In this document: positions 1 through 64,000 of the stretch, in pieces
Position numbering within the stretch: position 1 is the stretch's first letter
How the letters are laid out: every line of letters begins with the position of its first letter
Source: Acidimicrobiales bacterium
Lineage (GTDB): Bacteria > Actinomycetota > Acidimicrobiia > Acidimicrobiales > SHLQ01
DNA: 64,000 nucleotides
Assembly (NCBI GenBank): GCA_020629635.1
Contig: JAHDCX010000006.1
Coordinates: 92,012-156,011, forward strand
Direction: 5' to 3'
Made by a program: the position numbers and the translations under genes
The notes under the pieces: generated by a model
What the model was told of the DNA's origin: nothing
Database searches by the model: none
Seen by the model: the letters and a program-made list of their open reading frames with translations, nothing else

Positions 1-670
1 CGACGGTCGGCCGGTTCGATTCGGTCACGATCGCGTCGTTGGCGACCATATCGGCGAGCCACTGTGTGGCGACGTCATCGCCTTCTTGGGCCCGGAAGAC
101 GGTGAACCAGTCGAGGAACGATCCGTTCGTCGCCGGAATCGCGACCCGGCCGCGGTAGGTCTCGCCGGTGAGGTCGAACACGGACGAGGGGAGTTCGTCG
201 TCGGAGACGTTGTCGAGGTTGTACACCAGGACACGTTGGCGACCGGAGATGCCGACCCAGGTGCCGTCGCCCGCCTTGTTGCCGCTGTCGACTTCGTCCA
301 GGAGGTCGCTGTCGAGCTCCTGGAGGAGTCCTTCGGCCGAGAGGAAGCCCACCGCGCCGGGCGATTTCGACAAGAACACGTCTGCCTGGGTCCGGTCGCC
401 CTCTTCGGCGAGGGCCAGGGCGAGGTCGGTCGGGTCGCCGTAGTTCATGCGGACCTCGATGCCCTCCGCGCAGGCGAAGGCGTCGACGATCGGCTGGATG
501 AGGTCTTCGCTACGGCCAGACCAGACCGTGATCGAGCCTCCGGTGTCGGGGGTGCAATCACCGCTGTGGATGGCGGCTGCGGAGCCTTCGAGCGTGGAGG
601 GGACGGAGTCGTCTCCTCCGCAGGCGGTGGCGAGGACGGTGATGGCGATGAGCGAAGCGAGTCGGCGCAT
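1..670 (-). CDS. ABC-transporter solute-binding lipoprotein, Fe(3+)/AfuA-FbpA-like (C-terminus runs off the window)
   Basis: Own translation of the minus strand from ATG at 670: MRRLASLIAITVLATACGGDD (signal peptide + lipobox LATAC), then ITVWSGRSEDLIQPIVDAF...VFLSKSPG...WVGISGRQRVLVYN, typical of family-1 iron(III) SBPs. Absent from the ORF track because there is no stop inside the window. Confidence 0.6.
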   Translation of the reverse strand, partial: MRRLASLIAITVLATACGGDDSVPSTLEGSAAAIHSGDCTPDTGGSITVWSGRSEDLIQPIVDAFACAEGIEVRMNYGDPTDLALALAEEGDRTQADVFLSKSPGAVGFLSAEGLLQELDSDLLDEVDSGNKAGDGTWVGISGRQRVLVYNLDNVSDDELPSSVFDLTGETYRGRVAIPATNGSFLDWFTVFRAQEGDDVATQWLADMVANDAIVTESNRPTV

Positions 671-820
671 GCGATGAATGTAGAGACCTCCACACGGTTT
701 GTAAAGCGCGCCTAACATCCAAGGTGTGTGACACTTGTCGCTCGCTGCGCGGAGAGCATCCGAGCAACGAGTAAGACGTACGGCACATCGCAGCGGACGT
801 GCACTCGCTACGGTGAAATC

Positions 821-1549
821 ATGGCTGCGCACACGCACGATCACTCGCATCCACACATGGTTCACGACCATCGTGCCGTACAGGGCGGGGCTGCCCGAGC
901 GGCGGTGTTCGGCATCTCCGACGGGCTCGTCTCCAATGTCGCCCTCATCTTGGGAGTGGCCGCAGCGACATCGGACGCATCTCCTGTGATGATTGCCGGC
1001 GTCTCAGGCCTGTTGGCCGGCGCAGCGTCGATGGCGGCTGGCGAGTACGTGTCGATGAAGGCCCAGAACGAGCTGATCGAACGCGAGCTGCGGATCGAGC
1101 GTGAGTCACTCGCCAACAACCCCGCGGGCGAGCTCCGCGAGCTGCAGTCGATCTATGCGCATCGTGGCCTCGACGACGATGCTGCTCTGGCGTTGGCGAC
1201 TGCTGTTCACGAAGACCCCGACGTCGCCCTCGAGGTTCACGCTCGAGAAGAACTTGGCGTCGATCCCGACGACATCGGCGACCCGACCGGAGCCGCCGCC
1301 AGCTCGTTCATCGCCTTCGCAATCGGGGCGATCTTGCCGTTGCTGCCCTGGTTCGTCAGCGAGGGGACGGCGGCCATGATCGCGTCGGTCATCCTCGGCC
1401 TCACCAGCGCTGCCCTCGTCGGTGTCGCACTAGCCGTGTTCACCGAACGTTCGAAGCTCCGTACCGCCGCTCGCCAGGTCAGCTGGGCCACTGCGGCGTG
1501 CGTCGTCACCTTCGCGGTCGGCAGCCTCCTCGGCACCACCGTCACGTAA
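821..1549 (+). CDS. VIT1/CCC1-family iron/manganese transporter
   Basis: ORF 728..1549. Likely start is ATG 821 (MAAHTHDHSHPH His-rich N-terminus). FGISDGLVSN, AGEYVSMKAQNE and C-terminal TM helices match the VIT family. Confidence 0.85.
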   Translation: MAAHTHDHSHPHMVHDHRAVQGGAARAAVFGISDGLVSNVALILGVAAATSDASPVMIAGVSGLLAGAASMAAGEYVSMKAQNELIERELRIERESLANNPAGELRELQSIYAHRGLDDDAALALATAVHEDPDVALEVHAREELGVDPDDIGDPTGAAASSFIAFAIGAILPLLPWFVSEGTAAMIASVILGLTSAALVGVALAVFTERSKLRTAARQVSWATAACVVTFAVGSLLGTTVT

Positions 1550-1551
1550 AC

Positions 1552-1632
1552 GGGGTCAAGTCTGACATAGCAAGAGGTTCTCGGAGCCGTCTGCGGTCAG
1601 GCCAAACCTGTTGCTATGTCAGACTTGACCCC
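1552..1632. repeat. Perfect 22-bp inverted repeat (GGGGTCAAGTCTGACATAGCAA / TTGCTATGTCAGACTTGACCCC) with 37-nt loop; probable bidirectional terminator or REP-like element
   Basis: Arms at 1552-1573 and 1611-1632 are exact reverse complements. A further AGGTT/AACCT pairing lies inside the loop. The element sits between the convergent stops at 1549 and 1638. Confidence 0.6.
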
Positions 1633-1637
1633 ATGTG

Positions 1638-3182
1638 TCAGCCGATGGCGTCGGGCATTTCGTCCTTGCGTTTGGCGATGAAGGCGAGCATCTCGGCGTC
1701 GTAGGCGTCGTCGAGCGGGGGAGCTTCGTAGTCGCTCAACATCTGCTTCCACGTGGTGTTCGCTCGCTGGGCTGCGGTGAGCGAACCTTCGTCGGACCAT
1801 TGCTCGTAGCTGTTGTTGTCGGCAACCGAGCTCCGGTAGAACGCGGTCTCGAAGTTGGCGAGGGTATGGCCGTTGCCGAGGAAGTGTTGGCCGTGCTCGT
1901 TGGTATGAAACGCTTCCATGCCCTGACCGTTCTCGGTCAGGTCGACGCCCTTGGCGTAGACTTGCATGGCGCCGAGCTGGTCGGCGTCCATGATGAGCTT
2001 CTCCATCGAGATGGCGAGGCCGCCTTCGATCCAGCCGGCGGCGTGGAGCACGAAGTTCACGCCCGCCTGCATCGTTGGGAGCAGCGTCATTGCGGACTCG
2101 TACGCCGCTTGGGCGTCGGGTGCCTTCGAGGCAGTGAACTGGCCGCCCGAACGGAATGGCACGCCGACTCGGCGGGCGAGCTCAGCCATGACGTAGATGG
2201 CGAGGCCGCCCTCAGCGGTTCCGAACGTGGGTGCGCCGGTGGCCATCGACATCGACGTTGCGAACGTCCCGAACACGACCGGTGCGCCAGGGTTGGCGAG
2301 CTGAACGAACGCCATGCCGGCCAGGGCCTCGGCGAGTGCCTGGGCGCAGAGCGCGCCGACGGTCACGGGCGACATGGCACCCATCAGAATGAAGGGCGAG
2401 ATCACTGATGCCTGGTTGGCACGCGCGTACACCTCGGCGGCGCCGAGCATCGTGTCGTCCCATTGGAGGGGCGAATTGGCGTTGATGAGGCTGGTCATGA
2501 CGGTCTTGCCCTCGAGGTCGCCGCCGAAGGCCATCCGGCACAGCTCCACCGAGTCAGCAGCACGCTCCGGTGCCGTCACCGAGCCCATGAGCGGCTTGTC
2601 GGAGTACTTGAGGTGCGAATACACCATGTCGAGGTGGCGCTTGTTCACCGGAATGTCGACCGGCTCACACACCGTGCCGCCTGAGTGGTGCAGGTGCGGC
2701 AGGCCGTACACGAGCTTCACGACGTTCTGGAAGTCCTCGATCGTGGCGTAGCGGCGTCCCTGGTCGAGGTCGGTCACGAATGGCGAGCCGTAGTTCGGCA
2801 CGAACACGGTGGCGTTCTCGCCGATCTTCACGCTGCGCTCGGGGTTGCGTGCGTGTTGGATGTAGCTCTTCGGGGCGTTCTCCTGCACGATCTGACGGGC
2901 GAGGCCGCGAGGGAAGTAGACGTACTCACCCTCGATACGACATCCCGCTGCTTCGAAACGCTCCAAGGCGGCGGGGTAGCCGTTGAACTGAATGCCGATC
3001 TCATTCAGGATCGTCTCGGCGTTGTTCTCGATCGTTGCCAGACCTTCTTCGTCGAGCACACTGACGGGCGGCAGCGTCCGCTCGAGATAGGCCTGGGTCA
3101 CGGCGCTCGCCGCGGCTCGCTTGGCCTGGCGGGCGGCGCGGCCTCCGCCACTACGACGTCGGGTGCGGGGTTCTTCGCTCAT
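1638..3182 (-). CDS. MttB-superfamily (non-pyrrolysine) methylamine/quaternary-amine:corrinoid methyltransferase (glycine-betaine MtgB-like)
   Basis: Real start is ATG 3182 (MSEEPRTRRRSGGGRAARQ), 514 aa. There is no in-frame TAG. Full-length similarity by eye to the trimethylamine methyltransferase family (LDEEGLATIENNAETILNEIGI..., SPLQWDD, GAPTFGTAEGG). The upstream part of ORF 1638..3926 is a spurious extension. Confidence 0.9.
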   Translation of the reverse strand: MSEEPRTRRRSGGGRAARQAKRAAASAVTQAYLERTLPPVSVLDEEGLATIENNAETILNEIGIQFNGYPAALERFEAAGCRIEGEYVYFPRGLARQIVQENAPKSYIQHARNPERSVKIGENATVFVPNYGSPFVTDLDQGRRYATIEDFQNVVKLVYGLPHLHHSGGTVCEPVDIPVNKRHLDMVYSHLKYSDKPLMGSVTAPERAADSVELCRMAFGGDLEGKTVMTSLINANSPLQWDDTMLGAAEVYARANQASVISPFILMGAMSPVTVGALCAQALAEALAGMAFVQLANPGAPVVFGTFATSMSMATGAPTFGTAEGGLAIYVMAELARRVGVPFRSGGQFTASKAPDAQAAYESAMTLLPTMQAGVNFVLHAAGWIEGGLAISMEKLIMDADQLGAMQVYAKGVDLTENGQGMEAFHTNEHGQHFLGNGHTLANFETAFYRSSVADNNSYEQWSDEGSLTAAQRANTTWKQMLSDYEAPPLDDAYDAEMLAFIAKRKDEMPDAIG

Positions 3183-3217
3183 CTTCGTGATCTCTTCATC
3201 GTGTTGCGTTGGTTGGG

Positions 3218-5257
3218 TCAGTTCTCGGCAGCGGCTCGGCGTCGTCGTCGGCGGCCCCCACCTTGGCCCCCGCCACCGGCTGCTGCCGCATTGGCAAAGC
3301 GTCGCTCGGGAAGCGCAAGGGCGCCGGAGAGGTGCGGGTACTCCGCCGTTGCATGCGGTATCGCCATGGCGTCGACGAAGTGCTCTTGGAACTTTGCCTC
3401 GGTCGCCGTCTCGACCTTCGTGATCGTGGGCACGAGGGCTTCGATGTCCCCACGGGCCGCAGCCGAGAGCAACGCGAGGACGGCACCGGTTCCGGCGGCG
3501 TTGCCGGCCGAGGTGACGTGGTCGAGGTCGCAGTCCGGCACGAGCCCCAACGCGATCGCATAGACCGGATCGATGTGGCTCCCGAAGGCACCGGCGAGGC
3601 GAATGGTGTCGACGTGGTCGATGCCGCGTCGGTCCATGAGCAGCTTGACCCCGGCATACAACGCGGCCTTGGCCAGTTGGATGGCTCGTATGTCGTTCTG
3701 GGTGACCCAGATGTCGGGCACCCCGTCGTGGACCAGGTACTTGAAGGTTCGATCGTCGGCGACGATCCGCGTCGACCGGTCGGCGAGCGTTCCGTCGACC
3801 ACACCGTCGGCGGAGATGATCCCTGCGAGCATCATTTCGGCGACGATCTCGATGATGCCCGACCCGCAGATCCCGGTGATTGTGATGTCCTTCGTCTGGT
3901 GGAGGAACTCCGGTTCGTCGCTCCATGCGTCAGCGCCTATCACCTTGAACCGGGGCTCGAGCGTCTCCGGGTCGATGCGGACCCGTTCGATTGCGCCCAC
4001 GGTTGCCCGTTGGCCGGAGGTGATTTGCGCGCCCTCGAACGCAGGACCGGTCGGGCTCGATGCGGCGAGCAGTTCCTCGCGGTTGCCGAGCACGATCTCG
4101 GCGTTCGTGCCGACGTCGACGATCAGGTGGATGTCGTCGGCCTCGTCTGGCCGCTCGGAGAGGATCGCGCCGGCGGTGTCGGCGCCGACGTGGCCGGCGA
4201 TGCAGGGGAGTACGTACACCCGGGTGATGTCGCGGCAACTCGTGATGCCCATGAACGGCGCGCGGACTTCGACTGCACCGTCGGTGGCGAGCGCGAAGGG
4301 CGCGCCGCCGAGCGGAACCGCATCGAGTCCGAGAAAGAGATGATGCATGATCGGGTTGCCGACCAACACGATCTCGAGGATGTTGTGCGGGTCGATCCCA
4401 GCTTCGGTGGCGAGCTGCACGATCAGGGTGTCGAGCGCCTCCTGGATCGCGGAGGTCAGGTCGGCCTCGCCACCCGGGTTCATCATCACGTAGCTGACCC
4501 GGCTCATGAGATCCTCACCGAACCGGATCTGCGGATTCATCAGCCCGCTGCTCGCCAACGCTTCGCCAGTCGTCAGGTCGAGAAGGTGGCCAGCAACCGT
4601 CGTCGACCCGACGTCGATGGCCACGCCGTGGACCGTGTCATGGAATCCGGCCCATGCGGCCACGATTTCGGATCCGTCTCGGATCGCGACGGTGATCTCG
4701 CGGCCTTTGGTCAGGATCGCCTGAATCTCTCGGACGACGGCGAGCGGGGCGACGAGCCCGTCGAGCTCCCATTCGGCCGCCAGCGCGTCGCGTAGGAGGT
4801 CGAGTTCGCTGCGCGGGGTCTCCAGCTCCTGCGCCTCGACGGCGGTGAAGTACAGCCGCACGACCGGGTCGATCTCGATGTCGGGGACGTCGAGCCGCTT
4901 TCGGACGACTTGGCGGTGGACCTGGCTCTCGTCGGGGACGTCGATGACGACGTCGCCCTCGATGGACGCATGACAACCCAGCCGATGACGCTCTGAGCCG
5001 AGCGGTCGTCGACCCCGGTACTCCGACGTCTCGCTCGGACCGGGAGGACTGACGTGGGTTTCGCTCGAGACGATGCCGTGCTTGGCGAAGTCGCCTGATT
5101 CGGGCACCACCTGACAGCGTCCGCAGATGCCGCGCCCTCCACAGACGGTGTCGAGGTCGACGCCGAGTTCGCGGGCCGCGTCGAGGATCGTCGTCCCGCG
5201 TTCGACCTCGCCCTGTCGCCCCGACGGGGTGAAGACGATGCGTGCGGTCTCGGTCAT
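3218..5257 (-). CDS. Corrinoid reductive activator (RACo-type): N-terminal 2Fe-2S ferredoxin + ASKHA ATPase domain
   Basis: Start ATG 5257 (MTETARIVFTPSG). Plant-type ferredoxin Cys motif VCGGRGICGRCQV...GCHA. ASKHA motif GVAIDVGSTTVAGHL. 679 aa. Confidence 0.85.
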   Translation of the reverse strand: MTETARIVFTPSGRQGEVERGTTILDAARELGVDLDTVCGGRGICGRCQVVPESGDFAKHGIVSSETHVSPPGPSETSEYRGRRPLGSERHRLGCHASIEGDVVIDVPDESQVHRQVVRKRLDVPDIEIDPVVRLYFTAVEAQELETPRSELDLLRDALAAEWELDGLVAPLAVVREIQAILTKGREITVAIRDGSEIVAAWAGFHDTVHGVAIDVGSTTVAGHLLDLTTGEALASSGLMNPQIRFGEDLMSRVSYVMMNPGGEADLTSAIQEALDTLIVQLATEAGIDPHNILEIVLVGNPIMHHLFLGLDAVPLGGAPFALATDGAVEVRAPFMGITSCRDITRVYVLPCIAGHVGADTAGAILSERPDEADDIHLIVDVGTNAEIVLGNREELLAASSPTGPAFEGAQITSGQRATVGAIERVRIDPETLEPRFKVIGADAWSDEPEFLHQTKDITITGICGSGIIEIVAEMMLAGIISADGVVDGTLADRSTRIVADDRTFKYLVHDGVPDIWVTQNDIRAIQLAKAALYAGVKLLMDRRGIDHVDTIRLAGAFGSHIDPVYAIALGLVPDCDLDHVTSAGNAAGTGAVLALLSAAARGDIEALVPTITKVETATEAKFQEHFVDAMAIPHATAEYPHLSGALALPERRFANAAAAGGGGQGGGRRRRRRAAAEN

Positions 5258-5270
5258 GCGCGTGGGCGGG

Positions 5271-6182
5271 TCAGGATCCGGCTGCGGCGCGGCGGCGCCC
5301 GCCTCGGCGACGTCCGCCCGCTCCAGCGGCTGCCTCGGCGGGATCGCGGTTGGCCTGAATCCATGCCGCGCAGTTCTCGTCCTGACCGTTGAGCACATCG
5401 GCGGCCATGATTGCGGTCTTCACCTCGGTGTGCAGAGGATTCATGATCGCCGACGTCATGCCGGCACCGATCGACATCGCAAGGAACGTGCCCGTGATGT
5501 GGTGGCGGTTCGGGAGGCCGAACGACACGTTGGACGCTCCGCAGGTGGTGTTGACCTTGAGCTCGTCGCGGAGCCGTCCGAGCAGCTCGAACACCTGACG
5601 GCCAGCGGTTCCCATGGCCCCGATCGGCATGACGAGCGGATCGACGATGACGTCGGATGCCGGGATGCCGTGGTCGGCGGCCCGGTTCACGATCTTCTTC
5701 GCAACATCGAATCGAATGTTGGGGTCCTCGCTGATGCCCGTCTCATCATTTGAGATCGCGACGACAGCTGCGCCGTGTTTGGCGACGAACGGCAACACTC
5801 GCTCGAGCACCTCTTCTTCGCCGGTGACCGAGTTGATGAGCGGCTTGCCCTCGTAGATCTCGATGGCGGCTTCGAGCGCCTCGACGATCGAGGAGTCGAT
5901 GGCGATTGGCACATCGGTGACGGCCTGGACTTCCTTGATCGCTCGGACCAGCAGTGCGGGCTCGTCGGCAAGGGGGATGCCCGCATTGACGTCGAGCATC
6001 TGCGCGCCGGCCTCGACCTGGGCGATCGCATCGGCGACAACCCGGCTGAAGTCACCGTTCTTCATTTCTTCGGCGAGCAGCTTGCGGCCGGTCGGGTTGA
6101 TGCGTTCGCCGATCATGACGAAGGGGCGGCCGAAGCCGATGACGACTTCTTTCGTGGCCGAGCTGATGACGGTGTCGGTCAT
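5271..6182 (-). CDS. Methyltetrahydrofolate:corrinoid methyltransferase (pterin-binding domain, MtgA/AcsE-like)
   Basis: MIGERINPTGRKLLAEEMKNGDF, LDVNAG, CGASNVSFGLPNR are typical pterin-binding (DHPS-like) methyltransferase motifs. The start codon overlaps the stop of the upstream gene (ATGA at 6179-6182). Confidence 0.85.
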   Translation of the reverse strand: MTDTVISSATKEVVIGFGRPFVMIGERINPTGRKLLAEEMKNGDFSRVVADAIAQVEAGAQMLDVNAGIPLADEPALLVRAIKEVQAVTDVPIAIDSSIVEALEAAIEIYEGKPLINSVTGEEEVLERVLPFVAKHGAAVVAISNDETGISEDPNIRFDVAKKIVNRAADHGIPASDVIVDPLVMPIGAMGTAGRQVFELLGRLRDELKVNTTCGASNVSFGLPNRHHITGTFLAMSIGAGMTSAIMNPLHTEVKTAIMAADVLNGQDENCAAWIQANRDPAEAAAGAGGRRRGGRRRAAAGS

Positions 6183-6574
6183 TGGGGGAGGTCCTTCTCT
6201 TCGTTGAGATTGTTGGAGGAATCGTCAGGTGTCGGGTCAGCGTCGGGTGCGTAGCCACCCGCACGGACGTAGTCGTTGAGGTGTTCGGGGGTGAACTCCT
6301 CTTCGATCTCGGCGACCAGTGCGGCAACGGCGCCTTCGATGTCGTCGGCGAACGCCTCGGGCACGGGGCGGGTGCTCGACCCCATCTCGGCGATGTAGGA
6401 GCTCGCGTCCTTCTTGTCCGCAACCATCGCAGCCCGGTCGATCGCCTTCTGGAAGCGCGGCGGTAGTTCGACCTGCACCTTCTGGTCGCCCGAGGTCCCG
6501 TTGATCTGTGCGGGGATGTCTCGCCACTGGATGATCTTGAGACTGGGACCACCGCCTCGACGTCGTCGGCTCAT
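6179..6574 (-). CDS. Small conserved protein of corrinoid-methyltransferase clusters (resembles the Pfam family named 'virulence factor'; function unknown)
   Basis: Likely start ATG 6574 (MSRRRRGGGPSLKIIQWRDIPAQING). ATGA overlaps at both ends imply translational coupling. The family assignment is from memory only. Confidence 0.5.
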   Translation of the reverse strand: MSRRRRGGGPSLKIIQWRDIPAQINGTSGDQKVQVELPPRFQKAIDRAAMVADKKDASSYIAEMGSSTRPVPEAFADDIEGAVAALVAEIEEEFTPEHLNDYVRAGGYAPDADPTPDDSSNNLNEEKDLPQ

Positions 6575-7245
6575 GCCGCCCTCCGGATTTCGAGCAGTTG
6601 GGTTTGGAGCAGACCTCGTCCGACGTTTGATTGGTCGAATCGGAGGCCGAGTTTCGTCGCGCATTGCTGTGCTGCCTCGATGAGTTCGGGGGTCGGGTCT
6701 TGGGCGATGTACAGCAGCCGGGTGTAGTTGGCAAAGTACATCTCGATCAGTTCGGGGTGCTCGGTGAGGCCGAGTGCACCGAAGATCAGCGCGTCCTGGT
6801 GGCGGACGAGATAATCGGTGACGTAGAAGGTTCCGAGCTCGGATTCGTGTTCGGCCAGGAAGTTGTCGAGACCGGCGAAGAACGCGTAGCAGTGGTCGCC
6901 GGGGAGGCGCTGCGCCTTGGGATGGTGCAGGAGGAAACGGTCGAGCTCTCCGCCGGTTCCGCAGTCGCCGTACCCGATGAGGATCTGGTCGTACTGGTCG
7001 CCACGGTCCCGGAGCACCCGGTCGATGTCGGGCACGATGCGATCGGGGCGATTGTGATGCGACGCCGGGAGGAGCTCGACGTCGACGTGGTCCCAGCCGC
7101 CGGTTTGGGTGATCTGGCGAATGTCGGATCCCAGCGCGCCGCAGGCGAGCAGCAGGATCCGATCGGGCTCAGGCGGCTGCACGGCGGGCGGCGACGAGTG
7201 CGCTTGCCGTTTCTGACGCAACGGCCGCGTCACGGCAGTAGGCAT
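6571..7245 (-). CDS. DUF1638-family protein (commonly linked to MttB/corrinoid genes)
   Basis: ILLLACGALGSDI...LPASHHNRPDRI...ILIGYGDCGTGG. The maximal ORF starts at 7245 but overlaps the upstream gene by 77 nt. GTG at 7182 is a more likely start. Confidence 0.7.
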   Translation of the reverse strand: MPTAVTRPLRQKRQAHSSPPAVQPPEPDRILLLACGALGSDIRQITQTGGWDHVDVELLPASHHNRPDRIVPDIDRVLRDRGDQYDQILIGYGDCGTGGELDRFLLHHPKAQRLPGDHCYAFFAGLDNFLAEHESELGTFYVTDYLVRHQDALIFGALGLTEHPELIEMYFANYTRLLYIAQDPTPELIEAAQQCATKLGLRFDQSNVGRGLLQTQLLEIRRAA

Positions 7246-7870
7246 CGGCGCCCACGGCAGTGCCGAACTCCTCGTTGAGGGGAGCGCCGCCCACGAGGAC
7301 GATGTAGTCGTCGCGCATGCCTCGCTCTTGCAGGGTGTCGATGACGACCTTCATGTACGGCATCGTGGTGGTGAGAAGGGCCGACATGCCGAGGATGTCG
7401 GGCTTGTGCTCTTCGAGTGCCGCAATGTACTCGTCGACGTCGGTGTTGATGCCGATGTCGATGACCTCGAACCCGGCCCCCTCGAGCATCATCGCCACGA
7501 GGTTCTTGCCGATGTCGTGGATGTCGCCCTTGACGGTGCCGATGACGACCTTGCCGATCGGTTCTGCGCCGGTTTCGGCGAGGAGCGGCCGGAGGATCTC
7601 CATGCCGGCCTTCATCGAGTTGGCGGCGAGCAGCACCTCGGGGACGAAGAGAATGCCGTCGCGGAAGTCGATGCCGACGATTCGCATGCCTTCGACCAAC
7701 GCATCGTTCAGCACCTGATCCGCGCTCCAGCCACGCTCGAGCAAGATGTTGGTGCCTTCGACGATCTCGTCACCGAGACCGTCGTACAGGTCGTCGTGCA
7801 TCTGCGCGGTGAGCTCGTCGTCAGGCAGATCGGCGAGAATGATTTCTTCTTCTTCTTCGGCGTCGGACAC
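7169..7870 (-). CDS. Cobalamin-binding corrinoid protein (MtgC/MttC-like)
   Basis: B12-binding DxHxxG motif (GDIHDIGKN), SALLTTT, VGGAP. Acidic N-terminal cap helix domain. First gene of the minus-strand operon 7870->1638. Confidence 0.9.
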   Translation of the reverse strand: MSDAEEEEEIILADLPDDELTAQMHDDLYDGLGDEIVEGTNILLERGWSADQVLNDALVEGMRIVGIDFRDGILFVPEVLLAANSMKAGMEILRPLLAETGAEPIGKVVIGTVKGDIHDIGKNLVAMMLEGAGFEVIDIGINTDVDEYIAALEEHKPDILGMSALLTTTMPYMKVVIDTLQERGMRDDYIVLVGGAPLNEEFGTAVGADAYCRDAAVASETASALVAARRAAA

Positions 7871-7904
7871 GCGGTGCCTCCTCGACCTGGCCGCCGCAGC
7901 GGCT

Positions 7905-7921
7905 GTTCCACATTGTGGAAC
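7905..7921. promoter_or_regulatory. 17-bp perfect palindrome GTTCCACATTGTGGAAC, candidate operator upstream of the corrinoid operon
   Basis: Centre lies 43 nt upstream of the corrinoid-protein start (7870). A near-identical site occurs upstream of fhs (12756-12772). Confidence 0.5.
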
Positions 7922-10062
7922 TGTACCGTATCATGAAACAGGCTCGAGGTGAAGAGTCGAGATGTCGAGCTCGCCGAATGGACTCAATGAATGGGTCGGC
8001 GCGCCGATCTGGAAACGGGAACTTCTTCCCACTTCCCTTCGAGACCACGGGACCGAAAAACGTGTCAGTAATCTCGCGGCGCCTCTTGCGCCGCGTCGCC
8101 ATCGTCACGACAGGAACCAGTGTCCTCGTCGCGGCCTTGTGGACACAGACCTCACCCTCCGTGACCGTGGCGCTGATGGGTCTGCTCCTCGTGGTGGTGC
8201 TCGTCGCCTTCGGCTCATCGCTCGACCGAACTCGTCGTCTGCTCAACGCGACGCGCGACCCGATCGCACGCGACCGATCGACTCGTGTGGGTCTCGCGGA
8301 GTCCGTCGGCCTTCGCGGAGACGCCGACAAGCAAGGACTTCTCAGCGAACGGATGCGCCGAAGTCTGCGGCTCCGCGACGACGAATCCGCCGTGCTCGAG
8401 CTGATCGCCGCGGATACGGACACACCAGTCGTCTTGCGAGCAATCACCCAGCTGCTCGCGAACCAGTTTCCCGGTGCGCAGTTCAGGGTCGCGAGCGGGG
8501 TGACGACCGAGACCACCGAAGCCGACTGTTCGTGGCTGATCTCGCCGCCCAGCCAGAACGACCGGGGGTGGACACTGGAGGCCGCAGTGGGCGAGGCGAC
8601 GGTTGAGTTCGACCCCGAGGTGATCTCGTTGGGTTCTGATCTGGCTCGACTGGCTCTGGACAAGGCCAGAAGTCGGCGAAGCCTCCGGTACCTGGCCGAT
8701 CACGACGCCTTGACCGGCCTCCTGAGTCGCCGCGCGGTACTTCAGGCGCTCGATGCGGCAATGCACAGTGCCCAGAAGATCGGCTTGCTGTACGTCGACA
8801 TCGACCACTTCAAATCGATCAACGATCGGTTCGGGCATCAGGCGGGGGATGACCTGCTCGTCGAGATCTCTGAACGATTGCGAGAGGACGCAGCCGAGTC
8901 GACGTTCGACGTACGGATCGGCCGTCTCGGCGGCGACGAGTATTTGGCGGTCGTCACCCGAGCGGACCGTCGCGAGATGGACACGTTCGCAGAGCGCCTG
9001 GCCTTTGCGATGCGGGCCCCGTTCAACATCGGGGGCGTCACGATCTCGACCAGCTTGAGCATCGGGTCGTCGTTTACCGACACACCCGAGCTGACCTCAG
9101 CCGAGGAGCTTCTCCGGGAGGCGGACGTCGCGCTCTATCAGGTGAAGCGGCACGGCCGGAACGCCTATCGCCGCTTCGACGAGGAGCTGCGATCGTGGTC
9201 GCGCGAACAGCAGGAGCTCGAGGACGACCTCGCCGTGTCGATCTCGAAACGTTCCGGGATCCATGCCCAATTCCAGCCTCAGTTCGACCACGAGCAGACG
9301 CTCATCGGGTTCGAGGCGCTCGGGCGGTGGTACCGACAGGGCGTCGGGCTCGTTCCGCCTGACCAGTTCCTCGGTGTTGCTGCCGAGCGAGGCCTGATGG
9401 CGGACTTCGACCACGAACTCTTTTCCCACGTCGCAAATGTGCTGGGCCAGCTACGCCGAGACGGACGCTCGTTCGGACTCGTGAGCGTCAACGTGTCCGC
9501 AGAGCGTCTCGAGCGCGACGACTTCGTCGATTCGACGCTCGACCTGATGCGAGGGTCCTCGATCGATCCGCACTCGCTCATCCTCGAGATCACCGAATCG
9601 TCGTTGCTGCGCGATCTCGCCGAACGTGGCGCTCGCCTCGAAAAGCTCCGGTCCTGGGGCGTCCGGATTGCGGTGGACGACTTCGGCACCGGCTATTCGT
9701 CGTTGTCGTATCTGCGGCGGCTCCCGGTCGACATCGTGAAGCTCGACAAGGAGTTCGTCGGCGACATCGACACGTCCGATCAGAGTCGAGCGATCGTTCG
9801 AGCGATTCTCGATCTCGCAAGCGCGCTCGAACTCACGGTGGTGGCCGAAGGTGTCGAACGTGAGGCGCAGTTCGAGATCCTCCGCGACCTTGGCTGCGAC
9901 ATCTTCCAGGGCTACCTGTTGGGAAAGCCGCTCACGCTCGACGACGCGAAGGATGTCGCCGAGCGCACGTTCGAGGTCGAAGACACCCAGCCGACGGTCG
10001 ACTGGGACTCGCTCGGGTCGATGGCCGTCGAGTTGTCGACGGACCTCAAGCCTCCGAAATGA
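7915..10062 (+). CDS. Membrane-anchored GGDEF-EAL signalling protein (c-di-GMP turnover)
   Basis: TM helices near the N-terminus. GGDEF domain with variant GGDEY (RLGGDEYLAVV). EAL domain (FEALGRW, ILEITES, DDFGTGYSS). The start is ambiguous: 7915, 7933 or, more likely, 7978 (MDSMNG). Confidence 0.85.
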   Translation: MELYRIMKQARGEESRCRARRMDSMNGSARRSGNGNFFPLPFETTGPKNVSVISRRLLRRVAIVTTGTSVLVAALWTQTSPSVTVALMGLLLVVVLVAFGSSLDRTRRLLNATRDPIARDRSTRVGLAESVGLRGDADKQGLLSERMRRSLRLRDDESAVLELIAADTDTPVVLRAITQLLANQFPGAQFRVASGVTTETTEADCSWLISPPSQNDRGWTLEAAVGEATVEFDPEVISLGSDLARLALDKARSRRSLRYLADHDALTGLLSRRAVLQALDAAMHSAQKIGLLYVDIDHFKSINDRFGHQAGDDLLVEISERLREDAAESTFDVRIGRLGGDEYLAVVTRADRREMDTFAERLAFAMRAPFNIGGVTISTSLSIGSSFTDTPELTSAEELLREADVALYQVKRHGRNAYRRFDEELRSWSREQQELEDDLAVSISKRSGIHAQFQPQFDHEQTLIGFEALGRWYRQGVGLVPPDQFLGVAAERGLMADFDHELFSHVANVLGQLRRDGRSFGLVSVNVSAERLERDDFVDSTLDLMRGSSIDPHSLILEITESSLLRDLAERGARLEKLRSWGVRIAVDDFGTGYSSLSYLRRLPVDIVKLDKEFVGDIDTSDQSRAIVRAILDLASALELTVVAEGVEREAQFEILRDLGCDIFQGYLLGKPLTLDDAKDVAERTFEVEDTQPTVDWDSLGSMAVELSTDLKPPK

Positions 10063-10963
10063 CCTGCTGACGCCACGCCTCGGTCGATTCGACCTGGTTG
10101 AACGTGAACGTGTGGAGACCCTCGATCTGGAGGTCGCCAAGGTCGTTGACCATGGGCTCGAGGATGTCGTCGGGGTCGTAGGCCCCCGGAGCCAGAAGCT
10201 TGGTCACGGCGGCTCGGTTCTTCTTGAGGTAGCGCAAGGAGGCGCCGACGCCGAGGCGTACGCCCATCGTCATCAGTTTCGTGCGGTCGACGACGCCGGG
10301 GATGCCGAGATGGACCGGCAGGGTGAACCCGTGGGCTCGTTCTTCGCGCAGCCATGACGTGATGAGGTCCGTGTCGAAGCACATCTGCGTGCTCGCCCAT
10401 CCCTCGACGCCAGCCTCGGCCAGCAGCGCCTGTTTCATGTGCAACTGCTCGTGGATCACCTCGTTGGTGATGAGGGCGTGTCCGTCGGGGTACGCCGTGA
10501 TCCCAACGGTCGTGACGCCGCTCTCTGTGTCGAAGAAGTCGCGCAGGAACGCATGCGCTCCCTCGTAGGGGCCCGCGGGCTCCTCAGCATCGCCGGCGAC
10601 GACGAAGATCGTGTCGTAGCCCTCGGTCTTCAGCCACGACGCGAGGCGGGCGACATGCTCCTTGCCTTCGACGAGTCGGGCGGAGATGTGCGGAATCGGG
10701 CGATGGCCGGCATCACGAATCCGGTCGGTGAGCTCGACCGTGGCGTCGAGTCCCTTCACCGGCGAGGCAGTGACGGAAACCTTCGAGTTGGCCGGCAGTG
10801 CCTCGATGCCCGCGTCCACGGACTTCAGTGGGATGAGTTCGAAGGTCATACCTTCGACCAGGTTGCGGCGGTAGGCCATCGCCTCGCTGTCGACGGCTGT
10901 GCCGCCCTTCTTGAACAGAGCCACAGTGGCCCCCTTTTCGACGTGAGTGGGGTGTTTGGTCAA
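10046..10963 (-). CDS. metF: Methylenetetrahydrofolate reductase
   Basis: MTFELIPLKS, VSVTASP, IFVVAGD, GITAYPDGH, QMCFD are MTHFR-family hallmarks. The 3' end overlaps the convergent GGDEF-EAL gene by 17 nt. The start may lie downstream of 10963. Confidence 0.85.
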   Translation of the reverse strand: MTKHPTHVEKGATVALFKKGGTAVDSEAMAYRRNLVEGMTFELIPLKSVDAGIEALPANSKVSVTASPVKGLDATVELTDRIRDAGHRPIPHISARLVEGKEHVARLASWLKTEGYDTIFVVAGDAEEPAGPYEGAHAFLRDFFDTESGVTTVGITAYPDGHALITNEVIHEQLHMKQALLAEAGVEGWASTQMCFDTDLITSWLREERAHGFTLPVHLGIPGVVDRTKLMTMGVRLGVGASLRYLKKNRAAVTKLLAPGAYDPDDILEPMVNDLGDLQIEGLHTFTFNQVESTEAWRQQVISEA

Positions 10964-10966
10964 TTG

Positions 10967-10984
10967 GGGGTCAGGCTTGACCCC
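10967..10984. repeat. Hairpin GGGGTCA-GGCT-TGACCCC in the 28-nt fhs-metF spacer
   Basis: 7-bp perfect stem. Shares the GGGGTCA/TGACCCC core with the 1552-1632 inverted repeat. Confidence 0.5.
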
Positions 10985-10991
10985 ACGGTGG

Positions 10992-12689
10992 TTACGAGAG
11001 GCCGACGATGTTGCCGTCGGCGTCGATGTCGATGCCCATGGCCGCCGGCGTCTTGCCGAGACCGGGCATGGTGCGCATGTCGCCGCAGATGGGGTAGACG
11101 AAGCCGGCGCCGACTGAGGCCCGAACTTCGCGGACGGGCAGCGTCCAGCCCGTGGGTGCGCCCTTCAGGTTGGCAAATGCGGAGATCGACAGGTGCGTCT
11201 TCGCGATGCACACCGGCAGGTTGCCGAAGCCGTTGGCCTCGTAGTTGTCGATCTGCTTTGCGGCAGCGGGGGATACGTCGATGCCGTCGGCGCCGTACAC
11301 CTTCTTGGCGACGGTCTCGATCTTTTCGCGGATGGGCATCTCGTCGGGGTAGAGCGGTGCGAAGTTCGACTCTTCCTCGGACGCTTCGGCAATTGCCGTT
11401 GCAAGCTCGGCGGCGCCACGGCCACCGTCGGCGAAGTGGGTGGACACCGCAGCACGAGCACCGTATTCGGCGGCGATCTCATGGATTGCGGCAATGTCTT
11501 CGTCGTGGTCTCCCGGAAACACGTTGATCGCGACGACCGGGGTGACGCCGTGGACCTTCATGTTCTCGAGTTGCTTGCGGAGGTTGTCGCCGCCTTGATG
11601 CACTTCGTCGGGGTTGGCCTCGAGCAACGCCGGGGGAAGGTCCTTGCCCGCAACGATCTTGTGGTTGCCGGAGTGGGCCTTGAGACCACGAACGGTGGCG
11701 ACGAGCACGGCAGCGTCCGGGGCGATCCCGGAGTAGCGGCACTTGATGTTGAAGAACCGTTCGGCGCCCATGTCGGCGCCGAAGCCGGCTTCGGTCAGGA
11801 GGAAGTCGCTCGTCTTGATGCCGACCTGGTCGGCCACGATCGAGCTGTTGCCGGTGGCGATGTTGCCGAATGGTCCGGTGTGAACGAGCGCCGGTGTGCC
11901 CTCGAGGGTCTGCATGAGGTTGGGCTTGATGGCCTCGCGCAAGATGACGGTCATCGAACCACCGGCGCCGATGTCATCCGCGGTGACGGGGGTGCCTTCC
12001 TTCGTGTAGCCGAGGACAATGCGGCCCATGCGAGCCCGGAGATCCTGGAGACTCGTGGCCAGCGCGAGCGCGGCCATGACCTCAGAGGCTGCGGTGATAT
12101 CGAAACCGGTCTCACGCGGGACGCCGTCGAGTCGGCCACCGAGGCCGATGACGGCGTTGCGGAGTGCGCGGTCGTTGACGTCGAGAACCCGGCGCCAGGT
12201 GATGTTGTTGATGTCGATGCCGGTTTCGTTGCCGTGATAGAGGTGCGCATCGAGCATGGCTGAGCACAAGTTGTGGGCCGCGGTCACGGCGTGCATGTCG
12301 CCGGTCAGGTGCAGGTTGAACAGTTCCATCGGGACGACCTGGCTGTAGCCCCCACCCGCGGCGCCACCCTTGATGCCGAAGGTCGGGCCCATCGATGGCT
12401 GACGGATGGCGATCGTGGCGGACCTGCCAATGTGCTGGAACGCCTGGCCGAGTCCGACGGTAGTGGTGGTCTTTCCCTCGCCGAGCGGGGTTGGGGTGAT
12501 GGCCGACACGACGACGTACTTGGCGTCTGGGCGGTCCTTCATGGCGTCGATCGCTTCGAGCTGGACCTTGGCTGCTCCCGAGCCGTACGGCTCGAGGTTC
12601 TCCTGCGGGATGCCGGCGCGGTCAGCGATTTCGCTGAGGGGCAGCAGCTCGGCTGCCTGGGCGATTTCGAGATCGGAAGGAAAGGCCAT
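10992..12689 (-). CDS. fhs: Formate--tetrahydrofolate ligase
   Basis: Start ATG 12689 (MAFPSDLEIAQAAELLPL). TPLGEGKTTTTVGL P-loop. Full-length FTHFS similarity by eye. Confidence 0.95.
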   Translation of the reverse strand: MAFPSDLEIAQAAELLPLSEIADRAGIPQENLEPYGSGAAKVQLEAIDAMKDRPDAKYVVVSAITPTPLGEGKTTTTVGLGQAFQHIGRSATIAIRQPSMGPTFGIKGGAAGGGYSQVVPMELFNLHLTGDMHAVTAAHNLCSAMLDAHLYHGNETGIDINNITWRRVLDVNDRALRNAVIGLGGRLDGVPRETGFDITAASEVMAALALATSLQDLRARMGRIVLGYTKEGTPVTADDIGAGGSMTVILREAIKPNLMQTLEGTPALVHTGPFGNIATGNSSIVADQVGIKTSDFLLTEAGFGADMGAERFFNIKCRYSGIAPDAAVLVATVRGLKAHSGNHKIVAGKDLPPALLEANPDEVHQGGDNLRKQLENMKVHGVTPVVAINVFPGDHDEDIAAIHEIAAEYGARAAVSTHFADGGRGAAELATAIAEASEEESNFAPLYPDEMPIREKIETVAKKVYGADGIDVSPAAAKQIDNYEANGFGNLPVCIAKTHLSISAFANLKGAPTGWTLPVREVRASVGAGFVYPICGDMRTMPGLGKTPAAMGIDIDADGNIVGLS

Positions 12690-12714
12690 CGGAGTCCCTT
12701 TTCGGTGGAAGGCG

Positions 12715-12772
12715 TGTTCCGCGGAGTGTAGTGACCTGTTCCGCATTGTGAAAGTGTTCCACAATGTGGAAA
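12715..12772. promoter_or_regulatory. Array of TGTTCC(G/A)C half-sites including the palindrome TTCCACAATGTGGAA (12757-12771) and a degenerate copy GTTCCGCATTGTGAAA (12738-12753)
   Basis: Located in the divergent intergenic region between fhs (start 12689) and the acyl-CoA synthetase (start 12849). Same motif as at 7905-7921. Confidence 0.5.
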
Positions 12773-12848
12773 GCAGACGTGACGCCCGTCACGGACCTTG
12801 TCGGGTCGATACGGTCGTGCAACGACTCCTCCTCGAAAGGGATCACCG

Positions 12849-14489
12849 ATGGCCGTTGCGCTGGATCATGGACCGACTGATGTCGTGCTGATCGACGACA
12901 TGATCGGCAGTGTGCTCGATTCGACCGTCGAACGATTCGGCGATCGCGAGGCGCTCGTCGTTCCGCATCAGGGGGTCCGCCAGACCTGGCGGGAGTTCCG
13001 CAACACCGTGGATCGCGTGGCGAAAGGGCTGATGGCCCTCGGTGTCGAGTCGGGAGACCGGGTCGGGATGTGGAGTCCGAACTTCGCCGAGTGGATCTAC
13101 ATCCAGTTCGCCACGGCCCGCATCGGTGCCATCCAGGTAAACGTGAACCCCGCCTATCGCACGAGTGAGCTCGAATACGCCCTCAACCAATCGGGGGCTC
13201 GTGTCCTCGTGACCATGACCTCGTATCTCACATCCGAGTACCGAGCCATGGTCGAATCCGTGTCACCGAATGTCCCGGGCCTCGAACGGACGATCTGTTT
13301 CGACACCGAGGACTGGACCGAACTTCTCGCGGCGGGCGAATCGGTCACCGACGAGGACCTCGCCGCACGGGCACGTTCGCTGTCGCCCGACGATGCGATC
13401 AACATCCAGTACACCTCGGGCACAACGGGCTTCCCGAAGGGCGCCACGTTGAGCCACAACAACATTCTCAACAATGCGAGCTTCGTCGGGTCGAAATGTG
13501 CCTACGACGAAACAGACCGGGTCTGCATTCCCGTGCCCTTCTACCACTGCTTCGGGATGGTCATGGGCAATCTCGCGTGTGCCGTGTACGGCGCGACCAT
13601 GGTCATCCCGTGCCCGACTTTCGATCCGGCCGAGGTGCTGCGCGCGCTTGGCGAGGAGCGCTGTACCTCCTTGTACGGCGTGCCGACGATGTTCATCGCC
13701 CAACTCGGTCACGAAGACCTGGCCACCACCGATCTCTCGTCCCTCCGGACCGGGATCATGGCGGGGTCGCCATGCCCGATCGAGGTGATGAAGCGAGTGA
13801 TCGACGAGATGAACATGTCGCAGGTGACGATCGCGTACGGGCAGACCGAAACGAGCCCGGTCAGCACACAGACATCAACGACGGACTCGGTCGACCTCCG
13901 GGTGTCCACGGTCGGCCAGGTGCTTCCGCACGTCGAGTCGAAGATCATCGACCCCGAAACCGGCGACACCGTCGAGCGAGGCGAGAGCGGCGAATATTGC
14001 ACCCGCGGTCCGCATGTGATGCTCGGCTACTGGGACGACGATGACAAGACCGCCGAAGCGATCGACTCGGAGGGCTGGATGCACTCCGGTGACCTCGCAA
14101 CGATGGACGACGACGGGTACGTGAACATCGTGGGCCGGATCAAGGACATGATCATTCGTGGTGGCGAGAACATCTATCCCCGCGAGATCGAGGAGTTTCT
14201 CTACACCCACCCGTCGGTCGACGACGCGCAGGTGATCGGCGTCCCCGACCTGAAATACGGCGAAGAGATCGCTGCGTGGGTGCAGCTCGCGGCCGGCGAG
14301 TCGCTGACCGAACAGGAGTTGAAGGCGTGGTGCGCCGGCAAGATCGCTCACTTCAAGGTGCCCCGCTACGTGTTCTTCGTCGACAGCTTTCCGATGACGG
14401 TCACCGGCAAAATCCGCAAGGTGGAAATGCGCGAGAAGTCCATCGCCGACCTCGGGTTGGCCGATGTTGCCGCGACCGAAACGGCGTAG
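12849..14489 (+). CDS. AMP-dependent acyl-CoA synthetase/ligase
   Basis: Start ATG 12849 (MAVALDHG). AMP-binding signature [12 protein letters not shown], plus [17 protein letters not shown] and GKIRK. Confidence 0.9.
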
Positions 14490-14543
14490 CGTCCGTCAGA
14501 AGAGGGCGGGTGCGGCTCCGGACCCGAGGAAAGGCAACTGATC

Positions 14544-15191
14544 ATGGTCAAGGTCCCAGCTGGATATCGAAGCTCGAATGTCGAGGATCGTCGGCGAGGT
14601 GGCTCGTCGATGCCGTCACGCGGCGGCGCGGACCTTCTCGGGTCGATGCTCGGCGGCAACTCGATTGGTGGCGGCCTGCTCGGGACACTGGGGAAGGCGG
14701 CGTTGCCGATGATTCTGGGCTCCGTGCTCGGAGGCGGCCGTGGCGGGGGTGGAGGCGGACTCGGCGGTTTGCTCGGCGCGATGCTCGGCGGTGGCGGCGG
14801 CGGGGCGACGCAGATGTCGGCCGCCGAACGCGACGAGGCCGACGACGAGGCGACGCTGCTGGTCCGTGCGATGTGCAACGCCGCGAAGGCGGACGGCCAG
14901 ATCGACAAGGAGGAGGTCGAGGCGATCGTCGGTCGCCTGGGCGAGGTGGATGAGCACGAGGCGGAGTTCGTGCGCAACGAGCTCCGGTCCCCGCTCGACC
15001 TCGACACCTTCGTGCGGGAGGTTCCGAAGGAGCTCGCGCAGCAGGTCTACGCGTTTTCCCTGTTCGGCATGCGCCTCGACACCCAACAAGAGGCGCGGTA
15101 TCTCGGTGCCGTCGCGCAGGGGCTTCGGCTCGATCCGAAGGTGTGCAACGCAATCCACGAGAAGCTGGGCGCACCGCAGATCTTCACGTGA
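14544..15191 (+). CDS. Gly-rich protein with C-terminal TerB-like/DUF533 domain
   Basis: N-terminus YRSSNVEDRR resembles the YpfJ-type N-terminal motif. Long G-rich linker. C-terminal LLVRAMCNAAKADGQIDKEEVEAIV is TerB/DUF533-like. Confidence 0.55.
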   Translation: MVKVPAGYRSSNVEDRRRGGSSMPSRGGADLLGSMLGGNSIGGGLLGTLGKAALPMILGSVLGGGRGGGGGGLGGLLGAMLGGGGGGATQMSAAERDEADDEATLLVRAMCNAAKADGQIDKEEVEAIVGRLGEVDEHEAEFVRNELRSPLDLDTFVREVPKELAQQVYAFSLFGMRLDTQQEARYLGAVAQGLRLDPKVCNAIHEKLGAPQIFT

Positions 15192-15864
15192 TCGACTGAG
15201 CGGCACCCGCCATCCGAAAGACGCGTTCGGCCAGGAGTTCGTGGCAACGAGCTTCGGCCTCGAGTGGCACGCCGCCTGATGCCGCATGGATGCGCCAGAT
15301 CTCGCGGGAGTCGAATTCGATTCGCCGAGCGGTTCCCGTGGTCGCAGCATGGTCGAGCCGTCGGTTGATGAGCTCGTGGAGTTCGTCGACGGTCATCGGA
15401 TTAAGCACATGCGTGGTGACCTCGAAACCGAACCTGCGTCCGAGTCGCCGAAGATCGGTGTGGGTTCCGACCACGACGGTTGCGTCGACGCGGCGGAGAT
15501 CCCGAAACCAACGCCGACGAAGCGGTCGTGGCATTCGGTCGATCTCGTCGCCATAGACGAGGGGAGCGACAGGCGGTGTCATCCAGCGGTCGCGGTACGG
15601 ACGGCGAACGATGTAGTGAAGGGGTCCGGGTGCCTGGGACCGCCAGTGGCGAAGGTGTGTGGACTTTCCGTATCCACTCTCGCCGATCACTTGCACGAGG
15701 GTTCGCTGCCCTTGACGTGGCGGGGCGTCCAAACCACGATCGACGAATGGCATCGGTCCCGGCGTGACGGTGCCGCCGGGGAGGTCTCGCGCCGTGAATG
15801 GGTTGTTCCGCAGACCGACGGCTTCGTATCGGTCACGACACGTCTTCGATCGCGGACTCACCAC
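15184..15864 (-). CDS. Small P-loop NTPase (AAA-like), function unknown
   Basis: Walker A GESGYGKST. Walker B-like LVYGDEID. The GTG start overlaps the stop of the upstream gene (GTGGTGA). Confidence 0.55.
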   Translation of the reverse strand: MVSPRSKTCRDRYEAVGLRNNPFTARDLPGGTVTPGPMPFVDRGLDAPPRQGQRTLVQVIGESGYGKSTHLRHWRSQAPGPLHYIVRRPYRDRWMTPPVAPLVYGDEIDRMPRPLRRRWFRDLRRVDATVVVGTHTDLRRLGRRFGFEVTTHVLNPMTVDELHELINRRLDHAATTGTARRIEFDSREIWRIHAASGGVPLEAEARCHELLAERVFRMAGAAQSIT

Positions 15865-16307
15865 GTGCGATTGAGCGGATGTGGGTACTGGTACGTGCCG
15901 ACACCGCCATTGGGTACGACGAGAACTCTGGTCGTGGCCTTGGAGTCGAGGGCGAAGCGGCGGTCCGTCGTGGCTTCGATCTCCCAGATCACGCGAATCA
16001 GTCGTCCGTCGTAGGAGATCGGACCGTCTGGCGGGACGGGAAGGCTGAACGGTGTGGATCCGGAGCCGAAGCGGTCGAGCTCGACGCCGACCTCGCCCAT
16101 CGTGCGCTCGTCCACGTCGCCGCGGCCCTCGGTCCGCACGTGCAGTGCGATCCGGATGGTCCGGGCCCCGCCGATTGGGATCGCGCCATCGACCGGTTGC
16201 GTGCCGTCGATGGGGACACGGCGAAGCGTCCCGGTGAAAGCGCCCCCGGGTTCGGCGAGGTCGTGATCGACGTGGACGCGGATCTGGTCATCTTCGGGCC
16301 GCATCAC
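15858..16307 (-). CDS. Hypothetical beta-sandwich (arrestin/Spo0M-like) protein
   Basis: Alternating beta-strand pattern. SYDGRLIRVIWEIEATTD resembles the arrestin-fold Spo0M family. Start (GTG 16307 / ATG 16304) overlaps the upstream stop. Confidence 0.45.
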   Translation of the reverse strand: MMRPEDDQIRVHVDHDLAEPGGAFTGTLRRVPIDGTQPVDGAIPIGGARTIRIALHVRTEGRGDVDERTMGEVGVELDRFGSGSTPFSLPVPPDGPISYDGRLIRVIWEIEATTDRRFALDSKATTRVLVVPNGGVGTYQYPHPLNRTW

Positions 16308-16963
16308 GCGTCCTGCGGGGTTGATGGCGCCGGCCGCCAGCTGGGCGCCACGACGATGTCGAACGAGGAACTCGATCGTGGGATGGGGCCGGTAAGCGGC
16401 GTGACCTCAAGGGTCCATCGGACTTCGTTGTTGCCGAGGTCGAAGGTCGGGGCACCCGCGGTGTCGGGTACCGGAATCGTGGTCGGTATCGTCGCCGCCT
16501 CGGCTGTCGTGCCCGTCGACGTCCACCGGTGGTCGACGACTTTTGCGGTCTCGGTTCGGGTGTCGGTGCCTTGCCGGTAGGTCGCACGTTCCTCGCACAC
16601 CAGTCGGAACTCAGCCGAGAGTGGCGTGCCATTCGCCAAACGGACTCCCGTCGGCGTTCGAACGAAGCTTGCGGCGATGTGCGACCCGAGCCGAAGTGGA
16701 TGGGTTTGCACATGCAACTCGGGAGCGTCCCAACGGAGGTGATCTCGCAGCCTCGGCAAGACGAAAACCGCGGTGACGGCGGCGAGCAGCAAGAACAGCA
16801 ACCCAATGTTTGAGCCCGCCACGAGAGCGCCGACGCCGACGGTCGTCAGGAGTGCGATCAGGATCGCTCCGCCGATGGCGACCAGCCCAGTGCGGCGACA
16901 GACGAGAACGGTCACCCCCGAGTCCGGCGACCGTGTCCCGGAGTTCTGATCACCGCCCTGCAT
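16304..16963 (-). CDS. Hypothetical membrane protein (2 TM helices + beta-rich domain)
   Basis: GLVAIGGAILIALLTTVGVGALVAG and LLFLLLAAVTAVFVL are TM segments, followed by a beta-rich soluble domain. First gene of a three-gene, translationally coupled unit. Confidence 0.5.
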   Translation of the reverse strand: MQGGDQNSGTRSPDSGVTVLVCRRTGLVAIGGAILIALLTTVGVGALVAGSNIGLLFLLLAAVTAVFVLPRLRDHLRWDAPELHVQTHPLRLGSHIAASFVRTPTGVRLANGTPLSAEFRLVCEERATYRQGTDTRTETAKVVDHRWTSTGTTAEAATIPTTIPVPDTAGAPTFDLGNNEVRWTLEVTPLTGPIPRSSSSFDIVVAPSWRPAPSTPQDA

Positions 16964-17005
16964 GCGATCGACGGTAGTGCTCGATGGTGGGGCGGTCGTG
17001 GAGTC

Positions 17006-18181
17006 TCAGATTGCTGCAAGGAGGTCGACCGCACGGTCGACTTCGTCTTCGGTGTTGAAGTAGTGGGGTGCGGCCCGGACGACCGTGTCGATCCCGCGTC
17101 CGCCGAGATCGAACTGCGTGTTTCGTCGGCCCGGGACTGAGACCGCCAGTCCGGCGTTCCGGAGCCTGGCGCCGAGGTCTACGCTCGCCGTCCCGTCGAC
17201 GGTGAAGGTGACGGCCCCACCCTTCGGCCCGCCTTGGTCGAGCACGTCGATCCGGTCCAGGGTGGTGAGGCCGTCGCGTAGTCGGGCCGCAAGGAGTTGC
17301 GTCCGCGCGGAAATGGTGTCGATGCCGATGTCGAGCATGTAGCGCGTGGCGACGGCGAGTCCGACTCGTCCGGCGTGGAAGTGCTCCCCGTATTCGAAAC
17401 GCATCGCGCCGCCGAGGAGGTCGTAGTGGCGGCCGTCGTTCGACCACTCCGCAGAACGGCCATCGATGAACGGCTGCGCTCCGAGCTGTCCCAAGACGGT
17501 CGAGCGTGCGTAGAGGACGCCCGTGCTCCGTGGCCCGCGCATCCACTTGCGTCCGGTGTACACGAGAAAGTCGCAGCCAAGCTCGTCCACATCGAGGGGG
17601 AGTTGGCCGGCGGCCTGGCAGGAATCGAGCAGGTAGATGGCCGGATGGTCCGCGACGAGCCGGCCGACGTCGGCAGCCGGCTGGATTGCTCCGTTGGCCA
17701 TCGCGACGTGGGTCAATGACACGACCTTGACCCGCTCGTCGAGCTCGCTCGCCAACGCGTCGAGATCGATGAGGCCGTTCTCGGTGTTCGGGATGAGGGT
17801 CAGTTCGACGCCACGTTGTTCGGCTTGGAGGAACCCGAAGGCATTGGCTTGGTACTCGCTGCGACTCATCAGGATGCGATCGCCCGGCTCGAGACGAATC
17901 GCGCTGAACGCCCGCCACCACGCGTCCCCGGCGCCCGCGCAAAAGGCGACCTCATCGTTCTCGCAGCCGAGGTACTCGGCAGTGACGGGATAGATCGACT
18001 CGAGATCGCCGACACGATCTGCTTGGGCTTCGTAGCCGCCCGTCATCTGTTCGTGACGGAGGTAGTCGACGACCGCATCCACCACCGGGGTGGGCGGCAG
18101 CGAGGATCCGGCAGCGTTGAAATGGATGATGCGTTCTGTGCCCGGCGTGTCGGCGCGGATGGACTCGAGATCGAACGTCAT
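17006..18181 (-). CDS. Class-V aminotransferase / cysteine-desulfurase-like PLP enzyme
   Basis: IIHFNAAGSSLPP, VVSLTHVAMANG, FLVYTGRKWMRGP (PLP-Lys context) are typical of the class-V fold. Confidence 0.8.
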   Translation of the reverse strand: MTFDLESIRADTPGTERIIHFNAAGSSLPPTPVVDAVVDYLRHEQMTGGYEAQADRVGDLESIYPVTAEYLGCENDEVAFCAGAGDAWWRAFSAIRLEPGDRILMSRSEYQANAFGFLQAEQRGVELTLIPNTENGLIDLDALASELDERVKVVSLTHVAMANGAIQPAADVGRLVADHPAIYLLDSCQAAGQLPLDVDELGCDFLVYTGRKWMRGPRSTGVLYARSTVLGQLGAQPFIDGRSAEWSNDGRHYDLLGGAMRFEYGEHFHAGRVGLAVATRYMLDIGIDTISARTQLLAARLRDGLTTLDRIDVLDQGGPKGGAVTFTVDGTASVDLGARLRNAGLAVSVPGRRNTQFDLGGRGIDTVVRAAPHYFNTEDEVDRAVDLLAAI

Positions 18182-18203
18182 CCGTCGAGCCTAAGGTCGA
18201 TGG

Positions 18204-18653
18204 TCAGGCAGTTGTAGCGGCTCGTTCGAGATCGCCGAGAATGGACGCGATCGTCTTGGCGAACATCGGTCGTGCGAGCGGCGACAGGAATCCGACCTTT
18301 GCGATTCGGTAGGTGCCATCCACCCGGACCTCGGTGTGCTCGGGCCCGGTCTCGCTGAGGGTGAAGGTGAGGACTGCTCCGGGGTCCATCGGCATCGACG
18401 TGTCGTCGATCACGAGCTCGAAGCGTTCAGGCGCCTCCCAGACGGTCACTCGTTCGAGCATGAATCCGTCCCTTTCGAGCGTGCACCGGCGGGTGGTGCC
18501 AACGCCCTCCGTCTGGTCGGTGACGTACATCGATTCGATCACGCCCGGCGAGATCTGGTCGATCTCGCCGAATCGAACGGCGAGCTCGTGCCAGACACGG
18601 GTGCGAGGTGCGGGGATCGTGGACGTGTGGTCGACCGGATACTGCTTGGGCAT
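18204..18653 (-). CDS. SRPBCC (START/polyketide-cyclase-like) family protein
   Basis: 149 aa. RVWHELAVRFGEID...VWEAPERFELVI...TEVRVDGTYR pattern. Confidence 0.7.
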   Translation of the reverse strand: MPKQYPVDHTSTIPAPRTRVWHELAVRFGEIDQISPGVIESMYVTDQTEGVGTTRRCTLERDGFMLERVTVWEAPERFELVIDDTSMPMDPGAVLTFTLSETGPEHTEVRVDGTYRIAKVGFLSPLARPMFAKTIASILGDLERAATTA

Positions 18654-18731
18654 CGAGACTCCTGAAGTTCGTTGACGCCAGCACGTCGAACGCGTATCGA
18701 TGATTTCGACAACCGCGGGAGTGATTCGCCG

Positions 18732-19970
18732 TCAGCTTCCGGTGACGGCGGTGTGCACGAGTTCCTCGATCTGGGTCTTGAGCGCCTGGCCGGTCGACGA
18801 CTCTTCTTCGATCACGAGATAGGCGCCGTACCCGTCGTCGAGGTCGAGCCACGGCACCGTGCCCCATGCGCCGCCGTCGCTGATTCGCCCCGTGTCACGG
18901 TCGACCCACCAGCCCATGCCGTACCCGGTGTCTGCGCTACCGGCGTCGCCGCCGTAGACGTCCGCGACGCGGTCGGCGTGCATCGTGTCGAGCGATTCTT
19001 GGGAGAGCACCTGGGCATCACCGCATGCGCCGCCGCGGAGGTGCATCAGGAGAAGCTCCCCGTAGTCGAGTGCGGTGATGTGCGCGCCCCCCTCGATCGT
19101 TGGGTTGGCGGAGACTGCGACCGAATTGGGGTCGCCGCCGAACACGCTCGGGTAGCCAGAGACGCTGACGACTGAGCCGAGGTTGATGTAGCCCAGCGAG
19201 TCGACGCCACACGGTTGCACGTAGATCTCGTCGATCAGTTGTGCCCAGGTCTTCCCGGAGACGGACTCGGCGACTGCTCCGGCCACCTGCCATTGAGCCC
19301 CGCCGTATCGGAACTCGGTATCGGGCGTGATCTGGTCCGCGTCGTCGTCGGTGCTGGTGAACACCGCCGTCGCGCAGGCGTCGAGCGATTCGTTCGGACC
19401 CCATTGGCAGATGTAGGGGCCGTAGAGAAGGTTCGGGCCGAGCCCGACGAGGCCCGATGAGTTGGATACGAGTTGCGCAGGGGTGATCTCTGGGTTGCCT
19501 GTTGCCCAGTCGACTTGGTCGGCGATCGGTGCGTCGATGTCGAGCAGTCCCTCTTCTTGCAGTTTGAGCAGGACGCCAGCGGAGATCATCTTCGACGAGG
19601 ACGCGATCAGGCTGATCCGATCCGCGCTGAACTCGCCGAAATACTCCTCGTAGATGACCCCGTCTTCACGGTCGACCACAACGAGCGCGGCGCCGTTGAG
19701 CTCCCGCTCGGTCACGAACCCGTCGATCGCTGCGGTCACGTCGCCAAACGCATCGGTCGATTCGGCTTCCGGGGCTTCGGTGGATTCAGGCGCCTCGGTC
19801 GTGGTCGTGTCGGCTTCGGCAGCGGTCGTCGTCGTGGTCGCCTCCTCGACTGCAGCGGTCGTCGTCGTGGTCGGGACATCTGCGGTCTCGCTCGAGCTCG
19901 AGCACGCGCTCGCAAGCAGGGCGAGGAGTGCACACAGGGAAACGAGTCGGGCCAGGCGACGGTTCGTCAT
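18732..19970 (-). CDS. Secreted serine hydrolase, beta-lactamase/PBP-like lipoprotein
   Basis: Signal peptide + lipobox (LLASAC). Thr-rich linker. SxxK motif (ASSSKMISAGVLL). Confidence 0.8.
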   Translation of the reverse strand: MTNRRLARLVSLCALLALLASACSSSSETADVPTTTTTAAVEEATTTTTAAEADTTTTEAPESTEAPEAESTDAFGDVTAAIDGFVTERELNGAALVVVDREDGVIYEEYFGEFSADRISLIASSSKMISAGVLLKLQEEGLLDIDAPIADQVDWATGNPEITPAQLVSNSSGLVGLGPNLLYGPYICQWGPNESLDACATAVFTSTDDDADQITPDTEFRYGGAQWQVAGAVAESVSGKTWAQLIDEIYVQPCGVDSLGYINLGSVVSVSGYPSVFGGDPNSVAVSANPTIEGGAHITALDYGELLLMHLRGGACGDAQVLSQESLDTMHADRVADVYGGDAGSADTGYGMGWWVDRDTGRISDGGAWGTVPWLDLDDGYGAYLVIEEESSTGQALKTQIEELVHTAVTGS

Positions 19971-19993
19971 GGACCCGAAGCTACTCTGGATTC

Positions 19994-20344
19994 ATGTCGG
20001 ACTCCGTCGAGATCAGCGCCGATGCCGCCGAAAGCGGCAAGGTCCTCCCATTTCGGACGCGCCGTGCAACCGACAGACCAAAGGTCCGTGACGTACTTGG
20101 CGACGTTCTGAGAGACGAGCGCATCAGCCAGGGTCGGACACTTGCTGATGTCGCGGAGGACGCGTCGGTCTCGCTGCCATACCTGAGCGAGATCGAGCGT
20201 GGCCGCAAAGAGGTGTCGTCGGATCTGCTCGAGTCGGTGTGCGATGCGCTCGAGATCGACGTGGCAACGGTGTTCGAACGAACTGCGGATCGGCTACGGG
20301 CGAACGGGTTCGCCTCCCGTGGGCCGCAGCTGCTGGCTGCCTGA
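19994..20344 (+). CDS. XRE-family HTH regulator, ClgR-like
   Basis: Start ATG 19994 (MSDSVEI). HTH region ISQGRTLADVAEDASVSLPYLSEIERGRK. Ends in ...QLLAA, an Ala-Ala C-terminus as described for ClgR. Adjacent to clpP genes. Confidence 0.7.
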   Translation: MSDSVEISADAAESGKVLPFRTRRATDRPKVRDVLGDVLRDERISQGRTLADVAEDASVSLPYLSEIERGRKEVSSDLLESVCDALEIDVATVFERTADRLRANGFASRGPQLLAA

Positions 20345-20947
20345 TCCGGAGCGGATGTCCTCCACGCTGGTGAGGACGTCGTCGATCACCCCGTAGGCGA
20401 CGGCATCGTCGGCCCGGAGGGCGAGCGCACGATCGGTGTCTCGGCGAACCTCGTCGGGGGCCTTGCGGAGGTGATGTGCGAGCAATGCTTCACCCTCTTC
20501 GCGCACCCGGGCGAGCTCGGCGGCTTCGAGCGCGAGGTCGCTGATCGAACCTCGGCTGAGGTCGGCGTGCGGCTGGTGCAGGAGCACCCGGGCATGGGGG
20601 AGCGCGGCGCGTTTGCCGGGCGTGCCCGCCGCCAGAAGGATGGCCGCGGTCGACGCGGCCTGTCCGATGCAGAGGGTTGCGATGTCGGGGGCAACGAATC
20701 GCATCGTGTCGTAGATCGCCAACGCGGCGCTGAACGACCCTCCGGGGGAGTTGATGTAGAGCGAGATGTCCGACTCGGACTCCGAGGCCAAGTGCAGGAT
20801 CTGTGCGACGACGACATTCGCGACCCCGTCGTCGATCGGTGTTCCGACGAAGACGATGCGTTCGGACAGAAGCCGGCTGTAGATGTCGGAGACGCGTTCG
20901 CCCTTTGGCGTGCGTTCGATCACGGTCGGGATCGTGTAGCTGCTCAT
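20294..20947 (-). CDS. clpP: ATP-dependent Clp protease proteolytic subunit (downstream paralog, ClpP2-like)
   Basis: Start ATG 20947 (MSSYTIPTV). INSPGG, GQAAS (Ser), LLHQP (His). ATGA overlap with the upstream clpP. The 3' end overlaps the convergent clgR-like gene by 51 nt. Confidence 0.9.
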   Translation of the reverse strand: MSSYTIPTVIERTPKGERVSDIYSRLLSERIVFVGTPIDDGVANVVVAQILHLASESESDISLYINSPGGSFSAALAIYDTMRFVAPDIATLCIGQAASTAAILLAAGTPGKRAALPHARVLLHQPHADLSRGSISDLALEAAELARVREEGEALLAHHLRKAPDEVRRDTDRALALRADDAVAYGVIDDVLTSVEDIRSGSGSQQLRPTGGEPVRP

Positions 20948-21552
20948 GCCTCGACTCCTGTCGCAGCCATACCGACCCGCCGAAGCGGCCGTTGAGGGAC
21001 GATCGCGTCGATCGTGTCGACGATGTGGTCGACGAAGCCGTAGTCGAGCGCCTGTTTCGCATCGAACCAACGATCTCGGCCGACGTCGTCGATGACCTCA
21101 TCGAGGGTGTGGCCGGTGTGGCGGGCGATGATGCCACGCAGTCGATCGAGCGTGGCCATCAAATTGGCTGCCTGGATCTCGACGTCTGCTGCCGAGCCGC
21201 CGAGCCCGGCCGACCCTTCGTGCATGACGATCTGGGCGTTCGGGAGGGCAAAGCGCTTACCGGGTGTGCCTGCACAGAGCAGCACTTGCCCCATGCTCGC
21301 CGCAAAACCGACCGCCACGGTGGCAACGTCGTTCGGGATCAACTGCATCGTGTCGTAGACGGCGAGCCCGGCCATGACCGACCCGCCGGGCGAGTTGATG
21401 AACAGGCAGATGTCGCTCTCGGGATCTTCAGCGGACAGGGTCAGCAGCTGACAGACGAGTCGGTTGGCGGATTCGTCGGAGACGTCTTCGCCGAGGAACA
21501 GCACGCGACGCTCGAACAGGCGTTGAAGCGGATCAGTGGGGGAGGTGGTCAT
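20944..21552 (-). CDS. clpP: ATP-dependent Clp protease proteolytic subunit (upstream paralog, ClpP1-like)
   Basis: Start ATG 21552 (MTTSPTDPL). INSPGGSV, GFAASMGQ, VMHEGS. Confidence 0.9.
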   Translation of the reverse strand: MTTSPTDPLQRLFERRVLFLGEDVSDESANRLVCQLLTLSAEDPESDICLFINSPGGSVMAGLAVYDTMQLIPNDVATVAVGFAASMGQVLLCAGTPGKRFALPNAQIVMHEGSAGLGGSAADVEIQAANLMATLDRLRGIIARHTGHTLDEVIDDVGRDRWFDAKQALDYGFVDHIVDTIDAIVPQRPLRRVGMAATGVEA

Positions 21553-21557
21553 GAACC

Positions 21558-21624
21558 GATTCTGCGAGTGGAGCGCCCTTCGCGGACGCCGTTCTGCCAG
21601 AGGCAGAACGGCCGGGCGTTCTGC
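21558..21624. promoter_or_regulatory. Cluster of TTCTGC/GCAGAA half-sites including the 19-bp palindrome GTTCTGCC-AGA-GGCAGAAC (21591-21609); candidate ClgR operator upstream of clpP1P2
   Basis: Lies 6-72 nt upstream of the clpP start at 21552. Additional TTCTGC copies at 21560-21565 and 21619-21624. Confidence 0.45.
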
Positions 21625-21685
21625 GAAAACCACGTACAGGCGTGCAGTCGTGCCCGTTTGGGCGTGGTATTCCTGCGTGGTATTC

Positions 21686-22487
21686 CTACCGGCCGATCCG
21701 CGTTTCCGAGTTGAGCCCAAGCAGGTCAGCCCTCGCACTGGCGGTCCTGACGAAACTCTCGACGAAGTCCCCCGGATCGGCAAGCTGACTCCACGTCACA
21801 TACAGGATCTGCCAGCCCTCGCTGGTGAGGTGGAGCTCGCGCACGTTGTCGGCGTTGGCTGCGATCGGCCCCCAGTGGAAGGTGCGACTGTGGGCCTCGA
21901 CGCCGAGCTTGAGGCTCGGGCAGGCAAGATCCAGCCGGAACCGTCCGCCCGCCGTGTCGACCTGGTGTTGGGTGACGATGCGCGGGAGCTGAGGGGTCGC
22001 CAAGAGCGATGCAAGGACGGTCTCAAACCAGCTATCGGTGACGCGAGCCGTGCGATGTGGTGCGCCGATCAGCGATCGCAGGCGGGCGACGCCGCCCGGC
22101 TTGCGGCTCCCGAGTCGAAGCATCGTTTCCTGAAGCCAACGTTCGGACTCGCGTCGCAGGAACTCGTCGAGGCATCGCTCCAGCGTCGCCCCATCCACGT
22201 GGGGCCCGAGTGAGCACAGAGTCGCTGCTCGATTCAACGTCGGAACGCCGTCGATCGTCGTGACGTCGAGCGTCGGGTCGATCCGCTGCCAGCGGCGCAT
22301 CGTGGCAACCGGGTGCTTCCTGCTGCGGTGGTCTGAGGTCCAGAGCTGCGGTCGCGTCGGACGTTCCGGGACCCAGCCATGCAGCCATGCTGCGGAGGTC
22401 GTGGTCAGCGGCCTCATGGGTGGTGAAGGCATTGTGTCGAGAGGCCGCGAGCTCGACGAGTGCCCGAAGGCGGTCGTCGTATCGCAT
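21686..22487 (-). pseudogene. Degenerate DUF559 (Vsr-like endonuclease-fold) protein with frame-split N-terminus
   Basis: C-terminal ORF 21686..22432 has the DUF559 pattern (RFRLDLACPSLKLGVEAHSRTFHW...ELHLTSEGWQILYVTW). The expected AbiEi-like HTH N-terminus (MRYDDRLRALVELAASRHNAFTTHEAA) is in another frame from 22487. Confidence 0.5.
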
Positions 22488-22539
22488 CCAACGAAACGTA
22501 GGTCAAGGGTCTGACACCGGGCCGGCCTGCCCGACCTCG

Positions 22540-23238
22540 CTAGTGGTCCTGGGCGAGGGGAGCGGCGAGGCGGGAGGTGACCGCGTCACGAATCTGCGTG
22601 TCGAAGCCCTGCACGTGGGTCTCGACCAGTCCGGCCACCGCGTCGCCGTCTTCGTCGCGAAGCGCGGCGAGGATGGCCTGGTGTTCGTCGACGGCGTGGC
22701 CCATGTCGGCAACATCGGCGAGATAGAGGTGCCACAGTCGGTCGGACTGGGCGTACAGCATGTCGAGCGTGTCCCACAGGAACCGATTGCCGGACGCGGC
22801 CCAGATGATCTCGTGGCAGCGGCGATCAAGGGCGAGCTGATCCTCGTCGTCGAGTTTCGGGTCTTCGGTTCTCGCGAGGGTGGCCTCCATGTCGTCCCAT
22901 TGCGACGGGGTCCCGCGGACGGCCGCAAGACGGGCGGCGTACGGCTCGAGGACAGTCCGGGTCTCGAACAGCATCGACAGCTCGTCGACTTCGATTCCGG
23001 AGACGAACATGCCGCGACGGGGGATCACGGTGACGAAGTGCTCGCGCTGCAGACGCAGCAGGGCCTCACGGATCGGCGTCCGGCCGAGACCAAGTGAGGC
23101 TCGGAGCTCGTCTTCTTTGAGGACGTCGCCGGGCGCGAAGTCGAGACGCACGATCTTCGACCGCAGGGCGCGATACGCCTCGTCGGCGAGCGACTCCGGC
23201 TCGTGACCGGTGAGGGGCGGGAGCTCGAGAGTGCTCAT
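22540..23238 (-). CDS. GntR/FadR-family transcriptional regulator
   Basis: Start ATG 23238 (MSTLELPP). wHTH EDELRASLGLGRTPIREALLRLQREHFV plus an FCD-type helical C-domain. Confidence 0.85.
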   Translation of the reverse strand: MSTLELPPLTGHEPESLADEAYRALRSKIVRLDFAPGDVLKEDELRASLGLGRTPIREALLRLQREHFVTVIPRRGMFVSGIEVDELSMLFETRTVLEPYAARLAAVRGTPSQWDDMEATLARTEDPKLDDEDQLALDRRCHEIIWAASGNRFLWDTLDMLYAQSDRLWHLYLADVADMGHAVDEHQAILAALRDEDGDAVAGLVETHVQGFDTQIRDAVTSRLAAPLAQDH

Positions 23239-23255
23239 CGCCACAAAGGATACGG

Positions 23256-23279
23256 GCTGATATATCAGCCGTCTATCAG
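23256..23279. promoter_or_regulatory. GntR-type operator box copy 1: GCTGATATATCAGCCGTCTATCAG
   Basis: Lies 18 nt upstream of the gntR start, in the divergent region with the M16-like gene. 22/24 identical to the boxes at 27162-27185 (reverse) and 35223-35246. Confidence 0.6.
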
Positions 23280-23376
23280 GCGTCTGGAGTTGTTGGGCAC
23301 GCGAATCACGCACCGTCGACATGGAAACGGGCCGTGCGGCCCTCAAGCGGGGGAGACCCGATCCGAATTCACGAGT

Positions 23377-24897
23377 ATGGCGAGCGAACCCGTGAAGAGC
23401 GGCACGATCGACGGGGTTCCGGTCTTCTGGGTGCCCGATGACGGCCCGACCGACGTCGGCATGGTGTTTCGGGGCGGGATGGTCCACGAACGATTCCCAC
23501 AGCGAGGCCTGACCCACCTCGTCGAGCACCTCTCACTCCACAGCGTCGATCGCGAGCTTTCGTTCAACGGCGCCGTCGATCTGACGAACACGACGCTGCT
23601 GTGCCGCGGGACTCCGGACGAAGCCGCGCAGTTCGTCCGCGAGGTGACCGCATCGCTCGCGAACCTTCCGTTCGCCCGTCTGGACTCGGAGGTGAAGGTC
23701 CTTCGAGCGGAGGCAAACCAACGATCGACCAGCACGGGCATGGTCGCGATGAACGTCATGTACGGAGCGGCCGGACCTGGAGGAGTCTTGCTCCCGGAGG
23801 CCGGATTGTGGGTGACGGCGCCCGAGACGGTCGACGCCTGGCGCCGACGGATGTTCACCCGCCACAACGTCGCAGTGTTCGGGTCGGGCCCGATGCCCGC
23901 GGATCTTTCCTTCGACCAGCTGCCCGACGGCGATCCGATTCCGCCAGTCGTCGCCGAGCGGATCATTCCGGCCGGCACTCAGTTGTTCTCGCTCAATATG
24001 GAAGGGGTGGCGGCCTTTGCCGAGATGCCGCGTGGACCGGAGACGTCGGTCGCATGCCTCGTTGCCCACGAACGCCTCACCGAGGTCCTTCGCGAGGAGA
24101 AAGCGATCTCCTACGGCGTGATCGTCGACATGGCCGAGATCAACGACACCCACGTGTGGGTGCAAGTTTCGGCCGACGCCACCGCGGAGGACTCTGAGGC
24201 TGCCTTCGAGTGCATGCGGGTCGAATTGCGCAAGCTTGCGACCGAGGGTCCCACGCAGGACGAGATCGACGCCGTCCTTCGGAAGATGGCTCGTGGTCTC
24301 GAGCACACCGACGTCGGGACCGCGATCGGCATGGCGCGAACGCACCTCGCCGGCCGGCCGCTCTCGAGCAACCAACAGTGGCTCGAGAAGTGCCGCGCCG
24401 TCACGGCCTCACAGATCGCCGAACGATGGTCGGCCTTCGACTCGTCCGCGCTGTGGCTCGTTCCGCTCGTCGAGGTCCGGGATCGGCGGCTCCAATGGGT
24501 CGAACGATTCTCGACGTCGCGTGCGACCGGTCCCGGTGTGGAGGCGATCTACTTCGACGAGACGTTGTTCGTCGATGACGAACGCCTGACGGTGATCATC
24601 CCCGAGGACAAGGCGCTGACCGTTTCGGTCGACTCGTTGGCCGGGGTGACGGCCTTTCTCGATGGCGGGTACCAGTTCTTCGGTGGTGACGGCTTCAACG
24701 TCACGATCCTGCCAACGGACTTCCCCGGCATGGAGGCGAAGGTTGCGGAGTTCGTCGCTCGGGTGCCCGCAGATCTGATTCGGCCGATCGATCGCCCGCT
24801 CCGAACACCCGAGCAGGCCGCGCAGATGACCCCGAAACCCAAGAAGACGTTGCGCGGACGTCTCCGCGAGCGCATCAACGCCGCCGGCGCAGCTTGA
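23377..24897 (+). CDS. M16 (insulinase/pitrilysin)-like zinc peptidase family protein
   Basis: Start ATG 23377 (MASEPVKS). Inverted zinc motif HLVEH (HxxEH). Two-lobed length. Confidence 0.65.
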   Translation: MASEPVKSGTIDGVPVFWVPDDGPTDVGMVFRGGMVHERFPQRGLTHLVEHLSLHSVDRELSFNGAVDLTNTTLLCRGTPDEAAQFVREVTASLANLPFARLDSEVKVLRAEANQRSTSTGMVAMNVMYGAAGPGGVLLPEAGLWVTAPETVDAWRRRMFTRHNVAVFGSGPMPADLSFDQLPDGDPIPPVVAERIIPAGTQLFSLNMEGVAAFAEMPRGPETSVACLVAHERLTEVLREEKAISYGVIVDMAEINDTHVWVQVSADATAEDSEAAFECMRVELRKLATEGPTQDEIDAVLRKMARGLEHTDVGTAIGMARTHLAGRPLSSNQQWLEKCRAVTASQIAERWSAFDSSALWLVPLVEVRDRRLQWVERFSTSRATGPGVEAIYFDETLFVDDERLTVIIPEDKALTVSVDSLAGVTAFLDGGYQFFGGDGFNVTILPTDFPGMEAKVAEFVARVPADLIRPIDRPLRTPEQAAQMTPKPKKTLRGRLRERINAAGAA

Positions 24898-24914
24898 GCC
24901 TGAAGGAGAACGAG

Positions 24915-25904
24915 ATGCCATTCCTGACCCGCCGAGCCAAGTCCACGCAGATGGCCGAACCCGATCCCGATGGGGTTCTCACGGCACCGACAGCCGACCA
25001 GGCGCTCGGCCACATCGACGCGATGAACTTTGGTGCGGCCCTCGTCGGCCGCGAGTGGCACATCGCCGAACAGATTTGGGCGCAGCAATCCCACGACGAA
25101 GATCGGTCGAATCTGATCAGTACGGCGACGCAGATGGGAGGGAGCCCTGATTACCTCACGCCGTGGGTCGAGTCGTCGAACGATCCGTTCCTGCCGCTGC
25201 TGGTGCGGGGTGCGTCGTCGATCACTTGGGCGTGGAACGCTCGCTCTGGACACCGGGCGAATCGTGTCACGCAGGAGATGTTCGACGAGTTCTTCCGCCG
25301 GCTGAACATCGCCGAAGCCGACCTGGTTGCCGCCGCCGGCGCCGGACCGGACAGTCCGCTGCCATGGGCGCACCTGGTCACATCGGCTCGGGGTCTGCAG
25401 ATTCCCAAAGAGGAAGCCCTTCAGCGCTTCGAAAACTCGCTGGCGCGCGGGCCGGTATACGGCGCGCACAAGCAGTATCTCCAGTTCGTCTGCAAGAAGT
25501 GGTTCGGCAGCCACGACGACATGTGGGAATTCACCGAGGCAATCTCGTCGCTGGCTCCGGATGGGTCGCCGATGCAAGGACTCGTACCGATCGCGCTGAT
25601 GGAGCACTGGATCAGCGGCGACGTGGAGGCGGAGAGCTTCGAGGCCTTCGTCCACCAGATCGGCAAGTACGAATTGCTGTCCACCGCTGCGCATCGCTCG
25701 TATGGGCATCCGGCCTTCCCGGTTCCGCGTTCGGACGCGGCATCGTCAATGTCGGCGTTCGTCGCCGTGTTCGTTGCGATGCGTAACTGGCCGGCAGCGA
25801 AGGCGTTGGTCCCGATGTTGGGGAGTCGATTCGACGACTTTCCCCTCGTCTATTTCAGCGACGCCAAATGGCCCGACCTGAGCGCCAGCATCATGCGCAA
25901 GTGA
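24915..25904 (+). CDS. Hypothetical protein (helical, possibly DUF4034-like)
   Basis: ATG 24915 is preceded by AAGGAG with 6-nt spacing. No recognisable catalytic motif. Confidence 0.5.
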   Translation: MPFLTRRAKSTQMAEPDPDGVLTAPTADQALGHIDAMNFGAALVGREWHIAEQIWAQQSHDEDRSNLISTATQMGGSPDYLTPWVESSNDPFLPLLVRGASSITWAWNARSGHRANRVTQEMFDEFFRRLNIAEADLVAAAGAGPDSPLPWAHLVTSARGLQIPKEEALQRFENSLARGPVYGAHKQYLQFVCKKWFGSHDDMWEFTEAISSLAPDGSPMQGLVPIALMEHWISGDVEAESFEAFVHQIGKYELLSTAAHRSYGHPAFPVPRSDAASSMSAFVAVFVAMRNWPAAKALVPMLGSRFDDFPLVYFSDAKWPDLSASIMRK

Positions 25905-25926
25905 CCGACCGGACCGCTAGACCGGG

Positions 25927-27111
25927 GTGATGGTCACTCGTCGAGAAGTTCTACGGGTTGCGGCGGTGCTGGGGCTCGGCTCCTCGGTCGGCGCGTGTGG
26001 TTGGTTGAGCGACGATCGTGCGTCGGAGGGCACAAGCGACGCGCGTGTCGTCGTGGTTGGGGCGGGAGCGGCGGGGATGTCGGCTGCGTACCTGCTCGCA
26101 CGTCTCGGCGTCGACGTCGCGGTCCTCGAGGCTGCACCGCAGGTCGGCGGGCGAATCAAGACGGCGCGTAACTTCGTCGACTTTCCGATCCCGCTCGGGG
26201 GCGAGTGGATCCACGTGGACGCGGACGTGCTCGACCGAATCGTCGACGATCCGACCGTCGAGATCACGACCGAGGTGGTCGGCTACGGGGACGAGGACGA
26301 AACCTGGCTCTGGGACGGTGCAGAGCTCTCAAACCTCGGACCAAGTGGCGACACCGATCTGAAAATCGTCGGCGACACGTGGCTCACCTTCTTCGAGCAA
26401 TACGTCCTGCCGTCGATCGACAGCCGGATCCAGGTCGGGACTCCGGTGCAATCGATCGAACGTACCGACGACGCAGTGGTGATCACCGACGCCACGGGCA
26501 CAGCCCATGAGGCGGATGCGGTGGTGGTCACGGTGCCGATCCAGGTCATCAAGGACCGAGACATCAGCTTCATGCCGCCGCTGAGCAGCGAGAAGCTGGA
26601 GGCGTTCGATGCGGCCCGGGTGTGGACCGGCATGAAGGTGTTCATCGAGTTCGAGCAGAAGTTCTGGCCGTCCTCGGTGGTGATCGAAGGGTCGGACTCC
26701 GACGCCGGGCAAAAGCTCTGGTACGACGCGAGTCACGGCCAAGACAGCGGCCGTTACGTGCTCGGCCTGTTCACGGTCGGGGACCAGTCGATCCCGTACC
26801 AACAGCAATCCGGCGACGGCCTTCGGGACTTCGTGCTCGCCGAGCTCGACGAGATGTCCGACGGAGTCGCCACCCCCGCCTACGTCCAGCACCTTGCCCA
26901 GAACTGGGCGGAGGAGCCGTTCATCCGACAGGCGTACTTCGCCGACTCCGGCGACTGGCAATTGCCCTCGCGGATGCGTCAGCCGGTTGGCGACCAGATC
27001 TTCTTTGCGGGCGACGCCTACACCGATGGCAGCGACTGGAGTTCGGTCCACACGGCGGCACAATCCGCTCGCGAGGCCGTTGAGCTCATGGTGGATGCTG
27101 GCGTCGTGTGA
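25927..27111 (+). CDS. FAD-dependent amine oxidase family lipoprotein (Tat-type signal)
   Basis: TRREVLRVAAVLGLGSSVGAC (twin-Arg + lipobox). Dinucleotide fold VVVVGAGAAGMSAAYLL...VLEA..QVGGRI. Confidence 0.8.
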   Translation: MMVTRREVLRVAAVLGLGSSVGACGWLSDDRASEGTSDARVVVVGAGAAGMSAAYLLARLGVDVAVLEAAPQVGGRIKTARNFVDFPIPLGGEWIHVDADVLDRIVDDPTVEITTEVVGYGDEDETWLWDGAELSNLGPSGDTDLKIVGDTWLTFFEQYVLPSIDSRIQVGTPVQSIERTDDAVVITDATGTAHEADAVVVTVPIQVIKDRDISFMPPLSSEKLEAFDAARVWTGMKVFIEFEQKFWPSSVVIEGSDSDAGQKLWYDASHGQDSGRYVLGLFTVGDQSIPYQQQSGDGLRDFVLAELDEMSDGVATPAYVQHLAQNWAEEPFIRQAYFADSGDWQLPSRMRQPVGDQIFFAGDAYTDGSDWSSVHTAAQSAREAVELMVDAGVV

Positions 27112-27161
27112 GCGCGACTGCCAGCTGCTTGCGTGACGGTGCATTCCTCCCTACGATCTGC

Positions 27162-27185
27162 CTGATACACGGCTGATATATCACC
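27162..27185. promoter_or_regulatory. GntR-type operator box copy 2 (reverse orientation): CTGATACACGGCTGATATATCACC
   Basis: Exact reverse complement of the 24-mer at 35223-35246. Ends 18 nt upstream of the GTG start at 27204. Confidence 0.6.
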
Positions 27186-27203
27186 AACCCATCGGGGGAC
27201 CTC

Positions 27204-29723
27204 GTGAGCGAATTTCCGACCAAGGCCAACGTCGTCGTCATCGGCGCAGGCATCGTGGGCAGCTGCCTCGTCGGCCATCTGAGCCGACTCGGATGGGAGG
27301 ACATCCTCCTGATCGACAAGGGCCCGCTGCCGAACCCGGGTGGTTCGACCGGTCACGCGTCGAACTTCATCTTCCCGGTCGACCACAACAAGGAAATGGC
27401 CCTCCTCGGCGTGCAGAGCGCCAACCAGTACCGAGACCTGGACCGCAGCGTTGACTCCGGTGGCATCGAGGTCGCTCGCACCGAGGAGCGCATGCACGAG
27501 CTCACTCGCCGCATGACGTCGGCCAAGAGCTGGGGCGTCGAAGCCGAGCTCCTGACCCCTGCGCAGGTGAAAGAACTCGTCCCGTTCATCAATGAAGACG
27601 TCATCCTCGGCGGGTTCCACTGCCCGACGGTGAGCGTCGTCGACTCGCTCGACACCGGCACCCTCTTCCGCAACGAGGCGATGGAGAAGGGCGTCCTGCA
27701 GGTGTTTGCCAACACCGAGGTGCTCGACGTCGAGACCGCCGACGCCCCCAATGGCCAGCAGAAGGTGTCGGCCGTGGTCACCGATCGTGGCACGGTCGAG
27801 GCCAACCACGTGGTCGTCGCGTGTGGCGTGTGGTCCAACCGCGTCGCCAACATGGCCGGCGCGACGATTCCGCTCGTGCCTGCCGTGCACCAGATGGCCG
27901 ACGTCGGCCCGATCGACGTGCTCGCCGAGACCAACACCGAGATCGCCTACCCGATCGTTCGAGACATGGACACGTTCTGTTACGAGCGTCAGGCCGCCGG
28001 ATCGATGGAGGTTGGCTCCTACGGTCACCGGGCGATCCTGCATCACCCCGACGACATCCCGTCGAACGAAGAAGCAGCCCTCACGCCCACCGAGATGCCG
28101 TTCACCCAGGACGATTTCGATCCGCAGATGGAGACCGCCATCGAGTTGATGGACATGCTCGGCGACGCCGAGATCAAGTACGCCATCAACGGCCTGCTGT
28201 CGCTCACGCCGGACGCGATGCCGTGCCTCGGCGAGACCGTCGAGGTCCGAAACCTGTGGTCGGCAGCTGCGGTGTGGGTCAAGGAAGGCCCGGGCATGGC
28301 GCAGGTCGTGGCCGAGTGGATGACGTACGGCTACCCGCGGGTGATCGATCCCCACGTGTCCGACATCTCCCGCTTCTACCCCGATGAGCGTGGCGACGAG
28401 CACATCTGGGCTCGCTGCGACGAGCACTTCATCAAGACCTACGGCATCGTGCACCCCGCCGAGCAGTGGGAGAGTCGCCGCAACCTCAAGGTCTCTCCCT
28501 ACTACAGCCGCCAAGAAGCGCTCGACGCGACGTTCTTCCAGGCCCGCGTGTGGGAGCGTGCCCAGTGGTACGGCGCCAACAGCGACCTCGTCGAGCGCTA
28601 CGGGCTCGAGGAGCGTGAGGTCGAGTGGGACAACCGCTGGTGGAGCCCGATCACGGTCGGCGAGCACCTCAACATGCGCGAGAACGCCGGCCTGTTCGAC
28701 CTGACCCCGTTCCAGGTCTTCGAGCTGAGCGGCCCCGGCGCATGCGAGTTTGCCGAGTACCTCGCGGTCAACAAGGTGTGCAAGGGCGTGGGCACGAGCT
28801 GCTACACGCCGTGGCTCAACCAGGACGGTGGCTTCCACTCCGACCTCACGATGATGCAGACCGGCGAAGACACGGTCCGCATCGTCACGGGCGCCTTCGA
28901 TGGTGGTCGCGACGAGTACTGGATCAAGAAGTTCCTCCCCGAAGACGAGTCGGTCACCTTCACCAACCTCACTGAGACGACCACCACGCTCGGTCTCTGG
29001 GGCCCGAACGCTCCGGCCATCCTCGGCAAGCTCACCGACGCCGACCTCAGCTACGAGGGCAGCCCGTACGGCTCGGTGATCAACATCGAGGTCGCTGGCA
29101 TTCCGGTCACCCTGTTCCGTGTCTCCTATGTGGGCGATACCGGATGGGAGATCTACACGGGGTGGGACAACGGCCCGGCGCTCTGGGACGCGATCATGGA
29201 GGCTGGCGCCGACATGGGTCTGCGCGCCACGGGCATGGGCGTGTACGCCCTGTCGGGTCGCATCGAGAAGGGCTACCGCCTGATGGGCGCGGAGCTCGAG
29301 AGCGAGTACAACCCGATCGAGGCCGGTCTCGCTCGCCCGAAGGTCAAGGCCAATGACTTCATCGGCAAGGAGGCCTACCTGGCTGCTCGCGAAGCCGGTG
29401 ATCCCGAGGTCCACTGCGTGACGCTGATCGTCGACGACAACACCGACGGCCAGGGCCGCAAGCGGTTCATGCAGGGTGGCAACGAGCCGATCCTGACCGT
29501 CGACGGCGACCGGATCACCGACAGCCACGGCCGTGTCTCCCGCGTGACCACGGCGGGCTACAGCCCGTCGCTCGGAAAGATGCTGATCATGGGCTACCTG
29601 CCCACGCAGTACTGCGAGCCCGGGACCCAGATGAAGGTCATGTACATGAACGAGCTGTACCCCTGCACCGTCGTGGGTACCGGCTCCGCCTTCGACCCGG
29701 AGAACACCCGCCTCAAAGGCTGA
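27204..29723 (+). CDS. Dimethylglycine/sarcosine dehydrogenase-like enzyme (FAD oxidoreductase + GcvT folate-binding domain)
   Basis: VVVIGAGIVGSCL, GSTGHASNF (covalent-FAD His context). C-terminal aminomethyltransferase fold (GWEIY, GYSPSLGK). 839 aa. Confidence 0.9.
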   Translation: MSEFPTKANVVVIGAGIVGSCLVGHLSRLGWEDILLIDKGPLPNPGGSTGHASNFIFPVDHNKEMALLGVQSANQYRDLDRSVDSGGIEVARTEERMHELTRRMTSAKSWGVEAELLTPAQVKELVPFINEDVILGGFHCPTVSVVDSLDTGTLFRNEAMEKGVLQVFANTEVLDVETADAPNGQQKVSAVVTDRGTVEANHVVVACGVWSNRVANMAGATIPLVPAVHQMADVGPIDVLAETNTEIAYPIVRDMDTFCYERQAAGSMEVGSYGHRAILHHPDDIPSNEEAALTPTEMPFTQDDFDPQMETAIELMDMLGDAEIKYAINGLLSLTPDAMPCLGETVEVRNLWSAAAVWVKEGPGMAQVVAEWMTYGYPRVIDPHVSDISRFYPDERGDEHIWARCDEHFIKTYGIVHPAEQWESRRNLKVSPYYSRQEALDATFFQARVWERAQWYGANSDLVERYGLEEREVEWDNRWWSPITVGEHLNMRENAGLFDLTPFQVFELSGPGACEFAEYLAVNKVCKGVGTSCYTPWLNQDGGFHSDLTMMQTGEDTVRIVTGAFDGGRDEYWIKKFLPEDESVTFTNLTETTTTLGLWGPNAPAILGKLTDADLSYEGSPYGSVINIEVAGIPVTLFRVSYVGDTGWEIYTGWDNGPALWDAIMEAGADMGLRATGMGVYALSGRIEKGYRLMGAELESEYNPIEAGLARPKVKANDFIGKEAYLAAREAGDPEVHCVTLIVDDNTDGQGRKRFMQGGNEPILTVDGDRITDSHGRVSRVTTAGYSPSLGKMLIMGYLPTQYCEPGTQMKVMYMNELYPCTVVGTGSAFDPENTRLKG

Positions 29724-29766
29724 CCGGGGCTCACCTGGGGTCAAGTCCCAACAGGTACACAACTCG

Positions 29767-29813
29767 ACGACGCCCACCGGAGACCGCATGGTCTTGGCTC
29801 CGGTGGGCGTCGT
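29767..29813. terminator. 16-bp perfect stem hairpin between convergent genes
   Basis: ACGACGCCCACCGGAG (29767-29782) pairs with CTCCGGTGGGCGTCGT (29798-29813), 15-nt loop. Confidence 0.6.
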
Positions 29814-29858
29814 TCGCGTCTGGGGCGGGCGTGAACCGGGCGATCGTGCTCGCTCAGC

Positions 29859-31310
29859 TCACGGGCACACGTAGGCCTGAGAGCAGTCGTCGGGCACTGT
29901 CGTGTAGGGGATGGGCGTGTCGTCGGGTTCACCGGTGCCCGGGTTCGAGGCGCGGTAGATACCACCGGTCGGGCTCGTGACCGTCGTGTCCTCGGCCAGC
30001 ACGGTTCCGTCGGCGAACTTCACCGTGGTGACATTGGTCGTCGGGGTGTTCGGTCGGGCGGCCAGAATGCGATTGCCGTCACGGTCGAACATCGGCTCTC
30101 CGTTGTGCCACGCAGGCTCGACCAGCTGAGGCGTCGACACCGTTTCGACGATCAGCGGGTCCTCGTGCGTTCCCCAGAAGGTGGTGATGACCCGGACACC
30201 GGTCGTGGTGTTGGTCCGCACGACGGTGTTGCCGAACGTCTGGGTGACCATCCCCTCGACCGTTTCGGGGAGATCGGCGAGCGGCTCCTGGAACGGGAGG
30301 TTGTAGATCTCCTGCAGGTCCTTCTTCAGCAAGGCCCTCGCAACTTGTTGGGCGAGTTCTTTCCAGGTGCGCCACGGCATGAAGTCGATGCTGTGGATAC
30401 CCGGGTCCACGCCAACAACGGGCTCGATCTCGCTGTAGTGGCCTCCGTGCACAAAGACGTCACGAGTGATCTCGTCGGTATCGCAGTACGGCTCGCAGGT
30501 GTTGCGTGCGGAGACTCCCATCGAACCAGCCTTCACCTGCCAGTCGTCGACGACGGCCACGGAGTAGACGTCGGCAGGGTCCGCAAATGCGGGGGCGACC
30601 AGAAACTCGTCGGTCGTCGTCCATTCGTCCGTGAGCTCGCCGGTGTCGCCCTTGAATCGAAGGACGGTGTACGTCGGATCCGAGAAGCCCCAGGGCCGAT
30701 TCCAGGTGAGCACTGCGGCGCCGATGTGAGTGGTCACGTCGAGGTCGATGGTTTCGACGAGCGGCCGGACCACGCAGCTCGAGCCGTTCTCCCACCCCCA
30801 TCCGTCACCATCGGGGTCCGACGAAGCCGATTGGCAGTAGAGCCGACCATGTCGGTCGGTCCGCGACCCCATCGGCGCCGAGATGGTGTCGACGCTCGGG
30901 TCCCAGTCTTCCGTGAACACGCCGAGGGGGATCGTGTCGTCGGTCATCAGCGGCCCTCCGAGTTCGAGGTTGAAACTGGTCGGCATCTTGCACGACGCCT
31001 CGTTTTCCCAGCCCCAGCCGTCTCCGTCGGGGTCGGCGAGGATCGACTGGCAGGTCGGCGTGCGGGTTGGGTTCGTGTCAGAGTCGTTTGCGTCGTTGGC
31101 CACTCGGCAGGAGGCGTCGTTCTCCCACCCCCAGCCGTCCCCGTCGGGGTCGGAAGCGGCGGAGGCGCAGGTGGCTGCCGCGTCTGCGGCGTGGGTCGGC
31201 CAGGCGATCAGCAACGTGGCCGCCATGGCAACGCTGATCGCGATCGCCATCGACGTCTGCCAGCTGGACGTCATCGTGACCCGTCGAAGGGGTGAGGTGT
31301 TGTGACTCAT
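29859..31310 (-). CDS. Secreted protein with three Cys-bracketed DPDGDGWGWEN repeats
   Basis: ATG 31310 is preceded by AGGAG with 5-nt spacing. Signal peptide ...LLIAWPTHA. Three C-x6-DPDGDGWGWEN-x3-C modules, then a unique C-terminal region of about 300 aa. Confidence 0.7.
   Translation of the reverse strand: MSHNTSPLRRVTMTSSWQTSMAIAISVAMAATLLIAWPTHAADAAATCASAASDPDGDGWGWENDASCRVANDANDSDTNPTRTPTCQSILADPDGDGWGWENEASCKMPTSFNLELGGPLMTDDTIPLGVFTEDWDPSVDTISAPMGSRTDRHGRLYCQSASSDPDGDGWGWENGSSCVVRPLVETIDLDVTTHIGAAVLTWNRPWGFSDPTYTVLRFKGDTGELTDEWTTTDEFLVAPAFADPADVYSVAVVDDWQVKAGSMGVSARNTCEPYCDTDEITRDVFVHGGHYSEIEPVVGVDPGIHSIDFMPWRTWKELAQQVARALLKKDLQEIYNLPFQEPLADLPETVEGMVTQTFGNTVVRTNTTTGVRVITTFWGTHEDPLIVETVSTPQLVEPAWHNGEPMFDRDGNRILAARPNTPTTNVTTVKFADGTVLAEDTTVTSPTGGIYRASNPGTGEPDDTPIPYTTVPDDCSQAYVCP
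30774..31169. repeat. Three 63-nt intragenic repeats encoding the Cys-DPDGDGWGWEN-Cys modules
   Basis: Copies at 31107-31169, 30990-31052 and 30774-30836. Shared DNA core CCCAGCCGTC(C/T)CCGTCGGGGTC. Confidence 0.8.
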
Positions 31311-31408
31311 GGATACTCCTTTGCGCACAGCGGTGTGCGGTGCGTTCGGGGCGTCAATGCCACCGAGGCCACGTCGGGTTCCATGAATTCGAAACTTTTT
31401 CCGCGAAG

Positions 31409-31972
31409 ATGTCGCCGGTGCCGGCTGAGCAGGATTCGGACAACATCGCCTCCGGCGTGGCCATCGACCTCACGGTCGGGGAGCAGTCGGTGGACCGTGA
31501 CTTCGATGCGTTCTTTCGCAGTCATCGAGACGAGATCGCTCGTGCGCTGGCGTTCACGGTCGGCTCGACGCAGCTGGCGGAGGACGCGGTCGACGAGGCG
31601 ATGGCCCGCGCCTTCCAGCGATGGAACGTCGTGGGCCAATACGAGAGCCCGGCGGGGTGGGTGTATCGCACAGCCCTCAACTGGGCGCGCTCCTGGCGGC
31701 GCTCGGCGTTTCGCCGCGCTCGACGCGAGGAGCGAGTCGCTCGCCGGGATCGCCCGATCGAAGGGTCGCCGGACGATCGTCCCGATCTGCAGCGGGCGTT
31801 GCAGGGCTTGTCGATCGACCAGCGGGCCGTGGTGGTGCTTCGTCACTACTGCGATTGGTCCGTGACCGAGACTGCAGATGCCCTTGGCGTTTCGGAGGGG
31901 ACCGTGAAGAGTCGGACCGCCCGGGCGCTGGATGCATTGCGCGTCATACTTCAGGACGAGGGGATCACCTGA
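31409..31972 (+). CDS. ECF-type RNA polymerase sigma factor
   Basis: Start ATG 31409. Region 2 (DAVDEAMARAFQRW...GWVYRTALN) and region 4 (LSIDQRAVVVLRHYCDWSVTETADALGVSEGTVKSRTARAL). Confidence 0.85.
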   Translation: MSPVPAEQDSDNIASGVAIDLTVGEQSVDRDFDAFFRSHRDEIARALAFTVGSTQLAEDAVDEAMARAFQRWNVVGQYESPAGWVYRTALNWARSWRRSAFRRARREERVARRDRPIEGSPDDRPDLQRALQGLSIDQRAVVVLRHYCDWSVTETADALGVSEGTVKSRTARALDALRVILQDEGIT

Positions 31973-33321
31973 TGGACGACCCAGACCTTCGAGACCTGTT
32001 TGAGCGTGCGGATGAGGAGCTCGAGCTCCGAGGCGGCTCCCTCGACGCGGTCAAAACCCGGGCGGGGCAGCGGACCCAGCGCGCAAGGGTCGCGGCCGGT
32101 GCGGGTGCCCTGGCGTTGTTTGCCGTCGCAGGTTTGGTGGCCGTGTCATTGGTGGACGACCGAGCCAACGTGACCACCGTGGACGTCGCGACGGAAGATC
32201 CAGCAGCAGCAACCGGCCTGCTCACGGCGAACGACTTCGAGTACGTGGGCTCGTTCACGACGCCCGAAGCAGTCGGGGGCGAGACGCTGTTCGGGTTTGG
32301 TGGGCGAGCCGCAACGATCAACTCGACCACGGGCGCGTCGATGTTCATCACGACCGCAGAGCCCAATGAACGGGTGGGGGAGATCTCGATCCCGAGCGAC
32401 CTGCGGCCACACGACGGTGCCCGCAATGGGCTGCCGACCGCGGAGTTGCTGCAGGCGCCGAGCGACGTGACCGGAGGGCGCGGGGACGAATTCGTCGGGA
32501 GTGCCGCACGAGGCGGTCAGGACGATTTCCGAATCGGTGGGCTCGAAGTCGCCGACGTCGATGGCGAAGCTCGCCTGCACTGGACGGCGTGGCAGTTCTT
32601 CAACGTCGGGTACAACGACGTCGCCGGGCACGGGCATTCGAGTCTCGATCTCGCCGCGCCCGATCCGCAGGGCCCCTGGTACCTCGGAGCTGAAACCACC
32701 TATTCGACTGCGGGCTATGTGTTCGCTGCGCCGGACGACTTCGCGGCGACGATCGACGTCGATGCTGCGTTGATTTCGGGCTTTCAGGACGTCGCTCGTA
32801 CGCCTGACGGAAGTCAGGGGCCGCCGTTCTACGCCTACACCGCCCCTGCTGCGGAGCCTGCCGGGGCGAGGCTCGACGTTGTCCCGCTCGTGGAGTACCC
32901 GTTCGGACAGAGCGAGTCGAGCTCGATCGGCGAGGCGGCGGTGTTTCCGGGGGCTGACTGGGTCGATGCGTCAGACGGGCGCCGCGCGATCGTCGCCGTC
33001 GGCAACTCGATGCCGGTTGATCCGAATTCGAATTGTTTGTTCGGCCAGAACACCGACGTGGCCGCCCATGGCCCACAGCTTGCGTTGTACGACCCGAGCG
33101 ATCTCGCTGCGGTCGCGGCAGGCGAGCGGACACCGGACGACGTCGAGCCGTACGAGTTCGTCTCGCTCGCCGACGTCGTGGTGCCGGTGTGTGGCGCACA
33201 ATTGACGTCGATCAGCTTCGATCCGGCGAGCGAGCGGATTTTCATCGTGCAGACCTTGGTCACGGCCACGCCCGATCGTTACGACGCCCGGCCGGTGATC
33301 CATGTGCTTGCCGTGGGTTGA
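31972..33321 (+). CDS. Single-pass membrane protein coupled to the ECF sigma (possible anti-sigma / extracytoplasmic partner)
   Basis: Start overlaps the sigma-factor stop (TGATG at 31970-31974). Short cytoplasmic N-terminus, TM helix AGAGALALFAVAGLVAVSLV, large extracytoplasmic domain of unknown family. Confidence 0.55.
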   Translation: MDDPDLRDLFERADEELELRGGSLDAVKTRAGQRTQRARVAAGAGALALFAVAGLVAVSLVDDRANVTTVDVATEDPAAATGLLTANDFEYVGSFTTPEAVGGETLFGFGGRAATINSTTGASMFITTAEPNERVGEISIPSDLRPHDGARNGLPTAELLQAPSDVTGGRGDEFVGSAARGGQDDFRIGGLEVADVDGEARLHWTAWQFFNVGYNDVAGHGHSSLDLAAPDPQGPWYLGAETTYSTAGYVFAAPDDFAATIDVDAALISGFQDVARTPDGSQGPPFYAYTAPAAEPAGARLDVVPLVEYPFGQSESSSIGEAAVFPGADWVDASDGRRAIVAVGNSMPVDPNSNCLFGQNTDVAAHGPQLALYDPSDLAAVAAGERTPDDVEPYEFVSLADVVVPVCGAQLTSISFDPASERIFIVQTLVTATPDRYDARPVIHVLAVG

Positions 33322-33437
33322 GTCCGATCGGCTGAGCCCCCTATTCTCGCCGGCCGTCACCCCCAGGGTGACCTCTCCGCTCTCCAATATCACTCGCGGT
33401 GGTATCTTGGCGTCGAGGGCACTCGGGAGGCGTCGAA

Positions 33438-34892
33438 ATGGCTAGACGAATCGGCACAGGGATCATCGCAATGGCGATGATCGCGGCGTTGTTGGCGAGC
33501 GGGGCCACGGCGGCCCAGGCAGCAGAGACGCCTCGGGGCGAGTGCCGGGTGGTTCCCGACATCGGCGCGGGCCACGTGATCGAGATGATCGACCTGGGAG
33601 CTGGCGTTCGCCGGATCGCGCTTCGCCGAAACGGCGAGTTTGAGCGGATGCTCGACGGTTCGATCGCCGAAGAGAAGACGTTCGGTGGGCCCGATGGTTG
33701 GGCGATTCGGGTGTATCCCGAAGGCGGCGACCGCTACGAGCTCGCGTGCATCCCTGCCGAGCGCGGCACCAACCAGACGTTCTGTACGGCCACGCCATCG
33801 ACCGCCGATGCTCGGCAGGTCGACCTGTACTTCCCGGATCTCGACGCGAAGCGAGTGCAGGTGCGCCGCAATGACGTGTGGCAGGCGACCGTCGTGGGGG
33901 AGGATCGCTGGGTCGATTCTTCGCCGGTCGAGGGCGCCTCGTACGTGCTTCGGGTGAAACAGCTCGACGGTGACCGGATCGACGTGCCTTGCCGCGAACT
34001 GGGGTTGGGTCTCTACGAGATTCACGACGACGGCACTCGGCAATGGCCCGTTGCACTTCGCGAACCGATCGAGGTGGGCGACGAGCCGACGCCGACGTTC
34101 GACGGCGGCCAGTACCCCGAGCTCGATGGTGGTTCGTACTGGACGACCATCAGCCAAGACGGCACCACAGCCGCTGTGCTCGACACGGACGAACCGTGGA
34201 CCCGTGCGCTGTATCGGGTCGAGCTCGACGCCAGCGACGTGCAGCTGATCAAGACGAACGTGTCGACGTTTGCCATCTCGGCTGATGGCTCGGCGATCGC
34301 GTACACGTTCCGAGGCAAGCTCCGGGTCTGGCAGCTCGATGAAACGGCGGCAGGCGGAGCGACCGACCGTTCGGTCGTGGCCGATGATTCGATTCGATCG
34401 CTCCAGTTCTTCGGCGACGATCATCTCGTGTTCGTCTCGCGGGCTGACGACGAGCGCTATCGCTACACCGTCTCGACTGGGGCGTTGGTCCCGATCGGCG
34501 ATCTGTCGCTCGCCGACGACGGACGGACAGCGGTCGATCCGGCGACGGGTGAGCTCGTCGACGTCGACACGGGGGAACGGCGGACGTTGTTCGACCCCGC
34601 GCCGGCCAACGATTTCGAGCGGGTGGTGCTGTCGGCCGACGGCAGAACTGTCGCCATCAGCTATCCGTGGTTCAGCGAAGACCGTTTCAACGAGATTCGT
34701 CTCATCGACGTCGAGACCGGCCAGGTTCGCGAGTTCCGCTCGGTCGGCCGGTGGACAGACGGCAACGTCGACATCAACCGTGACGCGTCCGTCCTCACGT
34801 TGACCACCGATGAGGGCGAGCTGCCGTTGATCGTCGACCTGCGCTCATTCTCCGCGGCCTATCCCGACGCGTCCTTGGTCACGTACTTGTAA
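33438..34892 (+). CDS. Secreted hypothetical protein (beta-propeller-like C-terminal half)
   Basis: ATG 33438 is preceded by GGGAGG. Signal peptide MARRIGTGIIAMAMIAALLASGATAAQA. Repeated SADG/SQDG..A beta-blade-like segments. Confidence 0.55.
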   Translation: MARRIGTGIIAMAMIAALLASGATAAQAAETPRGECRVVPDIGAGHVIEMIDLGAGVRRIALRRNGEFERMLDGSIAEEKTFGGPDGWAIRVYPEGGDRYELACIPAERGTNQTFCTATPSTADARQVDLYFPDLDAKRVQVRRNDVWQATVVGEDRWVDSSPVEGASYVLRVKQLDGDRIDVPCRELGLGLYEIHDDGTRQWPVALREPIEVGDEPTPTFDGGQYPELDGGSYWTTISQDGTTAAVLDTDEPWTRALYRVELDASDVQLIKTNVSTFAISADGSAIAYTFRGKLRVWQLDETAAGGATDRSVVADDSIRSLQFFGDDHLVFVSRADDERYRYTVSTGALVPIGDLSLADDGRTAVDPATGELVDVDTGERRTLFDPAPANDFERVVLSADGRTVAISYPWFSEDRFNEIRLIDVETGQVREFRSVGRWTDGNVDINRDASVLTLTTDEGELPLIVDLRSFSAAYPDASLVTYL

Positions 34893-35222
34893 GCGATCGC
34901 CCCGGCCCGATCAGGCGTTGCTGTCAGATCTGCACGGCTGACGGGCTGCGCCACTGATTCCGCCTGCACACGAACAGCACTCGGGTGGGCCCGGCCATGG
35001 CGCCCTTCGTTGCGACAACGTGTCGGCTGGGGGAGCGGCGGATCTCGGCGAGGCGGCGACAAGTTCGCCAACATCGTCGAAGCGGCAAAGGACGTCGGCA
35101 TCGCCAACATGGGCGGCGAGGCGAAGATCATCGGCGAAAGCGACGGGTACCGCTCGTCGAAGTAGCGCCGTATCGCCACAAACTCCGGCTACCCAGACGG
35201 TGAGCCGTTTGCTAGGGTAATC

Positions 35223-35246
35223 GGTGATATATCAGCCGTGTATCAG
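35223..35246. promoter_or_regulatory. GntR-type operator box copy 3: GGTGATATATCAGCCGTGTATCAG
   Basis: Ends 18 nt upstream of the etfB ATG (35265). Identical (inverted) to copy 2. Confidence 0.6.
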
Positions 35247-35264
35247 AGCGAGCAGGAGCCGCAG

Positions 35265-36038
35265 ATGCGCATTCTCTGTTTGGTGAAGCGAGTCCCCGCA
35301 CCGGGCGCCCGCATCAACATCACCGAAGACGAACAGTACGTCGACGACAAGAACCTCGGACATGCCGTCTCCCCGCACGAGGAGTGTGGCGTGGAGGCTG
35401 CGGTGCAGCTGGTCGAGAAGCACGGGGGAGAGGCCACTGTGTTGTCGATGGGCGGCGCCGAGTCCGAAGAGCAGCTTCGGGCCGCCGTGTCGGTCGGCAT
35501 CGCCAAGATGGTGCTCGTGCCCACCGACGGCTCGCCGATGGACCCGCAACAGACCGCCGCCGCGCTCGTCGAAGCGATCCGCAATCTCGAAGAGGCCGAT
35601 GGCGCCTTCGATTTGATCATCTTCGGCAACGAGTCGGCCGATCAGGGCGGCTTCCAGGTGGGTATTCGCATCGCCCATGCGCTGGGCCGTCCGATGGTGA
35701 ATGGCATCAAGGGACTCGACGTCGACGGTGCGGCTGAGGGCCACATCCTCGCGAACCGGGAGATCGATTCGGGTGTTGAGGTGTACGAACTCCCGATGCC
35801 TGCATGCGTGGGCGTGAAGGAGGGCATCAACCTGCCTCGCTACCCGACGATGAAGGGCCGCCTCGCCTCGAAGAAGGCCGAGTTGTCCACCGTCGACGCC
35901 GCCGCCGAGGCTGGCGGTCAGGCGCAGGTGAAGCTCAAGTCGCCGCCCGAGGTTGTCAACGAAACCGTGATCCTGGGCAACGGCCCAGAGGCTGCACCCG
36001 CAGTCGTGGATCTTCTCGAAGAACTGGGGGTCATGTGA
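35265..36038 (+). CDS. etfB: Electron transfer flavoprotein beta subunit
   Basis: Start ATG 35265 (MRILCLVKRVP) with AGGAG 6 nt upstream. Typical ETF-beta motifs (NESADQGG). Confidence 0.9.
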   Translation: MRILCLVKRVPAPGARINITEDEQYVDDKNLGHAVSPHEECGVEAAVQLVEKHGGEATVLSMGGAESEEQLRAAVSVGIAKMVLVPTDGSPMDPQQTAAALVEAIRNLEEADGAFDLIIFGNESADQGGFQVGIRIAHALGRPMVNGIKGLDVDGAAEGHILANREIDSGVEVYELPMPACVGVKEGINLPRYPTMKGRLASKKAELSTVDAAAEAGGQAQVKLKSPPEVVNETVILGNGPEAAPAVVDLLEELGVM

Positions 36039-36988
36039 TGACTGTCCTCGTGATCATCGAACACGACCGGGGCAATGTGCCCGAAGCCGCATTCGAGGCG
36101 CTCACCGCCGCCCGCCAGTTCGGCCTGCCGGTCGAGGCTGCCGTCACCGGCGAAGGCGCTGCGGATGCCGCCGCGTCGCTTGGGGCCTACGGTGCCGAGA
36201 CCATTCATCACGCCACGGCCGACGCCGTCGGCGATTACAGCCCCGAAGCCTGGGGTCAGGCGCTGGCCGGGGTGGTCGAGGCGACGTCGCCGTCGATCGT
36301 GCTGTCGGTGGGCACCGACCGGGGCAACGAACTGATGGCCCAGATCGCCGCACGCATGGATCTGCCGTTCGTCGCCAACTGTGTGGAGGTGTCCGACGAC
36401 GCGTCGTCGATGACCCGTTCGCAATGGGGTGGCGCGCTCCACGAGGAGACGACCCTCGACGCCGACACCAAGCTGCTGTCCTTCGCCCCGCACGCCGTGG
36501 AGGCCACCGAGTCTGCTGCGGTCGGCACCGTGGTCGATGTGGCCGTCGACGTCGACGAGAGCCTTGCCCGCACGATGATCAAGGACCGTGTCGTGCTGAG
36601 CGAAGGCATCACGCTTTCGACCGCGCCCGTCGTGGTGTCTGGCGGCCGTGCCGTCGGATCCGAAGAAGCCTTCGCCCCGCTCGAAGAGCTCGCTGGCGAG
36701 CTCGGCGGCAAGGTGGGGTGCAGCCGTGCGGTGACCAACAACGGTTGGCGTCCGCACAGCGATCAGGTCGGCCAGACGGGCACCCGGATCGCGCCGACGA
36801 TCTACATCGCGTCGGGCATCTCCGGGGCCACCCAGCACTGGGTGGGCGCCATGGGCTCGAAGAACATCCTGGCGATCAACACCGACCCCGAAGCCAACAT
36901 GGTCGTCAAAGCTGGCTGGGCCGTCCTCGGCGACCTCCACGAAGTCATCCCCGCCATCACCGAAGAAGTCCGCAAGCGCAAGGGCTGA
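36038..36988 (+). CDS. etfA: Electron transfer flavoprotein alpha subunit
   Basis: Start overlaps the etfB stop (TGATG). FAD-binding C-terminal motif YIASGISGATQHWVGA. Confidence 0.9.
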   Translation: MTVLVIIEHDRGNVPEAAFEALTAARQFGLPVEAAVTGEGAADAAASLGAYGAETIHHATADAVGDYSPEAWGQALAGVVEATSPSIVLSVGTDRGNELMAQIAARMDLPFVANCVEVSDDASSMTRSQWGGALHEETTLDADTKLLSFAPHAVEATESAAVGTVVDVAVDVDESLARTMIKDRVVLSEGITLSTAPVVVSGGRAVGSEEAFAPLEELAGELGGKVGCSRAVTNNGWRPHSDQVGQTGTRIAPTIYIASGISGATQHWVGAMGSKNILAINTDPEANMVVKAGWAVLGDLHEVIPAITEEVRKRKG

Positions 36989-37040
36989 CCTTCGGTTACT
37001 TGCCCGAAGGCCGCAGGTTCAAATCCTGCTCCCGCCACCA
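36989..37040 (+). other. Orphan tRNA 3' fragment (long hairpin + T-arm + acceptor 3' strand + CCA); likely att-site remnant
   Basis: GCAGG-TTCAAAT-CCTGC T-arm (37013-37029), TCCCGCC-A-CCA (37030-37040). It is preceded by a 7-bp hairpin (36989-37010) that could be a class-II variable arm. There is no matching 5' acceptor strand (GGCGGGA) upstream, because the etfA stop abuts it directly. Confidence 0.5.
37026..37040. repeat. 15-bp target-site duplication, left copy (CTGCTCCCGCCACCA)
   Basis: Identical 15-mer at 38324-38338, immediately flanking the IS ends. Confidence 0.8.
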
Positions 37041-38323
37041 TGTGATGTCTCAGGACATCGGAAACCCTCGAACCCCCGGGTTCGGGGGTTTCTCATGTTT
37101 TGAAGCGGGGTTGGTAGCCGACGTCGGGGTTGAGGGTGAGGTGTCGGATGAGCTCTCCGGTGGCCTTGTTGACGACTCGGATATCGAGGTTGTCGATGAT
37201 GAGTATGACGGGTGTTTGTTTGAGCGAACGTCCGAGGCTGATGTGGTGCATTCGGCCGGCGCGGCGGAGGGAGACGGCGCCGGTTTTGTCGACGCGGTCG
37301 TGGCGGATCCGGTAGTGGTTTCCGGCGCCGTTGTTGCCGGGTTGGTCTTTGGGGAGTCGCTGGTAGGCGACGGCGGGTGGGACTTTCCCGATGGCGGTGT
37401 GAGCACGCCGGTGGTTGTAGAGGTGGACGAACTCGTCAAGAAGGGTTTGGAGTTCGGCGAGGGTTTTGGCGGGTGGTCGGGCGGTGGTCCATCTCTTGAG
37501 GGTTTGTTGGAAGCGTTCGACTTTGCCGGTTGTGGTGGGATGGTTCGGCCGGGTGTGTTTGTGGGTGATGCCGAGGTCGGCGAGGCGGGTTTCGAGTTGG
37601 TTGCGGCCGCCTGGGTAGCCGGCGAAGCGGACCGTGTAGACGAGGCCGTTGTCGGTGAGCACCGATGCTGGAAACCCGTGTGTCTCAGCGGTTTTGTTGA
37701 AGGTGTCGCGGACGATGTCACCGGTGACACGACGGTGGGCTGATACGTGGAGGGCGTATCTGGAGTGGTCGTCGAGCCAGGTGATGGTTTCGGTGTCGGT
37801 GCCGTCAGCGAGCCAGATGTGGGTGAAGTCTGATTGCCAGGTTTCGTTCGGCAGCGCTGCTTCAAAGCGGATGTAGGACGACTTGGGCCGCTTCTTGGGT
37901 GCGGGTTCGACCAGTCCGGCAGCGATGAGTCGACGGCGGATCGTGGACACCGACACTGCGATCCCATGAGTGTTTTGGAGGTGCCATTGGATCGTGATCG
38001 GCCCGGCGTCCAACCCGTCGGCGGTGAGTTGTTCGCGCAGGTTCACGATGTGATCGGTTACGACATCGGGAACCTGATTCGGCGACGTCTGTGGGCGCCG
38101 CGACCGGGGTTCATACGCGGCGTCGCCGTCCGCCCGATAGCGGGCCATCAGTTTCGAGACCCAGCTGCGAGACACCCCGAACCGTCTCGCCGCTTCAGCC
38201 TGCGAGATCCTCTCCACCGTGACCGCTGTGATGATCGCTCGAGCCTTCGACATCACCCACGATGCCAACCCACTTGTTTCCTATGTCCTGAACAACCTGT
38301 TTCCGATGTCCTGAACCACAACA
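37041..38323 (-). mobile_element. IS481-family insertion sequence (1,283 bp)
   Basis: Ends begin TGT. Imperfect 25-bp inverted repeats match 21/25 (TGTGATGTCTCAGGACATCGGAAAC vs TGTTGTGGTTCAGGACATCGGAAAC). Single DDE transposase ORF. 15-bp direct repeats flank the element. Confidence 0.85.
37093..38268 (-). CDS. IS481-family DDE transposase (rve integrase core)
   Basis: N-terminal HTH (ISQAEAARRFGVSRSWVSKL). ETWQSDFTHI (D), VLTDNGLVYT (D), TTGKVERFQQTLK (E). Confidence 0.9.
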   Translation of the reverse strand: MASWVMSKARAIITAVTVERISQAEAARRFGVSRSWVSKLMARYRADGDAAYEPRSRRPQTSPNQVPDVVTDHIVNLREQLTADGLDAGPITIQWHLQNTHGIAVSVSTIRRRLIAAGLVEPAPKKRPKSSYIRFEAALPNETWQSDFTHIWLADGTDTETITWLDDHSRYALHVSAHRRVTGDIVRDTFNKTAETHGFPASVLTDNGLVYTVRFAGYPGGRNQLETRLADLGITHKHTRPNHPTTTGKVERFQQTLKRWTTARPPAKTLAELQTLLDEFVHLYNHRRAHTAIGKVPPAVAYQRLPKDQPGNNGAGNHYRIRHDRVDKTGAVSLRRAGRMHHISLGRSLKQTPVILIIDNLDIRVVNKATGELIRHLTLNPDVGYQPRFKT

Positions 38324-38338
38324 CTGCTCCCGCCACCA
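38324..38338. repeat. 15-bp target-site duplication, right copy (CTGCTCCCGCCACCA)
   Basis: See left copy at 37026-37040. Confidence 0.8.
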
Positions 38339-38345
38339 AGCGAAA

Positions 38346-38373
38346 GGCCCGGAAACTCAACAGTTTCCGGTCC
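38346..38373. terminator. Hairpin CCGGAAAC-TCAACA-GTTTCCGG with T-rich flanks on both strands (bidirectional terminator)
   Basis: 8-bp perfect stem at 38349-38356/38363-38370. Followed by CCTTGTCGTTGT on the plus strand and by TTTCGCTT on the minus strand, downstream of the TIR gene. Confidence 0.5.
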
Positions 38374-38431
38374 TTGTCGTTGTCTGGTGCCGGACGGCGA
38401 TGTACCAGGACGGGACCATGCCAAACCGGTG

Positions 38432-39550
38432 TCAAACCTCCGGTCCTGGTCGGGGACGGCTCAACACCCGAGCGATTTCGTCAGCAGCACCGGCAGAGTC
38501 CTCAAACCAGTCGATCGATTGGATGTCCCGAAGCGTCTCTCCCGCGCCGATGTCGAGATCGGGGATCGTGCAGTCGTTCAAGCGGACGGGTATGAACCAC
38601 GGCTGGTTGTGCGGACGCTGCCTGATCTCCTCGACTGCAACTGTCAGCTCCTCGTAGACGTAAGACCTGTCGCGTTTCTCAAGCTCTTTGGAGAAGCAGG
38701 CGATGAAGCCGCCCCCCGTCGAGATTGCTTGCCTAATCTCTCGTTTCCAACGACTTCCGGCCTCCAGTTGCTCACGGTCAATCCAGGTTTCGAGTCCCGC
38801 CTTCTTGAGGTCGTCCTTGAGCCGACCGACTTCGCCAGAGTTTTCGTGGACGTAGCTCAAGAAGGTGGGCGGCTTCATTGGGGTCCTGTCTTCGAGGCGT
38901 GCAAGCCGGGTCACCGCAGCTCGTTCGGGCTTGGCACTCGAAGTTGGTGCTTTGAAGCTGGGAAGCCCGAGGTTGTCTTTCTCGGCTTGGGCCGAGGCTT
39001 GCTTGGCCTGGATCGCCACGAGTCGTGATCGGACTGTCGTCTCAACGCCCTCGTTCCAAGTGGCCAGCTCAGTGTTGGACTTGGCGATGAGTTCGCGGAT
39101 AGCGACCACGCGGCGGTCGAGCTCTTCCTTTGTGTTTGGGGCCATGTCTAAGCGAAATGTGATTGCGTTCGCTCGTTTGTCGTATGACGTCCCGTTCACA
39201 TCGGGACCACCACCACCGCCCGGTCGGGCCACCAACAGAGCTGGATCGCCCTTCAGCACGGGGAGAAAGATATCGACAGTCTCGATGTCGTGGAAATGGC
39301 CCCGTGAATCGCCACATCGAAATCTGGTGCAGGGCACCCTGAGGCGGGCGGGCCCATCTGCCCGTGCAGGTTCGCCCACTAGGATCTCGGACTGTTGAAG
39401 CTCCGCAGTAACGGCGGCGACTCGATCAGCCAGTTCGTCCTGGGTGATGTCAGTTTCGGCCTTGATCGCGTTCTCAAGACGCCCACACAATAGGTCCCTG
39501 AGCAGGACTCTGGCGCCGGGCTTCGACCAATCGTATTCGAGAATCTCCAC
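38432..39550 (-). CDS. TIR-domain protein with unknown N-terminal domain of about 230 aa
   Basis: C-terminal TIR pattern: TFLSYVHENSGEVGRLKDDLKKAGLETWIDREQLEAGSRWKREIRQAISTGGGFIACFSKE...SYVYEELTVA. GTG start at 39550, 9 nt after the integrase stop. Confidence 0.8.
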   Translation of the reverse strand: MEILEYDWSKPGARVLLRDLLCGRLENAIKAETDITQDELADRVAAVTAELQQSEILVGEPARADGPARLRVPCTRFRCGDSRGHFHDIETVDIFLPVLKGDPALLVARPGGGGGPDVNGTSYDKRANAITFRLDMAPNTKEELDRRVVAIRELIAKSNTELATWNEGVETTVRSRLVAIQAKQASAQAEKDNLGLPSFKAPTSSAKPERAAVTRLARLEDRTPMKPPTFLSYVHENSGEVGRLKDDLKKAGLETWIDREQLEAGSRWKREIRQAISTGGGFIACFSKELEKRDRSYVYEELTVAVEEIRQRPHNQPWFIPVRLNDCTIPDLDIGAGETLRDIQSIDWFEDSAGAADEIARVLSRPRPGPEV

Positions 39551-39559
39551 CCAGGGAGT

Positions 39560-40688
39560 CTACGGGTCCTGCCTGTTCGCACTTACCAGATTGGCCACCG
39601 CGAGCGCTGCGTCGGCCTGCATTCCCGGGATCACCTTCGGCGGCACGCCAGCCGGCAGCGCGATCGTGGCGTGGGTGTGTCGGAGGTCGTGAAGTCGAAT
39701 CTTCGGTAGCTCGCTCCTCGCGATCAGCCGCTCGAACGCCTGGGTGTATGTCTGCGGGTGAAGCGGTTGGCCGTCCTCTTTGCAGAACACGAGGTCGCCG
39801 TCTTGGTAGTCCGAACCCCACTCGGTTCGCTCGTCCAGCTGGCGCCGCCGATGTCCTCGGAGGTGTTCGATCGTTCTCGGGTCGAGATCGATCACCCGGG
39901 CCTGATGGTTCTTGGGTCTCGACCCCACGAGTTCGTAGGCGACTGACACGAGCGCCTGCCGCACATGGATCCGTCCTGAGCCGAGGTCAACGTCGGCCCA
40001 CCGAAGGCCAAGCACCTCGCCACGGCGCATGCCGGTGATTGCGGATACGTGCCAGGCCGTCTCGAGGCGGTGTCCTTCGACGAGGCGTAGGAAGCAGCGC
40101 AGCTGTTCGGGTGTCCAGAACCGATAGTTCTGCTGTCGCACGCGCTCGCGGCCGGGGCGGCTTCGCCCGCTCCGCAACGTTGGTTTCGACCAGCCCGGCA
40201 TCAAATGCGTCCGCAAGTGCCTTGTGCAACATCGTGTGGATGTACCTACCGCACGGCCTCGCGCTGAGCCCGCCCGGCCCGTTGCGACGACCGTTGGTCC
40301 ACAGCTCCGCGTAGAGCGAGTTCAGCTGGCCGGGCCCGATGTCACGGATGCTTCGGCCACCGAGCGCTGGAAGCACGTGATGGCCCATGTTCCGGCGGTA
40401 CGACTCGAACGTGCTGGGCTTCACCTGCGTCTCAACGGTCGGTAGCCACTGGTCCTCGACCCACTCCCGAATCGTCAGTTTCGTCGGCTCGGTGTATGTG
40501 CCGTCGTGCAGGTCGCCGACGATCTTCGTTCGAGCGCCCTCCGCCTCCTTGCGGGTGAGGAAACCGCCATGTCACTTCTGGCGACGTTTGCCGTTCGCGT
40601 CTCGGCCAAGATCGACGACGACGTACCAATTGACAGTCTCCTTGCCGGCCTTCGTGGTGTGGGTGCGCTTGCGGATGTGCCCCTGCAT
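39560..40688 (-). pseudogene. Tyrosine recombinase (phage-type integrase) pseudogene
   Basis: N-terminus MQGHIRKRTHTTKAGKETVNWYVVVDLG...RRQK then in-frame TGA at 40572-40574 where W is expected. Frameshift near 40140-40160 between ...AERAKPPRP and ...RFWTPEQL. The C-terminus jumps from HDLRHTHATIALPAGVPPKV directly to IPGMQADAA, so the segment with the catalytic His/Tyr is deleted. Confidence 0.8.
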
Positions 40689-40698
40689 GCGTGCCGCC

Positions 40699-40907
40699 TC
40701 ATGCGGCCGGCGTCGAAACGCCGAGCCACTCCAGCAACGCCGGAACGGGAACGATCACGCGCCGACCGAGCTTCCGGCAGGGGATCTCGCCGCGCCGGGC
40801 GGCTGTGCGCCCAAGACCGAGCAGCGATGCGACTTCCTCTGCGGAGAGGTGAGTCGGGTCTCGATGTCGTCGAGGCCAAGCGGGTATGAGCGCGTACGCT
40901 CGTTCAT
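40699..40907 (-). pseudogene. Excisionase-family (MerR-like HTH) gene, apparently frameshifted
   Basis: ATG 40907 opens MNERTRSYPLGLDDIETRL. The typical Xis HTH (LSAEEVASLLGLGRTAARRGEIPCRKLGRRVIVPVPALLEWL) continues in another frame and stops at 40699-40701. Confidence 0.45.
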
Positions 40908-41035
40908 GTCGGAACCTCTTATGAGGGTTCTGGCCAGGCCCCGGGGGTGTTGGCGCACCGCCGGGGCCACTTATTGTCGACGGAAAAGACTACCGATAGG
41001 CGAGACGTTGTCAACGTGTATAGACTCAATTCATC

Positions 41036-41242
41036 ATGGGAAGACTGGTCGACCTTGACGATTTGATTGACGTCGGTGAAGTTGCCGAGATCCTCGGCCT
41101 GGCGCACAAGAACAGCGTCACCACGTACATGCGTCGATACGACGACTTCCCGGAGCCAGCGATCGAATTCGCGGACGGCAAGTGCCGGACCTGGTTGCGG
41201 CAAGACGTTGAAGGCTGGCGTGCTACGCGTGAGGACGGCTAG
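41036..41242 (+). CDS. Small HTH DNA-binding protein (AlpA/excisionase-like)
   Basis: 68 aa. IDVGEVAEILGLAHKNSVTTYMRRYDDFPEP...WLRQDVEGW. Confidence 0.6.
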   Translation: MGRLVDLDDLIDVGEVAEILGLAHKNSVTTYMRRYDDFPEPAIEFADGKCRTWLRQDVEGWRATREDG

Positions 41243-41291
41243 TGGATTTGGTCAGATCCAAACAACGCGTCGCAGACCACGTCGAGGCACG

Positions 41292-42116
41292 GTGCGAGTG
41301 ATTTCGAGAACGACACGGTCGTTCAAGAGGTGTTCGGCGACGAGATTGCCTAGCCCTGGCTTCCGAGCCGCCACCGTTTCGGAGCTCGCCCGGAGTCGGC
41401 TGGCAGACTACATCGACGTCGCAGCTTCGAGGTTGAAGAGAGCCTCAAAGCGGCTCAGACCCCAAGTGGCCCGCTCGGCCGAAAGGTCCCAGGAGTTTTG
41501 GGAGTCGCTGATCCCCAGGATCAAGGACGACGTCGTCTACCTCCACTCGACTCGGCATAGGTTCGAATTGCTTGTCGAGGCCGCCAGAAATCCTGAGATC
41601 CCCGAGCCAAACCACGTCATGGAGTACGTAGCGGGCCTCTACGCGAACACGGTGCTCGTGGGGTTGCGCCGACAGGCGGACAAAGATGATCGAACAGCGA
41701 GTCTCCGAGTGCTCCTCCGAGACCTGCGACAGCATCCCAAACATGCGACGCGTGATTGGTACGTCGCAAAGTATCCGGCACACCTCGAGGACATGGCGAA
41801 CAGCACCTTCGATAGGTTCACTACAGAAGTCGGAGACCAGTACATCAGCCGCAAAGAAGTGGAGCAGGACCTAGCGCGACTTGGGTCGGTGACGAAAAAG
41901 CTGACCCACGTGGTGAACAACCAGATCGCACATCTCAATCAGGCTCCCGAAGGGGGTGAGGCCACGTTTGCGGATGTATCGGCTGCGCTGAAGGCATACG
42001 AAGATCTCGTGCAGCGCTACTTCTTGCTCGTCGACGGCGCAGCGCTCACAGACGCGACGCCAACGCTGCAGTTCGATTTCCTGCGACCGCTGCAAGTGCC
42101 GTGGGTCGAGCGCTAG
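41292..42116 (+). CDS. Hypothetical helical protein, possibly AbiU2-type HEPN-like
   Basis: Codon-plausible part of ORF 41067..42116. No ATG, so a GTG start at 41292/41298 is assumed. C-terminal ...KKLTHVVNNQIAHLN resembles the xxxAH end of HEPN Rx4-6H motifs, but the Arg is missing. Confidence 0.4.
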   Translation: MRVISRTTRSFKRCSATRLPSPGFRAATVSELARSRLADYIDVAASRLKRASKRLRPQVARSAERSQEFWESLIPRIKDDVVYLHSTRHRFELLVEAARNPEIPEPNHVMEYVAGLYANTVLVGLRRQADKDDRTASLRVLLRDLRQHPKHATRDWYVAKYPAHLEDMANSTFDRFTTEVGDQYISRKEVEQDLARLGSVTKKLTHVVNNQIAHLNQAPEGGEATFADVSAALKAYEDLVQRYFLLVDGAALTDATPTLQFDFLRPLQVPWVER

Positions 42117-42426
42117 CCCGGAGGTGTCAAACCTGTGTCAAGCGAACCGAGTGCAACCGACGAGCCTTTCCCGTAAGGGTCCGTACGGGAGGCCTGTGAA
42201 AACCGCACGATTCCGGTGGTTCCCGAAGGCTTTGGCACCCACCCGGACCACCGTACGTAACTCATAAACCGAAGGTCGCCGGGAGCGTCGGTAGGACGTG
42301 AGCGACGCGCAATGCGACAACTTCCATCACCCGCCAACCCAGCTCGACGCCGGCTCGATATCGAACGCCACCGTCGGATCAGATACAACGGCGATCACAG
42401 AGTCATCAACTTGACGGGAGCCAGGG

Positions 42427-43023
42427 GTGTCGCGGTTGGATCTAAAGGCTTGTCTCGAAAGAGGCACACGTCATTTCTTGGAGGCGTGGTACGGAGTTGA
42501 CCTGCTCGGAGCTGACGCTCGGTGGGGCTCACAGCCAAAGCCCTTGCGCGAATGGTGGGGCTGGCAAGAGGCATCCGACGTGGCGTTCATCCACCAGAAC
42601 CATCTGCTGAGCGAGCTTCGCAGCCGAGATCAGTTCACAGTCTTCTACGTCGAAAACCAGGCTGTCGTGCAGTGGGCGTATGAAACTGCTAGCGATGACC
42701 CCGACCCGGAGGTCTTTGAGCGGACCAATGCCGACCAGTCGGCTTGGGAACCCCTGGGTATGCCGATGTCCCAGTTCTTGCTCCTGATCGCCTGTTTCGA
42801 AGCGGCCATCGGCGCGGAGCACGCGCTATGGGTCAACGACCCGACTGCAGAGCACGTCGACCTGTTGACCGACGGTCTTGCGCTGGCCGACGGAGCAGCT
42901 TTCTGGGAGATGCAGGTCTATGTCGGCGACGAGGCAGTCCTTACGCTCCACTCCAACACCGTCGCGATCTATTCCTCACCGGATCCCTCAGTGATCGAAG
43001 GTAAACGAGACAGCCTGTCGTAG
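42427..43023 (+). CDS. Hypothetical protein (Trp-rich, possibly SMI1/KNR4 (SUKH)-like)
   Basis: GTG start. 198 aa. No catalytic motif recognised. Lower-GC codon usage. Confidence 0.4.
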   Translation: MSRLDLKACLERGTRHFLEAWYGVDLLGADARWGSQPKPLREWWGWQEASDVAFIHQNHLLSELRSRDQFTVFYVENQAVVQWAYETASDDPDPEVFERTNADQSAWEPLGMPMSQFLLLIACFEAAIGAEHALWVNDPTAEHVDLLTDGLALADGAAFWEMQVYVGDEAVLTLHSNTVAIYSSPDPSVIEGKRDSLS

Positions 43024-43271
43024 GCGCCGGCTTGCCCAGTGATTGCGTTGCTAGAGCACCGGTGGAGGATCGTTGTCAGCCCGCTGATGGCGGGTGGCCA
43101 GCCCCGAAGTAACGGCACTTGCTCGAGTAGGGAGTTGACCTGATTGCCTGTCTCGCTCAGTGAGTGATCGCTACAGATTTGTGGCTCTTCCGGGGTTGTT
43201 CGAGCCGACCGTCGATGCCTGGCGAGGGGTAGATCGCTGAGGGTCGGCGGGAGGTAGGGGTGTGAGGACCG

Positions 43272-44648
43272 TTAGTCGAGGCTCACTCGCCATCTTCCGT
43301 CAGGGGCGCCTTTGCTTGGTATCGCTGGCGGTGAGAGAAGGGGAACCGACGGCAGCTCTTCTGTGGCTACCTCGGGGGCCCGCTCGCGTCGACGTGGAGC
43401 GCGGGCTTGGTAGGCGACCAGGTCCTGCAAGACGTCTCCGTAGAAGGACTCGATCGCGTCCACGACAGATTGGGAGAATCCAGGCTTCTTCCCCGCCTTG
43501 CGGTTTTGACCCATCTCACTTCGCGCCACAAGTCGGAACTTCACGGGGTCCCTCTTTTGATCGCTCAGGAGCACGGCTGGATCAGTGCGCACCGCTTCGA
43601 GGGTGGCAGCCGATCCGCTGCGAGCATTCTTCGGAAAGGCCTCGACAACAAGACCGGCTGGCGCGTCCTTGAGCTGTCGGGTGAGCCATCCGATCCTTCC
43701 CTTCGCACCCTTGTCTCCCGGTGCCTCGAATGAGGTGGACACCAAGATCTGTCGAGCCTTCAGGTCGACATCGATCTCGAGATCCGAAATGGTGTCGGGG
43801 ATTCGGAGCGCTCCGCTGAGTTTGCCCTCGATAGCAAGCTCCTCTACGAACGATTTCGTCCGAAGTGAGGGATCAGCGACATGCGCTCGAGGGACGACTT
43901 CCTGTACGTCTTCGCCGATGTCAGATCCCAGCTTCAAGCTTGCGTAGCCAAGGAGCTGGTCCCAGCGTTGCGCGATATCGACCACTGCATCGTCACGCTT
44001 GTTCAGCGTGCCGTTGCGTCCGCCATCCCGAACCTCCACCCAGTTCTCACCCATGTCGTCGAAGCCCACTGCACCGGATGCGGGATGCTCGAGGTAACGG
44101 ATGAGCTCGCCAAGGATCCATGTTTGCTCTGGGTCATCGATCCCACGGTGCACCTTTTCCATCACCGCCGTCGTCAGTACCCGAGTCCAGCTGATGTGAT
44201 GAAGCGCCACCTTCGAGTTGGCTCGCAGCTTCAGTCCCGAAGGATGTGCTCCCGGCGAGGCTGGAATCTCATTCGAGATACTGAGCACGCAGTCGTACCC
44301 ATTCTCCTTTGCCACATCGACATACCGCTCGAGCTGCTCCGAATCGAGCTTCGATGAACCAGACTTCACCTCAACAAGTCCCACCCACGGCTTTTGACTG
44401 CCGAACGTCACGCGAATCAATCCGTCAGGCCTGACAGTGGTTCCGGTCTTCAGCTTGAAGGTCGTTTCGATGAACGTCTCGACTGTGGCCTTGCCGGCCT
44501 TGCTTGCTCCGAGCGGCGCTAGCAGAGCTATCGAGAACGGCCGCACGACGGAGAGCACCGCCAGCAGCGCTGAAGTCGCTCGCTGCTCGGCTTCCCGGTC
44601 CCCTGAGATCCCTGCGACCGAGATCAAACGCGCTTCTTGCCAACTCAT
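43272..44648 (-). CDS. PD-(D/E)xK nuclease-fold protein with large C-terminal extension
   Basis: Start ATG 44648 (MSWQEARL). RPDGLIRV...WVGLVEVKSGSSKLDSEQLERYV fits the D...(D/E)xK core. About 300 aa of unknown C-terminal domain. Confidence 0.55.
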   Translation of the reverse strand: MSWQEARLISVAGISGDREAEQRATSALLAVLSVVRPFSIALLAPLGASKAGKATVETFIETTFKLKTGTTVRPDGLIRVTFGSQKPWVGLVEVKSGSSKLDSEQLERYVDVAKENGYDCVLSISNEIPASPGAHPSGLKLRANSKVALHHISWTRVLTTAVMEKVHRGIDDPEQTWILGELIRYLEHPASGAVGFDDMGENWVEVRDGGRNGTLNKRDDAVVDIAQRWDQLLGYASLKLGSDIGEDVQEVVPRAHVADPSLRTKSFVEELAIEGKLSGALRIPDTISDLEIDVDLKARQILVSTSFEAPGDKGAKGRIGWLTRQLKDAPAGLVVEAFPKNARSGSAATLEAVRTDPAVLLSDQKRDPVKFRLVARSEMGQNRKAGKKPGFSQSVVDAIESFYGDVLQDLVAYQARAPRRRERAPEVATEELPSVPLLSPPAIPSKGAPDGRWRVSLD

Positions 44649-44834
44649 GATGCCCCCGTGGCCCCCGCCGCTGCTGAATCGCAACCTACCGCGTTGTGTT
44701 GGTCAGTGACGTCAATCCAGCGAGCAGGTGCCCGCTCGAAACAATCGCCAGGCCGCGTTCGCCCAGCCATCGCGAGCAACGTCGACGAAAGCTCGTTCAC
44801 CCCGCATGCGGCGAAGCGGCAGCACAGGACACCG

Positions 44835-45689
44835 TCACGAATCGTCCTCGATCGAGGTCACGTGACGTAGCCACAGGCCGCCGCCACGGAGGCTTCCGGG
44901 GAGGTAGCTGCGGTGTCCCAGAAGCTGGCGGACTCGTGGCGAGCGGTCGGCGAGCGAGCCCAAGGGATGGTCGAGCACGATCGCTTCTTCGGGTGTGAGC
45001 CAACCGGCCACGAAGCTCAGGTGCATCGCCCGACGCCATCGGGCGGTCGTGCGGTTGGCGCCCCCGCCATGGAACACGTGGCCGGAGTACACCAGTGCGT
45101 CTCCCGGGTCGAGCTCGGCCGGCACGGTCTCAACCTCGGTCCGGTAGTCGAGCTTCTCCGTCCGGTGGCTGCCGGGCACGACGCGGGTCGCGCCCAACTC
45201 GTCGGTCACGTCGTCGAGGCCGATCATCGCCGAGATTGTCACCTCCGGTGTGTCGGGCCACGTCCGGTTGATGAACTCCCACCAGTTGTCCGCGTCGCGA
45301 TGCAGGACCTGGGCGGGTTCGCCCGGCCCGATGTACATCACCTGCGCCGTGTTCAACCAGTACGAGCCGCACGTGGGCAACAACACGGCGTCCGCAATGG
45401 CGGCGTACCGCTCGTTGTCGAGCATGTCGAAAAACGCGTCGGTGAGCAGGCCAAGGCTCGAGAAGCGGATCGTGTTGGCACCGACGAACTCCTTGCCTTC
45501 GTCGCCCATGCCTTGATCCGCGGCTCCGGGTTCCACACCCTGGGCATACGCATCGGCAGCGGCACGGATCTCGTCGATCACCGACCGGTCGAAGAGACCT
45601 TCGATGATCAGCGCGCCGTCCTCTCGTAGCGCCGCCAGCTGCACATCGAGTTCGGCGTCGGCAGCCAGTCGTTGCAGTGAACGTGTCAC
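44835..45689 (-). CDS. Phytanoyl-CoA dioxygenase (PhyH) family Fe(II)/2OG oxygenase
   Basis: HRDADNWW (HxD), GATRVVPGSH, GHVFHGGGAN, R..MHLSF. Confidence 0.8.
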   Translation of the reverse strand: MTRSLQRLAADAELDVQLAALREDGALIIEGLFDRSVIDEIRAAADAYAQGVEPGAADQGMGDEGKEFVGANTIRFSSLGLLTDAFFDMLDNERYAAIADAVLLPTCGSYWLNTAQVMYIGPGEPAQVLHRDADNWWEFINRTWPDTPEVTISAMIGLDDVTDELGATRVVPGSHRTEKLDYRTEVETVPAELDPGDALVYSGHVFHGGGANRTTARWRRAMHLSFVAGWLTPEEAIVLDHPLGSLADRSPRVRQLLGHRSYLPGSLRGGGLWLRHVTSIEDDS

Positions 45690-45810
45690 GATCTCAGCTT
45701 CTCATTCTCGCTGGCCTGCGCGCTCGGTCGAGTGTCAGACCGGCGTCGTAGGTTTGGTGCATCGAAGGCTCCGCGCCTTCCGCAGCACAACATCACGGGG
45801 AGCTTGGCCG

Positions 45811-46224
45811 ATGGCCATCACACCTGCCGAACTCGAACTCGTCCGAAATGAGCTCGACGCACGAATCACCGCTGTTACTGTCGAGCACGTGAGTATGGCG
45901 CAAGCGATCGGATCCTACAGTGAGCGATTCACCGCGCTGGATGCCCGTTTCGACGCAATGGACTCGCGCATCGATGCTGTCGAGCTTCGACTCGACTTCG
46001 TCGTCCAGGACATGGAACGCCGGTTCACCGAAGTCGACCGACGCTTTGACGGTGTCGACCGTCGACTCGATGCCCTCGACCGACGCATGGAGCGGCTCGA
46101 AGACCGGATGGTCACGCTTGATCGCAAGATCGATCTGCGGTTCGGTTGGCAGACGTTCCTCATGGCCGGACTTGCGGTGCTCGTGCTCTTCGACGACGCG
46201 ATCACTACCGCCCTCGGGCTCTGA
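45811..46224 (+). CDS. Coiled-coil protein with C-terminal TM anchor (repetitive DxRFDxxDxR heptad-like repeats)
   Basis: Start ATG 45811 (MAITPAELELV). LDARFDAMDSRIDAVELRLDFVVQDMERRFTEVDRRFDGVDRRLDALDRRMERLEDRM. C-terminal TM segment FLMAGLAVLVLF. Confidence 0.55.
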   Translation: MAITPAELELVRNELDARITAVTVEHVSMAQAIGSYSERFTALDARFDAMDSRIDAVELRLDFVVQDMERRFTEVDRRFDGVDRRLDALDRRMERLEDRMVTLDRKIDLRFGWQTFLMAGLAVLVLFDDAITTALGL

Positions 46225-46240
46225 GTCGCCTCTCAAACCC

Positions 46241-46387
46241 ATGCACGAGCTCTGGGACGAGATCGACGGCGAAGACCCGTCACCGATCTGCCCCCGATGC
46301 GGAGTGAGCGCGCTCGCCCCAGAGATGCCCGGTGGCGAATCGGTCTGCGAGAACGGTGCGTGCGACGGGTACGGCGAACCGATCTGA
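46241..46387 (+). CDS. 48-aa zinc-ribbon mini-protein (CPRC...CENGAC)
   Basis: Own reading: MHELWDEIDGEDPSPICPRCGVSALAPEMPGGESVCENGACDGYGEPI. Lies 16 nt after the preceding stop. This is the tail of track ORF 45920..46387. Confidence 0.4.
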   Translation: MHELWDEIDGEDPSPICPRCGVSALAPEMPGGESVCENGACDGYGEPI

Positions 46388-46523
46388 CTGCCGCTGCGCT
46401 GTCGCCGGTTACTGTCGAACGCATGCACGTCGGAGACGCACACGAACGTTGGGAGTCGGCCGAGGGATCGACGGGAGCGCTCGAGGAGACTGAAGGTCTG
46501 CCGGGCGTCGCCGATTGACCACG

Positions 46524-47693
46524 ATGCAGCCCGCAGCGCCGACCGACGCTCTGCCGACGCCGACGTACCACCGCGACCTCGCCGAGCACTTCGAGCAGGT
46601 CGAACCCGAACTGTGGTCGTGGTTTGGGGAGTCGTCGGCGCTCGCCGAACGACGCGACGAGGCCGCCGAGCTCGCACTCCTCAAGTCGGCGTACCGACTC
46701 GACGGTGGGCCACACGCCGTGCTCGTGGGCTTCGCCACGATGCTCGCGACCCGATTCGGTATCGGCGAACCGATCGTGTTGTACCAAGCACTCGGCGACA
46801 ACGACCGCAACGCCCGAGTGTTCCGGCTCAACAGCCAGGTCCACGTCGTCTTCTCCGGCGACCTGCTCGACCTGCTCGACACCGACGAGCTCCACGCCGT
46901 CCTCGCCCACGAACTCGCCCACATCGCGCTGTGGAAGCGAGACGGCGGCCGGTACTTCGCCCTCGACCACCTGGTCGAACGCCTCGCAGGCGAGATCGCG
47001 GCGCCCGACGCGCTCGTCGAGACGGCGCGACGTCTTCGCTTGCACACCGAAGTGTGGGCCGACGCCATGGCCGTCGACGCTGTCCAGAGCGTTGCCGCCA
47101 CCGTGTCGACGATCGTCAAGGTCAACACCGGTCTTCGACACGTCGACCCCGACGCCTACCTGCGGCAGGCCACCCAGATCTTGGAAATGGATGGGGGAGC
47201 GAGCCAGGCATGGTCCCACCCCGAGCTGCACATCCGGGTCGCCTGTATCGAAGCTCGAGCACGGTCCAGTGCCGATGGGGTCATCGACGAGCTGATCAAC
47301 GGCCCTGACGACCTCGACCGCATCGACCTGCTCGGACAAGCCCGGGTCCAAGCCGTCAGCGCACGTGTGCTCAACAGCGGCGCAGCGGTCGCCAACCGCT
47401 CCGAGGCCGTCGCCCAGTACCTGGCGGGCTATCCAGAGCTCGCGGTCAGCGCTGCCGGAGCGGTCGCCAACGGCGAGCTCATTGACGCGGAGCCGTCCAT
47501 CCGATGGTTGGCCGCCGCGTTGCTGGTCGATCTCACCCTCGCCGACGGTGGAACGGACACGCTCGACGATGTCCGAGCGCTCGCACGTGAGGCCGAGCGT
47601 CAAGGCGTGGCCATCGAGTTCGACAAGATTCTCGCCAAAGCGACCGAACAGACCCCCGCTCAGGTGCGCGCGTTTCGGGGCGCCACACGATGA
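46524..47693 (+). CDS. M48-like zinc metallopeptidase, soluble, with helical C-terminal domain
   Basis: HExxH in LHAVLAHELAHIALWKRDGG. No TM helices. C-terminal LAAALLVDLTLADGGTDTLDDVRAL looks TerB-like. The stop overlaps the start of the helicase gene (ATGA 47690-47693). TTG 46515 or ATG 46524 as start. Confidence 0.7.
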   Translation: MQPAAPTDALPTPTYHRDLAEHFEQVEPELWSWFGESSALAERRDEAAELALLKSAYRLDGGPHAVLVGFATMLATRFGIGEPIVLYQALGDNDRNARVFRLNSQVHVVFSGDLLDLLDTDELHAVLAHELAHIALWKRDGGRYFALDHLVERLAGEIAAPDALVETARRLRLHTEVWADAMAVDAVQSVAATVSTIVKVNTGLRHVDPDAYLRQATQILEMDGGASQAWSHPELHIRVACIEARARSSADGVIDELINGPDDLDRIDLLGQARVQAVSARVLNSGAAVANRSEAVAQYLAGYPELAVSAAGAVANGELIDAEPSIRWLAAALLVDLTLADGGTDTLDDVRALAREAERQGVAIEFDKILAKATEQTPAQVRAFRGATR

Positions 47694-50600
47694 CCTTCGC
47701 CCGCCTGCTGTCCGAAGTACTCACGGACGAGCTCCCGCGCACCGGAGATGTCCTTGCGGTCGGTATGCCGCTGCTCCGTCACATCGATTCGCTCCATCGC
47801 CACGGTCAGGTCACCGGCGCGTCTGGCGTTTCCGCGCTCGACTACGACGGAACCCGCCTTCACGTCAGCGGGTCACAGCCGGCAGGAGAGGACTCGAATC
47901 GGCCGGCGGTCGAGCTCGCCACCGCCCATCTCGCCTCGAGCGGAGCACAACTCTGGAGCCATCGCCAACACGACGATTCCGGCGGCGGGTGGGGGAGAAC
48001 GTCGAGCCTCGATGTCTTCGATCCCGATGACGGTGTGCCGCCGCGACCGATGTTCGTCGCCGGGTACCGGGTGTGGGAACAGCTCCACGGACACCACGAT
48101 CCCCTCACCGACGTGGCCCTGTGCGGTCTGTGGCTCTGCAGCTTCGCCTTCGGTCTCGATCTCGACACTCCCGACGGCATCGATGCACTGGCCCTCGACC
48201 ATCGCCACCCGAGCCGGCTGAACCCGCACCTGCATCCCGTTGTTGCGTCCACCCTCGTGTCGATGATCGCCCCAGACCGATCGCTTCGGCCCCGCGAGCT
48301 CGGCCACGTCATCACCCGACTCGAACACCACCGGGACGTGCCCGCAGACCTCGACCTCGCCGCCGCGTACGAGTCCGAGACCGACTGGCGCCGAGCCGTT
48401 CTGACGACGCTTCGAGATCGCGTGTTTGACACGACACGCCGCAATCGCGAGCTGTACTACCGGCCGACCGCCTCGAGCGTGTCGCTCACCGAGTCGTCGG
48501 TGCCGCTGATGCTCAACATCGACCGCATCCGCCCCAAGGACCTCCTCACCTGGACATCGCCGTCCAACGACGCACTCCGGAAGGGCAAGACGGTCGACCT
48601 CGCCACCTGGTGCCGATTCGAAGAGACGCCGTATCTCGCGCCAGCGCTCGACAAGCTGATCAGCGCCGAACGAAAGTTTCGTGTCGAGACCGGCCACGGG
48701 CGGCTCCGATGCATCGTCGCCTTTCTGCACTGGCACGACCCCGAGGCCGACGAAGCCGTCACCTCGCCGCTCCTCACGCTGCCGGCCACGCTGACTCGGA
48801 AGAAGGGCCTCGAGACCAGGTATCAGCTCGAGCTCCCCGGCGACGACGCCACCGTGAACCCGATCCTGCGGCACGTGTTCGCCGGCCGGTTCGGCATCGA
48901 CCTCCCCGCACACGTGGGGACCGGTCCGGACGAGATCGCGGCCTTCGCGCAGACGCTCGAAGCGCAGGTCCGAAAGAGCGCACCCGCAGTACAGATCGAA
49001 CTGGTCGACAAACCTCGCATCGACCTGCTTCGTCGCAAGGCCCAGCTCCGGGTCGACAACTACCGCCGACGACGCGCCCGAAACCTCGCATCGGCCGGGC
49101 GATGGCGGCGACAGGACCACAGCTACGAACTCGACGACTGGCGACCCCTCGGCCAAGCGCTCTACGACCGATTCGTCCGAACCGCCGACCTCCCGCTCCG
49201 CGACGTCGCTGGCGCCGTACCTCGACCGCGTCCGCAGGCGCTTTCGGCGCCGACAGACGCGGCACCCCCGCCCCCGGGTTTGCCAAGCGAAGAGCGAACC
49301 GCCGATATCTACTCGATCACCGGAGCAGACGCGTCGGCCGACCGTTGGCAAGTCGACCTTTGCAGCGTCTCGCTCGCCGTGCTGGGCTCGCGTCGTACGA
49401 CGCTCTCGCGCGACTACGACGACGTGCTCCGAGCCGAGAGCACCGTCACCGTCGAAGACACTCCGTTCGAACATCTCTTCCGGCCCGAACCGTCACCGGC
49501 GCCCGCCGCAGAGACCGAGCCGATGCGGATCGATCAGCGGCTCGTGCTCCCCGCCGACGATGCCCAGGCGCGGGCGGTCCAGCGCGCCGTGCGCGGCGAC
49601 TCGTTCATCATCCAAGGCCCGCCCGGCACCGGGAAGAGCCAGACGATCACCAACGTGATCGCTGCGCTCGCGGCGGCGGGCAAACGGGTGCTCTTCGTCT
49701 GTGAGAAGCGGGCGGCGATCGATGTGGTTGCGCATCGCCTCAACCAGGTCGGCCTCAGCGACCTCACCGCGTTGATTCACGACTCCCAGCTCGACCGAAA
49801 GGACTTCGTCAAACAGCTCGGCGCCACCTACCACTCGTGGCTGGACGACCGGCCGGACGAACCGGCCGACGGCCAACCGCCTGCTCCATCGGAGACACAG
49901 GTGCGACGCAACCAGCTCCTCGCCCGCTTCGGCGAGGCCGTCCGCCCGCTCGACGCGATGAACGGAGAGCTCGGCGCAAGCCTCGGCGGCGGACTCACCG
50001 TCGCCCAAGCGATCGAACGTGTGAGCCTCCTGTCCGAGGCTGGCAGCGACGCGGCGGTCCCGCTCGCACCAGACGAGTGGGTGTCGCTGCGTCCACGCCT
50101 CGACCGTGTCGCCGACGCGCTTGCCGCGGCCGGGTTCACCGGTCCGCTGGCAAGCCACGCTGCGCTGCGTGTTCGGCCCGGGTATCTGGGCGCCGATGCC
50201 GTGCAGAGCGCACGCAACGTCGGCGCTGCGCTCACCGACGCGGTCGGCGGGGTCGTCCCGACTCTCGACCTCGCCGCAATCACGACCTCGGGCAGCTGGC
50301 AGCCCACGCTCCTCGCCGCTGCCGAAGCGGGTGGCCTCGCCGCCCTCGACCCGACTCACCCACAACACCTCGATCTCCGGGCCGCTGCGCAACGCCAAAC
50401 CGAGCTCGACGCCTTCGTGGCCGAGACCGGCACGGTTCTGACGCGTTGGGTGACCCCGCTTTCTGCGGCCGACACTGCGGCGGGCCTTGACGTTGCCCGA
50501 AGCAAAGAAGGGTCCATCTTCAAGGTCTTCAATGGACGGTGGCGAGCACTGCGAAAGACCGTCGAGGCCGCCTACGACTTCGGTCAGCACCAGGTGCGTC

Positions 50601-52738
50601 CAACGATCACGGCGGTGCTCGAAGAACTGCACGCCCACCACACCGCAGTGGCCGCAGCGACAGCGCACGCGGCCACCAACGAAGGAACCTTCGGCTCGGC
50701 TGATGCCGTCGTCCTCCGAGCCTTCGTCGATGACAATCACGCCCGGCCCGGCTACAGCGACCTGGTCGGCGCCGGCGCATCGCTCCGGGACCGGCTCCAG
50801 CAGAACACGGCGATCGCGGATGCCGTCAGCCCGTTGTTGGTCAGCTCGACCATCACCGTTGCTGACCTCGAACGGCTCGGTGCCGAGCTCCAAGCCACGC
50901 CGATCGGGGTCGAGCCGGCGCTGCTGGCCTGGGCCGACATCGGGGCGGCGCCAGAGGAGGGGCTGCTCGGCCTCGTCGACGCGAACGCCTCGCTCGACGT
51001 GATTGAAGCCGGTGTTCTTCGACGCGAACTCGACCGTTGGGCGAGCACCATCGATCATGTCGCGTTTTCCGGAGCGCACATCGATCACGCCATCGACACC
51101 GCCCGGTCGATCCACAGCGACCTGCTCGACATCAACGCCACGGTCGTCATCGAAGCCGCACGCGCGGCGTTCCTCGCCAACATTGCACACGCCGATGCGT
51201 CGATGGCGGGCCGCAGCGATGACGACAAGGCGCGCAAGCGGGTCTACAACGCGGGGCGGCGCATCGTCGAGCGCGAGTACGAGAAGAAGATGCGCCACCG
51301 CTCCATTCGCGAGATGGCGACGGGGGAGAGCGGCGTGGTCGTACGCGACCTCCGCCCCATCTGGCTGATGAGCCCGCTGTCGGTCTCCGACACACTCCCG
51401 CTCGAAACGGATCTGTTCGACGTCGTGATCTTCGACGAAGCGAGCCAGATCCCCGTCGAAGATGCGGTGCCCTCGGTCTTGCGGGCGCCGCAAGTGATTG
51501 TGGTTGGCGACCGTATGCAGATGCCGCCGACTCGATTCTTCTCCTCCGACGACGATGACGACGCCGAACTCGTCGTCGACGACCACGGGCACCGGCTGTC
51601 CATCACCCTCGATGCCGACAGCTTCCTGACTCAGGCCGATCTGGCGCTCGACTCGTCGATGCTCAACTGGCACTACCGGTCACGGTCCGAGTCGCTGATC
51701 GCCTACAGCAACCATGCCTTTTACGGCGGCGGGCTGGCGACAATCCCCGATACCGAGCTGCCAAGCGGCGAGCAGCCGGCCATCAAGGTCGATTCCGCCG
51801 ACGACGCCATCGCCAACACCGCCACCACCCTCGAACGCGCGATCAGCTTTCATCACGTCGATCACGGCGAGTATCGGGACCGCCGCAACGTGCCGGAGGC
51901 CGATTACATCGCCGAGCTCGTCCGGTCGGTCCTGCGATCTGGGGTCGGCCACACGATCGGCATCGTCGCCTTCTCCGAAGCCCAACAAGGGGCGATCGAA
52001 TCCGCGCTCGACGACCTTGCGGCCATCGACGCCGATTTCGCCGAACGGTACGAAGCCGAACAATCACGTACCGACGACGACGAGTTCGTTGGGCTGTTCG
52101 TCAAGAACCTCGAAAACGTCCAGGGCGACGAACGTGACCTGATCATCATGAGCGTCTGCTACGGCCCGGACCCGCACGGCCGGATCCGGATGAACTTCGG
52201 CCCGATCAACAACTCCGGCGGCGAACGGCGACTGAACGTGATCTTCAGCCGGGCACGCAAGCACATGGCCGTCGTGGCATCGATGCGCGGCAACCAGATC
52301 ACCAACCTGCACAACGACGGGGCCTCACACCTCGCCGGGTTCCTGAGCTACGCCGAAGCCGAGAGCCTCGGCCGAGTCGATGCGGCAACCGCGCTGCTAC
52401 GCACCGCCAGCCGCCAACGCCACGAGTCCCACGCCAGCTCGCCCGTCGCGGACGCCATGGCCGAAGCGCTGCGAGCGAACGGCTGGACGGTGACGACCAG
52501 CGTTGGCCGCTCGGACTTCCGGATCGACCTCGCGATCACCGTCGACGGTGATCATCGCGTCGGCGTGCTCCTCGAACCCGACGACGGCGAGCGTGCCGTG
52601 TCGCGCAACGTCACCGAAGCCGGAGTCCTCGACGCCTTCGGCTGGACGATTCTGCGAGTCCCACTGAGCGACTGGTACACCGATCCAGCACGGGTAATCG
52701 ATCGCGTCGAAGCCAACCTTCCTCACCGAACCGAATAG
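47690..52738 (+). CDS. 1,682-aa multidomain protein: N-terminal kinase-like region + DUF4011 + SF1 (Upf1-like, AAA_11/AAA_12) helicase + DUF3320 + C-terminal Vsr/REase-fold domain
   Basis: TRRNRELYYRP (DUF4011-type). Walker A IQGPPGTGKSQT. Walker B VIFDEASQ. WHYRSRSESLI. QGDERDLIIMS. GERRLNVIFSRARKHMAVV. C-terminal GRSDFRIDLAI...GVLLEPDD...GWTILRVPLSDW. Confidence 0.9.
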   Translation: MTFARLLSEVLTDELPRTGDVLAVGMPLLRHIDSLHRHGQVTGASGVSALDYDGTRLHVSGSQPAGEDSNRPAVELATAHLASSGAQLWSHRQHDDSGGGWGRTSSLDVFDPDDGVPPRPMFVAGYRVWEQLHGHHDPLTDVALCGLWLCSFAFGLDLDTPDGIDALALDHRHPSRLNPHLHPVVASTLVSMIAPDRSLRPRELGHVITRLEHHRDVPADLDLAAAYESETDWRRAVLTTLRDRVFDTTRRNRELYYRPTASSVSLTESSVPLMLNIDRIRPKDLLTWTSPSNDALRKGKTVDLATWCRFEETPYLAPALDKLISAERKFRVETGHGRLRCIVAFLHWHDPEADEAVTSPLLTLPATLTRKKGLETRYQLELPGDDATVNPILRHVFAGRFGIDLPAHVGTGPDEIAAFAQTLEAQVRKSAPAVQIELVDKPRIDLLRRKAQLRVDNYRRRRARNLASAGRWRRQDHSYELDDWRPLGQALYDRFVRTADLPLRDVAGAVPRPRPQALSAPTDAAPPPPGLPSEERTADIYSITGADASADRWQVDLCSVSLAVLGSRRTTLSRDYDDVLRAESTVTVEDTPFEHLFRPEPSPAPAAETEPMRIDQRLVLPADDAQARAVQRAVRGDSFIIQGPPGTGKSQTITNVIAALAAAGKRVLFVCEKRAAIDVVAHRLNQVGLSDLTALIHDSQLDRKDFVKQLGATYHSWLDDRPDEPADGQPPAPSETQVRRNQLLARFGEAVRPLDAMNGELGASLGGGLTVAQAIERVSLLSEAGSDAAVPLAPDEWVSLRPRLDRVADALAAAGFTGPLASHAALRVRPGYLGADAVQSARNVGAALTDAVGGVVPTLDLAAITTSGSWQPTLLAAAEAGGLAALDPTHPQHLDLRAAAQRQTELDAFVAETGTVLTRWVTPLSAADTAAGLDVARSKEGSIFKVFNGRWRALRKTVEAAYDFGQHQVRPTITAVLEELHAHHTAVAAATAHAATNEGTFGSADAVVLRAFVDDNHARPGYSDLVGAGASLRDRLQQNTAIADAVSPLLVSSTITVADLERLGAELQATPIGVEPALLAWADIGAAPEEGLLGLVDANASLDVIEAGVLRRELDRWASTIDHVAFSGAHIDHAIDTARSIHSDLLDINATVVIEAARAAFLANIAHADASMAGRSDDDKARKRVYNAGRRIVEREYEKKMRHRSIREMATGESGVVVRDLRPIWLMSPLSVSDTLPLETDLFDVVIFDEASQIPVEDAVPSVLRAPQVIVVGDRMQMPPTRFFSSDDDDDAELVVDDHGHRLSITLDADSFLTQADLALDSSMLNWHYRSRSESLIAYSNHAFYGGGLATIPDTELPSGEQPAIKVDSADDAIANTATTLERAISFHHVDHGEYRDRRNVPEADYIAELVRSVLRSGVGHTIGIVAFSEAQQGAIESALDDLAAIDADFAERYEAEQSRTDDDEFVGLFVKNLENVQGDERDLIIMSVCYGPDPHGRIRMNFGPINNSGGERRLNVIFSRARKHMAVVASMRGNQITNLHNDGASHLAGFLSYAEAESLGRVDAATALLRTASRQRHESHASSPVADAMAEALRANGWTVTTSVGRSDFRIDLAITVDGDHRVGVLLEPDDGERAVSRNVTEAGVLDAFGWTILRVPLSDWYTDPARVIDRVEANLPHRTE

Positions 52739-52803
52739 GGGCGACGGAATCTCAACGCCTTCTGCGATGAAGCTCGTACACGCAAGCGGAAGGCGGACAA
52801 CCC

Positions 52804-54534
52804 ATGGGACTTCGAGAGACCGACATCACACGACGGTGGCCAGACGGCTTGGTGCCCTACGAGATCGACAGCGGCTTCTCTGCGGCACAACGCCAAGAGA
52901 TCCTCGATGCCATCGACCTGGTGAACCGAAGCACCAACGCCACCTTTGCGCCACGCGACGGCGAGGCCGACTTTGCCCGCTTCGCGCCCGCATCCGGGAG
53001 CTGCGGAACGCGGACAGGCCGTGACCCAGGAGCAAACACGATCAGTTGTGATCTGAGCACGTTCTCGACCGGCAACGTGGCTCACGAGATGTTGCACGAA
53101 CTCGGGCATCATCACGAACACGTGCGTGAGGACCGAGACACGTTCGTCACGATCCAGTGGGCAAACATTCAGGCGGACCGCTGCGGCAACTTCAAGCGCA
53201 AGGTCGATCCTGAACCAGCCAACTACGACGACTGTGCCGATACCTACGATCCGGCGACGCAGACGCTGAGGACCGAAGACGTTGGCACCTACGACTACGG
53301 ATCGATCATGCACTACGGCGAGACGTTCTTCCTTGCGTCGGGCGCCACGGGCCAGACGATCACGCCGATCAATCCGGCCGGTGCCGCGATCGGGCAACGG
53401 GCCGCACTGAGCGACGGCGACATCGCCACGGTCAACGACACCTACGACACGGCAGCGATCTACGTGCGGGACAACCTCACCGACGACGGGGAGGAGCCCC
53501 TCGTCGGAGGCGGCCTGTCGCGCAGTCCCGACATCATCCACGTGCCCGACGAGCCTGCGGACGCGCAAACCCTCTACTCGACTCCTGCCGCAATGGCCGC
53601 CGACAACCTGTCGGAGGACGTCGAGTTCGGCCAGACGAACTTCGTCTACGTCCGTCTCCAAAAGAACGGCACGTTGACCGACACCGCCAACGTCGATCTC
53701 TATTGGACCGAACCCTCCACGCTTCCGTCGCCGACGAGCTGGACGCAGATCGGAACGACGCAGACGGAGGCGGCAATCGCTCCCGGCGAGATTCGAATCG
53801 TCGGTCCATTCCTGTTCAACGACGTGCCCGCTGAGGGCCACTACTGCTTTGTCGCAGTCGTCGGGAGCCGGAAGAACCCGGCTCCCGACCTCGCCAGCAT
53901 CTCCACTGGGTCCGACTTCCACGACCTCGTACGGGCAAAGAGCAACCTCGCGTGGAAGAACTTCGACGTGGTCAACGTCGAGGAAGGCGGCGACACCGAC
54001 ATGGACTTCCACGTCCAGAACATGCGCGGTCGATCAGACGACAACTCGCTGGAGCTCGATCTTTCCTCGCTCCCGGCGTCGGTGACGGCGCACGTGCGAA
54101 TGGTCTCGAGGCTTGCCAAAGCGGGGCAGCTCCGCAAGCTCCAGATCGCCCAAGAATCCGCTCGCCAGACCACGATGGCCACCACCGGTTCGTTCGGGGT
54201 GCACGCCATCGATGGCATGACCCTTCCGTCTCGCGACGACACGATCGTCCGGCTGTCGATCGACGTTCCCGAAGGCACGCCGCACGGCGCCTATGACATC
54301 TCCGCTCGCCAAACCCAGAACGGCCGCGAGGTTGGTCGAGTCACCCGGCGCCTCACCGTCGGGCGCTTTCCCTTCATCGGCAACCGACGTTCGATGGAGC
54401 TCCACCGAGCGAACTGTCCGTGGATCCCGAAGATGTCGCCACGCAACAAGGTGCCGTTCGATTCGCTCGAGCGGGGGTTGCGGCGCGGCTTCGACGGGTG
54501 CCATACGTGTCTCGAAGAAGAGGACAACGGTTGA
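52804..54534 (+). CDS. Astacin (M12A)-type metalloprotease without signal peptide or prodomain, fused to a beta-rich middle region and a C-terminal Ada-like Cys-rich Zn module
   Basis: RWPDGLVPYEI at residues 10-20. HEMLHELGHHHEHVREDRD (HExxHxxGxxHE...R.DRD). Met-turn SIMHY. C-terminal ELHRANCPWIPKMSPRNKVPFDSLERGLRRGFDGCHTC. Confidence 0.8.
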   Translation: MGLRETDITRRWPDGLVPYEIDSGFSAAQRQEILDAIDLVNRSTNATFAPRDGEADFARFAPASGSCGTRTGRDPGANTISCDLSTFSTGNVAHEMLHELGHHHEHVREDRDTFVTIQWANIQADRCGNFKRKVDPEPANYDDCADTYDPATQTLRTEDVGTYDYGSIMHYGETFFLASGATGQTITPINPAGAAIGQRAALSDGDIATVNDTYDTAAIYVRDNLTDDGEEPLVGGGLSRSPDIIHVPDEPADAQTLYSTPAAMAADNLSEDVEFGQTNFVYVRLQKNGTLTDTANVDLYWTEPSTLPSPTSWTQIGTTQTEAAIAPGEIRIVGPFLFNDVPAEGHYCFVAVVGSRKNPAPDLASISTGSDFHDLVRAKSNLAWKNFDVVNVEEGGDTDMDFHVQNMRGRSDDNSLELDLSSLPASVTAHVRMVSRLAKAGQLRKLQIAQESARQTTMATTGSFGVHAIDGMTLPSRDDTIVRLSIDVPEGTPHGAYDISARQTQNGREVGRVTRRLTVGRFPFIGNRRSMELHRANCPWIPKMSPRNKVPFDSLERGLRRGFDGCHTCLEEEDNG

Positions 54535-54550
54535 CGTCTACTGTTGGGTC

Positions 54551-54874
54551 ATGAACGCACCACAGGGATGGACATTCGCCGATTCGAACGCGCTCGACTG
54601 GCAGCCAATGGGTGATTCGTACGCGATGAAGCTGCTCGGGGTCGCCGACGGCAAGATGCTTGCGATGTTCCGTTTCGAACCCGGCTTCGATGGCGCAGCG
54701 CATCCACACAACGAACCGGAGTTCACCTACGTGCTCGAGGGATCGATCGTCTCCAATGGTGTCCAGATGGAGGCCGGACACGGCTATGCCGCCGTCGCCG
54801 GAACGACACACGAGGAGTTCCGGACCGACACGGGCTGCACCGTCGTCTCCGTCTTCGCGGCTCCAAGCGGCTGA
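54551..54874 (+). CDS. Small cupin-domain protein (ChrR-like cupin)
   Basis: Start ATG 54551 (MNAPQGW). AHPHNEPEFTYVLEG...TTHEEF. Confidence 0.65.
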   Translation: MNAPQGWTFADSNALDWQPMGDSYAMKLLGVADGKMLAMFRFEPGFDGAAHPHNEPEFTYVLEGSIVSNGVQMEAGHGYAAVAGTTHEEFRTDTGCTVVSVFAAPSG

Positions 54875-54876
54875 GC

Positions 54877-57078
54877 TCAGGCGGCGACCGAGGCCGAGGC
54901 GGGACCGTCCTCGAACAGGGGATGGATCGTGCCGAAGCTCCGGCAAACCTCCGAAGCTCGCATTGGCCGGGCAAGAAGAAAGCCCTGGAGCACGTCGTAG
55001 TCGAGGTCCGCCACCAGGCCGAACGCCTCGACCGTCTCAACGCCTTCGAGGACGACGTTCAGCCCGAGATCCTTTCCGAGGCTGACGATGCCACGGAGCA
55101 GTCGGCTCTGACGCCGGTCGTTGACTGCGGCGGCGATGAAGCTCCGGTCGACCTTGACTTGATCGACCGCCAGGTCGTGGAGATAGCTGAGCGACGAGTA
55201 TCCGGTGCCGAAATCGTCGATCGAGAGTCGTACGCCGAGAGCGGTGAGGCCGTCGAGCACCGTCTTGTGCCATCCGGTCGCATCGGGGACCAACACGCTC
55301 TCGGTCAGCTCGAGACAGAGCCGGCCGCGAGCGACGGGATGTGCTGCGAGGAGCTCGGCAACCTGGTCGACAAAGTCGGGGCGCCGAAGCTGAATGGTCG
55401 AGACATTCATCGAGACGATCGGGACGTCGATACCGGCAGCAGCCCATTCGGTGATTTGACGACAGGACTCGGCGAGGACCCAAGCGCCGAGCTCGCCGAT
55501 CAGACCGGTGCTCTCCGCGATCGGAATGAACTCCGACGGAGGAATCGGTCCTTCGACGGGGTGGTCCCACCGCGCGAGCCCCTCGACGGCGACGACGTGA
55601 CCCGCATTGTCGTACAGCGGCTGGTACGCGACCCAGAGCTCGTCGTCGTCGAGGGCCCTCCTCAGCTGCGACGTGAGGTGAACCTGGCGTTCGAACGAGG
55701 CAGACAGATGAGGCTCGTACACCATCGACCTGCTACTCCGGAGCCGCTTGACCTCGTAGAGGGCAAGGTCGGCGTGACTCATCGCGTCTGCTGACGTGCG
55801 GCCGTGGTCGGGGATGACAACGACCCCCACACTCGCGGTCACCCGCGCTTCACCAGAGGAGGTCTCGAAGTCGCCTGACACGCAGCGGTGCAGTCGATCG
55901 ATCAACTCGTCGACTCCCGCAACGGGGCGGGGGCCGATCGCCGAGAGAATGGCGAACTCGTCGCCACCCAATCGGGCGACGAACTCACCAGCGCCGGACG
56001 CAGTGGTCAAGGCTGCGGCGATCGTGCTCAAGAGCTCGTCACCGGCTTGATGGCCAAGGCCGTCGTTCACCTTCTTGAAACCGTCGAGATCGAGGATCGC
56101 CAGCGCGAAGCCGTCATCCGAACTCTCGATCGCCTCGAATCGGCGGTCGAGCTCCTCGATCAGGGCGGCACGATTCGCCACATTCGTGAGGGCATCGGTG
56201 TACGCCTGGTGCTCGAGGGTCTCGCGAAGCTCGGCGACCTTCGCGAGGCCCTTCGCGAGATCGCCGATCTCGTCGCGTCGTGACGTCAGCGAGGTGGGAG
56301 GACGGTCCGTGTTCCCTGCAGATCCGAGGGAATGGGCGATACCGCTCAGCCGATGGAGCGGGCGGAAGGACAGAAACATGACGACGACCCCGACGGTTCC
56401 GAGGACCGCAAGGAGGCCGACGGCAAGAGCGATCGCATCGTCCGTGGCTTCGCCGTTGATCCGGTCCAGGTCGTCCACCCACCCGACGTCCACGGCGAAG
56501 ATCCCTGTCACCGACCCGTCAGGCGCGGTGACCGGCGTGAGGTACGCCATCCGTAGCCGGCCGGCCACAGGGACCTCTCCAACGAAGGGTTCGATCGACA
56601 TGATCGCGTCGTAGGCCGGGTGCGCAGCGCCGATCAGGCCCGGCTCGACGGCAGAACCCCCGACCCGTTCGCCCTCGGGAGTCCGAAACGTCGTCGAGAG
56701 ACGATCGAACGATGAGGTCTCGGATGAGAAGCGGAAGAGGTTGGCGGCGCCCTGATTGATCCCACCGATGTCATCGACGAGGTCGTCCCACACCGGGCCG
56801 GGCCGCATCATCTCTGCGGGAATCTCGATCGAGAGGGGAGAGCCGTTGCCGTCTCGCTGGACAGTCGATCCTTCGACTCGCTCCGTCAGCAGCGTCGCAG
56901 CGGCGCGACCAGCCCGATCCACCCTGACAGCGGTGTTCTCCGCGTTGATTTCGCGTAATTGGCCGAGTCCGAGCATCGTCAAGATCCCGAGGACGAGGGC
57001 CCCAACCACGATGAAGTAGCCCGTCGTGCGCGCCGGAAACCTCCACCCAGATGGACGAGACGGCGCGCCAGCTTCCAC
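54877..57078 (-). CDS. Membrane sensor GGDEF-EAL protein (extracytoplasmic Cache-like domain)
   Basis: Likely GTG start at 57078 just before the TM helix GYFIVVGALVLGILTMLGLG. Periplasmic domain, second TM, HAMP-like linker, GGDEF (RLGGDEFAIL), EAL domain (EGLARW, ELTES, DDFGTGYSS). The rest of ORF 54877..58389 is a spurious extension antisense to the next gene. Confidence 0.85.
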   Translation of the reverse strand: MEAGAPSRPSGWRFPARTTGYFIVVGALVLGILTMLGLGQLREINAENTAVRVDRAGRAAATLLTERVEGSTVQRDGNGSPLSIEIPAEMMRPGPVWDDLVDDIGGINQGAANLFRFSSETSSFDRLSTTFRTPEGERVGGSAVEPGLIGAAHPAYDAIMSIEPFVGEVPVAGRLRMAYLTPVTAPDGSVTGIFAVDVGWVDDLDRINGEATDDAIALAVGLLAVLGTVGVVVMFLSFRPLHRLSGIAHSLGSAGNTDRPPTSLTSRRDEIGDLAKGLAKVAELRETLEHQAYTDALTNVANRAALIEELDRRFEAIESSDDGFALAILDLDGFKKVNDGLGHQAGDELLSTIAAALTTASGAGEFVARLGGDEFAILSAIGPRPVAGVDELIDRLHRCVSGDFETSSGEARVTASVGVVVIPDHGRTSADAMSHADLALYEVKRLRSSRSMVYEPHLSASFERQVHLTSQLRRALDDDELWVAYQPLYDNAGHVVAVEGLARWDHPVEGPIPPSEFIPIAESTGLIGELGAWVLAESCRQITEWAAAGIDVPIVSMNVSTIQLRRPDFVDQVAELLAAHPVARGRLCLELTESVLVPDATGWHKTVLDGLTALGVRLSIDDFGTGYSSLSYLHDLAVDQVKVDRSFIAAAVNDRRQSRLLRGIVSLGKDLGLNVVLEGVETVEAFGLVADLDYDVLQGFLLARPMRASEVCRSFGTIHPLFEDGPASASVAA

Positions 57079-57156
57079 AGTTCTTGATCGGCTCTTGACG
57101 GAGTGCTCTGTAGCGCCGTGACGAACCGCTCTGCCGGGCTGGGCCAGACTCCACTC

Positions 57157-58722
57157 ATGGCTGAAATGCGTCGAGCAGCAGACGACCAGACCTTTCATGA
57201 CGACATCGAGGCCTATGTCGGTGCATTGAGCGCGCGCGTGGGGGATCCCGTGCCGCTGCACGTGTCGACACGGTCTCGGTCCTGGTCCCTTCGGATCGAG
57301 CGCTGGGGTGCCTCCCGCGAGCTCATATTCGAGGCGACAGGGCTTCCGGGCGAGTTCCACGAGCCGCCAGAGGATGCAGACTCGAACGGGTGTGGATGGC
57401 CCGTCGCTTTCCAGATCGACACGACCGGCTGGTCGCCCGGATTCCATCTCGTGACGCTGACCGCAGCCGACGCTGCGCCCGGCCGGGAGCACTCGCATGC
57501 CGGCTTCGTGCTTCGGAGCGCCCTGCCGGTCCAGCAGCGACCGTCGATTCTGCATGTCGTACCGACCAACACCTGGAACGCCTACAACACCTGGGGCGGA
57601 AAGAGCCTGTACACCGGCGGGACCGCAGTCTCGTTCCATCGTCCTTTCGCCAGAGGGATGTTGTGGCGACCGACCGTGGATCGTGACGACCGCAAGGCGA
57701 GGCCGACCCGACACGGAGAAACGCCCGATGTGGACGGGCGTATCTTCCAGGCGTATCGAACCGAGCATGGCTATCCGTCGGCGATCGGTTCGACCGGTTG
57801 GTTCAGCCACGGCCGGCGATTTGTCGAGTGGGCAGAAGCCGACGGGCTTCAGCTCGACACCGCGGTCTCCAGCGATCTCGCCGACGTGCCAGATCTGCTC
57901 GAAGGGCGAGAGGTCGTCGTGCTCGTCGGCCACGACGAGTACTGGGCGGCAGATGAGCGGCTGGCGCTCGAACGCCACGTCGCGGCTGGCGGCCGGCTCG
58001 TCTCCCTGTCCGGCAACACGATGTTCTGGCGCGTCCGCCACAGCACGGGCACGCACGGTCCGACGATGGTCTGTCACAAGTACCGCGGGCACCTCGACGA
58101 CCTCGGCGAGCGAGACCCGGTCCACCCGGGCCCGAGCACCGGGATGTGGGCCGACCCGTCGATCGGCAAACCCGAGTGGCAGCTCCTCGGCGCCGGATCT
58201 GCCTTTGGCCTGTACCACCGGTTCGGTCGGGCGACGCCTCGCGGGACCGGAGGACATCTCGTGGGCCGGCCTGACCATTGGCTTCTGGCCGGTACCGATT
58301 TGCGCTACGGCGACGTCATCGGCGCACCGGACGGCGTCGTCGGCTACGAAACGGTTGGCTGCCCCCTCACGCTCGATGAGTTTCACCAACCGGTGCCATC
58401 AGAGGTTGCCCACTCGTACGGGGTGCCACGTGACACCGAGATCGTGGCATGGTGCCCGGCGAGCAATGTCGGAGTCGGCGAGTACCCGGCGTCCATCGCG
58501 GCGCTCAGCGACCAAGGAGATCTCGAGTTCATCGCCGAACGGATCTTTGGCGACCGTGATGACTCGATTCGGAGGGCAAGGAACGGTACGTCGGTGATTG
58601 CCACGGTCGGCGGCGACCAGGTGGTCACCATTGGGACGACCGACTGGGTGTTCGGACTGGCCAGCGACCCACACGTCGCCCAAATTACGCGGAACGCGCT
58701 CGCCGGCCGCCCTGTCACCTGA
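57157..58722 (+). CDS. N,N-dimethylformamidase large-subunit-like family protein
   Basis: Start ATG 57157 (MAEMRRAADD). PTNTWNAYNTWGGKSLY and the overall pattern resemble the DmfA2-type family. Assignment from memory. Confidence 0.65.
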   Translation: MAEMRRAADDQTFHDDIEAYVGALSARVGDPVPLHVSTRSRSWSLRIERWGASRELIFEATGLPGEFHEPPEDADSNGCGWPVAFQIDTTGWSPGFHLVTLTAADAAPGREHSHAGFVLRSALPVQQRPSILHVVPTNTWNAYNTWGGKSLYTGGTAVSFHRPFARGMLWRPTVDRDDRKARPTRHGETPDVDGRIFQAYRTEHGYPSAIGSTGWFSHGRRFVEWAEADGLQLDTAVSSDLADVPDLLEGREVVVLVGHDEYWAADERLALERHVAAGGRLVSLSGNTMFWRVRHSTGTHGPTMVCHKYRGHLDDLGERDPVHPGPSTGMWADPSIGKPEWQLLGAGSAFGLYHRFGRATPRGTGGHLVGRPDHWLLAGTDLRYGDVIGAPDGVVGYETVGCPLTLDEFHQPVPSEVAHSYGVPRDTEIVAWCPASNVGVGEYPASIAALSDQGDLEFIAERIFGDRDDSIRRARNGTSVIATVGGDQVVTIGTTDWVFGLASDPHVAQITRNALAGRPVT

Positions 58723-58809
58723 ACTCCCTGTCACCTGAACGCCCTGGTTTCGCTCACGCTCGATCCGGGCTACAACGGAGACACGCCGCCAGCTGCACCT
58801 GAGGATTCC

Positions 58810-60228
58810 GTGACCGCAACGCTCGAGCCGAACACCGACCTGTTGACCGATCCCGACGACGTCGCGCAGGCGATTGCCAGAACGCGTTCGAGCTTCGCTC
58901 GAGGAACGACGAAACCACTCGCATGGCGGTACGAGCAGCTCGACGCCATGCGAGCGCTTCTCGAGGAGAACGAAGAAGCGCTGATCGATGCACTCCGAGT
59001 CGACCTGGGCAAATCGCCCATCGAGTCCTTTGCGACCGACATCGGGTTCGTGCTCAACGACCTCGCCCACCTCCGGCGTCGGCTGAAGGCGTGGACGAAG
59101 ACGCGCAGGGTCCGGGTCCAAGCGGCCCTGCTGCCCGGAAGAGCAATGATCCGGTCAGAGCCCAAGGGCACCGTGCTCATCATCGGTCCGTGGAACTACC
59201 CCGTTCAGCTGATCCTCGTTCCGCTCGCCGCCGCGATCGCTGCTGGGAACAGCGTCGTCGTCAAGCCCTCCGAACTGTCGCCCGCAACCTCAGCCCTGCT
59301 CACCGAACTCGCCGAGCGATACCTCGACAACGAGTCGATCGCCTTCGTCAATGGCGGGGTGCCCGTCGCGACCGAACTTCTCCGGGAGCCCTGGGACCAC
59401 ATCTTCTTCACCGGAAGCACCGAGGTCGGCCGAATCGTCATGCGTGCTGCTGCGGAGCATCTCACGCCTGTCACGCTCGAGCTCGGCGGAAAGAGTCCCA
59501 CGATCGTCGCGGCCGACGCCGACATCGAGGTGGCCGCCAAACGGATCGCTTGGGGAAAGTGTCTCAACGCCGGCCAGACGTGCATTGCGCCCGACTACGT
59601 CCTCGTCGAGCGCAGTCGCCACGACGAACTGGTCGAACGACTCGGCGAGGCCATCGAAGCGTTCTATGGCGTCGACGCGTCTACCTCGCCCGACTACGGA
59701 CGGATCATCAACGACGGACACTTCGATCGGCTGGTCGGCCTGCTCGACGGGGAGGCGGCAGGGAGCACGGCGGTTGGTGGGACCATCGACCGAGCGGAGC
59801 GGTTCATCGCGCCGACCGTCCTCACAGGCACGGCCTCGGAAGCGGCCGTCATGCAAGAAGAGATCTTCGGTCCCGTACTCCCGGTCCTCGCCGTCGACTC
59901 GATCGAGGACGCGATCACCTTCGTCACCGATCGCCCGAAGCCGCTCGCGCTGTACGTCTTCGCCAAGGCGAAGGCCACCATCGACGCCGTCCTCGACCGC
60001 ACCTCATCGGGCGGCGTCGGAATCAACAACACGCTGCTCCACGTCGCACCATCGGACCTGCCTTTCGGCGGCGTTGGGCCAAGCGGCATGGGCGCCTACC
60101 ACGGCAAGGCGGGCTTCGACGCGTTCAGCCACGCCAAGCCGATCTACGCTCGGCCCACCTGGCTCGATCCCGACATTGCCTATCCGCCGTACACCGATCT
60201 CAAGGCGAAGATCCTTCGAAAGATCTGA
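58810..60228 (+). CDS. NAD(P)-dependent aldehyde dehydrogenase (class-3-like)
   Basis: GPWNYP, VVVKPSE, FTGST, LELGGKSP, NAGQTCIAPDY (catalytic Cys). Confidence 0.9.
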   Translation: MTATLEPNTDLLTDPDDVAQAIARTRSSFARGTTKPLAWRYEQLDAMRALLEENEEALIDALRVDLGKSPIESFATDIGFVLNDLAHLRRRLKAWTKTRRVRVQAALLPGRAMIRSEPKGTVLIIGPWNYPVQLILVPLAAAIAAGNSVVVKPSELSPATSALLTELAERYLDNESIAFVNGGVPVATELLREPWDHIFFTGSTEVGRIVMRAAAEHLTPVTLELGGKSPTIVAADADIEVAAKRIAWGKCLNAGQTCIAPDYVLVERSRHDELVERLGEAIEAFYGVDASTSPDYGRIINDGHFDRLVGLLDGEAAGSTAVGGTIDRAERFIAPTVLTGTASEAAVMQEEIFGPVLPVLAVDSIEDAITFVTDRPKPLALYVFAKAKATIDAVLDRTSSGGVGINNTLLHVAPSDLPFGGVGPSGMGAYHGKAGFDAFSHAKPIYARPTWLDPDIAYPPYTDLKAKILRKI

Positions 60229-60244
60229 GTCCGACGAATCCAGG

Positions 60245-60700
60245 TCACTTTCGTCGACGTGGCCTCTGGCCGACGCGCTCAATGAGCCGACCGAGCGGCC
60301 CGACGTAATTGCGCGGAACACCAAACTCGCGGCCATCGATGACGACCCGGCCCGAGGGCCAGTTCGATTCGACGACAAGCTCCTGGGGGCGGTCGATGCG
60401 CATCGGCTCGCCGACGGTCATTCCGCCAGTCGCCGCGGCAGAGTACAGCTCCGTGCCGTGGTTGGGCACCAGCGACGCGAGGAACAGCCCTCCCGCAGAC
60501 TCGAACAGGGCGTGGTGGTCGACGTTCTTCATCCGGAAGCGAGGCACGCCCTCGGGCGACGTGACGAGGAGCACGGTGCCCGCCGCTGGCAAGGACGTCT
60601 GCTGCTCGATCAGCTGCTCGACGTCGTACAGAAAGGCCACGCATTCGAGTATGTCCCGCCGTCGATGCGGCCGTCCAACGGCGACTTCGTCACGTCGCAC
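60245..60700 (-). CDS. Hypothetical protein
   Basis: Only non-overlapping ORF filling the gap between the ALDH and methyltransferase genes. No motif recognised. Confidence 0.3.
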   Translation of the reverse strand: MRRDEVAVGRPHRRRDILECVAFLYDVEQLIEQQTSLPAAGTVLLVTSPEGVPRFRMKNVDHHALFESAGGLFLASLVPNHGTELYSAAATGGMTVGEPMRIDRPQELVVESNWPSGRVVIDGREFGVPRNYVGPLGRLIERVGQRPRRRK

Positions 60701-60729
60701 GATTGGGTTCGAACGCTGCGCTTGCCCAG

Positions 60730-61617
60730 TCAGCCGCGGAGCGGTGTCAGCGCCTCGATGTGTTCGGGGAACATCTGGCAGCAGCCGCCGATGATCGTCG
60801 CACCCCGTGCGACCCAGGCGGCGCAGATCTCGTGGTACTCCTCCGGATCCAGATCGGCGCGTCGATCAAGGAGAACCTCGTTGGCGGCGTAGCCCTCGGC
60901 CTTCGACTCAAAGGCGTTCGCATACGCGCCGACACGGAGCGCGGGATCGGCACTGTCGAGGGCCAGGTCGATCGCGTGAGAGATCTGCTCGGGCGGAGAG
61001 CAGTTGAACAGCACTGCGTGGGCTCGACCGTCGACCGCCCGCATGGCTTCGGGGATCGATTCGCCGGAACGAAGGGTGACCTCGGCCATCGGTTCGTCCG
61101 GCACCGTGAACGAGATCCACCGGGGTTTGGTGTCGCCGCAGCGGTCGAGTGCGTCGAGGATTGCGGTCGCTTCGTCGATCGAGCTCACGGTCTCAGCCAA
61201 CCACAGGTCGACGGCCTCGCTCTGGGCGTCGATCAAGAGGTCGTACATCGCTGGCGCATCGCCGGGACGAAACTTGTCCGGTTCGTACGACCCGAAGAGC
61301 GGCGGCAACGAGCCGGCGACCTCGACGTCTCGATCGGCCTCGTCGCATGCACGCCTCGCGAGAAGGCCGGCGAGTGCGGCGAGTTCGTGTCCACTGGCTG
61401 CGAATCGGTCGTCGCCGAGGTGAAATGGCACCACCGCGTAGGCGTTGGTCGTGATGACGTCGGCCCCGGACGTCAGAAAGTCCCGGTGTGCTTGCAGCAC
61501 CGCGCCCGGGGCGTCCATCAATGCGAGCGCCGACCACTCGGGCTGTCGAAACGGTGCGCCAGATCGTTCGAGCAGTTTGCCCATCCCGCCGTCGAGAATC
61601 GTGATCGGACCCGTCAC
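60730..61617 (-). CDS. Homocysteine S-methyltransferase family protein (BHMT/MmuM-like)
   Basis: GTG start at 61617 overlaps the upstream stop (GTGA). ILDGGMG, TTNAY, and C-terminal zinc-ligand GGCC in IIGGCCQM. Confidence 0.85.
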   Translation of the reverse strand: MTGPITILDGGMGKLLERSGAPFRQPEWSALALMDAPGAVLQAHRDFLTSGADVITTNAYAVVPFHLGDDRFAASGHELAALAGLLARRACDEADRDVEVAGSLPPLFGSYEPDKFRPGDAPAMYDLLIDAQSEAVDLWLAETVSSIDEATAILDALDRCGDTKPRWISFTVPDEPMAEVTLRSGESIPEAMRAVDGRAHAVLFNCSPPEQISHAIDLALDSADPALRVGAYANAFESKAEGYAANEVLLDRRADLDPEEYHEICAAWVARGATIIGGCCQMFPEHIEALTPLRG

Positions 61618-62237
61618 CGTCGGGCCTCCCGCATGGCTGCCGAGACTCGTGAGCGTTGTGGCGTAACGGCGTCGAGCCCGTCGGCTGCCCCGTCGATGTC
61701 GGCAGTCGTCTTGTTCTGGCTCAGCTTTCGCTTGGCGACGACCTCGTCGACCATCATCTCCACCCCGACGATGGCCCCCAACAGCTTCTCGACGTAGGCG
61801 GGTGGCGCGTCGGAGACCGACCACGGCTCATCGCGGGCGGCCTCTTGTTCGTCGGTCATGCGGGAGGCCTGTTCGAGGATCCATTCGGGCTCGTCTCGTC
61901 GCTCCACGCGCCCGCGGACGTGTACGACCTCGTAGTTCCAGGTAGGGACCACCTTGCCGGTCTCGGCCTTGGTGGCGTACCACGATGGAGAGATGTACGC
62001 GTCGCTCGGCGTCACGATCAACAAGGCCTCGGCCGGCATGCTGCGAAGCACGGGGTTGGCCTTGGCCAGATGCGCCCGAATCGTCCGTACCCCCGACGTG
62101 TCGGTTTCGATTGAGTACGGCATCGGGGTGGACGCGAGCAGTCCGCCGCCGAGGACGAGATGCCCGAATCCGGTCTGACGGAGAAGTGTTGCGGCAGTGG
62201 CCGGATCGGGCTCAACGAATGCAGGCGGGAGAAACAT
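61614..62237 (-). CDS. PaiB-family FMN-binding putative transcriptional regulator
   Basis: AHLAKANP, AYISPSWY, VPTWNY, KLSQN are characteristic PaiB motifs. Confidence 0.8.
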   Translation of the reverse strand: MFLPPAFVEPDPATAATLLRQTGFGHLVLGGGLLASTPMPYSIETDTSGVRTIRAHLAKANPVLRSMPAEALLIVTPSDAYISPSWYATKAETGKVVPTWNYEVVHVRGRVERRDEPEWILEQASRMTDEQEAARDEPWSVSDAPPAYVEKLLGAIVGVEMMVDEVVAKRKLSQNKTTADIDGAADGLDAVTPQRSRVSAAMREARR

Positions 62238-62246
62238 GGTGGCGCT

Positions 62247-63728
62247 TCAGGAGGTGCTCGTGAGCTTGGCGTAGTTTTCGTCGCTCATCGGGAGCCGCTC
62301 GCCGGTGGAGGGGTCGAACAACGATCGTTCGGCCACCGAGAGCGCACCGAGGTAGACGTGGATCGCAAGGCTCGCGGTCTCCGACGCACACCGCACGCCG
62401 TGGATGCGATCGCCCGCGACCTGAAGGACCTCCCCAGCACGGACTTCTCGGGCTTCGTCGAGCACGACGGCTCCCTGCTCGTCGAGCCGATAGAAGTCGT
62501 TCTGCTCGGCGCCGTCATACACCGCAATGGTCGCCGTCATTTGGTGATCATGAGGTGGGACCGTCACGCCCGGCGGGAACCGGCAGTGCCAGATCGACAC
62601 GGTCTCGTCCTCGAACACGATGACGTCATCGTCCGCGAAGTGGGGGATCGACTCGCGAAGCGCTGCGGGGTCGGCGACCGCAGCCTGCAGCCGCGTCGCT
62701 ACTGCCGCAGCCGGATCCGAAGCCGTCGCGGCGGAGCGAAGGTCCTGAACGAGAAGGTCCAGGCCGGGTGAGGTGGCGTCGGGCATCGCGACACCGTAGT
62801 CAGTGGGCGGAGGCGAACCGTCGCTGTAGAAGCGGCCCGGGATGAGCCGTCGTCGTCGGCGAACGATGGAGACTGCAGGCGACTGACGCGAGGGGACGAT
62901 GAGCACCGCGAGCACGACGAGCAGTCCAGCGAGGAGTTGGTTCACGGTGAGGGCCTCGCCGAACCAGGCCCATCCGACGAGGAACATCATCGGCAATTCG
63001 GCTGAGCCGGCGACCGCCGCGCGCGCTGGTCCCACGTTGGGGGCGGACAGCGAATACAGCCATTGGGGACCGATCGCGGTGAGGACCGCGATCCCGAACA
63101 CGAGCAACCATGTGCCGATGTCGGGTGGAATGGTCTCGCTTCGCGATTGCGTGGCCACGATCGGCAGGAGGCCGACGGTCGAGCCAGCCGCGATCGGTGC
63201 AACACGCTCGATTGGCCGGAGCCGAGTGAGACGTTCGGTCAGTACGGCGACGGCAAATCCGAAGGAGAGTGGTGCGGCGAAGGCGACCGCGAGAATCTCC
63301 GCGTTCTGACCGTCAAGGCTGGAGCCGACGGCCACGAGCGACGCTCCGAGGACGACGAGCCCTGCGAGGACGGCACGTCCGGTCGGTCGTTGCCGGAAGA
63401 TCAGCCACGCCAATCCGATCGCGAAGAGCGGATACGACATGTAGATGACACCGGCGGTCGAGACGTCCACGACTTCGACCGCACGGACATAGCTGGCCCA
63501 GCCGAGCCCCATCCCGAGTCCAGCACCAAGCGCCCACAGCGTCGCCGAGCGCCGGTGGGCATCAAATCGGAGCAGGCCCAACAGGAGAACGGTGCCGACC
63601 GCGTTTCGGTAGAAGGACACCGAAACGGCCGACAGCCCAGCGTCGGTGAGCGCCCGGGCGAAGACCGGGACGGAGCCCATCATGACCGAAGAGACGACAA
63701 CGCCAAGCGTTGCCCACGTCGCAGTCAT
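62247..63728 (-). CDS. EamA/DMT-family transporter fused in frame to a C-terminal cysteine-dioxygenase-type cupin domain
   Basis: One uninterrupted ORF (62247..63785; likely start ATG 63728). About 10 TM helices, then RRRRRL linker, then a cupin (WHCRFPPGVTVPPHDHQMTATIAVYDGAE...IHGV). Confidence 0.6.
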   Translation of the reverse strand: MTATWATLGVVVSSVMMGSVPVFARALTDAGLSAVSVSFYRNAVGTVLLLGLLRFDAHRRSATLWALGAGLGMGLGWASYVRAVEVVDVSTAGVIYMSYPLFAIGLAWLIFRQRPTGRAVLAGLVVLGASLVAVGSSLDGQNAEILAVAFAAPLSFGFAVAVLTERLTRLRPIERVAPIAAGSTVGLLPIVATQSRSETIPPDIGTWLLVFGIAVLTAIGPQWLYSLSAPNVGPARAAVAGSAELPMMFLVGWAWFGEALTVNQLLAGLLVVLAVLIVPSRQSPAVSIVRRRRRLIPGRFYSDGSPPPTDYGVAMPDATSPGLDLLVQDLRSAATASDPAAAVATRLQAAVADPAALRESIPHFADDDVIVFEDETVSIWHCRFPPGVTVPPHDHQMTATIAVYDGAEQNDFYRLDEQGAVVLDEAREVRAGEVLQVAGDRIHGVRCASETASLAIHVYLGALSVAERSLFDPSTGERLPMSDENYAKLTSTS

Positions 63729-63868
63729 CGTGGTGTCGCTGCCTGTCGTCGACCCGACGTGATCATCTCGTTGCATGGCCCGCACCAGAGCTCGAAGCGT
63801 CGACTGAACGGTTGTTCAGTTCGGGCAAAGTAGCAGGCGGGAGTTGCCGTGGGAAGACCCGTCTCTCG

Positions 63869-64000
63869 TCAGCTCCGGTCGTCGGTCGCCGTGGTTGCTG
63901 CGAGAACGACCGGCACGAGAGCGGCGCCCGTCAGGGGCCAATGAAAGACGACGAACATCGTGGCGGCGATCGTCGCATGCATCAGCCAGATGAGCACCGA
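63869..64000 (-). CDS. C-terminal fragment of a membrane protein (N-terminus outside the window)
   Basis: Own translation: ...SVLIWLMHATIAATMFVVFHWPLTGAALVPVVLAATTATDDRS, stop at 63869-63871. Confidence 0.3.
   Translation of the reverse strand, partial: SVLIWLMHATIAATMFVVFHWPLTGAALVPVVLAATTATDDRS

Follow-up and report, generated by a model that had tools for sequence, protein, structure and literature searches.

The window, as we call the whole 64,000-nucleotide stretch analysed here, carries directly 3′ of etfA a small integrase-bearing island, followed by two further genes. The features are:

36989 to 37040, + strand: attL, the etfA terminator hairpin joined to a core like the 3′ part of initiator tRNA-fMet
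36989 to 36995 and 37004 to 37010: CCTTCGG and CCGAAGG, the two arms of the etfA terminator hairpin, with its loop at 36996 to 37003, read from the sequence
37041 to 38323, − strand: IS481-family insertion sequence within the att core (NCBIfam transpos_IS481, 253.5 bits; cut-off 224)
37093 to 38268: IS481 transposase
37041 to 37065 and 38299 to 38323: IS481 inverted repeats, 25 nt
37026 to 37040 and 38324 to 38338: IS481 target duplication, 15 bp
38339 to 38431, unstranded: P′ arm separating att core and TIR gene, with a hairpin GGCCCGGAAAC...GTTTCCGGTCC
38432 to 39550, − strand: TIR-domain protein, 372 aa, cargo slot 1 (Pfam TIR_2, E = 2.4e-20)
39560 to 40688, − strand: tyrosine integrase (int) pseudogene (tblastn against the intact integrase of L003; blastn against L088)
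40699 to 40907, − strand: excisionase (xis, HTH_17) pseudogene, compared with the 86%-identical backbone of L088
41036 to 41242, + strand: 68-aa HTH DNA-binding protein of the AlpA/excisionase-regulator type, intact and divergent from xis-int
41298 to 42116, + strand: HEPN_AbiU2-family protein, 272 aa, cargo slot 2 (Pfam PF18734, 29.9 bits; cut-off 26.8)
42117 to 42279, + strand: attR, a P arm at 42117 to 42258, then a shortened core CTCATAAaCCGAAGGTCGC at 42261 to 42279
42427 to 43023, + strand: Trp-rich ORFan, 198 aa with nine Trp, outside the element, with a coding-like GC pattern
43272 to 44648, − strand: stand-alone PD-(D/E)xK protein, 458 aa, outside the element, of a large unannotated family

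An earlier note on this DNA had described a decayed integrative island, here confirmed as one of the tyrosine-integrase type, and the lesions that it listed are all found when the genes are compared with related loci L003 and L088. Fragments of the integrase match Pfam Phage_integrase and Phage_int_SAM_3 and, relative to the intact 372-aa homologue in L003, show a nonsense codon (TGG to TGA at 40572–40574) and a frameshift within 40125–40183; a deletion near 39635 has also cost 20 residues (ISERLGHENPAFTLKQYAHV), the segment of the catalytic Tyr being gone. The excisionase is frameshifted by a 1-nt deletion near 40848 and has lost 12 nt near 40805, within the HTH; what is left of it reaches 30.4 bits for HTH_17. 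The small AlpA-like HTH gene is present as claimed and intact, matching PHROG 597 (‘DNA binding protein’, 1e-9) and PHROG 66 (‘excisionase and transcriptional regulator’). The contrast that the note drew between dead mobility genes and intact cargo also holds, with five of five disruptive lesions in int and xis (1.34 kb) and none in the TIR, HTH and AbiU2 genes (2.15 kb). With lesions placed at random by length, the rough probability of all falling in int and xis is 0.384^5 ≈ 0.008, a skew that fits selection on the cargo.

Though decayed, the element belongs to an undescribed family that has HTH, xis and int genes as its backbone and tRNA-fMet as its attachment site. Homologues of the backbone occur at 80 or more metagenome loci, in constant order and orientation, with xis in 69 and the HTH gene, 41–86% identical and in the same position, in 52 of the 80. 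Where the tRNA is intact, an initiator-type tRNA-Met(CAT) abuts int; the other loci carry a copy of the core of ~43 nt beginning CTCATAA. The family normally attaches at the initiator tRNA-fMet gene, in the 3′ portion that extends from the anticodon loop to the terminal CCA. Both att copies were found for L093, L095, L121, L134 and L148, which bound elements of 7–13 kb. Cargo lies in two slots, between int and attL (slot 1; 102 ORFs in 87 clusters) and between the HTH gene and attR (slot 2; 96 ORFs in 86 clusters), counts that may include ORFs outside the element at loci without both att sites. The cargo of related elements includes type I, II, IIG and III restriction-modification, AIPR, Abi_C, a HEPN-like protein and a DUF1883-TIR protein (PDC-S66/ThsB-like, 227 bits), AriA/GajA/OLD-like ATPases and an nSTAND NTPase, as well as PLD-helicase-DUF3427, a McrC-like protein and ImmA/IrrE with DUF4411. 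The three att-bounded elements scanned (L095, L134 and L148) yielded no replication or transfer genes, several of their cargo ORFs having no Pfam match.

ARAGORN detects no tRNA gene in the window, and none lies 3′ of etfA in eight of eight relatives checked. In attL, a perfect 7-bp hairpin begins 1 nt past the etfA stop codon and runs into the tRNA-fMet-derived core at 37003–37040 (T-arm, acceptor 3′ strand and CCA), which is split by IS481. This core is 94.7% identical over 38 nt to the att-core consensus of the family (E = 2e-11), is the single match in the window and is matched in none of 100 shuffles. The 3′ arm of the hairpin is identical to CCGAAGG of the tRNA anticodon-stem/variable region. 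Integration was probably off-target, at the terminator hairpin of etfA: the element would have recombined with the hairpin directly 3′ of the gene, not with a tRNA, through a crossover within CCGAAGG, leaving an attL in which the hairpin adjoins the tRNA 3′ end, and an attR core that stops after GGTCGC.

Alternatively, the element entered a tRNA-fMet in the normal way, and a later deletion or rearrangement removed the 5′ half of the tRNA and brought etfA beside attL, while attR decayed. This course of events would employ the usual target of the family, and fragment-only attL sites do adjoin unrelated DNA in other members (in L003, a truncated aminotransferase); furthermore, synteny to the right of etfA is limited to a single relative, L007. 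We nevertheless regard it as unlikely, since such a deletion would need a breakpoint precisely within the anticodon loop and would have to spare a perfect 7-bp hairpin 1 nt past the etfA stop codon, and none of the eight relatives has a tRNA near etfA. The attR core, moreover, ends cleanly after GGTCGC without a trace of the T-arm, beside a well-preserved P arm. L007 has the same hairpin loop, ACTTGC, in its displaced 3′ remnant of etfA, suggesting that the hairpin is native. In the closest sub-family (L003, L087, L088, L095, L096 and L099), attL sites often consist of the fragment alone and may there reflect tandem arrays.

After the probable off-target integration, IS481 inserted into attL and int and xis decayed through the five lesions, which together locked the element in place. 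The junction between tRNA fragment and IS481 reported in the earlier note is real and is framed by the 25-nt inverted repeats and the 15-bp target duplication CTGCTCCCGCCACCA; because this duplication is intact, the insertion sequence, present in one copy in the window, removed no flanking DNA. The left end, formerly set at 38339, is in fact at the etfA stop codon.

At the right end, the P-arm motifs AGCGAACCG, ACCGCACGA and CACCCGGACCACC align with the attR arms of six related elements, best with L095. At the left, a ‘GAAAGGCCC’-like sequence follows the core in related loci and resembles the P′ arm of the window. The attR core differs from the family core at one position, has no second match in the window and, with up to two mismatches allowed, is matched in none of 100 shuffles; as it is only 19 nt long, the right boundary rests on the core match together with the P-arm similarity. 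The island is real, but its earlier extent of 38339–44800 has to be redrawn, the att-bounded element spanning about 36989–42279 and measuring about 4 kb before the IS481 insertion. Read in this way, it contains the TIR gene, dead int, dead xis, the HTH gene and the AbiU2 gene, and with these bounds its cargo is TIR and AbiU2 only, in two separate slots.

The earlier description of an AT-richer segment agrees with base composition: cargo GC is about 0.60, against 0.655±0.015 (GC3 0.809±0.027) in 30 reference genes of the window. GC and GC3 are 0.597 and 0.676 for the TIR gene, 0.599 and 0.739 for the HTH gene, 0.597 and 0.722 for AbiU2, 0.598 and 0.714 for the Trp-rich ORF and 0.601 and 0.675 for the PD-(D/E)xK gene (z from −2.6 to −4.9 for these five), and GC is host-like in the integrase remnant (0.654) and PhyH (0.664). 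Low GC and GC3 common to the four ORFs proposed as cargo, all present and intact as the note had stated, and a sharp GC rise at 44.8 kb would suit a single island of ~38.3–44.8 kb with TIR, AbiU2, Trp-rich and PD-(D/E)xK genes all as cargo, possibly acting together. However, the attR core and family-specific P-arm motifs at 42117–42279 lie between AbiU2 and the Trp-rich ORF, and the AbiU2, Trp-rich and PD-(D/E)xK proteins have no homologue in any of the 80 related elements. The closest relative, L007, the only reasonably close one available (EtfA 87% identical), shows no true empty site; it carries the PD-(D/E)xK gene and an adjoining coiled-coil gene in like arrangement 3′ of etfA, in a region otherwise rearranged, without int, TIR or AbiU2 and again at low GC3. 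This synteny and low GC3 mark the two genes as an older accessory patch and not element cargo. Elsewhere, no particular neighbour is conserved beside PD-(D/E)xK homologues. We thus consider a single island very unlikely, and the five-gene cargo of the note does not stand, the Trp-rich and PD-(D/E)xK genes lying outside attR. These two would belong to an accessory patch of low GC that is older and occupies the same place 3′ of etfA.

The Trp-rich ORF (GC1/2/3 of 0.65/0.43/0.71) recovered only itself from 5.8e9 clusters and has no Pfam, PADLOC, NCBIfam or PHROG match. For the PD-(D/E)xK protein, 3598 or more homologues were found, all lacking a Pfam domain, and its residues D75, E93, K95, Q105 and Y109 are invariant; its AF2 model (pLDDT 86.7) gives weak Foldseek matches to the restriction-endonuclease folds of EcoT38I, MspJI, McrC and BamHI. 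On actinobacterial plasmids the family is fused to TerD: in 680-aa ‘TerD family proteins’ of Rhodococcus and Streptomyces plasmids, the C-terminal 425 residues (253–677) are 40% identical to the full-length window protein, which lacks their N-terminal TerD domain. No function is described for either the fused or the stand-alone form.

The cargo is of defence type, as proposed, and its two genes are probably anti-phage. The TIR protein comprises an N-terminal domain (1 to ~135), a long helix (140–193), a disordered linker and the TIR domain (229–364), in which E300 and E301 are invariant. Its profile matches the solved NADase TIRs PdTIR, SPARTA TIR-APAZ, AbTIR and SARM1, E301 lining up with the Glu in the ‘LKEL’ motif of TIR-APAZ, and Foldseek matches are confined to the TIR domain. 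A single full-length homologue (P0002, 58% identical) was found among 5.8e9 protein clusters. A phmmer search of residues 1–228 against 1.84e9 representatives returned its own cluster and three weak multi-stretch matches (E 7e-9 to 1e-3), taken to be repeat or low-complexity; by these searches the N-terminal domain is an orphan. We infer NADase activity and abortive infection, the protein presumably acting as a single-gene effector. Its orphan N-terminal domain would be a sensor that, with the long helix, governs how the TIR NADase, which keeps the catalytic-type Glu, oligomerises. The AF2 model is poor for the N-domain (pLDDT 66 for the protein), and a role as sensor is conjecture.

The AbiU2-like protein has no match in PADLOC, PHROG or a plasmid search. 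Its candidate motif, NNQIAH, has no Arg; the Arg of Rx4-6H, listed as conserved in the HEPN_AbiU2 family (Anantharaman et al. 2013, PMC3710099), is seemingly absent at the expected position, and the protein may be inactive or non-canonical. We suggest that it is an independent HEPN-type Abi, and that TIR and AbiU2 are carried as separate genes which do not work as partners in a shared system.

A TIR-plus-effector logic occurs in Thoeris, and this precedent, with both genes intact within one small element, would allow a two-gene signalling system of TIR signal producer and HEPN effector. Such a system is highly improbable: the genes lie in different slots on opposite strands with int, xis and the HTH gene between them, the slots vary independently across the family, and a large N-terminal domain forms part of the TIR protein itself, as in single-gene TIR effectors. 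Furthermore, AbiU2 homologues are absent from the 80 related loci searched, and the contigs with the TIR homologue (L003/L004) end just past the integrase. Co-occurrence of the TIR N-domain family with the genes at 41292–44648, raised previously, is likewise unsupported, this sole homologue being linked to the integrase; indeed, the TIR gene follows int by 10 nt also in the independent element L003, whose integrase is intact. The statement that no known multi-gene system is present stands, PADLOC giving only domain-level TIR matches and ThsA, CD-NTase, pAgo and RT being absent.

Overall, we think it quite likely that the locus is a decayed, integrase-only element of the tRNA-fMet family, integrated off-target at the etfA hairpin, with TIR and AbiU2 as independent cargo and the right-hand genes outside. 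Like Thoeris ThsB, PDC-S66, SPARTA TIR-APAZ and AbTIR, the window protein has a C-terminal TIR with a Glu aligned to the catalytic-type Glu of TIR-APAZ; unlike known TIR defence systems, it has no ThsA, Ago, SAVED, STING or RT partner, and no relative of its first 228 residues is detectable beyond the protein's own cluster. A bona fide PDC-S66/ThsB-type TIR occupies the equivalent defence slot in relative L087, scoring 227 bits for PDC-S66 against only 23.7 for the window TIR. The AbiU2-like protein exceeds the Pfam gathering score and shares with lactococcal AbiU a defence context beside mobile-element genes, but has no PADLOC AbiU match and lacks the family’s Arg in NNQIAH (PMC3710099).

Integrase-only, defence-carrying mobile islands are known in E. 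coli (Hochhauser, Millman & Sorek 2023, PMC10121019). These are similarly small and chromosomal, with integrase-type genes as their only recognisable mobility genes, defence cargo and tRNA-type hotspots, and their intercellular movement is unclear, as for the present family. The latter differs in its HTH-xis-int backbone, tRNA-fMet target and two defined cargo slots and comes from high-GC metagenome contigs, the window host being Acidimicrobiales-like; the window copy is dead and at a non-tRNA site. The defence hotspots of P2-like phages and P4-like satellites (Rousset et al. 2022, PMC9122126) are reported also to combine a conserved mobile backbone with fixed positions that swap unrelated defence genes, one slot adjoining the integrase/att end. 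Unlike them, the scanned att-bounded L095, L134 and L148 have no capsid, replication, helper-exploitation or phage/satellite genes, and the best integrase match in IMG/VR is at most 32% identical. The window holds a familiar kind of defence island, in an element smaller than earlier described and of an undescribed family.

The stretch downstream of etfA lies in a host genome of 65% GC, with a GC3 near 0.81 in the window, and has the following layout.

Genes around the element (coordinates, strand where assigned, and gene)
35238–36038, etfB
36038–36988, etfA, then a tRNA-like fragment
37041–38323, IS481
38432–39550, minus strand, TIR gene
39560–40688, minus strand, integrase remnant
about 40699–40907, minus strand, excisionase remnant
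41036–41242, plus strand, 68-aa HTH gene
41298–42116, plus strand, AbiU2-like gene
42427–43023, plus strand, Trp-rich ORF
43272–44648, minus strand, 458-aa PD-(D/E)xK gene
44835–45689, minus strand, PhyH gene
about 45811–46224, plus strand, coiled-coil gene
46515–52738, right of the coiled-coil gene, M48-like peptidase gene, then 1682-aa helicase gene

Relative to 30 reference genes (GC 0.655 ± 0.015, GC3 0.809 ± 0.027), the TIR, HTH, AbiU2-like, PD-(D/E)xK and coiled-coil genes and the Trp-rich ORF have a GC of ~0.60 and a GC3 of 0.68–0.74 (z −2.6 to −4.9), in agreement with the AT-richer segment described in the earlier note; the integrase remnant and PhyH are host-like in GC. A promoter and terminator scan gave sites no commoner than expected by chance. 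Left of etfB, a 5.5-kb block of host-like GC (29859–34892), encoding a CBM_10-repeat protein, an ECF sigma factor, an unknown protein of 566 aa and a beta-propeller protein, separates etfB from an 839-aa gene (27204–29723) that adjoins it in all close relatives.

The tyrosine integrase gene is a pseudogene (Phage_integrase, 1.3e-18), 62–77% identical to the intact integrase of L003, a comparison locus that also carries a TIR homologue. Comparison with this homologue recovers all three lesions previously read in the gene, namely a nonsense codon at W17 (TGG to TGA, 40572–40574), a frameshift somewhere in 40125–40183, and an internal deletion of 20 residues with which the GH...Y catalytic segment, including the catalytic Tyr, is gone. 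The excisionase remnant keeps an HTH_17 match and has deletions of 1 nt and 12 nt inside the HTH relative to the related element L088, the 1-nt deletion confirming the frameshift reported for it. All five disruptive lesions fall in int and xis (1.34 kb) and none in the TIR, HTH and AbiU2-like genes (2.15 kb), a clustering with p ~0.008 as a rough value assuming random placement by length. This distribution fits the proposed selection on the cargo and is not proof of it.

The TIR homologue P0002 is likewise encoded 10 nt past the end of an integrase gene in the same orientation, there intact, with a tRNA-like 3' fragment following. Used as a probe, this integrase retrieved 80 metagenome loci. 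By tblastn, conservation across them is limited to int, to xis (present in 69) and to the small HTH gene (present in 52), and the arrangement is invariably HTH(−), xis(+), int(+). The window backbone matches 52–69 of the 80 loci in order and orientation (divergent HTH, xis and int, with cargo on both sides), and is 86% identical to that of L088 at the nucleotide level. Many loci have an intact tRNA-Met(CAT) gene downstream of int on the opposite strand, which some members directly abut, and its sequence (CGCGGGG...TCGGGCTCATAACCCGA...) is of the initiator type. Others have a core copy of ~43 nt beginning at the anticodon loop (CTCATAACCCGAAGGTCGCAGGTTCAAATCC...CCGCCA), and two such copies are visible in five loci, 7–13 kb apart. 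Tyrosine integrases that target tRNA genes classically cross over at or near the anticodon loop. The intact initiator tRNA or core copy beside int, together with the paired cores, identifies the family as integrative elements specific for tRNA-fMet. In locus L157, int is directly followed by an att-core fragment (2004–2043), with an intact tRNA-fMet at a distance of 7.4 kb beyond it (9393–9432), a layout that suggests tandem element arrays at the tRNA-fMet site. No replication, conjugation or capsid genes were found in the att-bounded elements scanned. A prophage or satellite identity was rejected because there is no phage gene and an IMG/VR search returned only distant integrases.

The attL core occupies 37003–37040, with IS481 interrupting its very end. 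The attR core, CTCATAAaCCGAAGGTCGC, lies at 42261–42279, between the AbiU2-like gene and the Trp-rich ORF and on the strand of the attL core; it is the sole match within the window, and none of 100 shuffles matches even at two mismatches. CCGAAGGnCGC is common to both sites: attR comprises the P arm (the conserved stretch preceding the core), CTCATAA-CCGAAGG-TCGC and unrelated DNA, and attL a hairpin and the tRNA 3' end. In the 140 nt preceding the attR core, motifs occur at the same distances as in the attR arms of six other elements, namely A(A/G)CGAACCG at about −115, ACCGCAYGA at about −60, and CACCCGGAC.ACC immediately preceding TAACTCATAA, as in the related element L095. The two core copies and the conserved P arm place the element at about 36989–42279 (5.3 kb, or ~4 kb minus IS481), its content being only the TIR, int, xis, HTH and AbiU2-like genes. 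In L007, the closest relative, a PD-(D/E)xK homologue (72% identical) and the coiled-coil gene stand together downstream of etfA, both also low in GC3, and int, TIR and AbiU2-like genes are absent from that region, which agrees with a right boundary at 42279. The single island of 38339–44800 drawn in the earlier note has to be redrawn accordingly, and the Trp-rich and PD-(D/E)xK genes it counted as cargo lie beyond the attR core. Its defence-island reading stands in broad outline, for a smaller, att-bounded element with two cargo genes, embedded in an older accessory patch.

Neither ARAGORN nor Rfam finds a tRNA at the junction, nor does ARAGORN find one anywhere in the window; the tRNA-like fragment was recognised only through comparison with family members, its 5' half is absent, and integration has not restored an intact tRNA gene at attL. 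Starting 1 nt past the etfA stop codon is a perfect hairpin, CCTTCGG-TTACTTGC-CCGAAGG, whose right arm CCGAAGG is identical to the anticodon-stem/variable segment of tRNA-fMet, and whose loop resembles the sequence after a displaced etfA 3' remnant in L007, suggesting that the hairpin is native. The simplest reading would be a single off-target recombination between attP and the etfA hairpin, with the crossover within CCGAAGG. The main rival, integration at a tRNA in the normal way for the family followed by a deletion, requires that deletion to be precisely placed, and we consider it unlikely. In eight relatives the DNA after etfA contains no tRNA. A deletion mediated by IS481 (DDE transposase of the family, 253.5 bits against a cut-off of 224; 25-nt inverted repeats beginning TGT) was rejected as the source of the odd left junction, since its target duplication of 15 bp has survived intact and the IS occurs only once. 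Target duplications in the IS481 family span 4–15 bp (ISfinder), and the terminal inverted repeats start with TGT.

A GTDB genome search with EtfA gave L007, an Acidimicrobiales MAG, at 87% identity and further genomes, nearly all Acidimicrobiia MAGs, at 55–84%; no clean empty site was found among them, the sole close-enough relative, L007, being itself rearranged. There, the etfA stop codon is succeeded by 1.2 kb of inserted DNA with two small ORFs (10951–12232); behind it come a degraded copy of the final 67 nt of etfA and, as the next gene, one for a DUF3800 protein. The insert and the duplicate at the stop codon point to the etfA 3' end as a recurrent insertion point. The off-target reading would make the window copy a sequence-level example of integration at a terminator hairpin resembling the anticodon arm of a tRNA, and would explain trapping followed by decay. 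On either reading, with the short att-site identity, IS481 inside attL and the five int and xis lesions, excision is now impossible.

Of the two cargo proteins, the first has a TIR domain (TIR_2, 2.4e-20) matching solved NADase TIRs. E300/E301 are invariant across seven homologues. The alignment pairs E301 with the 'LKEL' Glu of SPARTA TIR-APAZ (E77), a catalytic residue; a conserved Glu of catalytic type is thus present. Among 5.8 billion clusters the protein has one full-length relative (P0002, 58% identical), and exact matches to it and to the Trp-rich protein occur only on 2–4 kb SRA contigs of the same population; SRR14415273-75 contain identical contigs. Its N-terminal 228 residues have no relatives outside their own cluster by phmmer among 1.84e9 representatives, and are modelled by AF2 at low confidence (pLDDT 66) as a small alpha/beta domain with a 50-residue helix behind it; phmmer, AF2 and Foldseek assign this region no fold or family, Foldseek matching the TIR only. 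Weak PADLOC PDC-S54/S66 matches on residues 82–277 may stem from the long helix together with the first part of the TIR rather than sensor-domain homology. We read the N-terminal domain and helix as a putative sensor and oligomerisation element, and the protein is most likely a single-gene abortive-infection effector with predicted NADase activity.

The second cargo protein scores 29.9 bits on HEPN_AbiU2 (PF18734; gathering threshold 26.8; profile positions 51–176 of 193), which upholds its earlier designation as AbiU2-like. At the expected position of the Rx4-6H motif, the start of the last helix, it reads NNQIAH without Arg, and its sole Rx4H is RDLRQH at residue 141, ~65 residues upstream. 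The catalytic motif looks non-canonical. The protein has no plasmid or PHROG homologues and is predicted to be an independent HEPN-type cargo gene.

Beyond attR, the earlier assignments of the two proteins hold. The Trp-rich ORF (198 aa, 9 Trp, coding-like composition) has no homologue and no Pfam match even at E ≤ 1, and is a true ORFan; a likeness to SUKH/SMI1-type immunity proteins is no more than an impression, and we do not claim it. In the PD-(D/E)xK protein, D75...E93-x-K95 and Q105xxxY109 are invariant in 44 sequences, and a confident AF2 model (pLDDT 86.7) gives weak best Foldseek matches to EcoT38I, MspJI, McrC, BamHI and viral PD-(D/E)xK/Mrr proteins (E 7e-4 to 2e-3); motif and model place it in the PD-(D/E)xK nuclease superfamily. 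A phmmer search against the PDB returned nothing useful, nor does Pfam, NCBIfam, PADLOC or PHROG match the protein. Its homologues number at least 3598 (50–73% identical among the best 120 listed); most of those listed are without a source name, and the named ones come from Acidimicrobiia or Actinomycetota MAGs. Their neighbourhoods are variable and of conflict type (PIN toxins, transposases, HNH, deaminase, or the distal edge of an int-PrimPol element), and a two-gene system was dropped because no conserved neighbour was found in nine places examined. Plasmids of Rhodococcus and Streptomyces encode 680-aa proteins that consist of a TerD domain at the N-terminus and, over the C-terminal two-thirds, this module (L176, 6245–8284; L177, 6227–8269); RES/Xre with ThiF-MPN-DUF6602, or polymorphic-toxin genes, lie beside them. 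Our best guess is a nuclease that acts alone in the defence or mobile-element sphere.

Further right, the PhyH-family dioxygenase gene (44835–45689, host-like GC) splits the PD-(D/E)xK/coiled-coil pair that is adjacent in L007. In the small coiled-coil protein (45811–46224), kept in L007, heptad-like D-R-x-D/E units recur and the C-terminal segment is hydrophobic; several PHROGs without assigned function match it. The M48/SprT-like metallopeptidase gene and the DUF4011 SF1 helicase gene (PADLOC PDC-S37, 605 bits; NCBIfam ProA and Hhe below their cut-offs) share 4 nt at the start of the latter, and the pair is a second defence candidate 2 kb right of the segment marked in the earlier note.

In related elements, both slots appear to be filled almost entirely by defence genes.

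Cargo of related elements (slot 1, between int and attL; slot 2, between the HTH gene and attR), by comparison locus
Slot 1, L087: DUF1883-TIR protein, 227 bits on PADLOC PDC-S66, matches ThsB
Slot 1, L099 and L106: AriA/GajA/OLD-like ABC ATPases
Slot 1, L095: HEPN-like protein and Abi_C
Slot 1, L097: YaaC-like protein
Slot 1, L118: nSTAND NTPase
Slot 1, L120 and L134: PLD-helicase-DUF3427
Slot 1, L132: McrC-like DUF2357-PDDEXK_7 protein
Slot 2, L088: type I R-M
Slot 2, L095: Eco57I-type methylase and AIPR
Slot 2, L162: type III R-M
Slot 2, L148: C5 methylase and NgoMIV-type enzyme
Slot 2, L134: ImmA/IrrE and DUF4411
Slot 2, L096: DUF5131

The cargo is highly diverse, with 87 clusters among 102 slot-1 ORFs and 86 among 96 slot-2 ORFs. 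Six related elements have a recurring ~180-aa protein immediately behind the integrase, mainly on the opposite strand (L115, 4177–4743; L127, 2106–2654; L133, 2294–2842; L147, 1007–1573; L152, 6253–6786; L153, 9127–9756), with no Pfam or PADLOC match in the two members scanned (L115, L152). Since the slots hold mostly recognisable defence genes, their unannotated genes can serve as candidate defence genes from a little-studied lineage, much as P2/P4 hotspots have been used.

Taken jointly, these observations raise the possibility, which we put forward tentatively, that the family represents undescribed, widespread integrase-only 'defence cassette carriers' of high-GC Actinomycetota-like bacteria, and that the PD-(D/E)xK family, which counts at least 3,600 members and is fused to TerD on plasmids, is a new stand-alone defence nuclease. 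If so, the two slots would be a ready-made discovery platform for anti-phage genes, with the integrase-coupled TIR protein and its orphan sensor domain, and many slot ORFs without a family match, as candidates. The main value lies in the element family as a pool of candidate defence genes, in the TIR effector with its putative sensor domain, for which there are essentially no relatives, and in a large, well-conserved, unannotated and TerD-linked nuclease family.

Taken alone, a dead mini-island combining a TIR gene with one of Abi type is nothing unusual, and defence genes on integrase-only islands are already documented; the nearest counterpart in the literature is the 'integrase-only defence-carrying island' of E. 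coli (PMC10121019). The window element is a dead, previously unrecorded member of this known type of system, and the family presents a conserved three-gene backbone with two hypervariable slots of mostly recognisable defence genes. As the earlier note had recognised, the TIR domain is shared with Thoeris and the partner is not: no ThsA-like gene (SIR2/SLOG or Macro effector) is adjacent within 36.9–46 kb, and the PADLOC TIR-domain matches are weak. Compared with the single-gene TIR profile PDC-S66, the window protein reaches 23.7 bits over profile positions 73–200 of 282, whereas the slot-1 protein of L087 reaches 226.9 bits.

Follow-up and report, generated by a model that had tools for sequence, protein, structure and literature searches.

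The window analyzed here, a 64,000-nucleotide stretch of an Acidimicrobiales genome, carries on its minus strand an intact open reading frame (38432..39550) for a 372-aa protein that runs from an N-terminal module through a long helix and a linker to a TIR domain. Its position was exactly that given in an earlier note made from the sequence alone, and its start codon is GTG. The 372-codon frame did not survive any of 5000 shuffles of the sequence, GC content by codon position (0.65/0.47/0.68) was gene-like, and the gene is present as a single copy in its genome.

Upstream of the TIR gene lies a tyrosine-integrase pseudogene (39560..40622, minus strand), orthologous at 62-77% identity to the intact integrase of L001, the locus that carries the second known copy of the TIR gene. 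Matches to the Pfam Phage_integrase and SAM-like models fall in two different frames, and tblastn against the L001 integrase revealed three disabling lesions: translation would meet a stop at about codon 17, the frame shifts around residues 150-165, and the His...Tyr catalytic segment has been lost in a deletion of 20 codons. The integrase is dead, as had been proposed. The spacing described in the earlier note was likewise reproduced: the TIR gene begins 9 nt past the integrase stop, with TAG followed by the spacer ACTCCCTGG and then GTG. This junction measures 9-10 nt in both known copies, and its conservation in an orthologue of 58% identity fits co-transcription of the two genes. Divergent from the integrase, a small HTH/Xis-like gene (41036..41242, plus strand) with PHROG excisionase and DNA-binding matches was observed. 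It is found upstream of the integrase in more than 30 related loci, is 86% identical to the copy of a Ca. Microthrix MAG (L026) and belongs to the conserved core of the element family.

Downstream, the att core (36990..37040, plus strand) corresponds to the 3' part of a tRNA-Met of the initiator type, from the 3' strand of the anticodon stem through CCA, with 2 mismatches. The tRNA lacks its 5' half, and tRNA calling reported no tRNA at the fragment, which matches the tRNA-Met core used as att site by this family of integrases. An IS481-family insertion sequence (37041..38323, minus strand) with a 391-aa rve-type transposase and 25-nt inverted repeats sits in the att core. The last 15 nt of the tRNA 3' fragment are repeated as a right att-core copy at 38324..38338 (plus strand; CTGCTCCCGCCACCA), the 3' end of the core having been duplicated by the insertion as an IS481-type target-site duplication. 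The att remnant suggested previously is thus real, including its duplicated 15-nt end. A terminator-like hairpin with a 9-bp stem (38349..38370, minus strand) was detected after the TIR stop and ahead of the att core; the fold of minus-strand positions 38339-38431 reached -39.9 kcal/mol (z=-3.1) and was equalled in stability by 0/200 shuffles, and the orthologue in L001 is followed by an analogous hairpin (z=-2.6).

A decayed element with an insertion sequence alongside might hold the TIR gene as an unexpressed relic that is not yet broken. Such a reading would accommodate the three integrase lesions and the insertion in att, but the insertion lies beyond the terminator and left the gene untouched, and the 372-codon frame is intact next to an equally long integrase with three lesions, an outcome with a probability of ~0.05 by a rough Poisson estimate. 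The catalytic and subfamily-invariant residues described below are also all kept. A consensus scan of minus-strand positions 38300-41300 found no sigma-70-like promoter, which would favor a relic, but such a scan is a poor guide in high-GC Actinomycetota. On balance we regard a relic as quite unlikely.

Among 5.8 billion proteins, just one full-length homologue was found (P0002, 58% identity). No copy of the 372-aa protein was present in the 40 relatives or GTDB species genomes searched, and it was absent from all 80 integrase-related loci, so that the family is very rare, with the window protein and P0002 as its two known members. Comparison of the window gene with its orthologue gave a pN of 0.27 and a pS of 0.75, with pS saturated; pN and pS are given instead of dN/dS, which is unusable for this pair because synonymous sites are saturated. 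For the N-terminal and the TIR domain separately, pN was 0.30 and 0.17, respectively, with a pS of ~0.73 for both, and purifying selection acts on both domains. The least conserved segment was the linker (38867..38968, minus strand; residues ~195-228), which is predicted to be disordered (pLDDT <50 at residues 195-224 of the AF2 model) and exhibited 33% identity and a pN of 0.49 between the two copies.

The TIR domain (38459..38866, minus strand; residues ~229-364) was identified by Pfam, by profile searches against the PDB and by Foldseek. Pfam TIR_2 (PF13676) matched residues 230-354 with E=2.4e-20 and 73.7 bits against a 28-bit cut-off, and scored 76.2 bits in a six-frame search of the genome. 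In the AF2 model the TIR part had a pLDDT of ~57-85, and Foldseek of the full model against the PDB returned 61 matches at E<=1e-3, all listed ones being TIR domains, with a best target-normalised TM of 0.74. These included the SPARTA TIR-APAZ protein (8spo, the top match), SARM1, MyD88, TIR-STING and AbTir, and nothing beyond TIR or nucleoside-deoxyribosyltransferase-like matches was obtained with the full model in PDB and BFVD. The SPARTA TIR-APAZ protein was also matched in the profile search against the PDB (E=2.3e-8), over the full TIR domain, and the closest TIR is accordingly the NAD+-depleting TIR of SPARTA.

TIR NADases depend on a catalytic glutamate, which is E642 in SARM1 and E77 in SPARTA. 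The bacterial TIR pattern with its SYVYEEL segment, noted before from the letters alone, contains two glutamates, E300 and E301, that are both invariant in the TIR subfamily. Profile alignment paired E301 (codon at 38648..38650, minus strand; Y297-V-Y-E-E301-L), unchanged in 7/7 subfamily members, with Glu77 of SPARTA TIR-APAZ, and the catalytic glutamate is therefore present in a proper alignment as well. Mutation of this residue in SPARTA (E77A) abolished NADase activity (PMC9097488). As judged from the alignments, the C-terminal domain is a TIR domain with the predicted catalytic Glu and the aromatic residue before it in place.

The N-terminal module (38966..39550, minus strand; residues 1 to ~195) was predicted by AF2 to comprise two helices, a beta-sheet (~56-135) and one long helix (140-193) with a pLDDT of 66.6, and with low to moderate confidence the N-terminal ~200 residues may be described as an alpha/beta module closed by a ~55-residue helix. 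It contains a C74-x4-C79-x5-H85-x-H87 motif whose Cys and His residues are invariant in both copies. The earlier note had stated that this domain matched nothing recognisable, and for most resources that description held. Neither copy's N-domain matched Pfam at E<=10, only the TIR domain was matched in NCBIfam, PHROGs and PDB sequence searches, and when residues 1-229 were searched exhaustively with phmmer against 1.84 billion representatives, the only matches were the query protein and three repeat-protein artefacts. All three were discarded as homologues; among them was a PD40-like beta-propeller with a repeat similar to residues 91-125. An AF2 model of the N-domain alone, built from a 2-sequence alignment, had a pLDDT of only 44.5 and yielded no Foldseek match at E<1, a negative that tells nothing about the fold.

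The description did not hold for PADLOC, where both N-modules matched the N-terminal half of PDC-S54, alone among 5027 models, in a co-linear fashion and in register (window copy, E=4.7e-4, residues 81-205 to profile positions 85-209; P0002, E=2.4e-7, 26-215 to 25-218). Ten shuffled N-modules gave 0 PADLOC matches, and hhalign aligned the module with PDC-S54 over 170 columns (E=4.7e-5, probability 68%). Small HMMs made from PDC-S54 N-halves reached just 4-8 bits on the module, too weak by themselves, although few shuffles attained these scores (0/2000, 0/2000, 1/3000 and 2/3000); the case for homology thus relies on the deeper PADLOC model and on hhalign. Taken together, the N-module is probably a remote homologue of the N-terminal half of PDC-S54. 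The matches end at profile position 209-219. Beyond this point PDC-S54 continues into a C-terminal half with a D...ECK PD-(D/E)xK motif, while the window protein has its TIR domain. Since the C-terminal half is a TIR domain and not the PDC-S54 nuclease, the protein represents a sister architecture and not a PDC-S54 member, and given the in-register match of both copies, the N-module appears to be common to TIR and PD-(D/E)xK effectors, with the effector exchanged.

A second PADLOC model, PDC-S66 (a 282-position profile), matched the window protein with E=6.7e-6 (146-277 to 73-200) and P0002 over 217-279 to 137-200 only. It was not matched by either N-domain alone, and the match is probably due to the start of the TIR domain and the helix and not to an N-domain relationship. 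The literature searched on PDC-S54 and PDC-S66 yielded no functional study, and PDC-S54 is an uncharacterised, unvalidated single-gene defence candidate. The long helix carries part of the PDC-S54 homology and is a feature able to attract spurious matches.

The surroundings of the TIR gene were compared with 80 related integrase loci. Picking the first ORF after the integrase was unreliable in these GC-rich loci, and whether the interval was filled or empty was instead judged by the distance from the integrase stop to tRNA-Met combined with filtering by codon-position GC. The distance was bimodal: 12 loci had <=202 nt (empty) and 13 had 1.4-4.3 kb. Filled slots held C5-MTase plus NgoMIV (type II restriction), N6/N4 MTases, mREase_IV (3e-275; type IV), MTase plus McrBC, HNH, Mrr plus a RES toxin, or a PtuA/AriA-like ATPase, as well as unannotated cargo consisting of three genes in L033, a 295-aa gene in L026 and a 338-aa gene in L045. 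In both known copies, the window and L001, the TIR gene is the sole gene between the integrase and the att core. The family comprises small integrative elements with a tRNA-fMet att core in Acidimicrobiia and Solirubrobacterales, and because the slot is either empty or filled with restriction and other defence genes, the interval between integrase and att appears from its gene content to be a defence hotspot.

The tight coupling to the integrase in both copies would also be expected if the TIR gene served the mobile element, as an addiction (post-segregational) toxin or as an accessory to integration or excision, and the RES toxin in the slot of a related element could be taken in the same sense. 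However, 12 related elements have nothing in the slot, and others fill it with unrelated genes, mostly restriction systems, so its content is not needed for the life cycle of the element. No antitoxin-like small gene stands beside the TIR gene, which moreover persists after the death of the integrase, and we consider a role for the element itself very unlikely.

Pfam, PADLOC and NCBIfam revealed no canonical TIR partner adjacent to the gene, in agreement with the earlier reading of the locus. The genome, 96.5% complete, yielded no ThsA-type protein of the SIR2_2 kind, the ThsA type searched for, and a six-frame search of the genome detected no second TIR. Other genes of the island encode an AbiU2-like HEPN protein (Pfam E=4.9e-7), a 198-aa protein and a 470-aa PD-(D/E)xK-like protein, for none of which counterparts were observed in the 80 related loci. 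No partner gene was conserved across both known copies, the contig of the second one, from samples ERZ27295582 and SRR8816663, ending upstream of the integrase in adapter sequence. PDC-S54 genes were likewise stand-alone, with varied neighbors such as HsdR or Schlafen/AlbA_2.

Several bacterial TIR proteins are signal generators, for example in Thoeris; TIR domains can produce signals instead of depleting NAD+, and sequence does not tell these outputs apart. The TIR protein might accordingly form the signal-generating half of a ThsB-like two-part system that makes a cADPR-type or related nucleotide, with a separate effector as executor, which could be the AbiU2-like HEPN protein, the 470-aa nuclease-like protein of the island or a protein encoded elsewhere in the genome. 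Both island candidates are at hand, but their genes and that of the 198-aa protein are without counterparts in the related loci, and no ThsA-type SIR2_2 protein was detected in the genome. The marginal ThsB1 match of P0002 (E=0.009) is limited to generic TIR residues. Although the second copy is visible only up to the integrase, the slot holds the TIR gene alone in both copies, whereas related elements keep multi-gene cargos together within the slot. A large N-terminal module is furthermore typical of self-sensing effectors, and the PDC-S54 relatives stand alone. A two-part system is, in our assessment, unlikely.

The earlier note had left the choice between a self-contained sensor-TIR protein and one half of a two-part system; this proposal is supported, the evidence favoring the former. 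We favor it because of the catalytic Glu, the position as sole cargo, the complete systems in related slots and the unconserved island genes, and also because the genome has neither a SIR2_2 ThsA nor another TIR and PDC-S54 genes are stand-alone. The single N-domain match was to the uncharacterised single-gene candidate PDC-S54, and not to a ThsB-like or other characterised family with a partner. With a probability of roughly 0.6, the gene would thus encode a self-contained, single-protein abortive-infection defence effector that is the sole cargo of the slot between integrase and tRNA-fMet att. In this protein, the N-module may sense an infection cue, or the long helix may keep the protein as an inactive dimer. 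Once activated, the TIR domains would assemble a composite active site and hydrolyze NAD+, and growth of the infected cell would halt before the phage cycle is completed. The integrase promoter could supply low-level transcription, and the gene may have outlasted the dead integrase because it was still useful to its host.

A broader proposal, to which we give somewhat less than even odds, is that the N-module, a hitherto undescribed unit for infection sensing or assembly that in its TIR version may hold a Cys2His2 metal site, is paired with exchangeable killing domains (TIR in the window protein, PD-(D/E)xK in PDC-S54), that the interval between integrase and att is an unrecognised defence hotspot of Acidimicrobiia and Solirubrobacterales, and that the unannotated cargos of L033, L026 and L045 are new defence systems. 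The gene itself is ordinary in kind, a TIR-effector defence candidate. If the proposal is true, a rare front module has been joined to either a TIR NADase or a PD-(D/E)xK nuclease in a natural effector swap, which would point to sensing or activation as the role of the N-module and provide a matched pair for finding what the module recognises. With two known copies, the family is so rare that its general importance stays limited, unless structural comparison shows the module to be widespread. The P2 and P4 hotspots of enterobacteria have been mined for defence genes, and a fixed slot between integrase and tRNA-fMet att in poorly studied, mostly uncultured Actinomycetota could be mined in the same way.

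As in known mobile-element defence hotspots, a fixed slot in a conserved backbone is either empty or occupied by unrelated defence systems. The present slot differs in belonging to Acidimicrobiia/Solirubrobacterales MAGs, in its tRNA-fMet att site and in its location between the 3' end of the integrase and att. Among TIR-containing defence systems, similarity to Retron-TIR (NF042941) was limited to the TIR part alone (15 bits against a 600-bit cut-off), and the locus contained neither an RT domain (Pfam) nor an Rfam retron RNA. For CBASS, Pycsar and type III CRISPR systems, the SAVED_TIR match covered profile positions 7-78 of 404, again the TIR part alone; no SAVED or cNMP domain was found in the protein with Pfam and no cyclase in the island. 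ThsB of Thoeris is, like the window protein, a TIR defence protein with a catalytic Glu, but it lacks the ~200-aa N-terminal module, the ThsB HMM did not match the window protein at E<=0.01, and the adjacent ThsA of Thoeris was not found at this locus.

AbTir, TcpB(BtpA) and PdTir have the same layout, with a helical dimerising N-terminal region followed by a C-terminal TIR, and their TIR domains matched that of the window protein with E=1.4e-6 to 1.7e-6 and in Foldseek (7uxu, 4c7m and 3h16). The N-module, however, exceeds the N-termini of these proteins in size and includes a beta-sheet, its sequence showed no relationship to theirs, and the window gene, in contrast to AbTir-type NADases, resides in a defence hotspot of an integrative element. 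The SPARTA TIR-APAZ protein (PDB entries such as 8spo and 8fex) provides the closest solved TIR by both profile and fold, with the catalytic Glu conserved. In view of this likeness, the output of the window TIR is likely, by analogy, to be the same oligomerisation-dependent NAD+ depletion as in SPARTA (PMC9097488). Its trigger must differ. The TIR is N-terminal in TIR-APAZ and C-terminal here, the window protein is without APAZ (PADLOC Aga_TIR-PNTD matches reach only profile positions 7-133 of 430), and SPARTA has an adjacent short Argonaute, while the neighbors of the window gene are the integrase and att.

A probable, very remote relative of the N-terminal ~200 residues is PDC-S54 (PDLC05036), a single gene of ~410 aa. 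The two differ in the C-terminal effector, a PD-(D/E)xK nuclease in PDC-S54 (profile ~220-410) and a TIR domain in the window protein, in the Cys/His motif, which is present in the TIR version and not in PDC-S54, and in abundance, PDC-S54 being common (179 matches) against 2 known members for the TIR version. Their N-terminal ~200 residues, on the other hand, appear homologous, with the anchors (V/L)P-x-x-GD-x-x-L(F/L), (F/W)N and LG(I/L)P in common and a long helix ending both modules, and both genes stand alone in defence or mobile contexts.

The gene at 38432-39550 on the minus strand is best explained, with a probability of roughly 0.6, as encoding a self-contained sensor-TIR defence effector that is the sole cargo of the slot between the integrase pseudogene and its att core, a tRNA-Met 3' fragment. 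Domain content, catalytic residue, sole-cargo position, coupling to the integrase and the terminator are observed features of this locus. The ORF has the same extent as in the earlier note, encodes 372 aa from a GTG start; when its sequence was shuffled 5000 times, the frame never stayed open. The GC content at its three codon positions (0.65/0.47/0.68) is typical of a gene and of 'island' type, with a third-position value of 0.81 in etfA for comparison. The 9-nt gap to the integrase and the inactivation of the latter, both claimed previously, were also recovered: the spacer ACTCCCTGG (9 nt) separates the integrase stop TAG from the GTG start, and the integrase (39560..40622, minus strand) is a true pseudogene with three disabling lesions relative to its intact orthologue on the metagenome contig L001, namely a premature in-frame stop at about codon 17, a frameshift at ~residues 150-165 and a 20-codon deletion that loses ISERLGHENPAFTLKQYAHV, in which the catalytic His and Tyr are located. 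On the far side of the TIR gene from the integrase, a strong hairpin (z=-3.1) is followed by CTGCTCCCGCCACCA. This 15-mer is present again at 37026-37040, and since its copies flank an IS481-family element (37041-38323; 391-aa rve transposase, 25-nt inverted repeats with 84% complementarity) they are the 15-bp target duplication of this element, which inserted exactly at the CCA end of the att core. The att remnant reported near the TIR gene is a tRNA 3' fragment (~36990-37040) now separated from the TIR gene by the IS481-type element, and the TIR terminator adjoined it directly before the IS arrived. No complete tRNA was called anywhere in the 64-kb window.

Among 5.8 billion clustered proteins the only full-length homologue was P0002 (374 aa, 58% identity), whose locus on L001 has the same order as the window: intact integrase, 10 nt, TIR gene, hairpin and opposite-strand tRNA-like 3' core. 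The junction TAG-ACTCC between integrase and TIR gene is kept in both copies, and short contigs of two further runs carry the window protein again, beside the broken integrase of the window. Positions 1-82 of L001, an ENA metagenome contig, are Illumina P5/Nextera adapter (AATGATACGGCGACCACCGAGATCTACAC...AGATGTGTATAAGAGACAG), an assembly artefact masking the DNA upstream of the intact integrase. Between the window gene and P0002 synonymous sites are saturated (pS 0.71-0.75); against this, non-synonymous divergence (N-module 0.30, TIR domain 0.17, linker 0.49) points to past purifying selection on both folded parts. That the gene is an unexpressed relic appears unlikely, given that its frame is intact beside an equally long integrase with three lesions; assuming an equal lesion rate, the probability of a lesion-free TIR frame is ~0.05 as a rough figure.

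Residues 230-354 matched Pfam TIR_2 (E=2.4e-20, 73.7 bits, cut-off 28). Foldseek searches with the full-length AF2 model (mean pLDDT 66.6, TIR blocks ~57-85) returned TIR domains in alignments of ~135-225 columns throughout, with SPARTA TIR-APAZ on top, followed by MyD88, SARM1, TIR-STING, AbTir and BtpA. TIR-APAZ was also the best solved-structure match, over the whole domain (E=2.3e-8), of a TIR profile (A4) made from the TIR parts of seven subfamily members. The profile alignment places Glu301 (VYE-E-L) on Glu77 of TIR-APAZ (VLK-E-L), the catalytic residue whose exchange in E77A abolishes NADase activity (PMC9097488). A bacterial TIR domain with a conserved Glu, as the earlier note had claimed, is borne out by this alignment, in which the residue at issue is present and, together with E300 and the aromatic Y297 four residues upstream, invariant across the TIR subfamily. 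The nearest TIR relatives carry very different fusion partners (TPR repeats, a REC-LuxR response regulator, unknown domains), a pattern typical of a portable effector domain. As its output we prefer NAD+ depletion over signalling, a choice that sequence alone cannot decide, because no receiver is evident and the closest TIRs, those of SPARTA, are depleters.

Using the intact L001 integrase as probe, we retrieved 80 related loci (L026-L105) from MAGs that bear the label of Acidimicrobiia, Ca. Microthrix and Iamiaceae among them, or of Solirubrobacterales, with remoter matches in other phyla. Integrases of 54-77% identity converge on an initiator-type tRNA-Met, and the distance from integrase stop to this tRNA is bimodal: the variable slot is empty in 12 loci (<=202 nt) and filled in 13 (1.4-4.3 kb), with one locus at 484 nt; four further loci, L001 among them, have the att core without a full tRNA. 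The window att fragment (CCCGAAGG...GGTTCAAATCC...CCCGCCACCA) is the tRNA-Met core of the related loci with two mismatches. Slot cargo included an NgoMIV-type endonuclease alongside a C5 methylase (L030), N6/N4 methylases (L034, L057), a PLD-helicase-DUF3427 protein (L036; E=3e-275 to type IV methyl-directed restriction enzyme of PADLOC), McrC and McrB together with a methylase (L040), an HNH nuclease (L047), Mrr with a RES toxin (L069), a PtuA/AriA-like ATPase (L028) and an SDH-type protease (L053), as well as unannotated genes (three in L033 5531-7446, L026 7104-7991, L045 7505-8521 and L034 8340-9059), which may represent new defence genes. The interval between integrase and tRNA-Met is a defence hotspot, with its window counterpart at 38339-39559, and the TIR gene is one alternative cargo; relatives of the TIR or N-module occurred in none of the 80 loci. 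Next to this reading, a role of the TIR gene as a toxin or accessory serving the element itself is highly improbable.

The HTH/Xis-like small gene at 41036-41242 is part of the element family's conserved backbone and was found in >30 loci ~400-600 nt upstream of the integrase and divergent from it. Its closest relative is in a Ca. Microthrix MAG (86% identity), a hint that the genome of the window is related to Acidimicrobiia. The rest of the island (41292-44684) encodes an AbiU2-like HEPN protein (Pfam E=4.9e-7), an unknown of 198 aa and a protein of 470 aa whose Tox-REase-7/PD-(D/E)xK match is weak. These genes had counterparts in 0/80 related loci and form separate cargo across the backbone. 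After simple integration an intact tRNA is expected on the integrase side. The att copy beside the integrase consists of the tRNA core only (anticodon stem to CCA, no 5' half) in the window (36990-37040) and in at least four related loci, with such copies in L001 (~2443-2500), L026, L028 and L032. In the window, sequence just past the stop codon of etfA pairs with the first 8 nt of the core in a hairpin. Core-only copies could have arisen from tandem elements, by a deletion or by integration at a secondary site, in a terminator hairpin.

The absence of a canonical partner, noted from the start, was upheld: Pfam and PADLOC searches detected no SAVED, APAZ, RT or cyclase, and no SIR2_2 (ThsA type) protein is encoded in the 96.5%-complete genome. 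Matches to the PADLOC TIR-SAVED, Aga_TIR (SPARTA) and retron-TIR models were confined to TIR segments; the TIR_2 domain is the only one in the genome and the protein is single-copy. Of the two options in the earlier note, a self-contained protein or half of a two-part system, the slot and partner evidence favours the former, because the TIR gene is the sole slot gene in both known copies and no partner was found. The same evidence makes a signal-generating half of a two-part system rather unlikely, the residual uncertainty lying in the adapter-masked DNA upstream of the P0002 integrase.

The N-terminal domain, previously described as matching nothing, indeed had no match in Pfam (down to E<=10), NCBIfam, PHROGs or PDB sequences; the description failed for PADLOC, where PDC-S54, a candidate single-gene defence family, was matched reproducibly. 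The module is extremely rare: it was absent from 40 related genomes and the GTDB species set, and an exhaustive phmmer search of residues 1-229 against 1.84 billion representatives returned only the query apart from matches to repeat proteins, which we rejected as artefactual. In the AF2 model the TIR domain is preceded by two helices, a beta-sheet (~56-135), a single helix of great length (140-193) and, at 195-224, a disordered linker. Modelled alone from two sequences only, the N-domain gave a poor fold (pLDDT 44.5), and a fold search with this model had no match. The motif C74-x4-C79-x5-H85-x-H87 (VPCTRFRCGDSRGHFHD; window 39313-39330 region), invariant in both known copies and missing from PDC-S54, may be a metal site that the module has only in its TIR version. 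Residues 91-125 (window 39176-39280), DIETVDIFLPVLKGDPALLVARPGGGGGPDVNGTSYD, are strikingly like one blade-repeat of PD40/TolB-like beta-propeller proteins, with six matched stretches in the protein P0009; the likeness is probably convergence, since a single unit cannot make a propeller.

The P0002 N-domain alone matched PDC-S54 with E=2.4e-7 (residues 26-215 on profile positions 25-218 of 410) and the window N-domain with E=4.7e-4 in the same register (81-205 on 85-209); none of the other families among the 5027 of PADLOC was matched, and ten composition-matched shuffles gave no match at E<=1. With genuine PDC-S54 genes from same-phylum genomes (L007-L011), hhalign aligned the PDC-S54 N-half profile to that of the two N-domains over 170 columns (E=4.7e-5, probability 68%), with the common anchors P-x-x-GD-x-x-L(F/L), (F/W)N and LG(I/L)P. 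Small custom N-half HMMs gave only 4-8 bits on the N-domains, scores that nearly all shuffles failed to reach (exceptions 0-2 of 2000-3000). Homology between the N-module and the PDC-S54 N-half thus appears probable, not certain. The PDC-S54 C-half has no Pfam match and carries a clear PD-(D/E)xK signature (GKTDILIR...NLFICECKFW). The family is common (179 matches, ~410-420 aa), and no characterisation of it was found in the searchable literature. Its neighbour genes vary (HsdR, a Schlafen/AlbA_2 protein, unrelated unknowns), which fits the expectation for a single-gene module.

Several further observations concern PDC-S54. In L014, L015 and L016, which represent three genera of a single family within the same phylum, the match is restricted to the N-half (positions 1 to ~200) and contains 1-5 TAA codons in frame, the genomes being small and low in GC; these matches could be decayed fragments, N-module-only genes or a recoding signal. 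Among P0011-P0130, the stretch immediately preceding the PD-(D/E)xK core comes in two clearly separate forms (...AEAFNxxGKTDILIR... vs ...AETDNQGGHTDILAR...) in proteins that are otherwise near-identical, which suggests cassette-like exchange inside the nuclease half. An IS3-type insertion interrupts the PDC-S54 gene that immediately follows a gene for HsdR of type I restriction in L011 (1492-3411) and L018; the profile match picks up again 2.5 kb on.

For the self-contained effector we propose that the integrase promoter would drive low constitutive transcription of the TIR gene, that the N-module would detect an infection cue or relieve auto-inhibition, that helix-mediated dimers would let TIR-TIR assembly occur, and that the resulting NAD+ hydrolysis would lead to growth arrest. 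The effector swap on a probably common N-half and the hotspot are useful leads, in a family of two members with remote N-module homology.

The protein would act in the manner of the TIR-effector defence proteins already known. It falls outside Thoeris, SPARTA, the CBASS/Pycsar effectors and retron-TIR, since the defining features tested for each were found lacking. Compared with PDC-S54 it represents a sister architecture, in which the N-half is probably common to both and the effector differs (TIR versus PD-(D/E)xK). Defence hotspots have been described for P2 and P4 (PMC13586616), and the slot studied here is a hotspot of the same kind in a different element family and phylum.

Follow-up and report, generated by a model that had tools for sequence, protein, structure and literature searches.

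Hhe was reportedly introduced by Gao et al. in 2020 as a single-gene anti-phage system. One giant polypeptide (NF042953) combines DUF4011 and an SF1 helicase of the Upf1 type with a Vsr-like nuclease at the C-terminus. It confers protection from lambda, T3, T7 and PhiV-1, and mutation of the nuclease acidic residue in its Vsr domain abolishes defence (bioRxiv 10.1101/2022.06.16.496414). A helicase core and a nuclease are also found in the anti-phage protein ProA (NF058533), which is identical with the PADLOC candidate PDC-S37. MTES_1575-type proteins join an SF1 helicase and a novel Vsr-REase chassis with a peptidase-fold transglutaminase (Anantharaman et al. 2013, PMC3710099); the same polypeptide also contains HEPN and two wHTH (DUF3320). 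More distant are Mokosh MkoA/MkoC and other COG1112 helicase defence proteins, which have an Upf1-like helicase core, and the immunity modules treated in PMC12642450, where a linked protease controls a latent effector. Here we describe a locus from an Acidimicrobiales bacterium, lying in a 64,000-nt stretch that was analysed as a whole (the window), in which a helicase-nuclease of this kind is paired with a metallopeptidase.

Gene content of the locus

The preliminary description had listed six same-strand genes:

45811-46224, + strand: coiled-coil protein gene, 137 aa, with a hydrophobic C-terminal segment (sub-threshold coiled-coil matches only)
46241-46387, + strand: putative Zn-ribbon gene, 48 aa, Cys-rich CPxC...CxxxxC (matches of E 0.03-0.08 only)
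46524-47693, + strand: M48-like peptidase gene (gene 1 of the cassette), 389 aa (Pfam Peptidase_M48)
47690-52738, + strand: helicase-nuclease gene (gene 2 of the cassette), 1,682 aa (Pfam, PADLOC, NCBIfam)
52804-54534, + strand: leaderless astacin (M12A) gene, 576 aa (Pfam Astacin E 3e-37)
54551-54874, + strand: ChrR-type cupin gene, 107 aa (Cupin_7 E 6e-11)

All six ORFs are real, with spacers of 16, 136, -4, 65 and 16 nt, and the ATGA overlap between the stop of the M48-like gene and the start of the helicase gene is present. The coiled-coil and Zn-ribbon ORFs are plausible as genes, since the minus-strand ORF overlapping them is a low-complexity junk translation, but the profile matches of both stay under threshold. 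Among the domains named earlier, Peptidase_M48, DUF4011, AAA_11, AAA_12, MTES_1575, Astacin and cupin were recovered, and the Upf1-like character of the helicase core was supported both by Pfam and by sequence matches in the PDB (IGHMBP2, Sen1, Upf1, DNA2). Two others had to be dropped: Pfam detected no DUF3320 in the 1,682-aa protein, which stops 5 residues past the nuclease domain, and no Ada_Zn_binding in the tail of the astacin even at E<=5, where only a C..N..F..GF..CxxC motif is visible by eye in place of the supposed Ada-type Cys module. The astacin carries the complete HExxHxxGxxHExxRxDRD and SIMHY signatures and a C-terminal module of ~350 aa.

The M48-like gene and the helicase gene form a conserved pair

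Among helicases from species genomes, those having the same type of N-terminal domain as the window protein were directly preceded by an M48-like gene on the same strand in 23/24 cases, while this gene was upstream of 0/35 helicases without that domain (Fisher p = 1.7e-15). The reciprocal test gave the same picture: the helicase N-terminal domain followed the M48-like gene at 59 of the 60 metagenomic loci where downstream DNA was present. A 4-nt NTGA overlap, in frame with the helicase, joins the two genes in 27/32 loci, and the pair, found across at least eight phyla, is inherited together. This helicase clade thus has the M48-like protease as a practically obligate partner, and the presence of the N-terminal domain predicts it. 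An orphan full-length helicase in Chitinophaga (L010) and an apparently decaying copy (L019) also exist. When 140 flanking ORFs were scanned with Pfam and PADLOC, no third conserved gene emerged beside the pair, and all-vs-all clustering of the flanks returned nothing but artefacts from alternative frames of a C-terminal extension.

That all six genes make up one system, with the helicase-nuclease bracketed and regulated by two proteases, the M48-like one and an intracellular astacin, is very improbable. The common strand, the short spacers, the lack of detectable terminators and the astacin, which is truly leaderless as claimed (just 11 in-frame codons precede its ATG), would all suit such an arrangement, but comparative data already contradict it. 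Homologues of the astacin, the cupin, the coiled-coil and the Zn-ribbon proteins were next to the helicase/M48 pair at 0 of ~170 loci (tblastn), and the closest relatives lack all four genes. Astacin homologues (51-67% identity) are solitary in unrelated contexts, with no cupin beside them, and the third-codon-position GC of the coiled-coil ORF (0.68) is below that of the cassette (0.80-0.82). Of the co-occurrence expected for both proteases, that of the M48-like one was found and that of the astacin was not. Since the four extra genes never co-occur with the pair while the M48-like pairing is near-obligate, we concluded that just two genes make up the functional unit, a cassette at 46524-52738, gene 2 being translationally coupled via the ATGA overlap, and that the other four genes are unrelated neighbours.

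Features of the two proteins

The following features were located in the two genes:

46908-46922, + strand: HExxH of the M48-like peptidase, residues 129-133
47049-47051, + strand: probable third ligand of the M48-like peptidase, E176
47690-48424, + strand: clade-specific N-terminal domain of the helicase-nuclease, residues 1-245
48425-48874, + strand: DUF4011, residues 246-395 (Pfam E 5e-10)
49556-52285, + strand: SF1B Upf1-like helicase core (AAA_11, AAA_12)
49616-49639, + strand: Walker A GPPGTGKS, residues 643-650
52454-52720, + strand: Vsr-like / MTES_1575 restriction-endonuclease-fold domain, residues 1589-1677 (Pfam E 1.3e-13)

The product of gene 1 is probably a soluble zinc metallopeptidase of M48-like type, and its HExxH...E site is intact; H129, E130, H133 and E176 do not vary among 48 homologues. 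The Pfam Peptidase_M48 match (E 4e-9) covers residues 82-135 only, and the ~200 aa at the C-terminus make up a purely helical domain of no known family. For the AF2 model (pLDDT 91.5) the nearest PDB folds were ZMPSTE24, BepA and HtpX, matched weakly (E 4e-3, TM 0.35). The protein shares the HExxH and the downstream Glu with the M48 peptidases HtpX, Ste24 and BepA, but the similarity is very weak and it differs from them in having no TM segments or signal peptide, in its unique helical C-terminal half and in being genetically tied to a DNA enzyme. The M48-like family comprises 383 clusters at E<=1e-30, in which fusion of the protease to the helicase was never found.

The N-terminal domain of the helicase-nuclease has no Pfam match in residues 1-245. 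It was modelled by AF2 with pLDDT 80-95 over most of residues 1-220 and 60-65 in three 10-residue blocks between residues 61 and 100, and Foldseek aligned it with the kinase domains of PknB, IRAK4 and AMPK (probability 1.0, E about 1e-3, target-normalised TM-score 0.43-0.46, high rmsd). The model thus points to a protein-kinase-like fold, which we call pseudokinase-like because the catalytic motifs HRD, DFG and VAIK were not found in the domain. Its invariant residues, W129-E130, D141..G146, R197 and R200, seem to resemble kinase C-lobe motifs. DUF4011 is followed by a predicted disordered linker (about residues 503-545, low pLDDT at 511-545), and the helicase core contains a ~430-aa insertion (residues 760-1186) ahead of DEAS and the domain 2A motifs (1187-1532). 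Among 23 helicase homologues there is no variation in Walker A, DEAS and VGDxxQxPP, D1613 of the nuclease domain is present in 22/23, and an acidic residue at 1629 and R1639 in 23/23. Protease, ATPase and nuclease have all kept their catalytic residues.

Relation to described defence proteins

The PADLOC profiles matching the helicase-nuclease were PDC-S37 (E 9e-182), Hhe (E 4e-93) and MkoA (E 4e-29), and the NCBIfam scores were 616 bits for ProA and 437 bits for Hhe, against family cut-offs of 1500 and 2000 bits, respectively. The Hhe match covers the C-terminal third only, the N-terminus being unlike, and Hhe acts alone whereas the clade of the window protein has its M48-like partner in 23 of 24 genome loci. 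ProA is the best-scoring named relative and shares helicase core and nuclease. True ProA members (L036, L056), however, are matched over their whole length with 1505-2025 bits and stand without an M48-like gene beside them, while the window protein and two relatives (L012, L014) reach 600-700 bits and lack the N-terminal ~570 positions and the C-terminal ~200-position tail of ProA; in L012 and L014 the match begins only at about residue 567. The helicase-nuclease core forms a clade that is sister to Hhe and ProA/PDC-S37, both single-gene anti-phage proteins; the protein is not of an unknown kind but a separate clade within this group. As to whether the system had already been classified, the helicase is below-cut-off kin of Hhe and ProA, while the M48-like peptidase and six homologues from other phyla had no match in PADLOC v2. 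The cassette is best read as a so far undescribed variant, made of two genes, of a known defence family of helicase-nucleases.

The transglutaminase on the helicase-Vsr chassis of MTES_1575-type proteins makes a peptidase with this chassis a recurring combination; in the cassette, however, HEPN and DUF3320 are missing and the peptidase, an M48-like metalloenzyme, is a protein of its own. With Mokosh the ATPase core alone is common, since the PLD nuclease is absent and the partner genes are others. The likeness to the protease-effector modules is one of concept: protease class and effector are different, and neither M48 nor helicase is among the search terms of that paper.

Mobility and genomic context

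The flanks of relatives with 58-66% identity are wholly different and represent varied housekeeping contexts. In Ralstonia the pair was found in 14 megaplasmids, while the adjoining uvrA matches 136 Ralstonia records; with R. syzygii only the cassette is common (L087 8886-15673, 92% identity), and the flanks differ on both sides. Thus, in Ralstonia megaplasmids the pair is a discrete present/absent cassette of ~6.8 kb that moves as a unit. These differing contexts and the presence/absence in Ralstonia contradict the alternative that the helicase is a fixed housekeeping ortholog kept at the same locus in all relatives. Shared synteny of two loci (L082, L086) indicates that inheritance within Acidimicrobiia is partly vertical. 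The flanking genes are mostly housekeeping, a single reverse transcriptase being the only known defence gene among 140 ORFs around 23 loci, and the family was absent from phage genomes and IMG/VR contigs.

Possible functions of the cassette

We favour, with a probability of about 0.55, an accessory defence module against foreign DNA in which the protease controls the helicase-nuclease. The Upf1-like 5'-3' SF1B helicase would load onto invader DNA and translocate along it, the C-terminal Vsr-like nuclease would cut this DNA, and the co-translated protease, judging from co-occurrence only, may be the control switch acting through the pseudokinase-like N-terminal domain. Most likely it would license the nuclease by proteolysis, the substrate being either a linker or N-terminal region with autoinhibitory action or else a phage or host protein that is bound; it may instead restrain the nuclease on self DNA. 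The pairing, the mobility, the kinship to Hhe/ProA, the conserved catalytic residues and the nearby TIR / AbiU2 / integrase islet argue for defence. The reading is weakened by the scores far under the Hhe/ProA cut-offs, the scarcity of defence genes in the flanks, the absence from phage genomes and IMG/VR contigs, the partly vertical inheritance, the kinase-fold assignment with its Foldseek E about 1e-3 and high rmsd, and the DUF4011 gene that is core in P. aeruginosa (PMC10250203).

It is possible, though rather unlikely, that the pair serves genome maintenance instead of immunity and that both proteins jointly handle DNA-bound protein lesions, the protease breaking down, in the manner of SprT/Spartan/Wss1, proteins that are trapped on DNA or cross-linked to it, and the helicase-nuclease unwinding and processing DNA at the lesion. 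The M48-like peptidase has a SprT-like Pfam match slightly under its cut-off (E 3e-5) and weak Foldseek matches to the Spartan structures 6mdw and 6mdx, but M48 peptidases give the better fold match. A WGR domain, which binds DNA breaks in PARP, is present in beta-proteobacterial members, and the housekeeping flanks nearly devoid of defence genes, like the absence from phages, would also fit; the adjacency to a uvrA paralogue in Ralstonia is limited to one lineage, however, and the flanks contain no recurring repair family. Strain-level presence/absence and relocation in Ralstonia, the patchy spread over at least eight phyla and the anti-phage nature of the nearest named relatives speak against it. 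Somewhat less likely still is a toxin-antitoxin-like or abortive-infection unit, where a helicase-nuclease toxic to the cell's own DNA would be continuously checked or degraded by the co-translated protease until infection blocks the latter and self-destruction is unleashed. The strict 1:1 association of the two genes, in which that of the protease comes first and overlaps the next by 4 nt, the lack of fusions, the behaviour as a discrete mobile unit and the existence of one orphan helicase and one apparently decaying copy are consistent with this, but the full-length Chitinophaga orphan argues that the helicase is tolerated without the protease, and Hhe-type relatives act as single genes.

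Neighbourhood of the cassette in the window

The cluster had been said to lie directly next to a defence-like island. Such an islet exists about 1 kb away from the cassette, but a PhyH dioxygenase gene stands between it and the cluster. The islet (37-44.7 kb) encodes an rve transposase, a TIR protein, an integrase fragment and a HEPN/AbiU2-like protein, and its GC content is 0.60-0.62 compared with about 0.65 across most of the remaining window.

ORFs of the cluster and their setting

Six ORFs were found on the plus strand at the positions claimed in the preliminary description, with spacers of 16, 136, −4, 65, and 16 nt, and the ATGA in which the stop of the M48-like gene overlaps the start of the helicase gene was present in the window:

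45811–46224, +, coiled-coil protein
46241–46387, +, Cys-rich peptide, 48 aa
46524–47693, +, M48-like protein (Pfam Peptidase_M48, E 4e-9, match confined to the surroundings of HExxH)
47690–52738, +, 1,682-aa protein (Pfam DUF4011, AAA_11, AAA_12, MTES_1575)
52804–54534, +, astacin (Pfam Astacin, E 2.8e-37)
54551–54874, +, cupin (Pfam Cupin_7, E 6e-11)

The M48, DUF4011, AAA_11, AAA_12, MTES_1575, Astacin, and Cupin_7 calls were thus recovered with Pfam, but two others were not: the 1,682-aa protein gave no DUF3320 match and its C-terminus lies 5 residues past MTES_1575, while the Ada-type module ascribed to the astacin did not appear in its tail as Ada_Zn_binding even at E ≤ 5. For the two small genes encoding the coiled-coil protein and the Cys-rich peptide, only sub-threshold matches were obtained, those of the former being DUF7310 and the GTA head formation protein. 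In the coiled-coil protein, the pattern D-x-R-h-D-x-h-D/E-x-R recurs periodically, and a single hydrophobic segment follows at the C-terminus. A minus-strand ORF over both genes (45793–46677) was rejected, its translation being low-complexity junk, and judged from the translations the two small genes are the more plausible coding sequences.

The GC content of the window is about 65%, and a lower-GC islet (0.60–0.62; 37000–44700) lies 5′ of the cluster, containing the following features:

37093–38268, −, rve transposase
38432–39550, −, TIR-domain protein
39560–40216, −, integrase fragment
41067–42116, +, HEPN/AbiU2-like protein
within 37–44.7 kb, two unknown ORFs of 198 and 470 aa

The region probably represents a small islet of the mobile or defence type. 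A minus-strand PhyH dioxygenase gene sits between it and the six ORFs, therefore the remark that the cluster adjoins a defence-like island is reasonable with regard to the TIR/AbiU2/integrase content upstream but indirect. On the 3′ side lie an aldehyde dehydrogenase gene and a Cache-GGDEF-EAL gene. The latter (1,170 aa, 54877–58389, minus strand) is convergent with the cupin gene, the two stop codons being 2 nt apart (54874–54877). A repeat scan found no tandem repeats, and the promoter/terminator scan of this GC-rich DNA gave no informative signal.

The M48-like gene and the helicase gene form a conserved pair

A helicase profile was run on one genome per GTDB species, which yielded 80 loci, and the query was then divided into domains. 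Contigs of equal size recurred among the homologues of the helicase and those of the M48-like protein. An M48-like gene was located directly 5′ of the helicase gene and on the same strand in 23 of the 24 loci that share residues 1–245 of the 1,682-aa protein (the N-terminal domain) and have upstream DNA, whereas helicases devoid of this domain had no M48-like gene within 10-kb flanks in any of 35 loci (Fisher p 1.7e-15). The N-terminal domain is the one feature that co-varies with the protease gene. The positive loci belong to Acidimicrobiia, Verrucomicrobiota, Planctomycetota, Alpha-, Beta-, and Gammaproteobacteria, Bacteroidota, Bacillota (Oceanobacillus), a “Deltaproteobacteria” metagenome-assembled genome, and Victivallales. 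The exception, Chitinophaga sp. SMAGNO2 (locus L010, 9989–15202), was the only full-length clade member found to lack an M48-like gene; an ORF of 771 aa on the minus strand lies upstream in its place. The reciprocal test took the M48-like profile to metagenomes: of 60 M48-like genes for which 400 nt or more of downstream DNA was available, 59 had the helicase N-terminal domain encoded directly downstream. In 27 of 32 loci, the M48-like stop was overlapped by 4 nt by a start codon that reads into the helicase frame. In a Planctomycetia MAG (L019, 8563–15173), the M48-like ORF gives a weak match (E 1e-30) and is separated by a 358-nt gap from a helicase gene whose frame is broken near 13555, so that this locus looks like a decaying copy.

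The other four genes behaved differently from the pair. When the coiled-coil, Zn-ribbon, astacin, and cupin proteins were used as tblastn queries, nothing was found in any helicase/M48 locus, and no recurrent third gene family was present in the 140 flanking ORFs of 23 loci. All-versus-all clustering of the flanks did produce three recurrent “downstream” clusters, which were discarded as antisense or off-frame translations of the helicase's own conserved C-terminal WGR extension, a part present in some helicases of the clade. The beta-proteobacterial helicases, annotated as “WGR domain-containing protein”, are about 150 aa longer. Full-length homologues of the astacin (51%–67% identity) are encoded by stand-alone genes beside unrelated genes, and no cupin gene followed them at their loci. 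Considering the absence of the extra genes elsewhere and the lack of a third family, we concluded that the cluster consists of a two-gene cassette plus bystanders. Consequently, of the proposal that a helicase-nuclease bracketed by two different metalloproteases forms one six-gene system, the M48-helicase half is strongly supported well beyond this genome, while the astacin accompanies no related locus; the underlying observation was largely accurate but its six-gene interpretation is not supported. With four bystanders among the six genes, the tight same-strand clustering in this one genome was misleading.

The zinc site of the astacin, HExxHxxGxxHExxRxDRD, and its Met-turn were found in the translation as HEMLHELGHHHEHVREDRD and SIMHY, and the protein is leaderless: the domain begins at residue 11, only 11 in-frame codons precede the ATG, and neither a signal peptide nor a pro-peptide was found. 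Its C-terminal module of about 350 aa (53449–54534, residues ~216–576), which includes the CPx..N..F..GF..CxxC tail, recurs behind S8 subtilases, M4 thermolysins, C13/caspase-like and other proteases in proteins of 600–900 aa; it is a protease-swapping architecture without a Pfam family.

Features of the two proteins

The M48-like protein scored 37 bits against Pfam PF01435 (gathering threshold 20.3), and H129, E130, H133, and E176 were invariant in 48 sequences, that is, both the HExxH motif and the downstream Glu ligand are conserved. Its AF2 model was confident (pLDDT 91.5). The nearest folds were those of ZMPSTE24, BepA, and HtpX, all weakly matched (E 4e-3 to 0.3, TM 0.17–0.36), and the C-terminal half is a helical domain without a fold match. 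NCBIfam gave weak HtpX-type matches and nothing else. The family is not a rare one; it numbers at least 383 clusters at 50% identity (E ≤ 1e-30) and was seen in at least eight phyla. All 383 consist of stand-alone proteins of about 400 aa, fusion to a helicase never being seen. The M48-like protein had no match in phage genomes or IMG/VR viral contigs, and it is not among the named anti-phage models of NCBIfam; with PADLOC v2, neither it nor six homologues from other phyla gave any match.

In the helicase-nuclease, the Walker A, DEAS, and VGDxxQxPP motifs were invariant among homologues, and D1613, an acidic residue at 1629, and R1639 of the nuclease domain were conserved. No solved structure was found for either family, the nearest by sequence being HtpX alone for the M48-like profile (E 0.0096) and IGHMBP2, Sen1, Upf1, and DNA2 for the helicase core. 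Residues 1–620 were modelled with a pLDDT of 77.5 overall and 80–95 across most of 1–220. Although residues 1–245 had no Pfam match, Foldseek related them to the PknB, IRAK4, and AMPK kinases (probability 1.0, E ~1e-3, target-normalised TM 0.43–0.46, rmsd 6–10 Å). Read by eye, the invariant columns lack the Hanks-type catalytic Lys, HRD, and DFG, while the C-lobe-like motifs W-E, D..G, and PDRxxRP are kept. The model suggests that the N-terminal domain is pseudokinase-like.

Relation to Hhe and ProA/PDC-S37

With PADLOC, the helicase matched the candidate system PDC-S37 (E 9e-182) and the single-gene anti-phage helicase-nuclease Hhe (E 4e-93). In E. coli, Hhe confers protection against lambda, T3, T7, and PhiV-1, for which the glutamate of its Vsr domain is required (bioRxiv 10.1101/2022.06.16.496414). 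The architecture of Hhe, DUF4011 with an SF1 helicase and a Vsr-like nuclease, was also found in our protein by Pfam, but the score against the NCBIfam Hhe model (NF042953) was 436.7 bits, below the cut-off of 2000, and the best stretch covered residues 1189–1673 only. Moreover, Hhe is encoded by a single gene, in contrast to the clade examined here with its M48-like partner.

Similarly, the score against NCBIfam ProA (NF058533, equivalent to PDC-S37) was 616.5 bits, below the cut-off of 1500. The control helicases from the same locus set that have no M48 partner, L036 and L056, aligned end to end with 1505–2025 bits (1825 and 1505 bits against NCBIfam ProA) and by these scores are bona fide ProA/PDC-S37. 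In contrast, the M48-linked helicases of Cupriavidus and Oceanobacillus (L012 and L014) behaved like the window's protein; they reached 640–703 bits (669–703 bits against NCBIfam ProA) and aligned only from around residue 567. The two groups share the helicase-nuclease core but differ in the N-terminal ~570 residues, and the ProA/PDC-S37 tail after the nuclease (profile ~1706–1903, probably DUF3320/wHTH) is missing from the M48-linked ones, the window's protein ending at residue 1682. Therefore, the control scores and partial alignments indicate that the M48-linked helicases are a sister clade of ProA/PDC-S37. A peptidase-fold domain fused to the same helicase-nuclease chassis has been reported for MTES_1575 (PMC3710099). 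A description of the M48 + DUF4011 pair was not found in PADLOC v2, NCBIfam 20.0, or the searchable literature, nor did the literature search for the source of the name ProA return anything relevant. In current annotation, the two genes are called “M48 family metalloprotease” and “AAA/WGR/DUF4011 domain-containing protein”, and no more.

Mobility and possible function of the cassette

On Ralstonia megaplasmids, the pair is annotated as “M48 family metalloprotease” and “WGR domain-containing protein” and overlaps by 4 nt. In R. solanacearum CFBP 8695 (L087, 10146–15647 and 15871–18795), the cassette lies immediately upstream of a uvrA paralogue. The pair was found in 14 records, while the adjoining uvrA flank matched 136 Ralstonia records, and in strain T11 the homology of the upstream flank ends just before the cassette. 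On R. syzygii pLLRS-1, the ~6.8-kb cassette alone is shared (92% identity), beginning 70 nt ahead of the M48 start and ending 26 nt past the helicase stop, and the flanks differ on both sides; neither integrase nor defence genes were found in these flanks. The cassette is accessory and mobile. Two Acidimicrobiia contigs of sample ERZ25072999 (L082 and L086) have Peptidase_M19, DUF3726, and luciferase-like genes in common upstream and MmgE/PrpD, Rieske, and aminotransferase genes downstream, therefore some vertical inheritance within Acidimicrobiia is also indicated. The closest relatives (58%–66% identity) keep the 4-nt-overlapped pair among unrelated housekeeping genes, and a reverse transcriptase was the one known defence-type gene among the 140 flanking ORFs of the 23 loci.

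The best-supported reading of these comparisons is that the cassette would be a two-gene variant of the Hhe/ProA family of defence helicase-nucleases, accessory in nature and moving horizontally. The helicase-nuclease may be the effector on foreign DNA, and the co-translated M48-like protease may serve as a switch acting through the pseudokinase-like N-terminus. Still more specifically, the dead kinase-like domain might sense a phage factor or serve as its decoy, and engagement of the domain would lead to M48-like cleavage of the helicase-nuclease, or of a bound inhibitor, and then to DNA degradation. We regard such a protease-gated immune nuclease as rather unlikely (a probability of roughly 0.2); if true, its sensing logic would be one not described for Hhe-type proteins. 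A serious rival is that the pair is a DNA-repair module, which would agree with the SprT-like hint in the protease, the uvrA neighbour, the housekeeping genes in the flanks, and the WGR extension, while the kinship of the core with Hhe and ProA points to the defence variant. The pair may also be a toxin-antitoxin-like variant.

Hhe and other single-gene helicase-nucleases have been validated as anti-phage proteins, and how they sense infection is poorly understood. The clade represents a natural dissection of helicase-nuclease control, in which the distinct, kinase-like N-terminal domain and a dedicated metalloprotease come and go together, and this joint appearance and disappearance points to where sensing or control resides.
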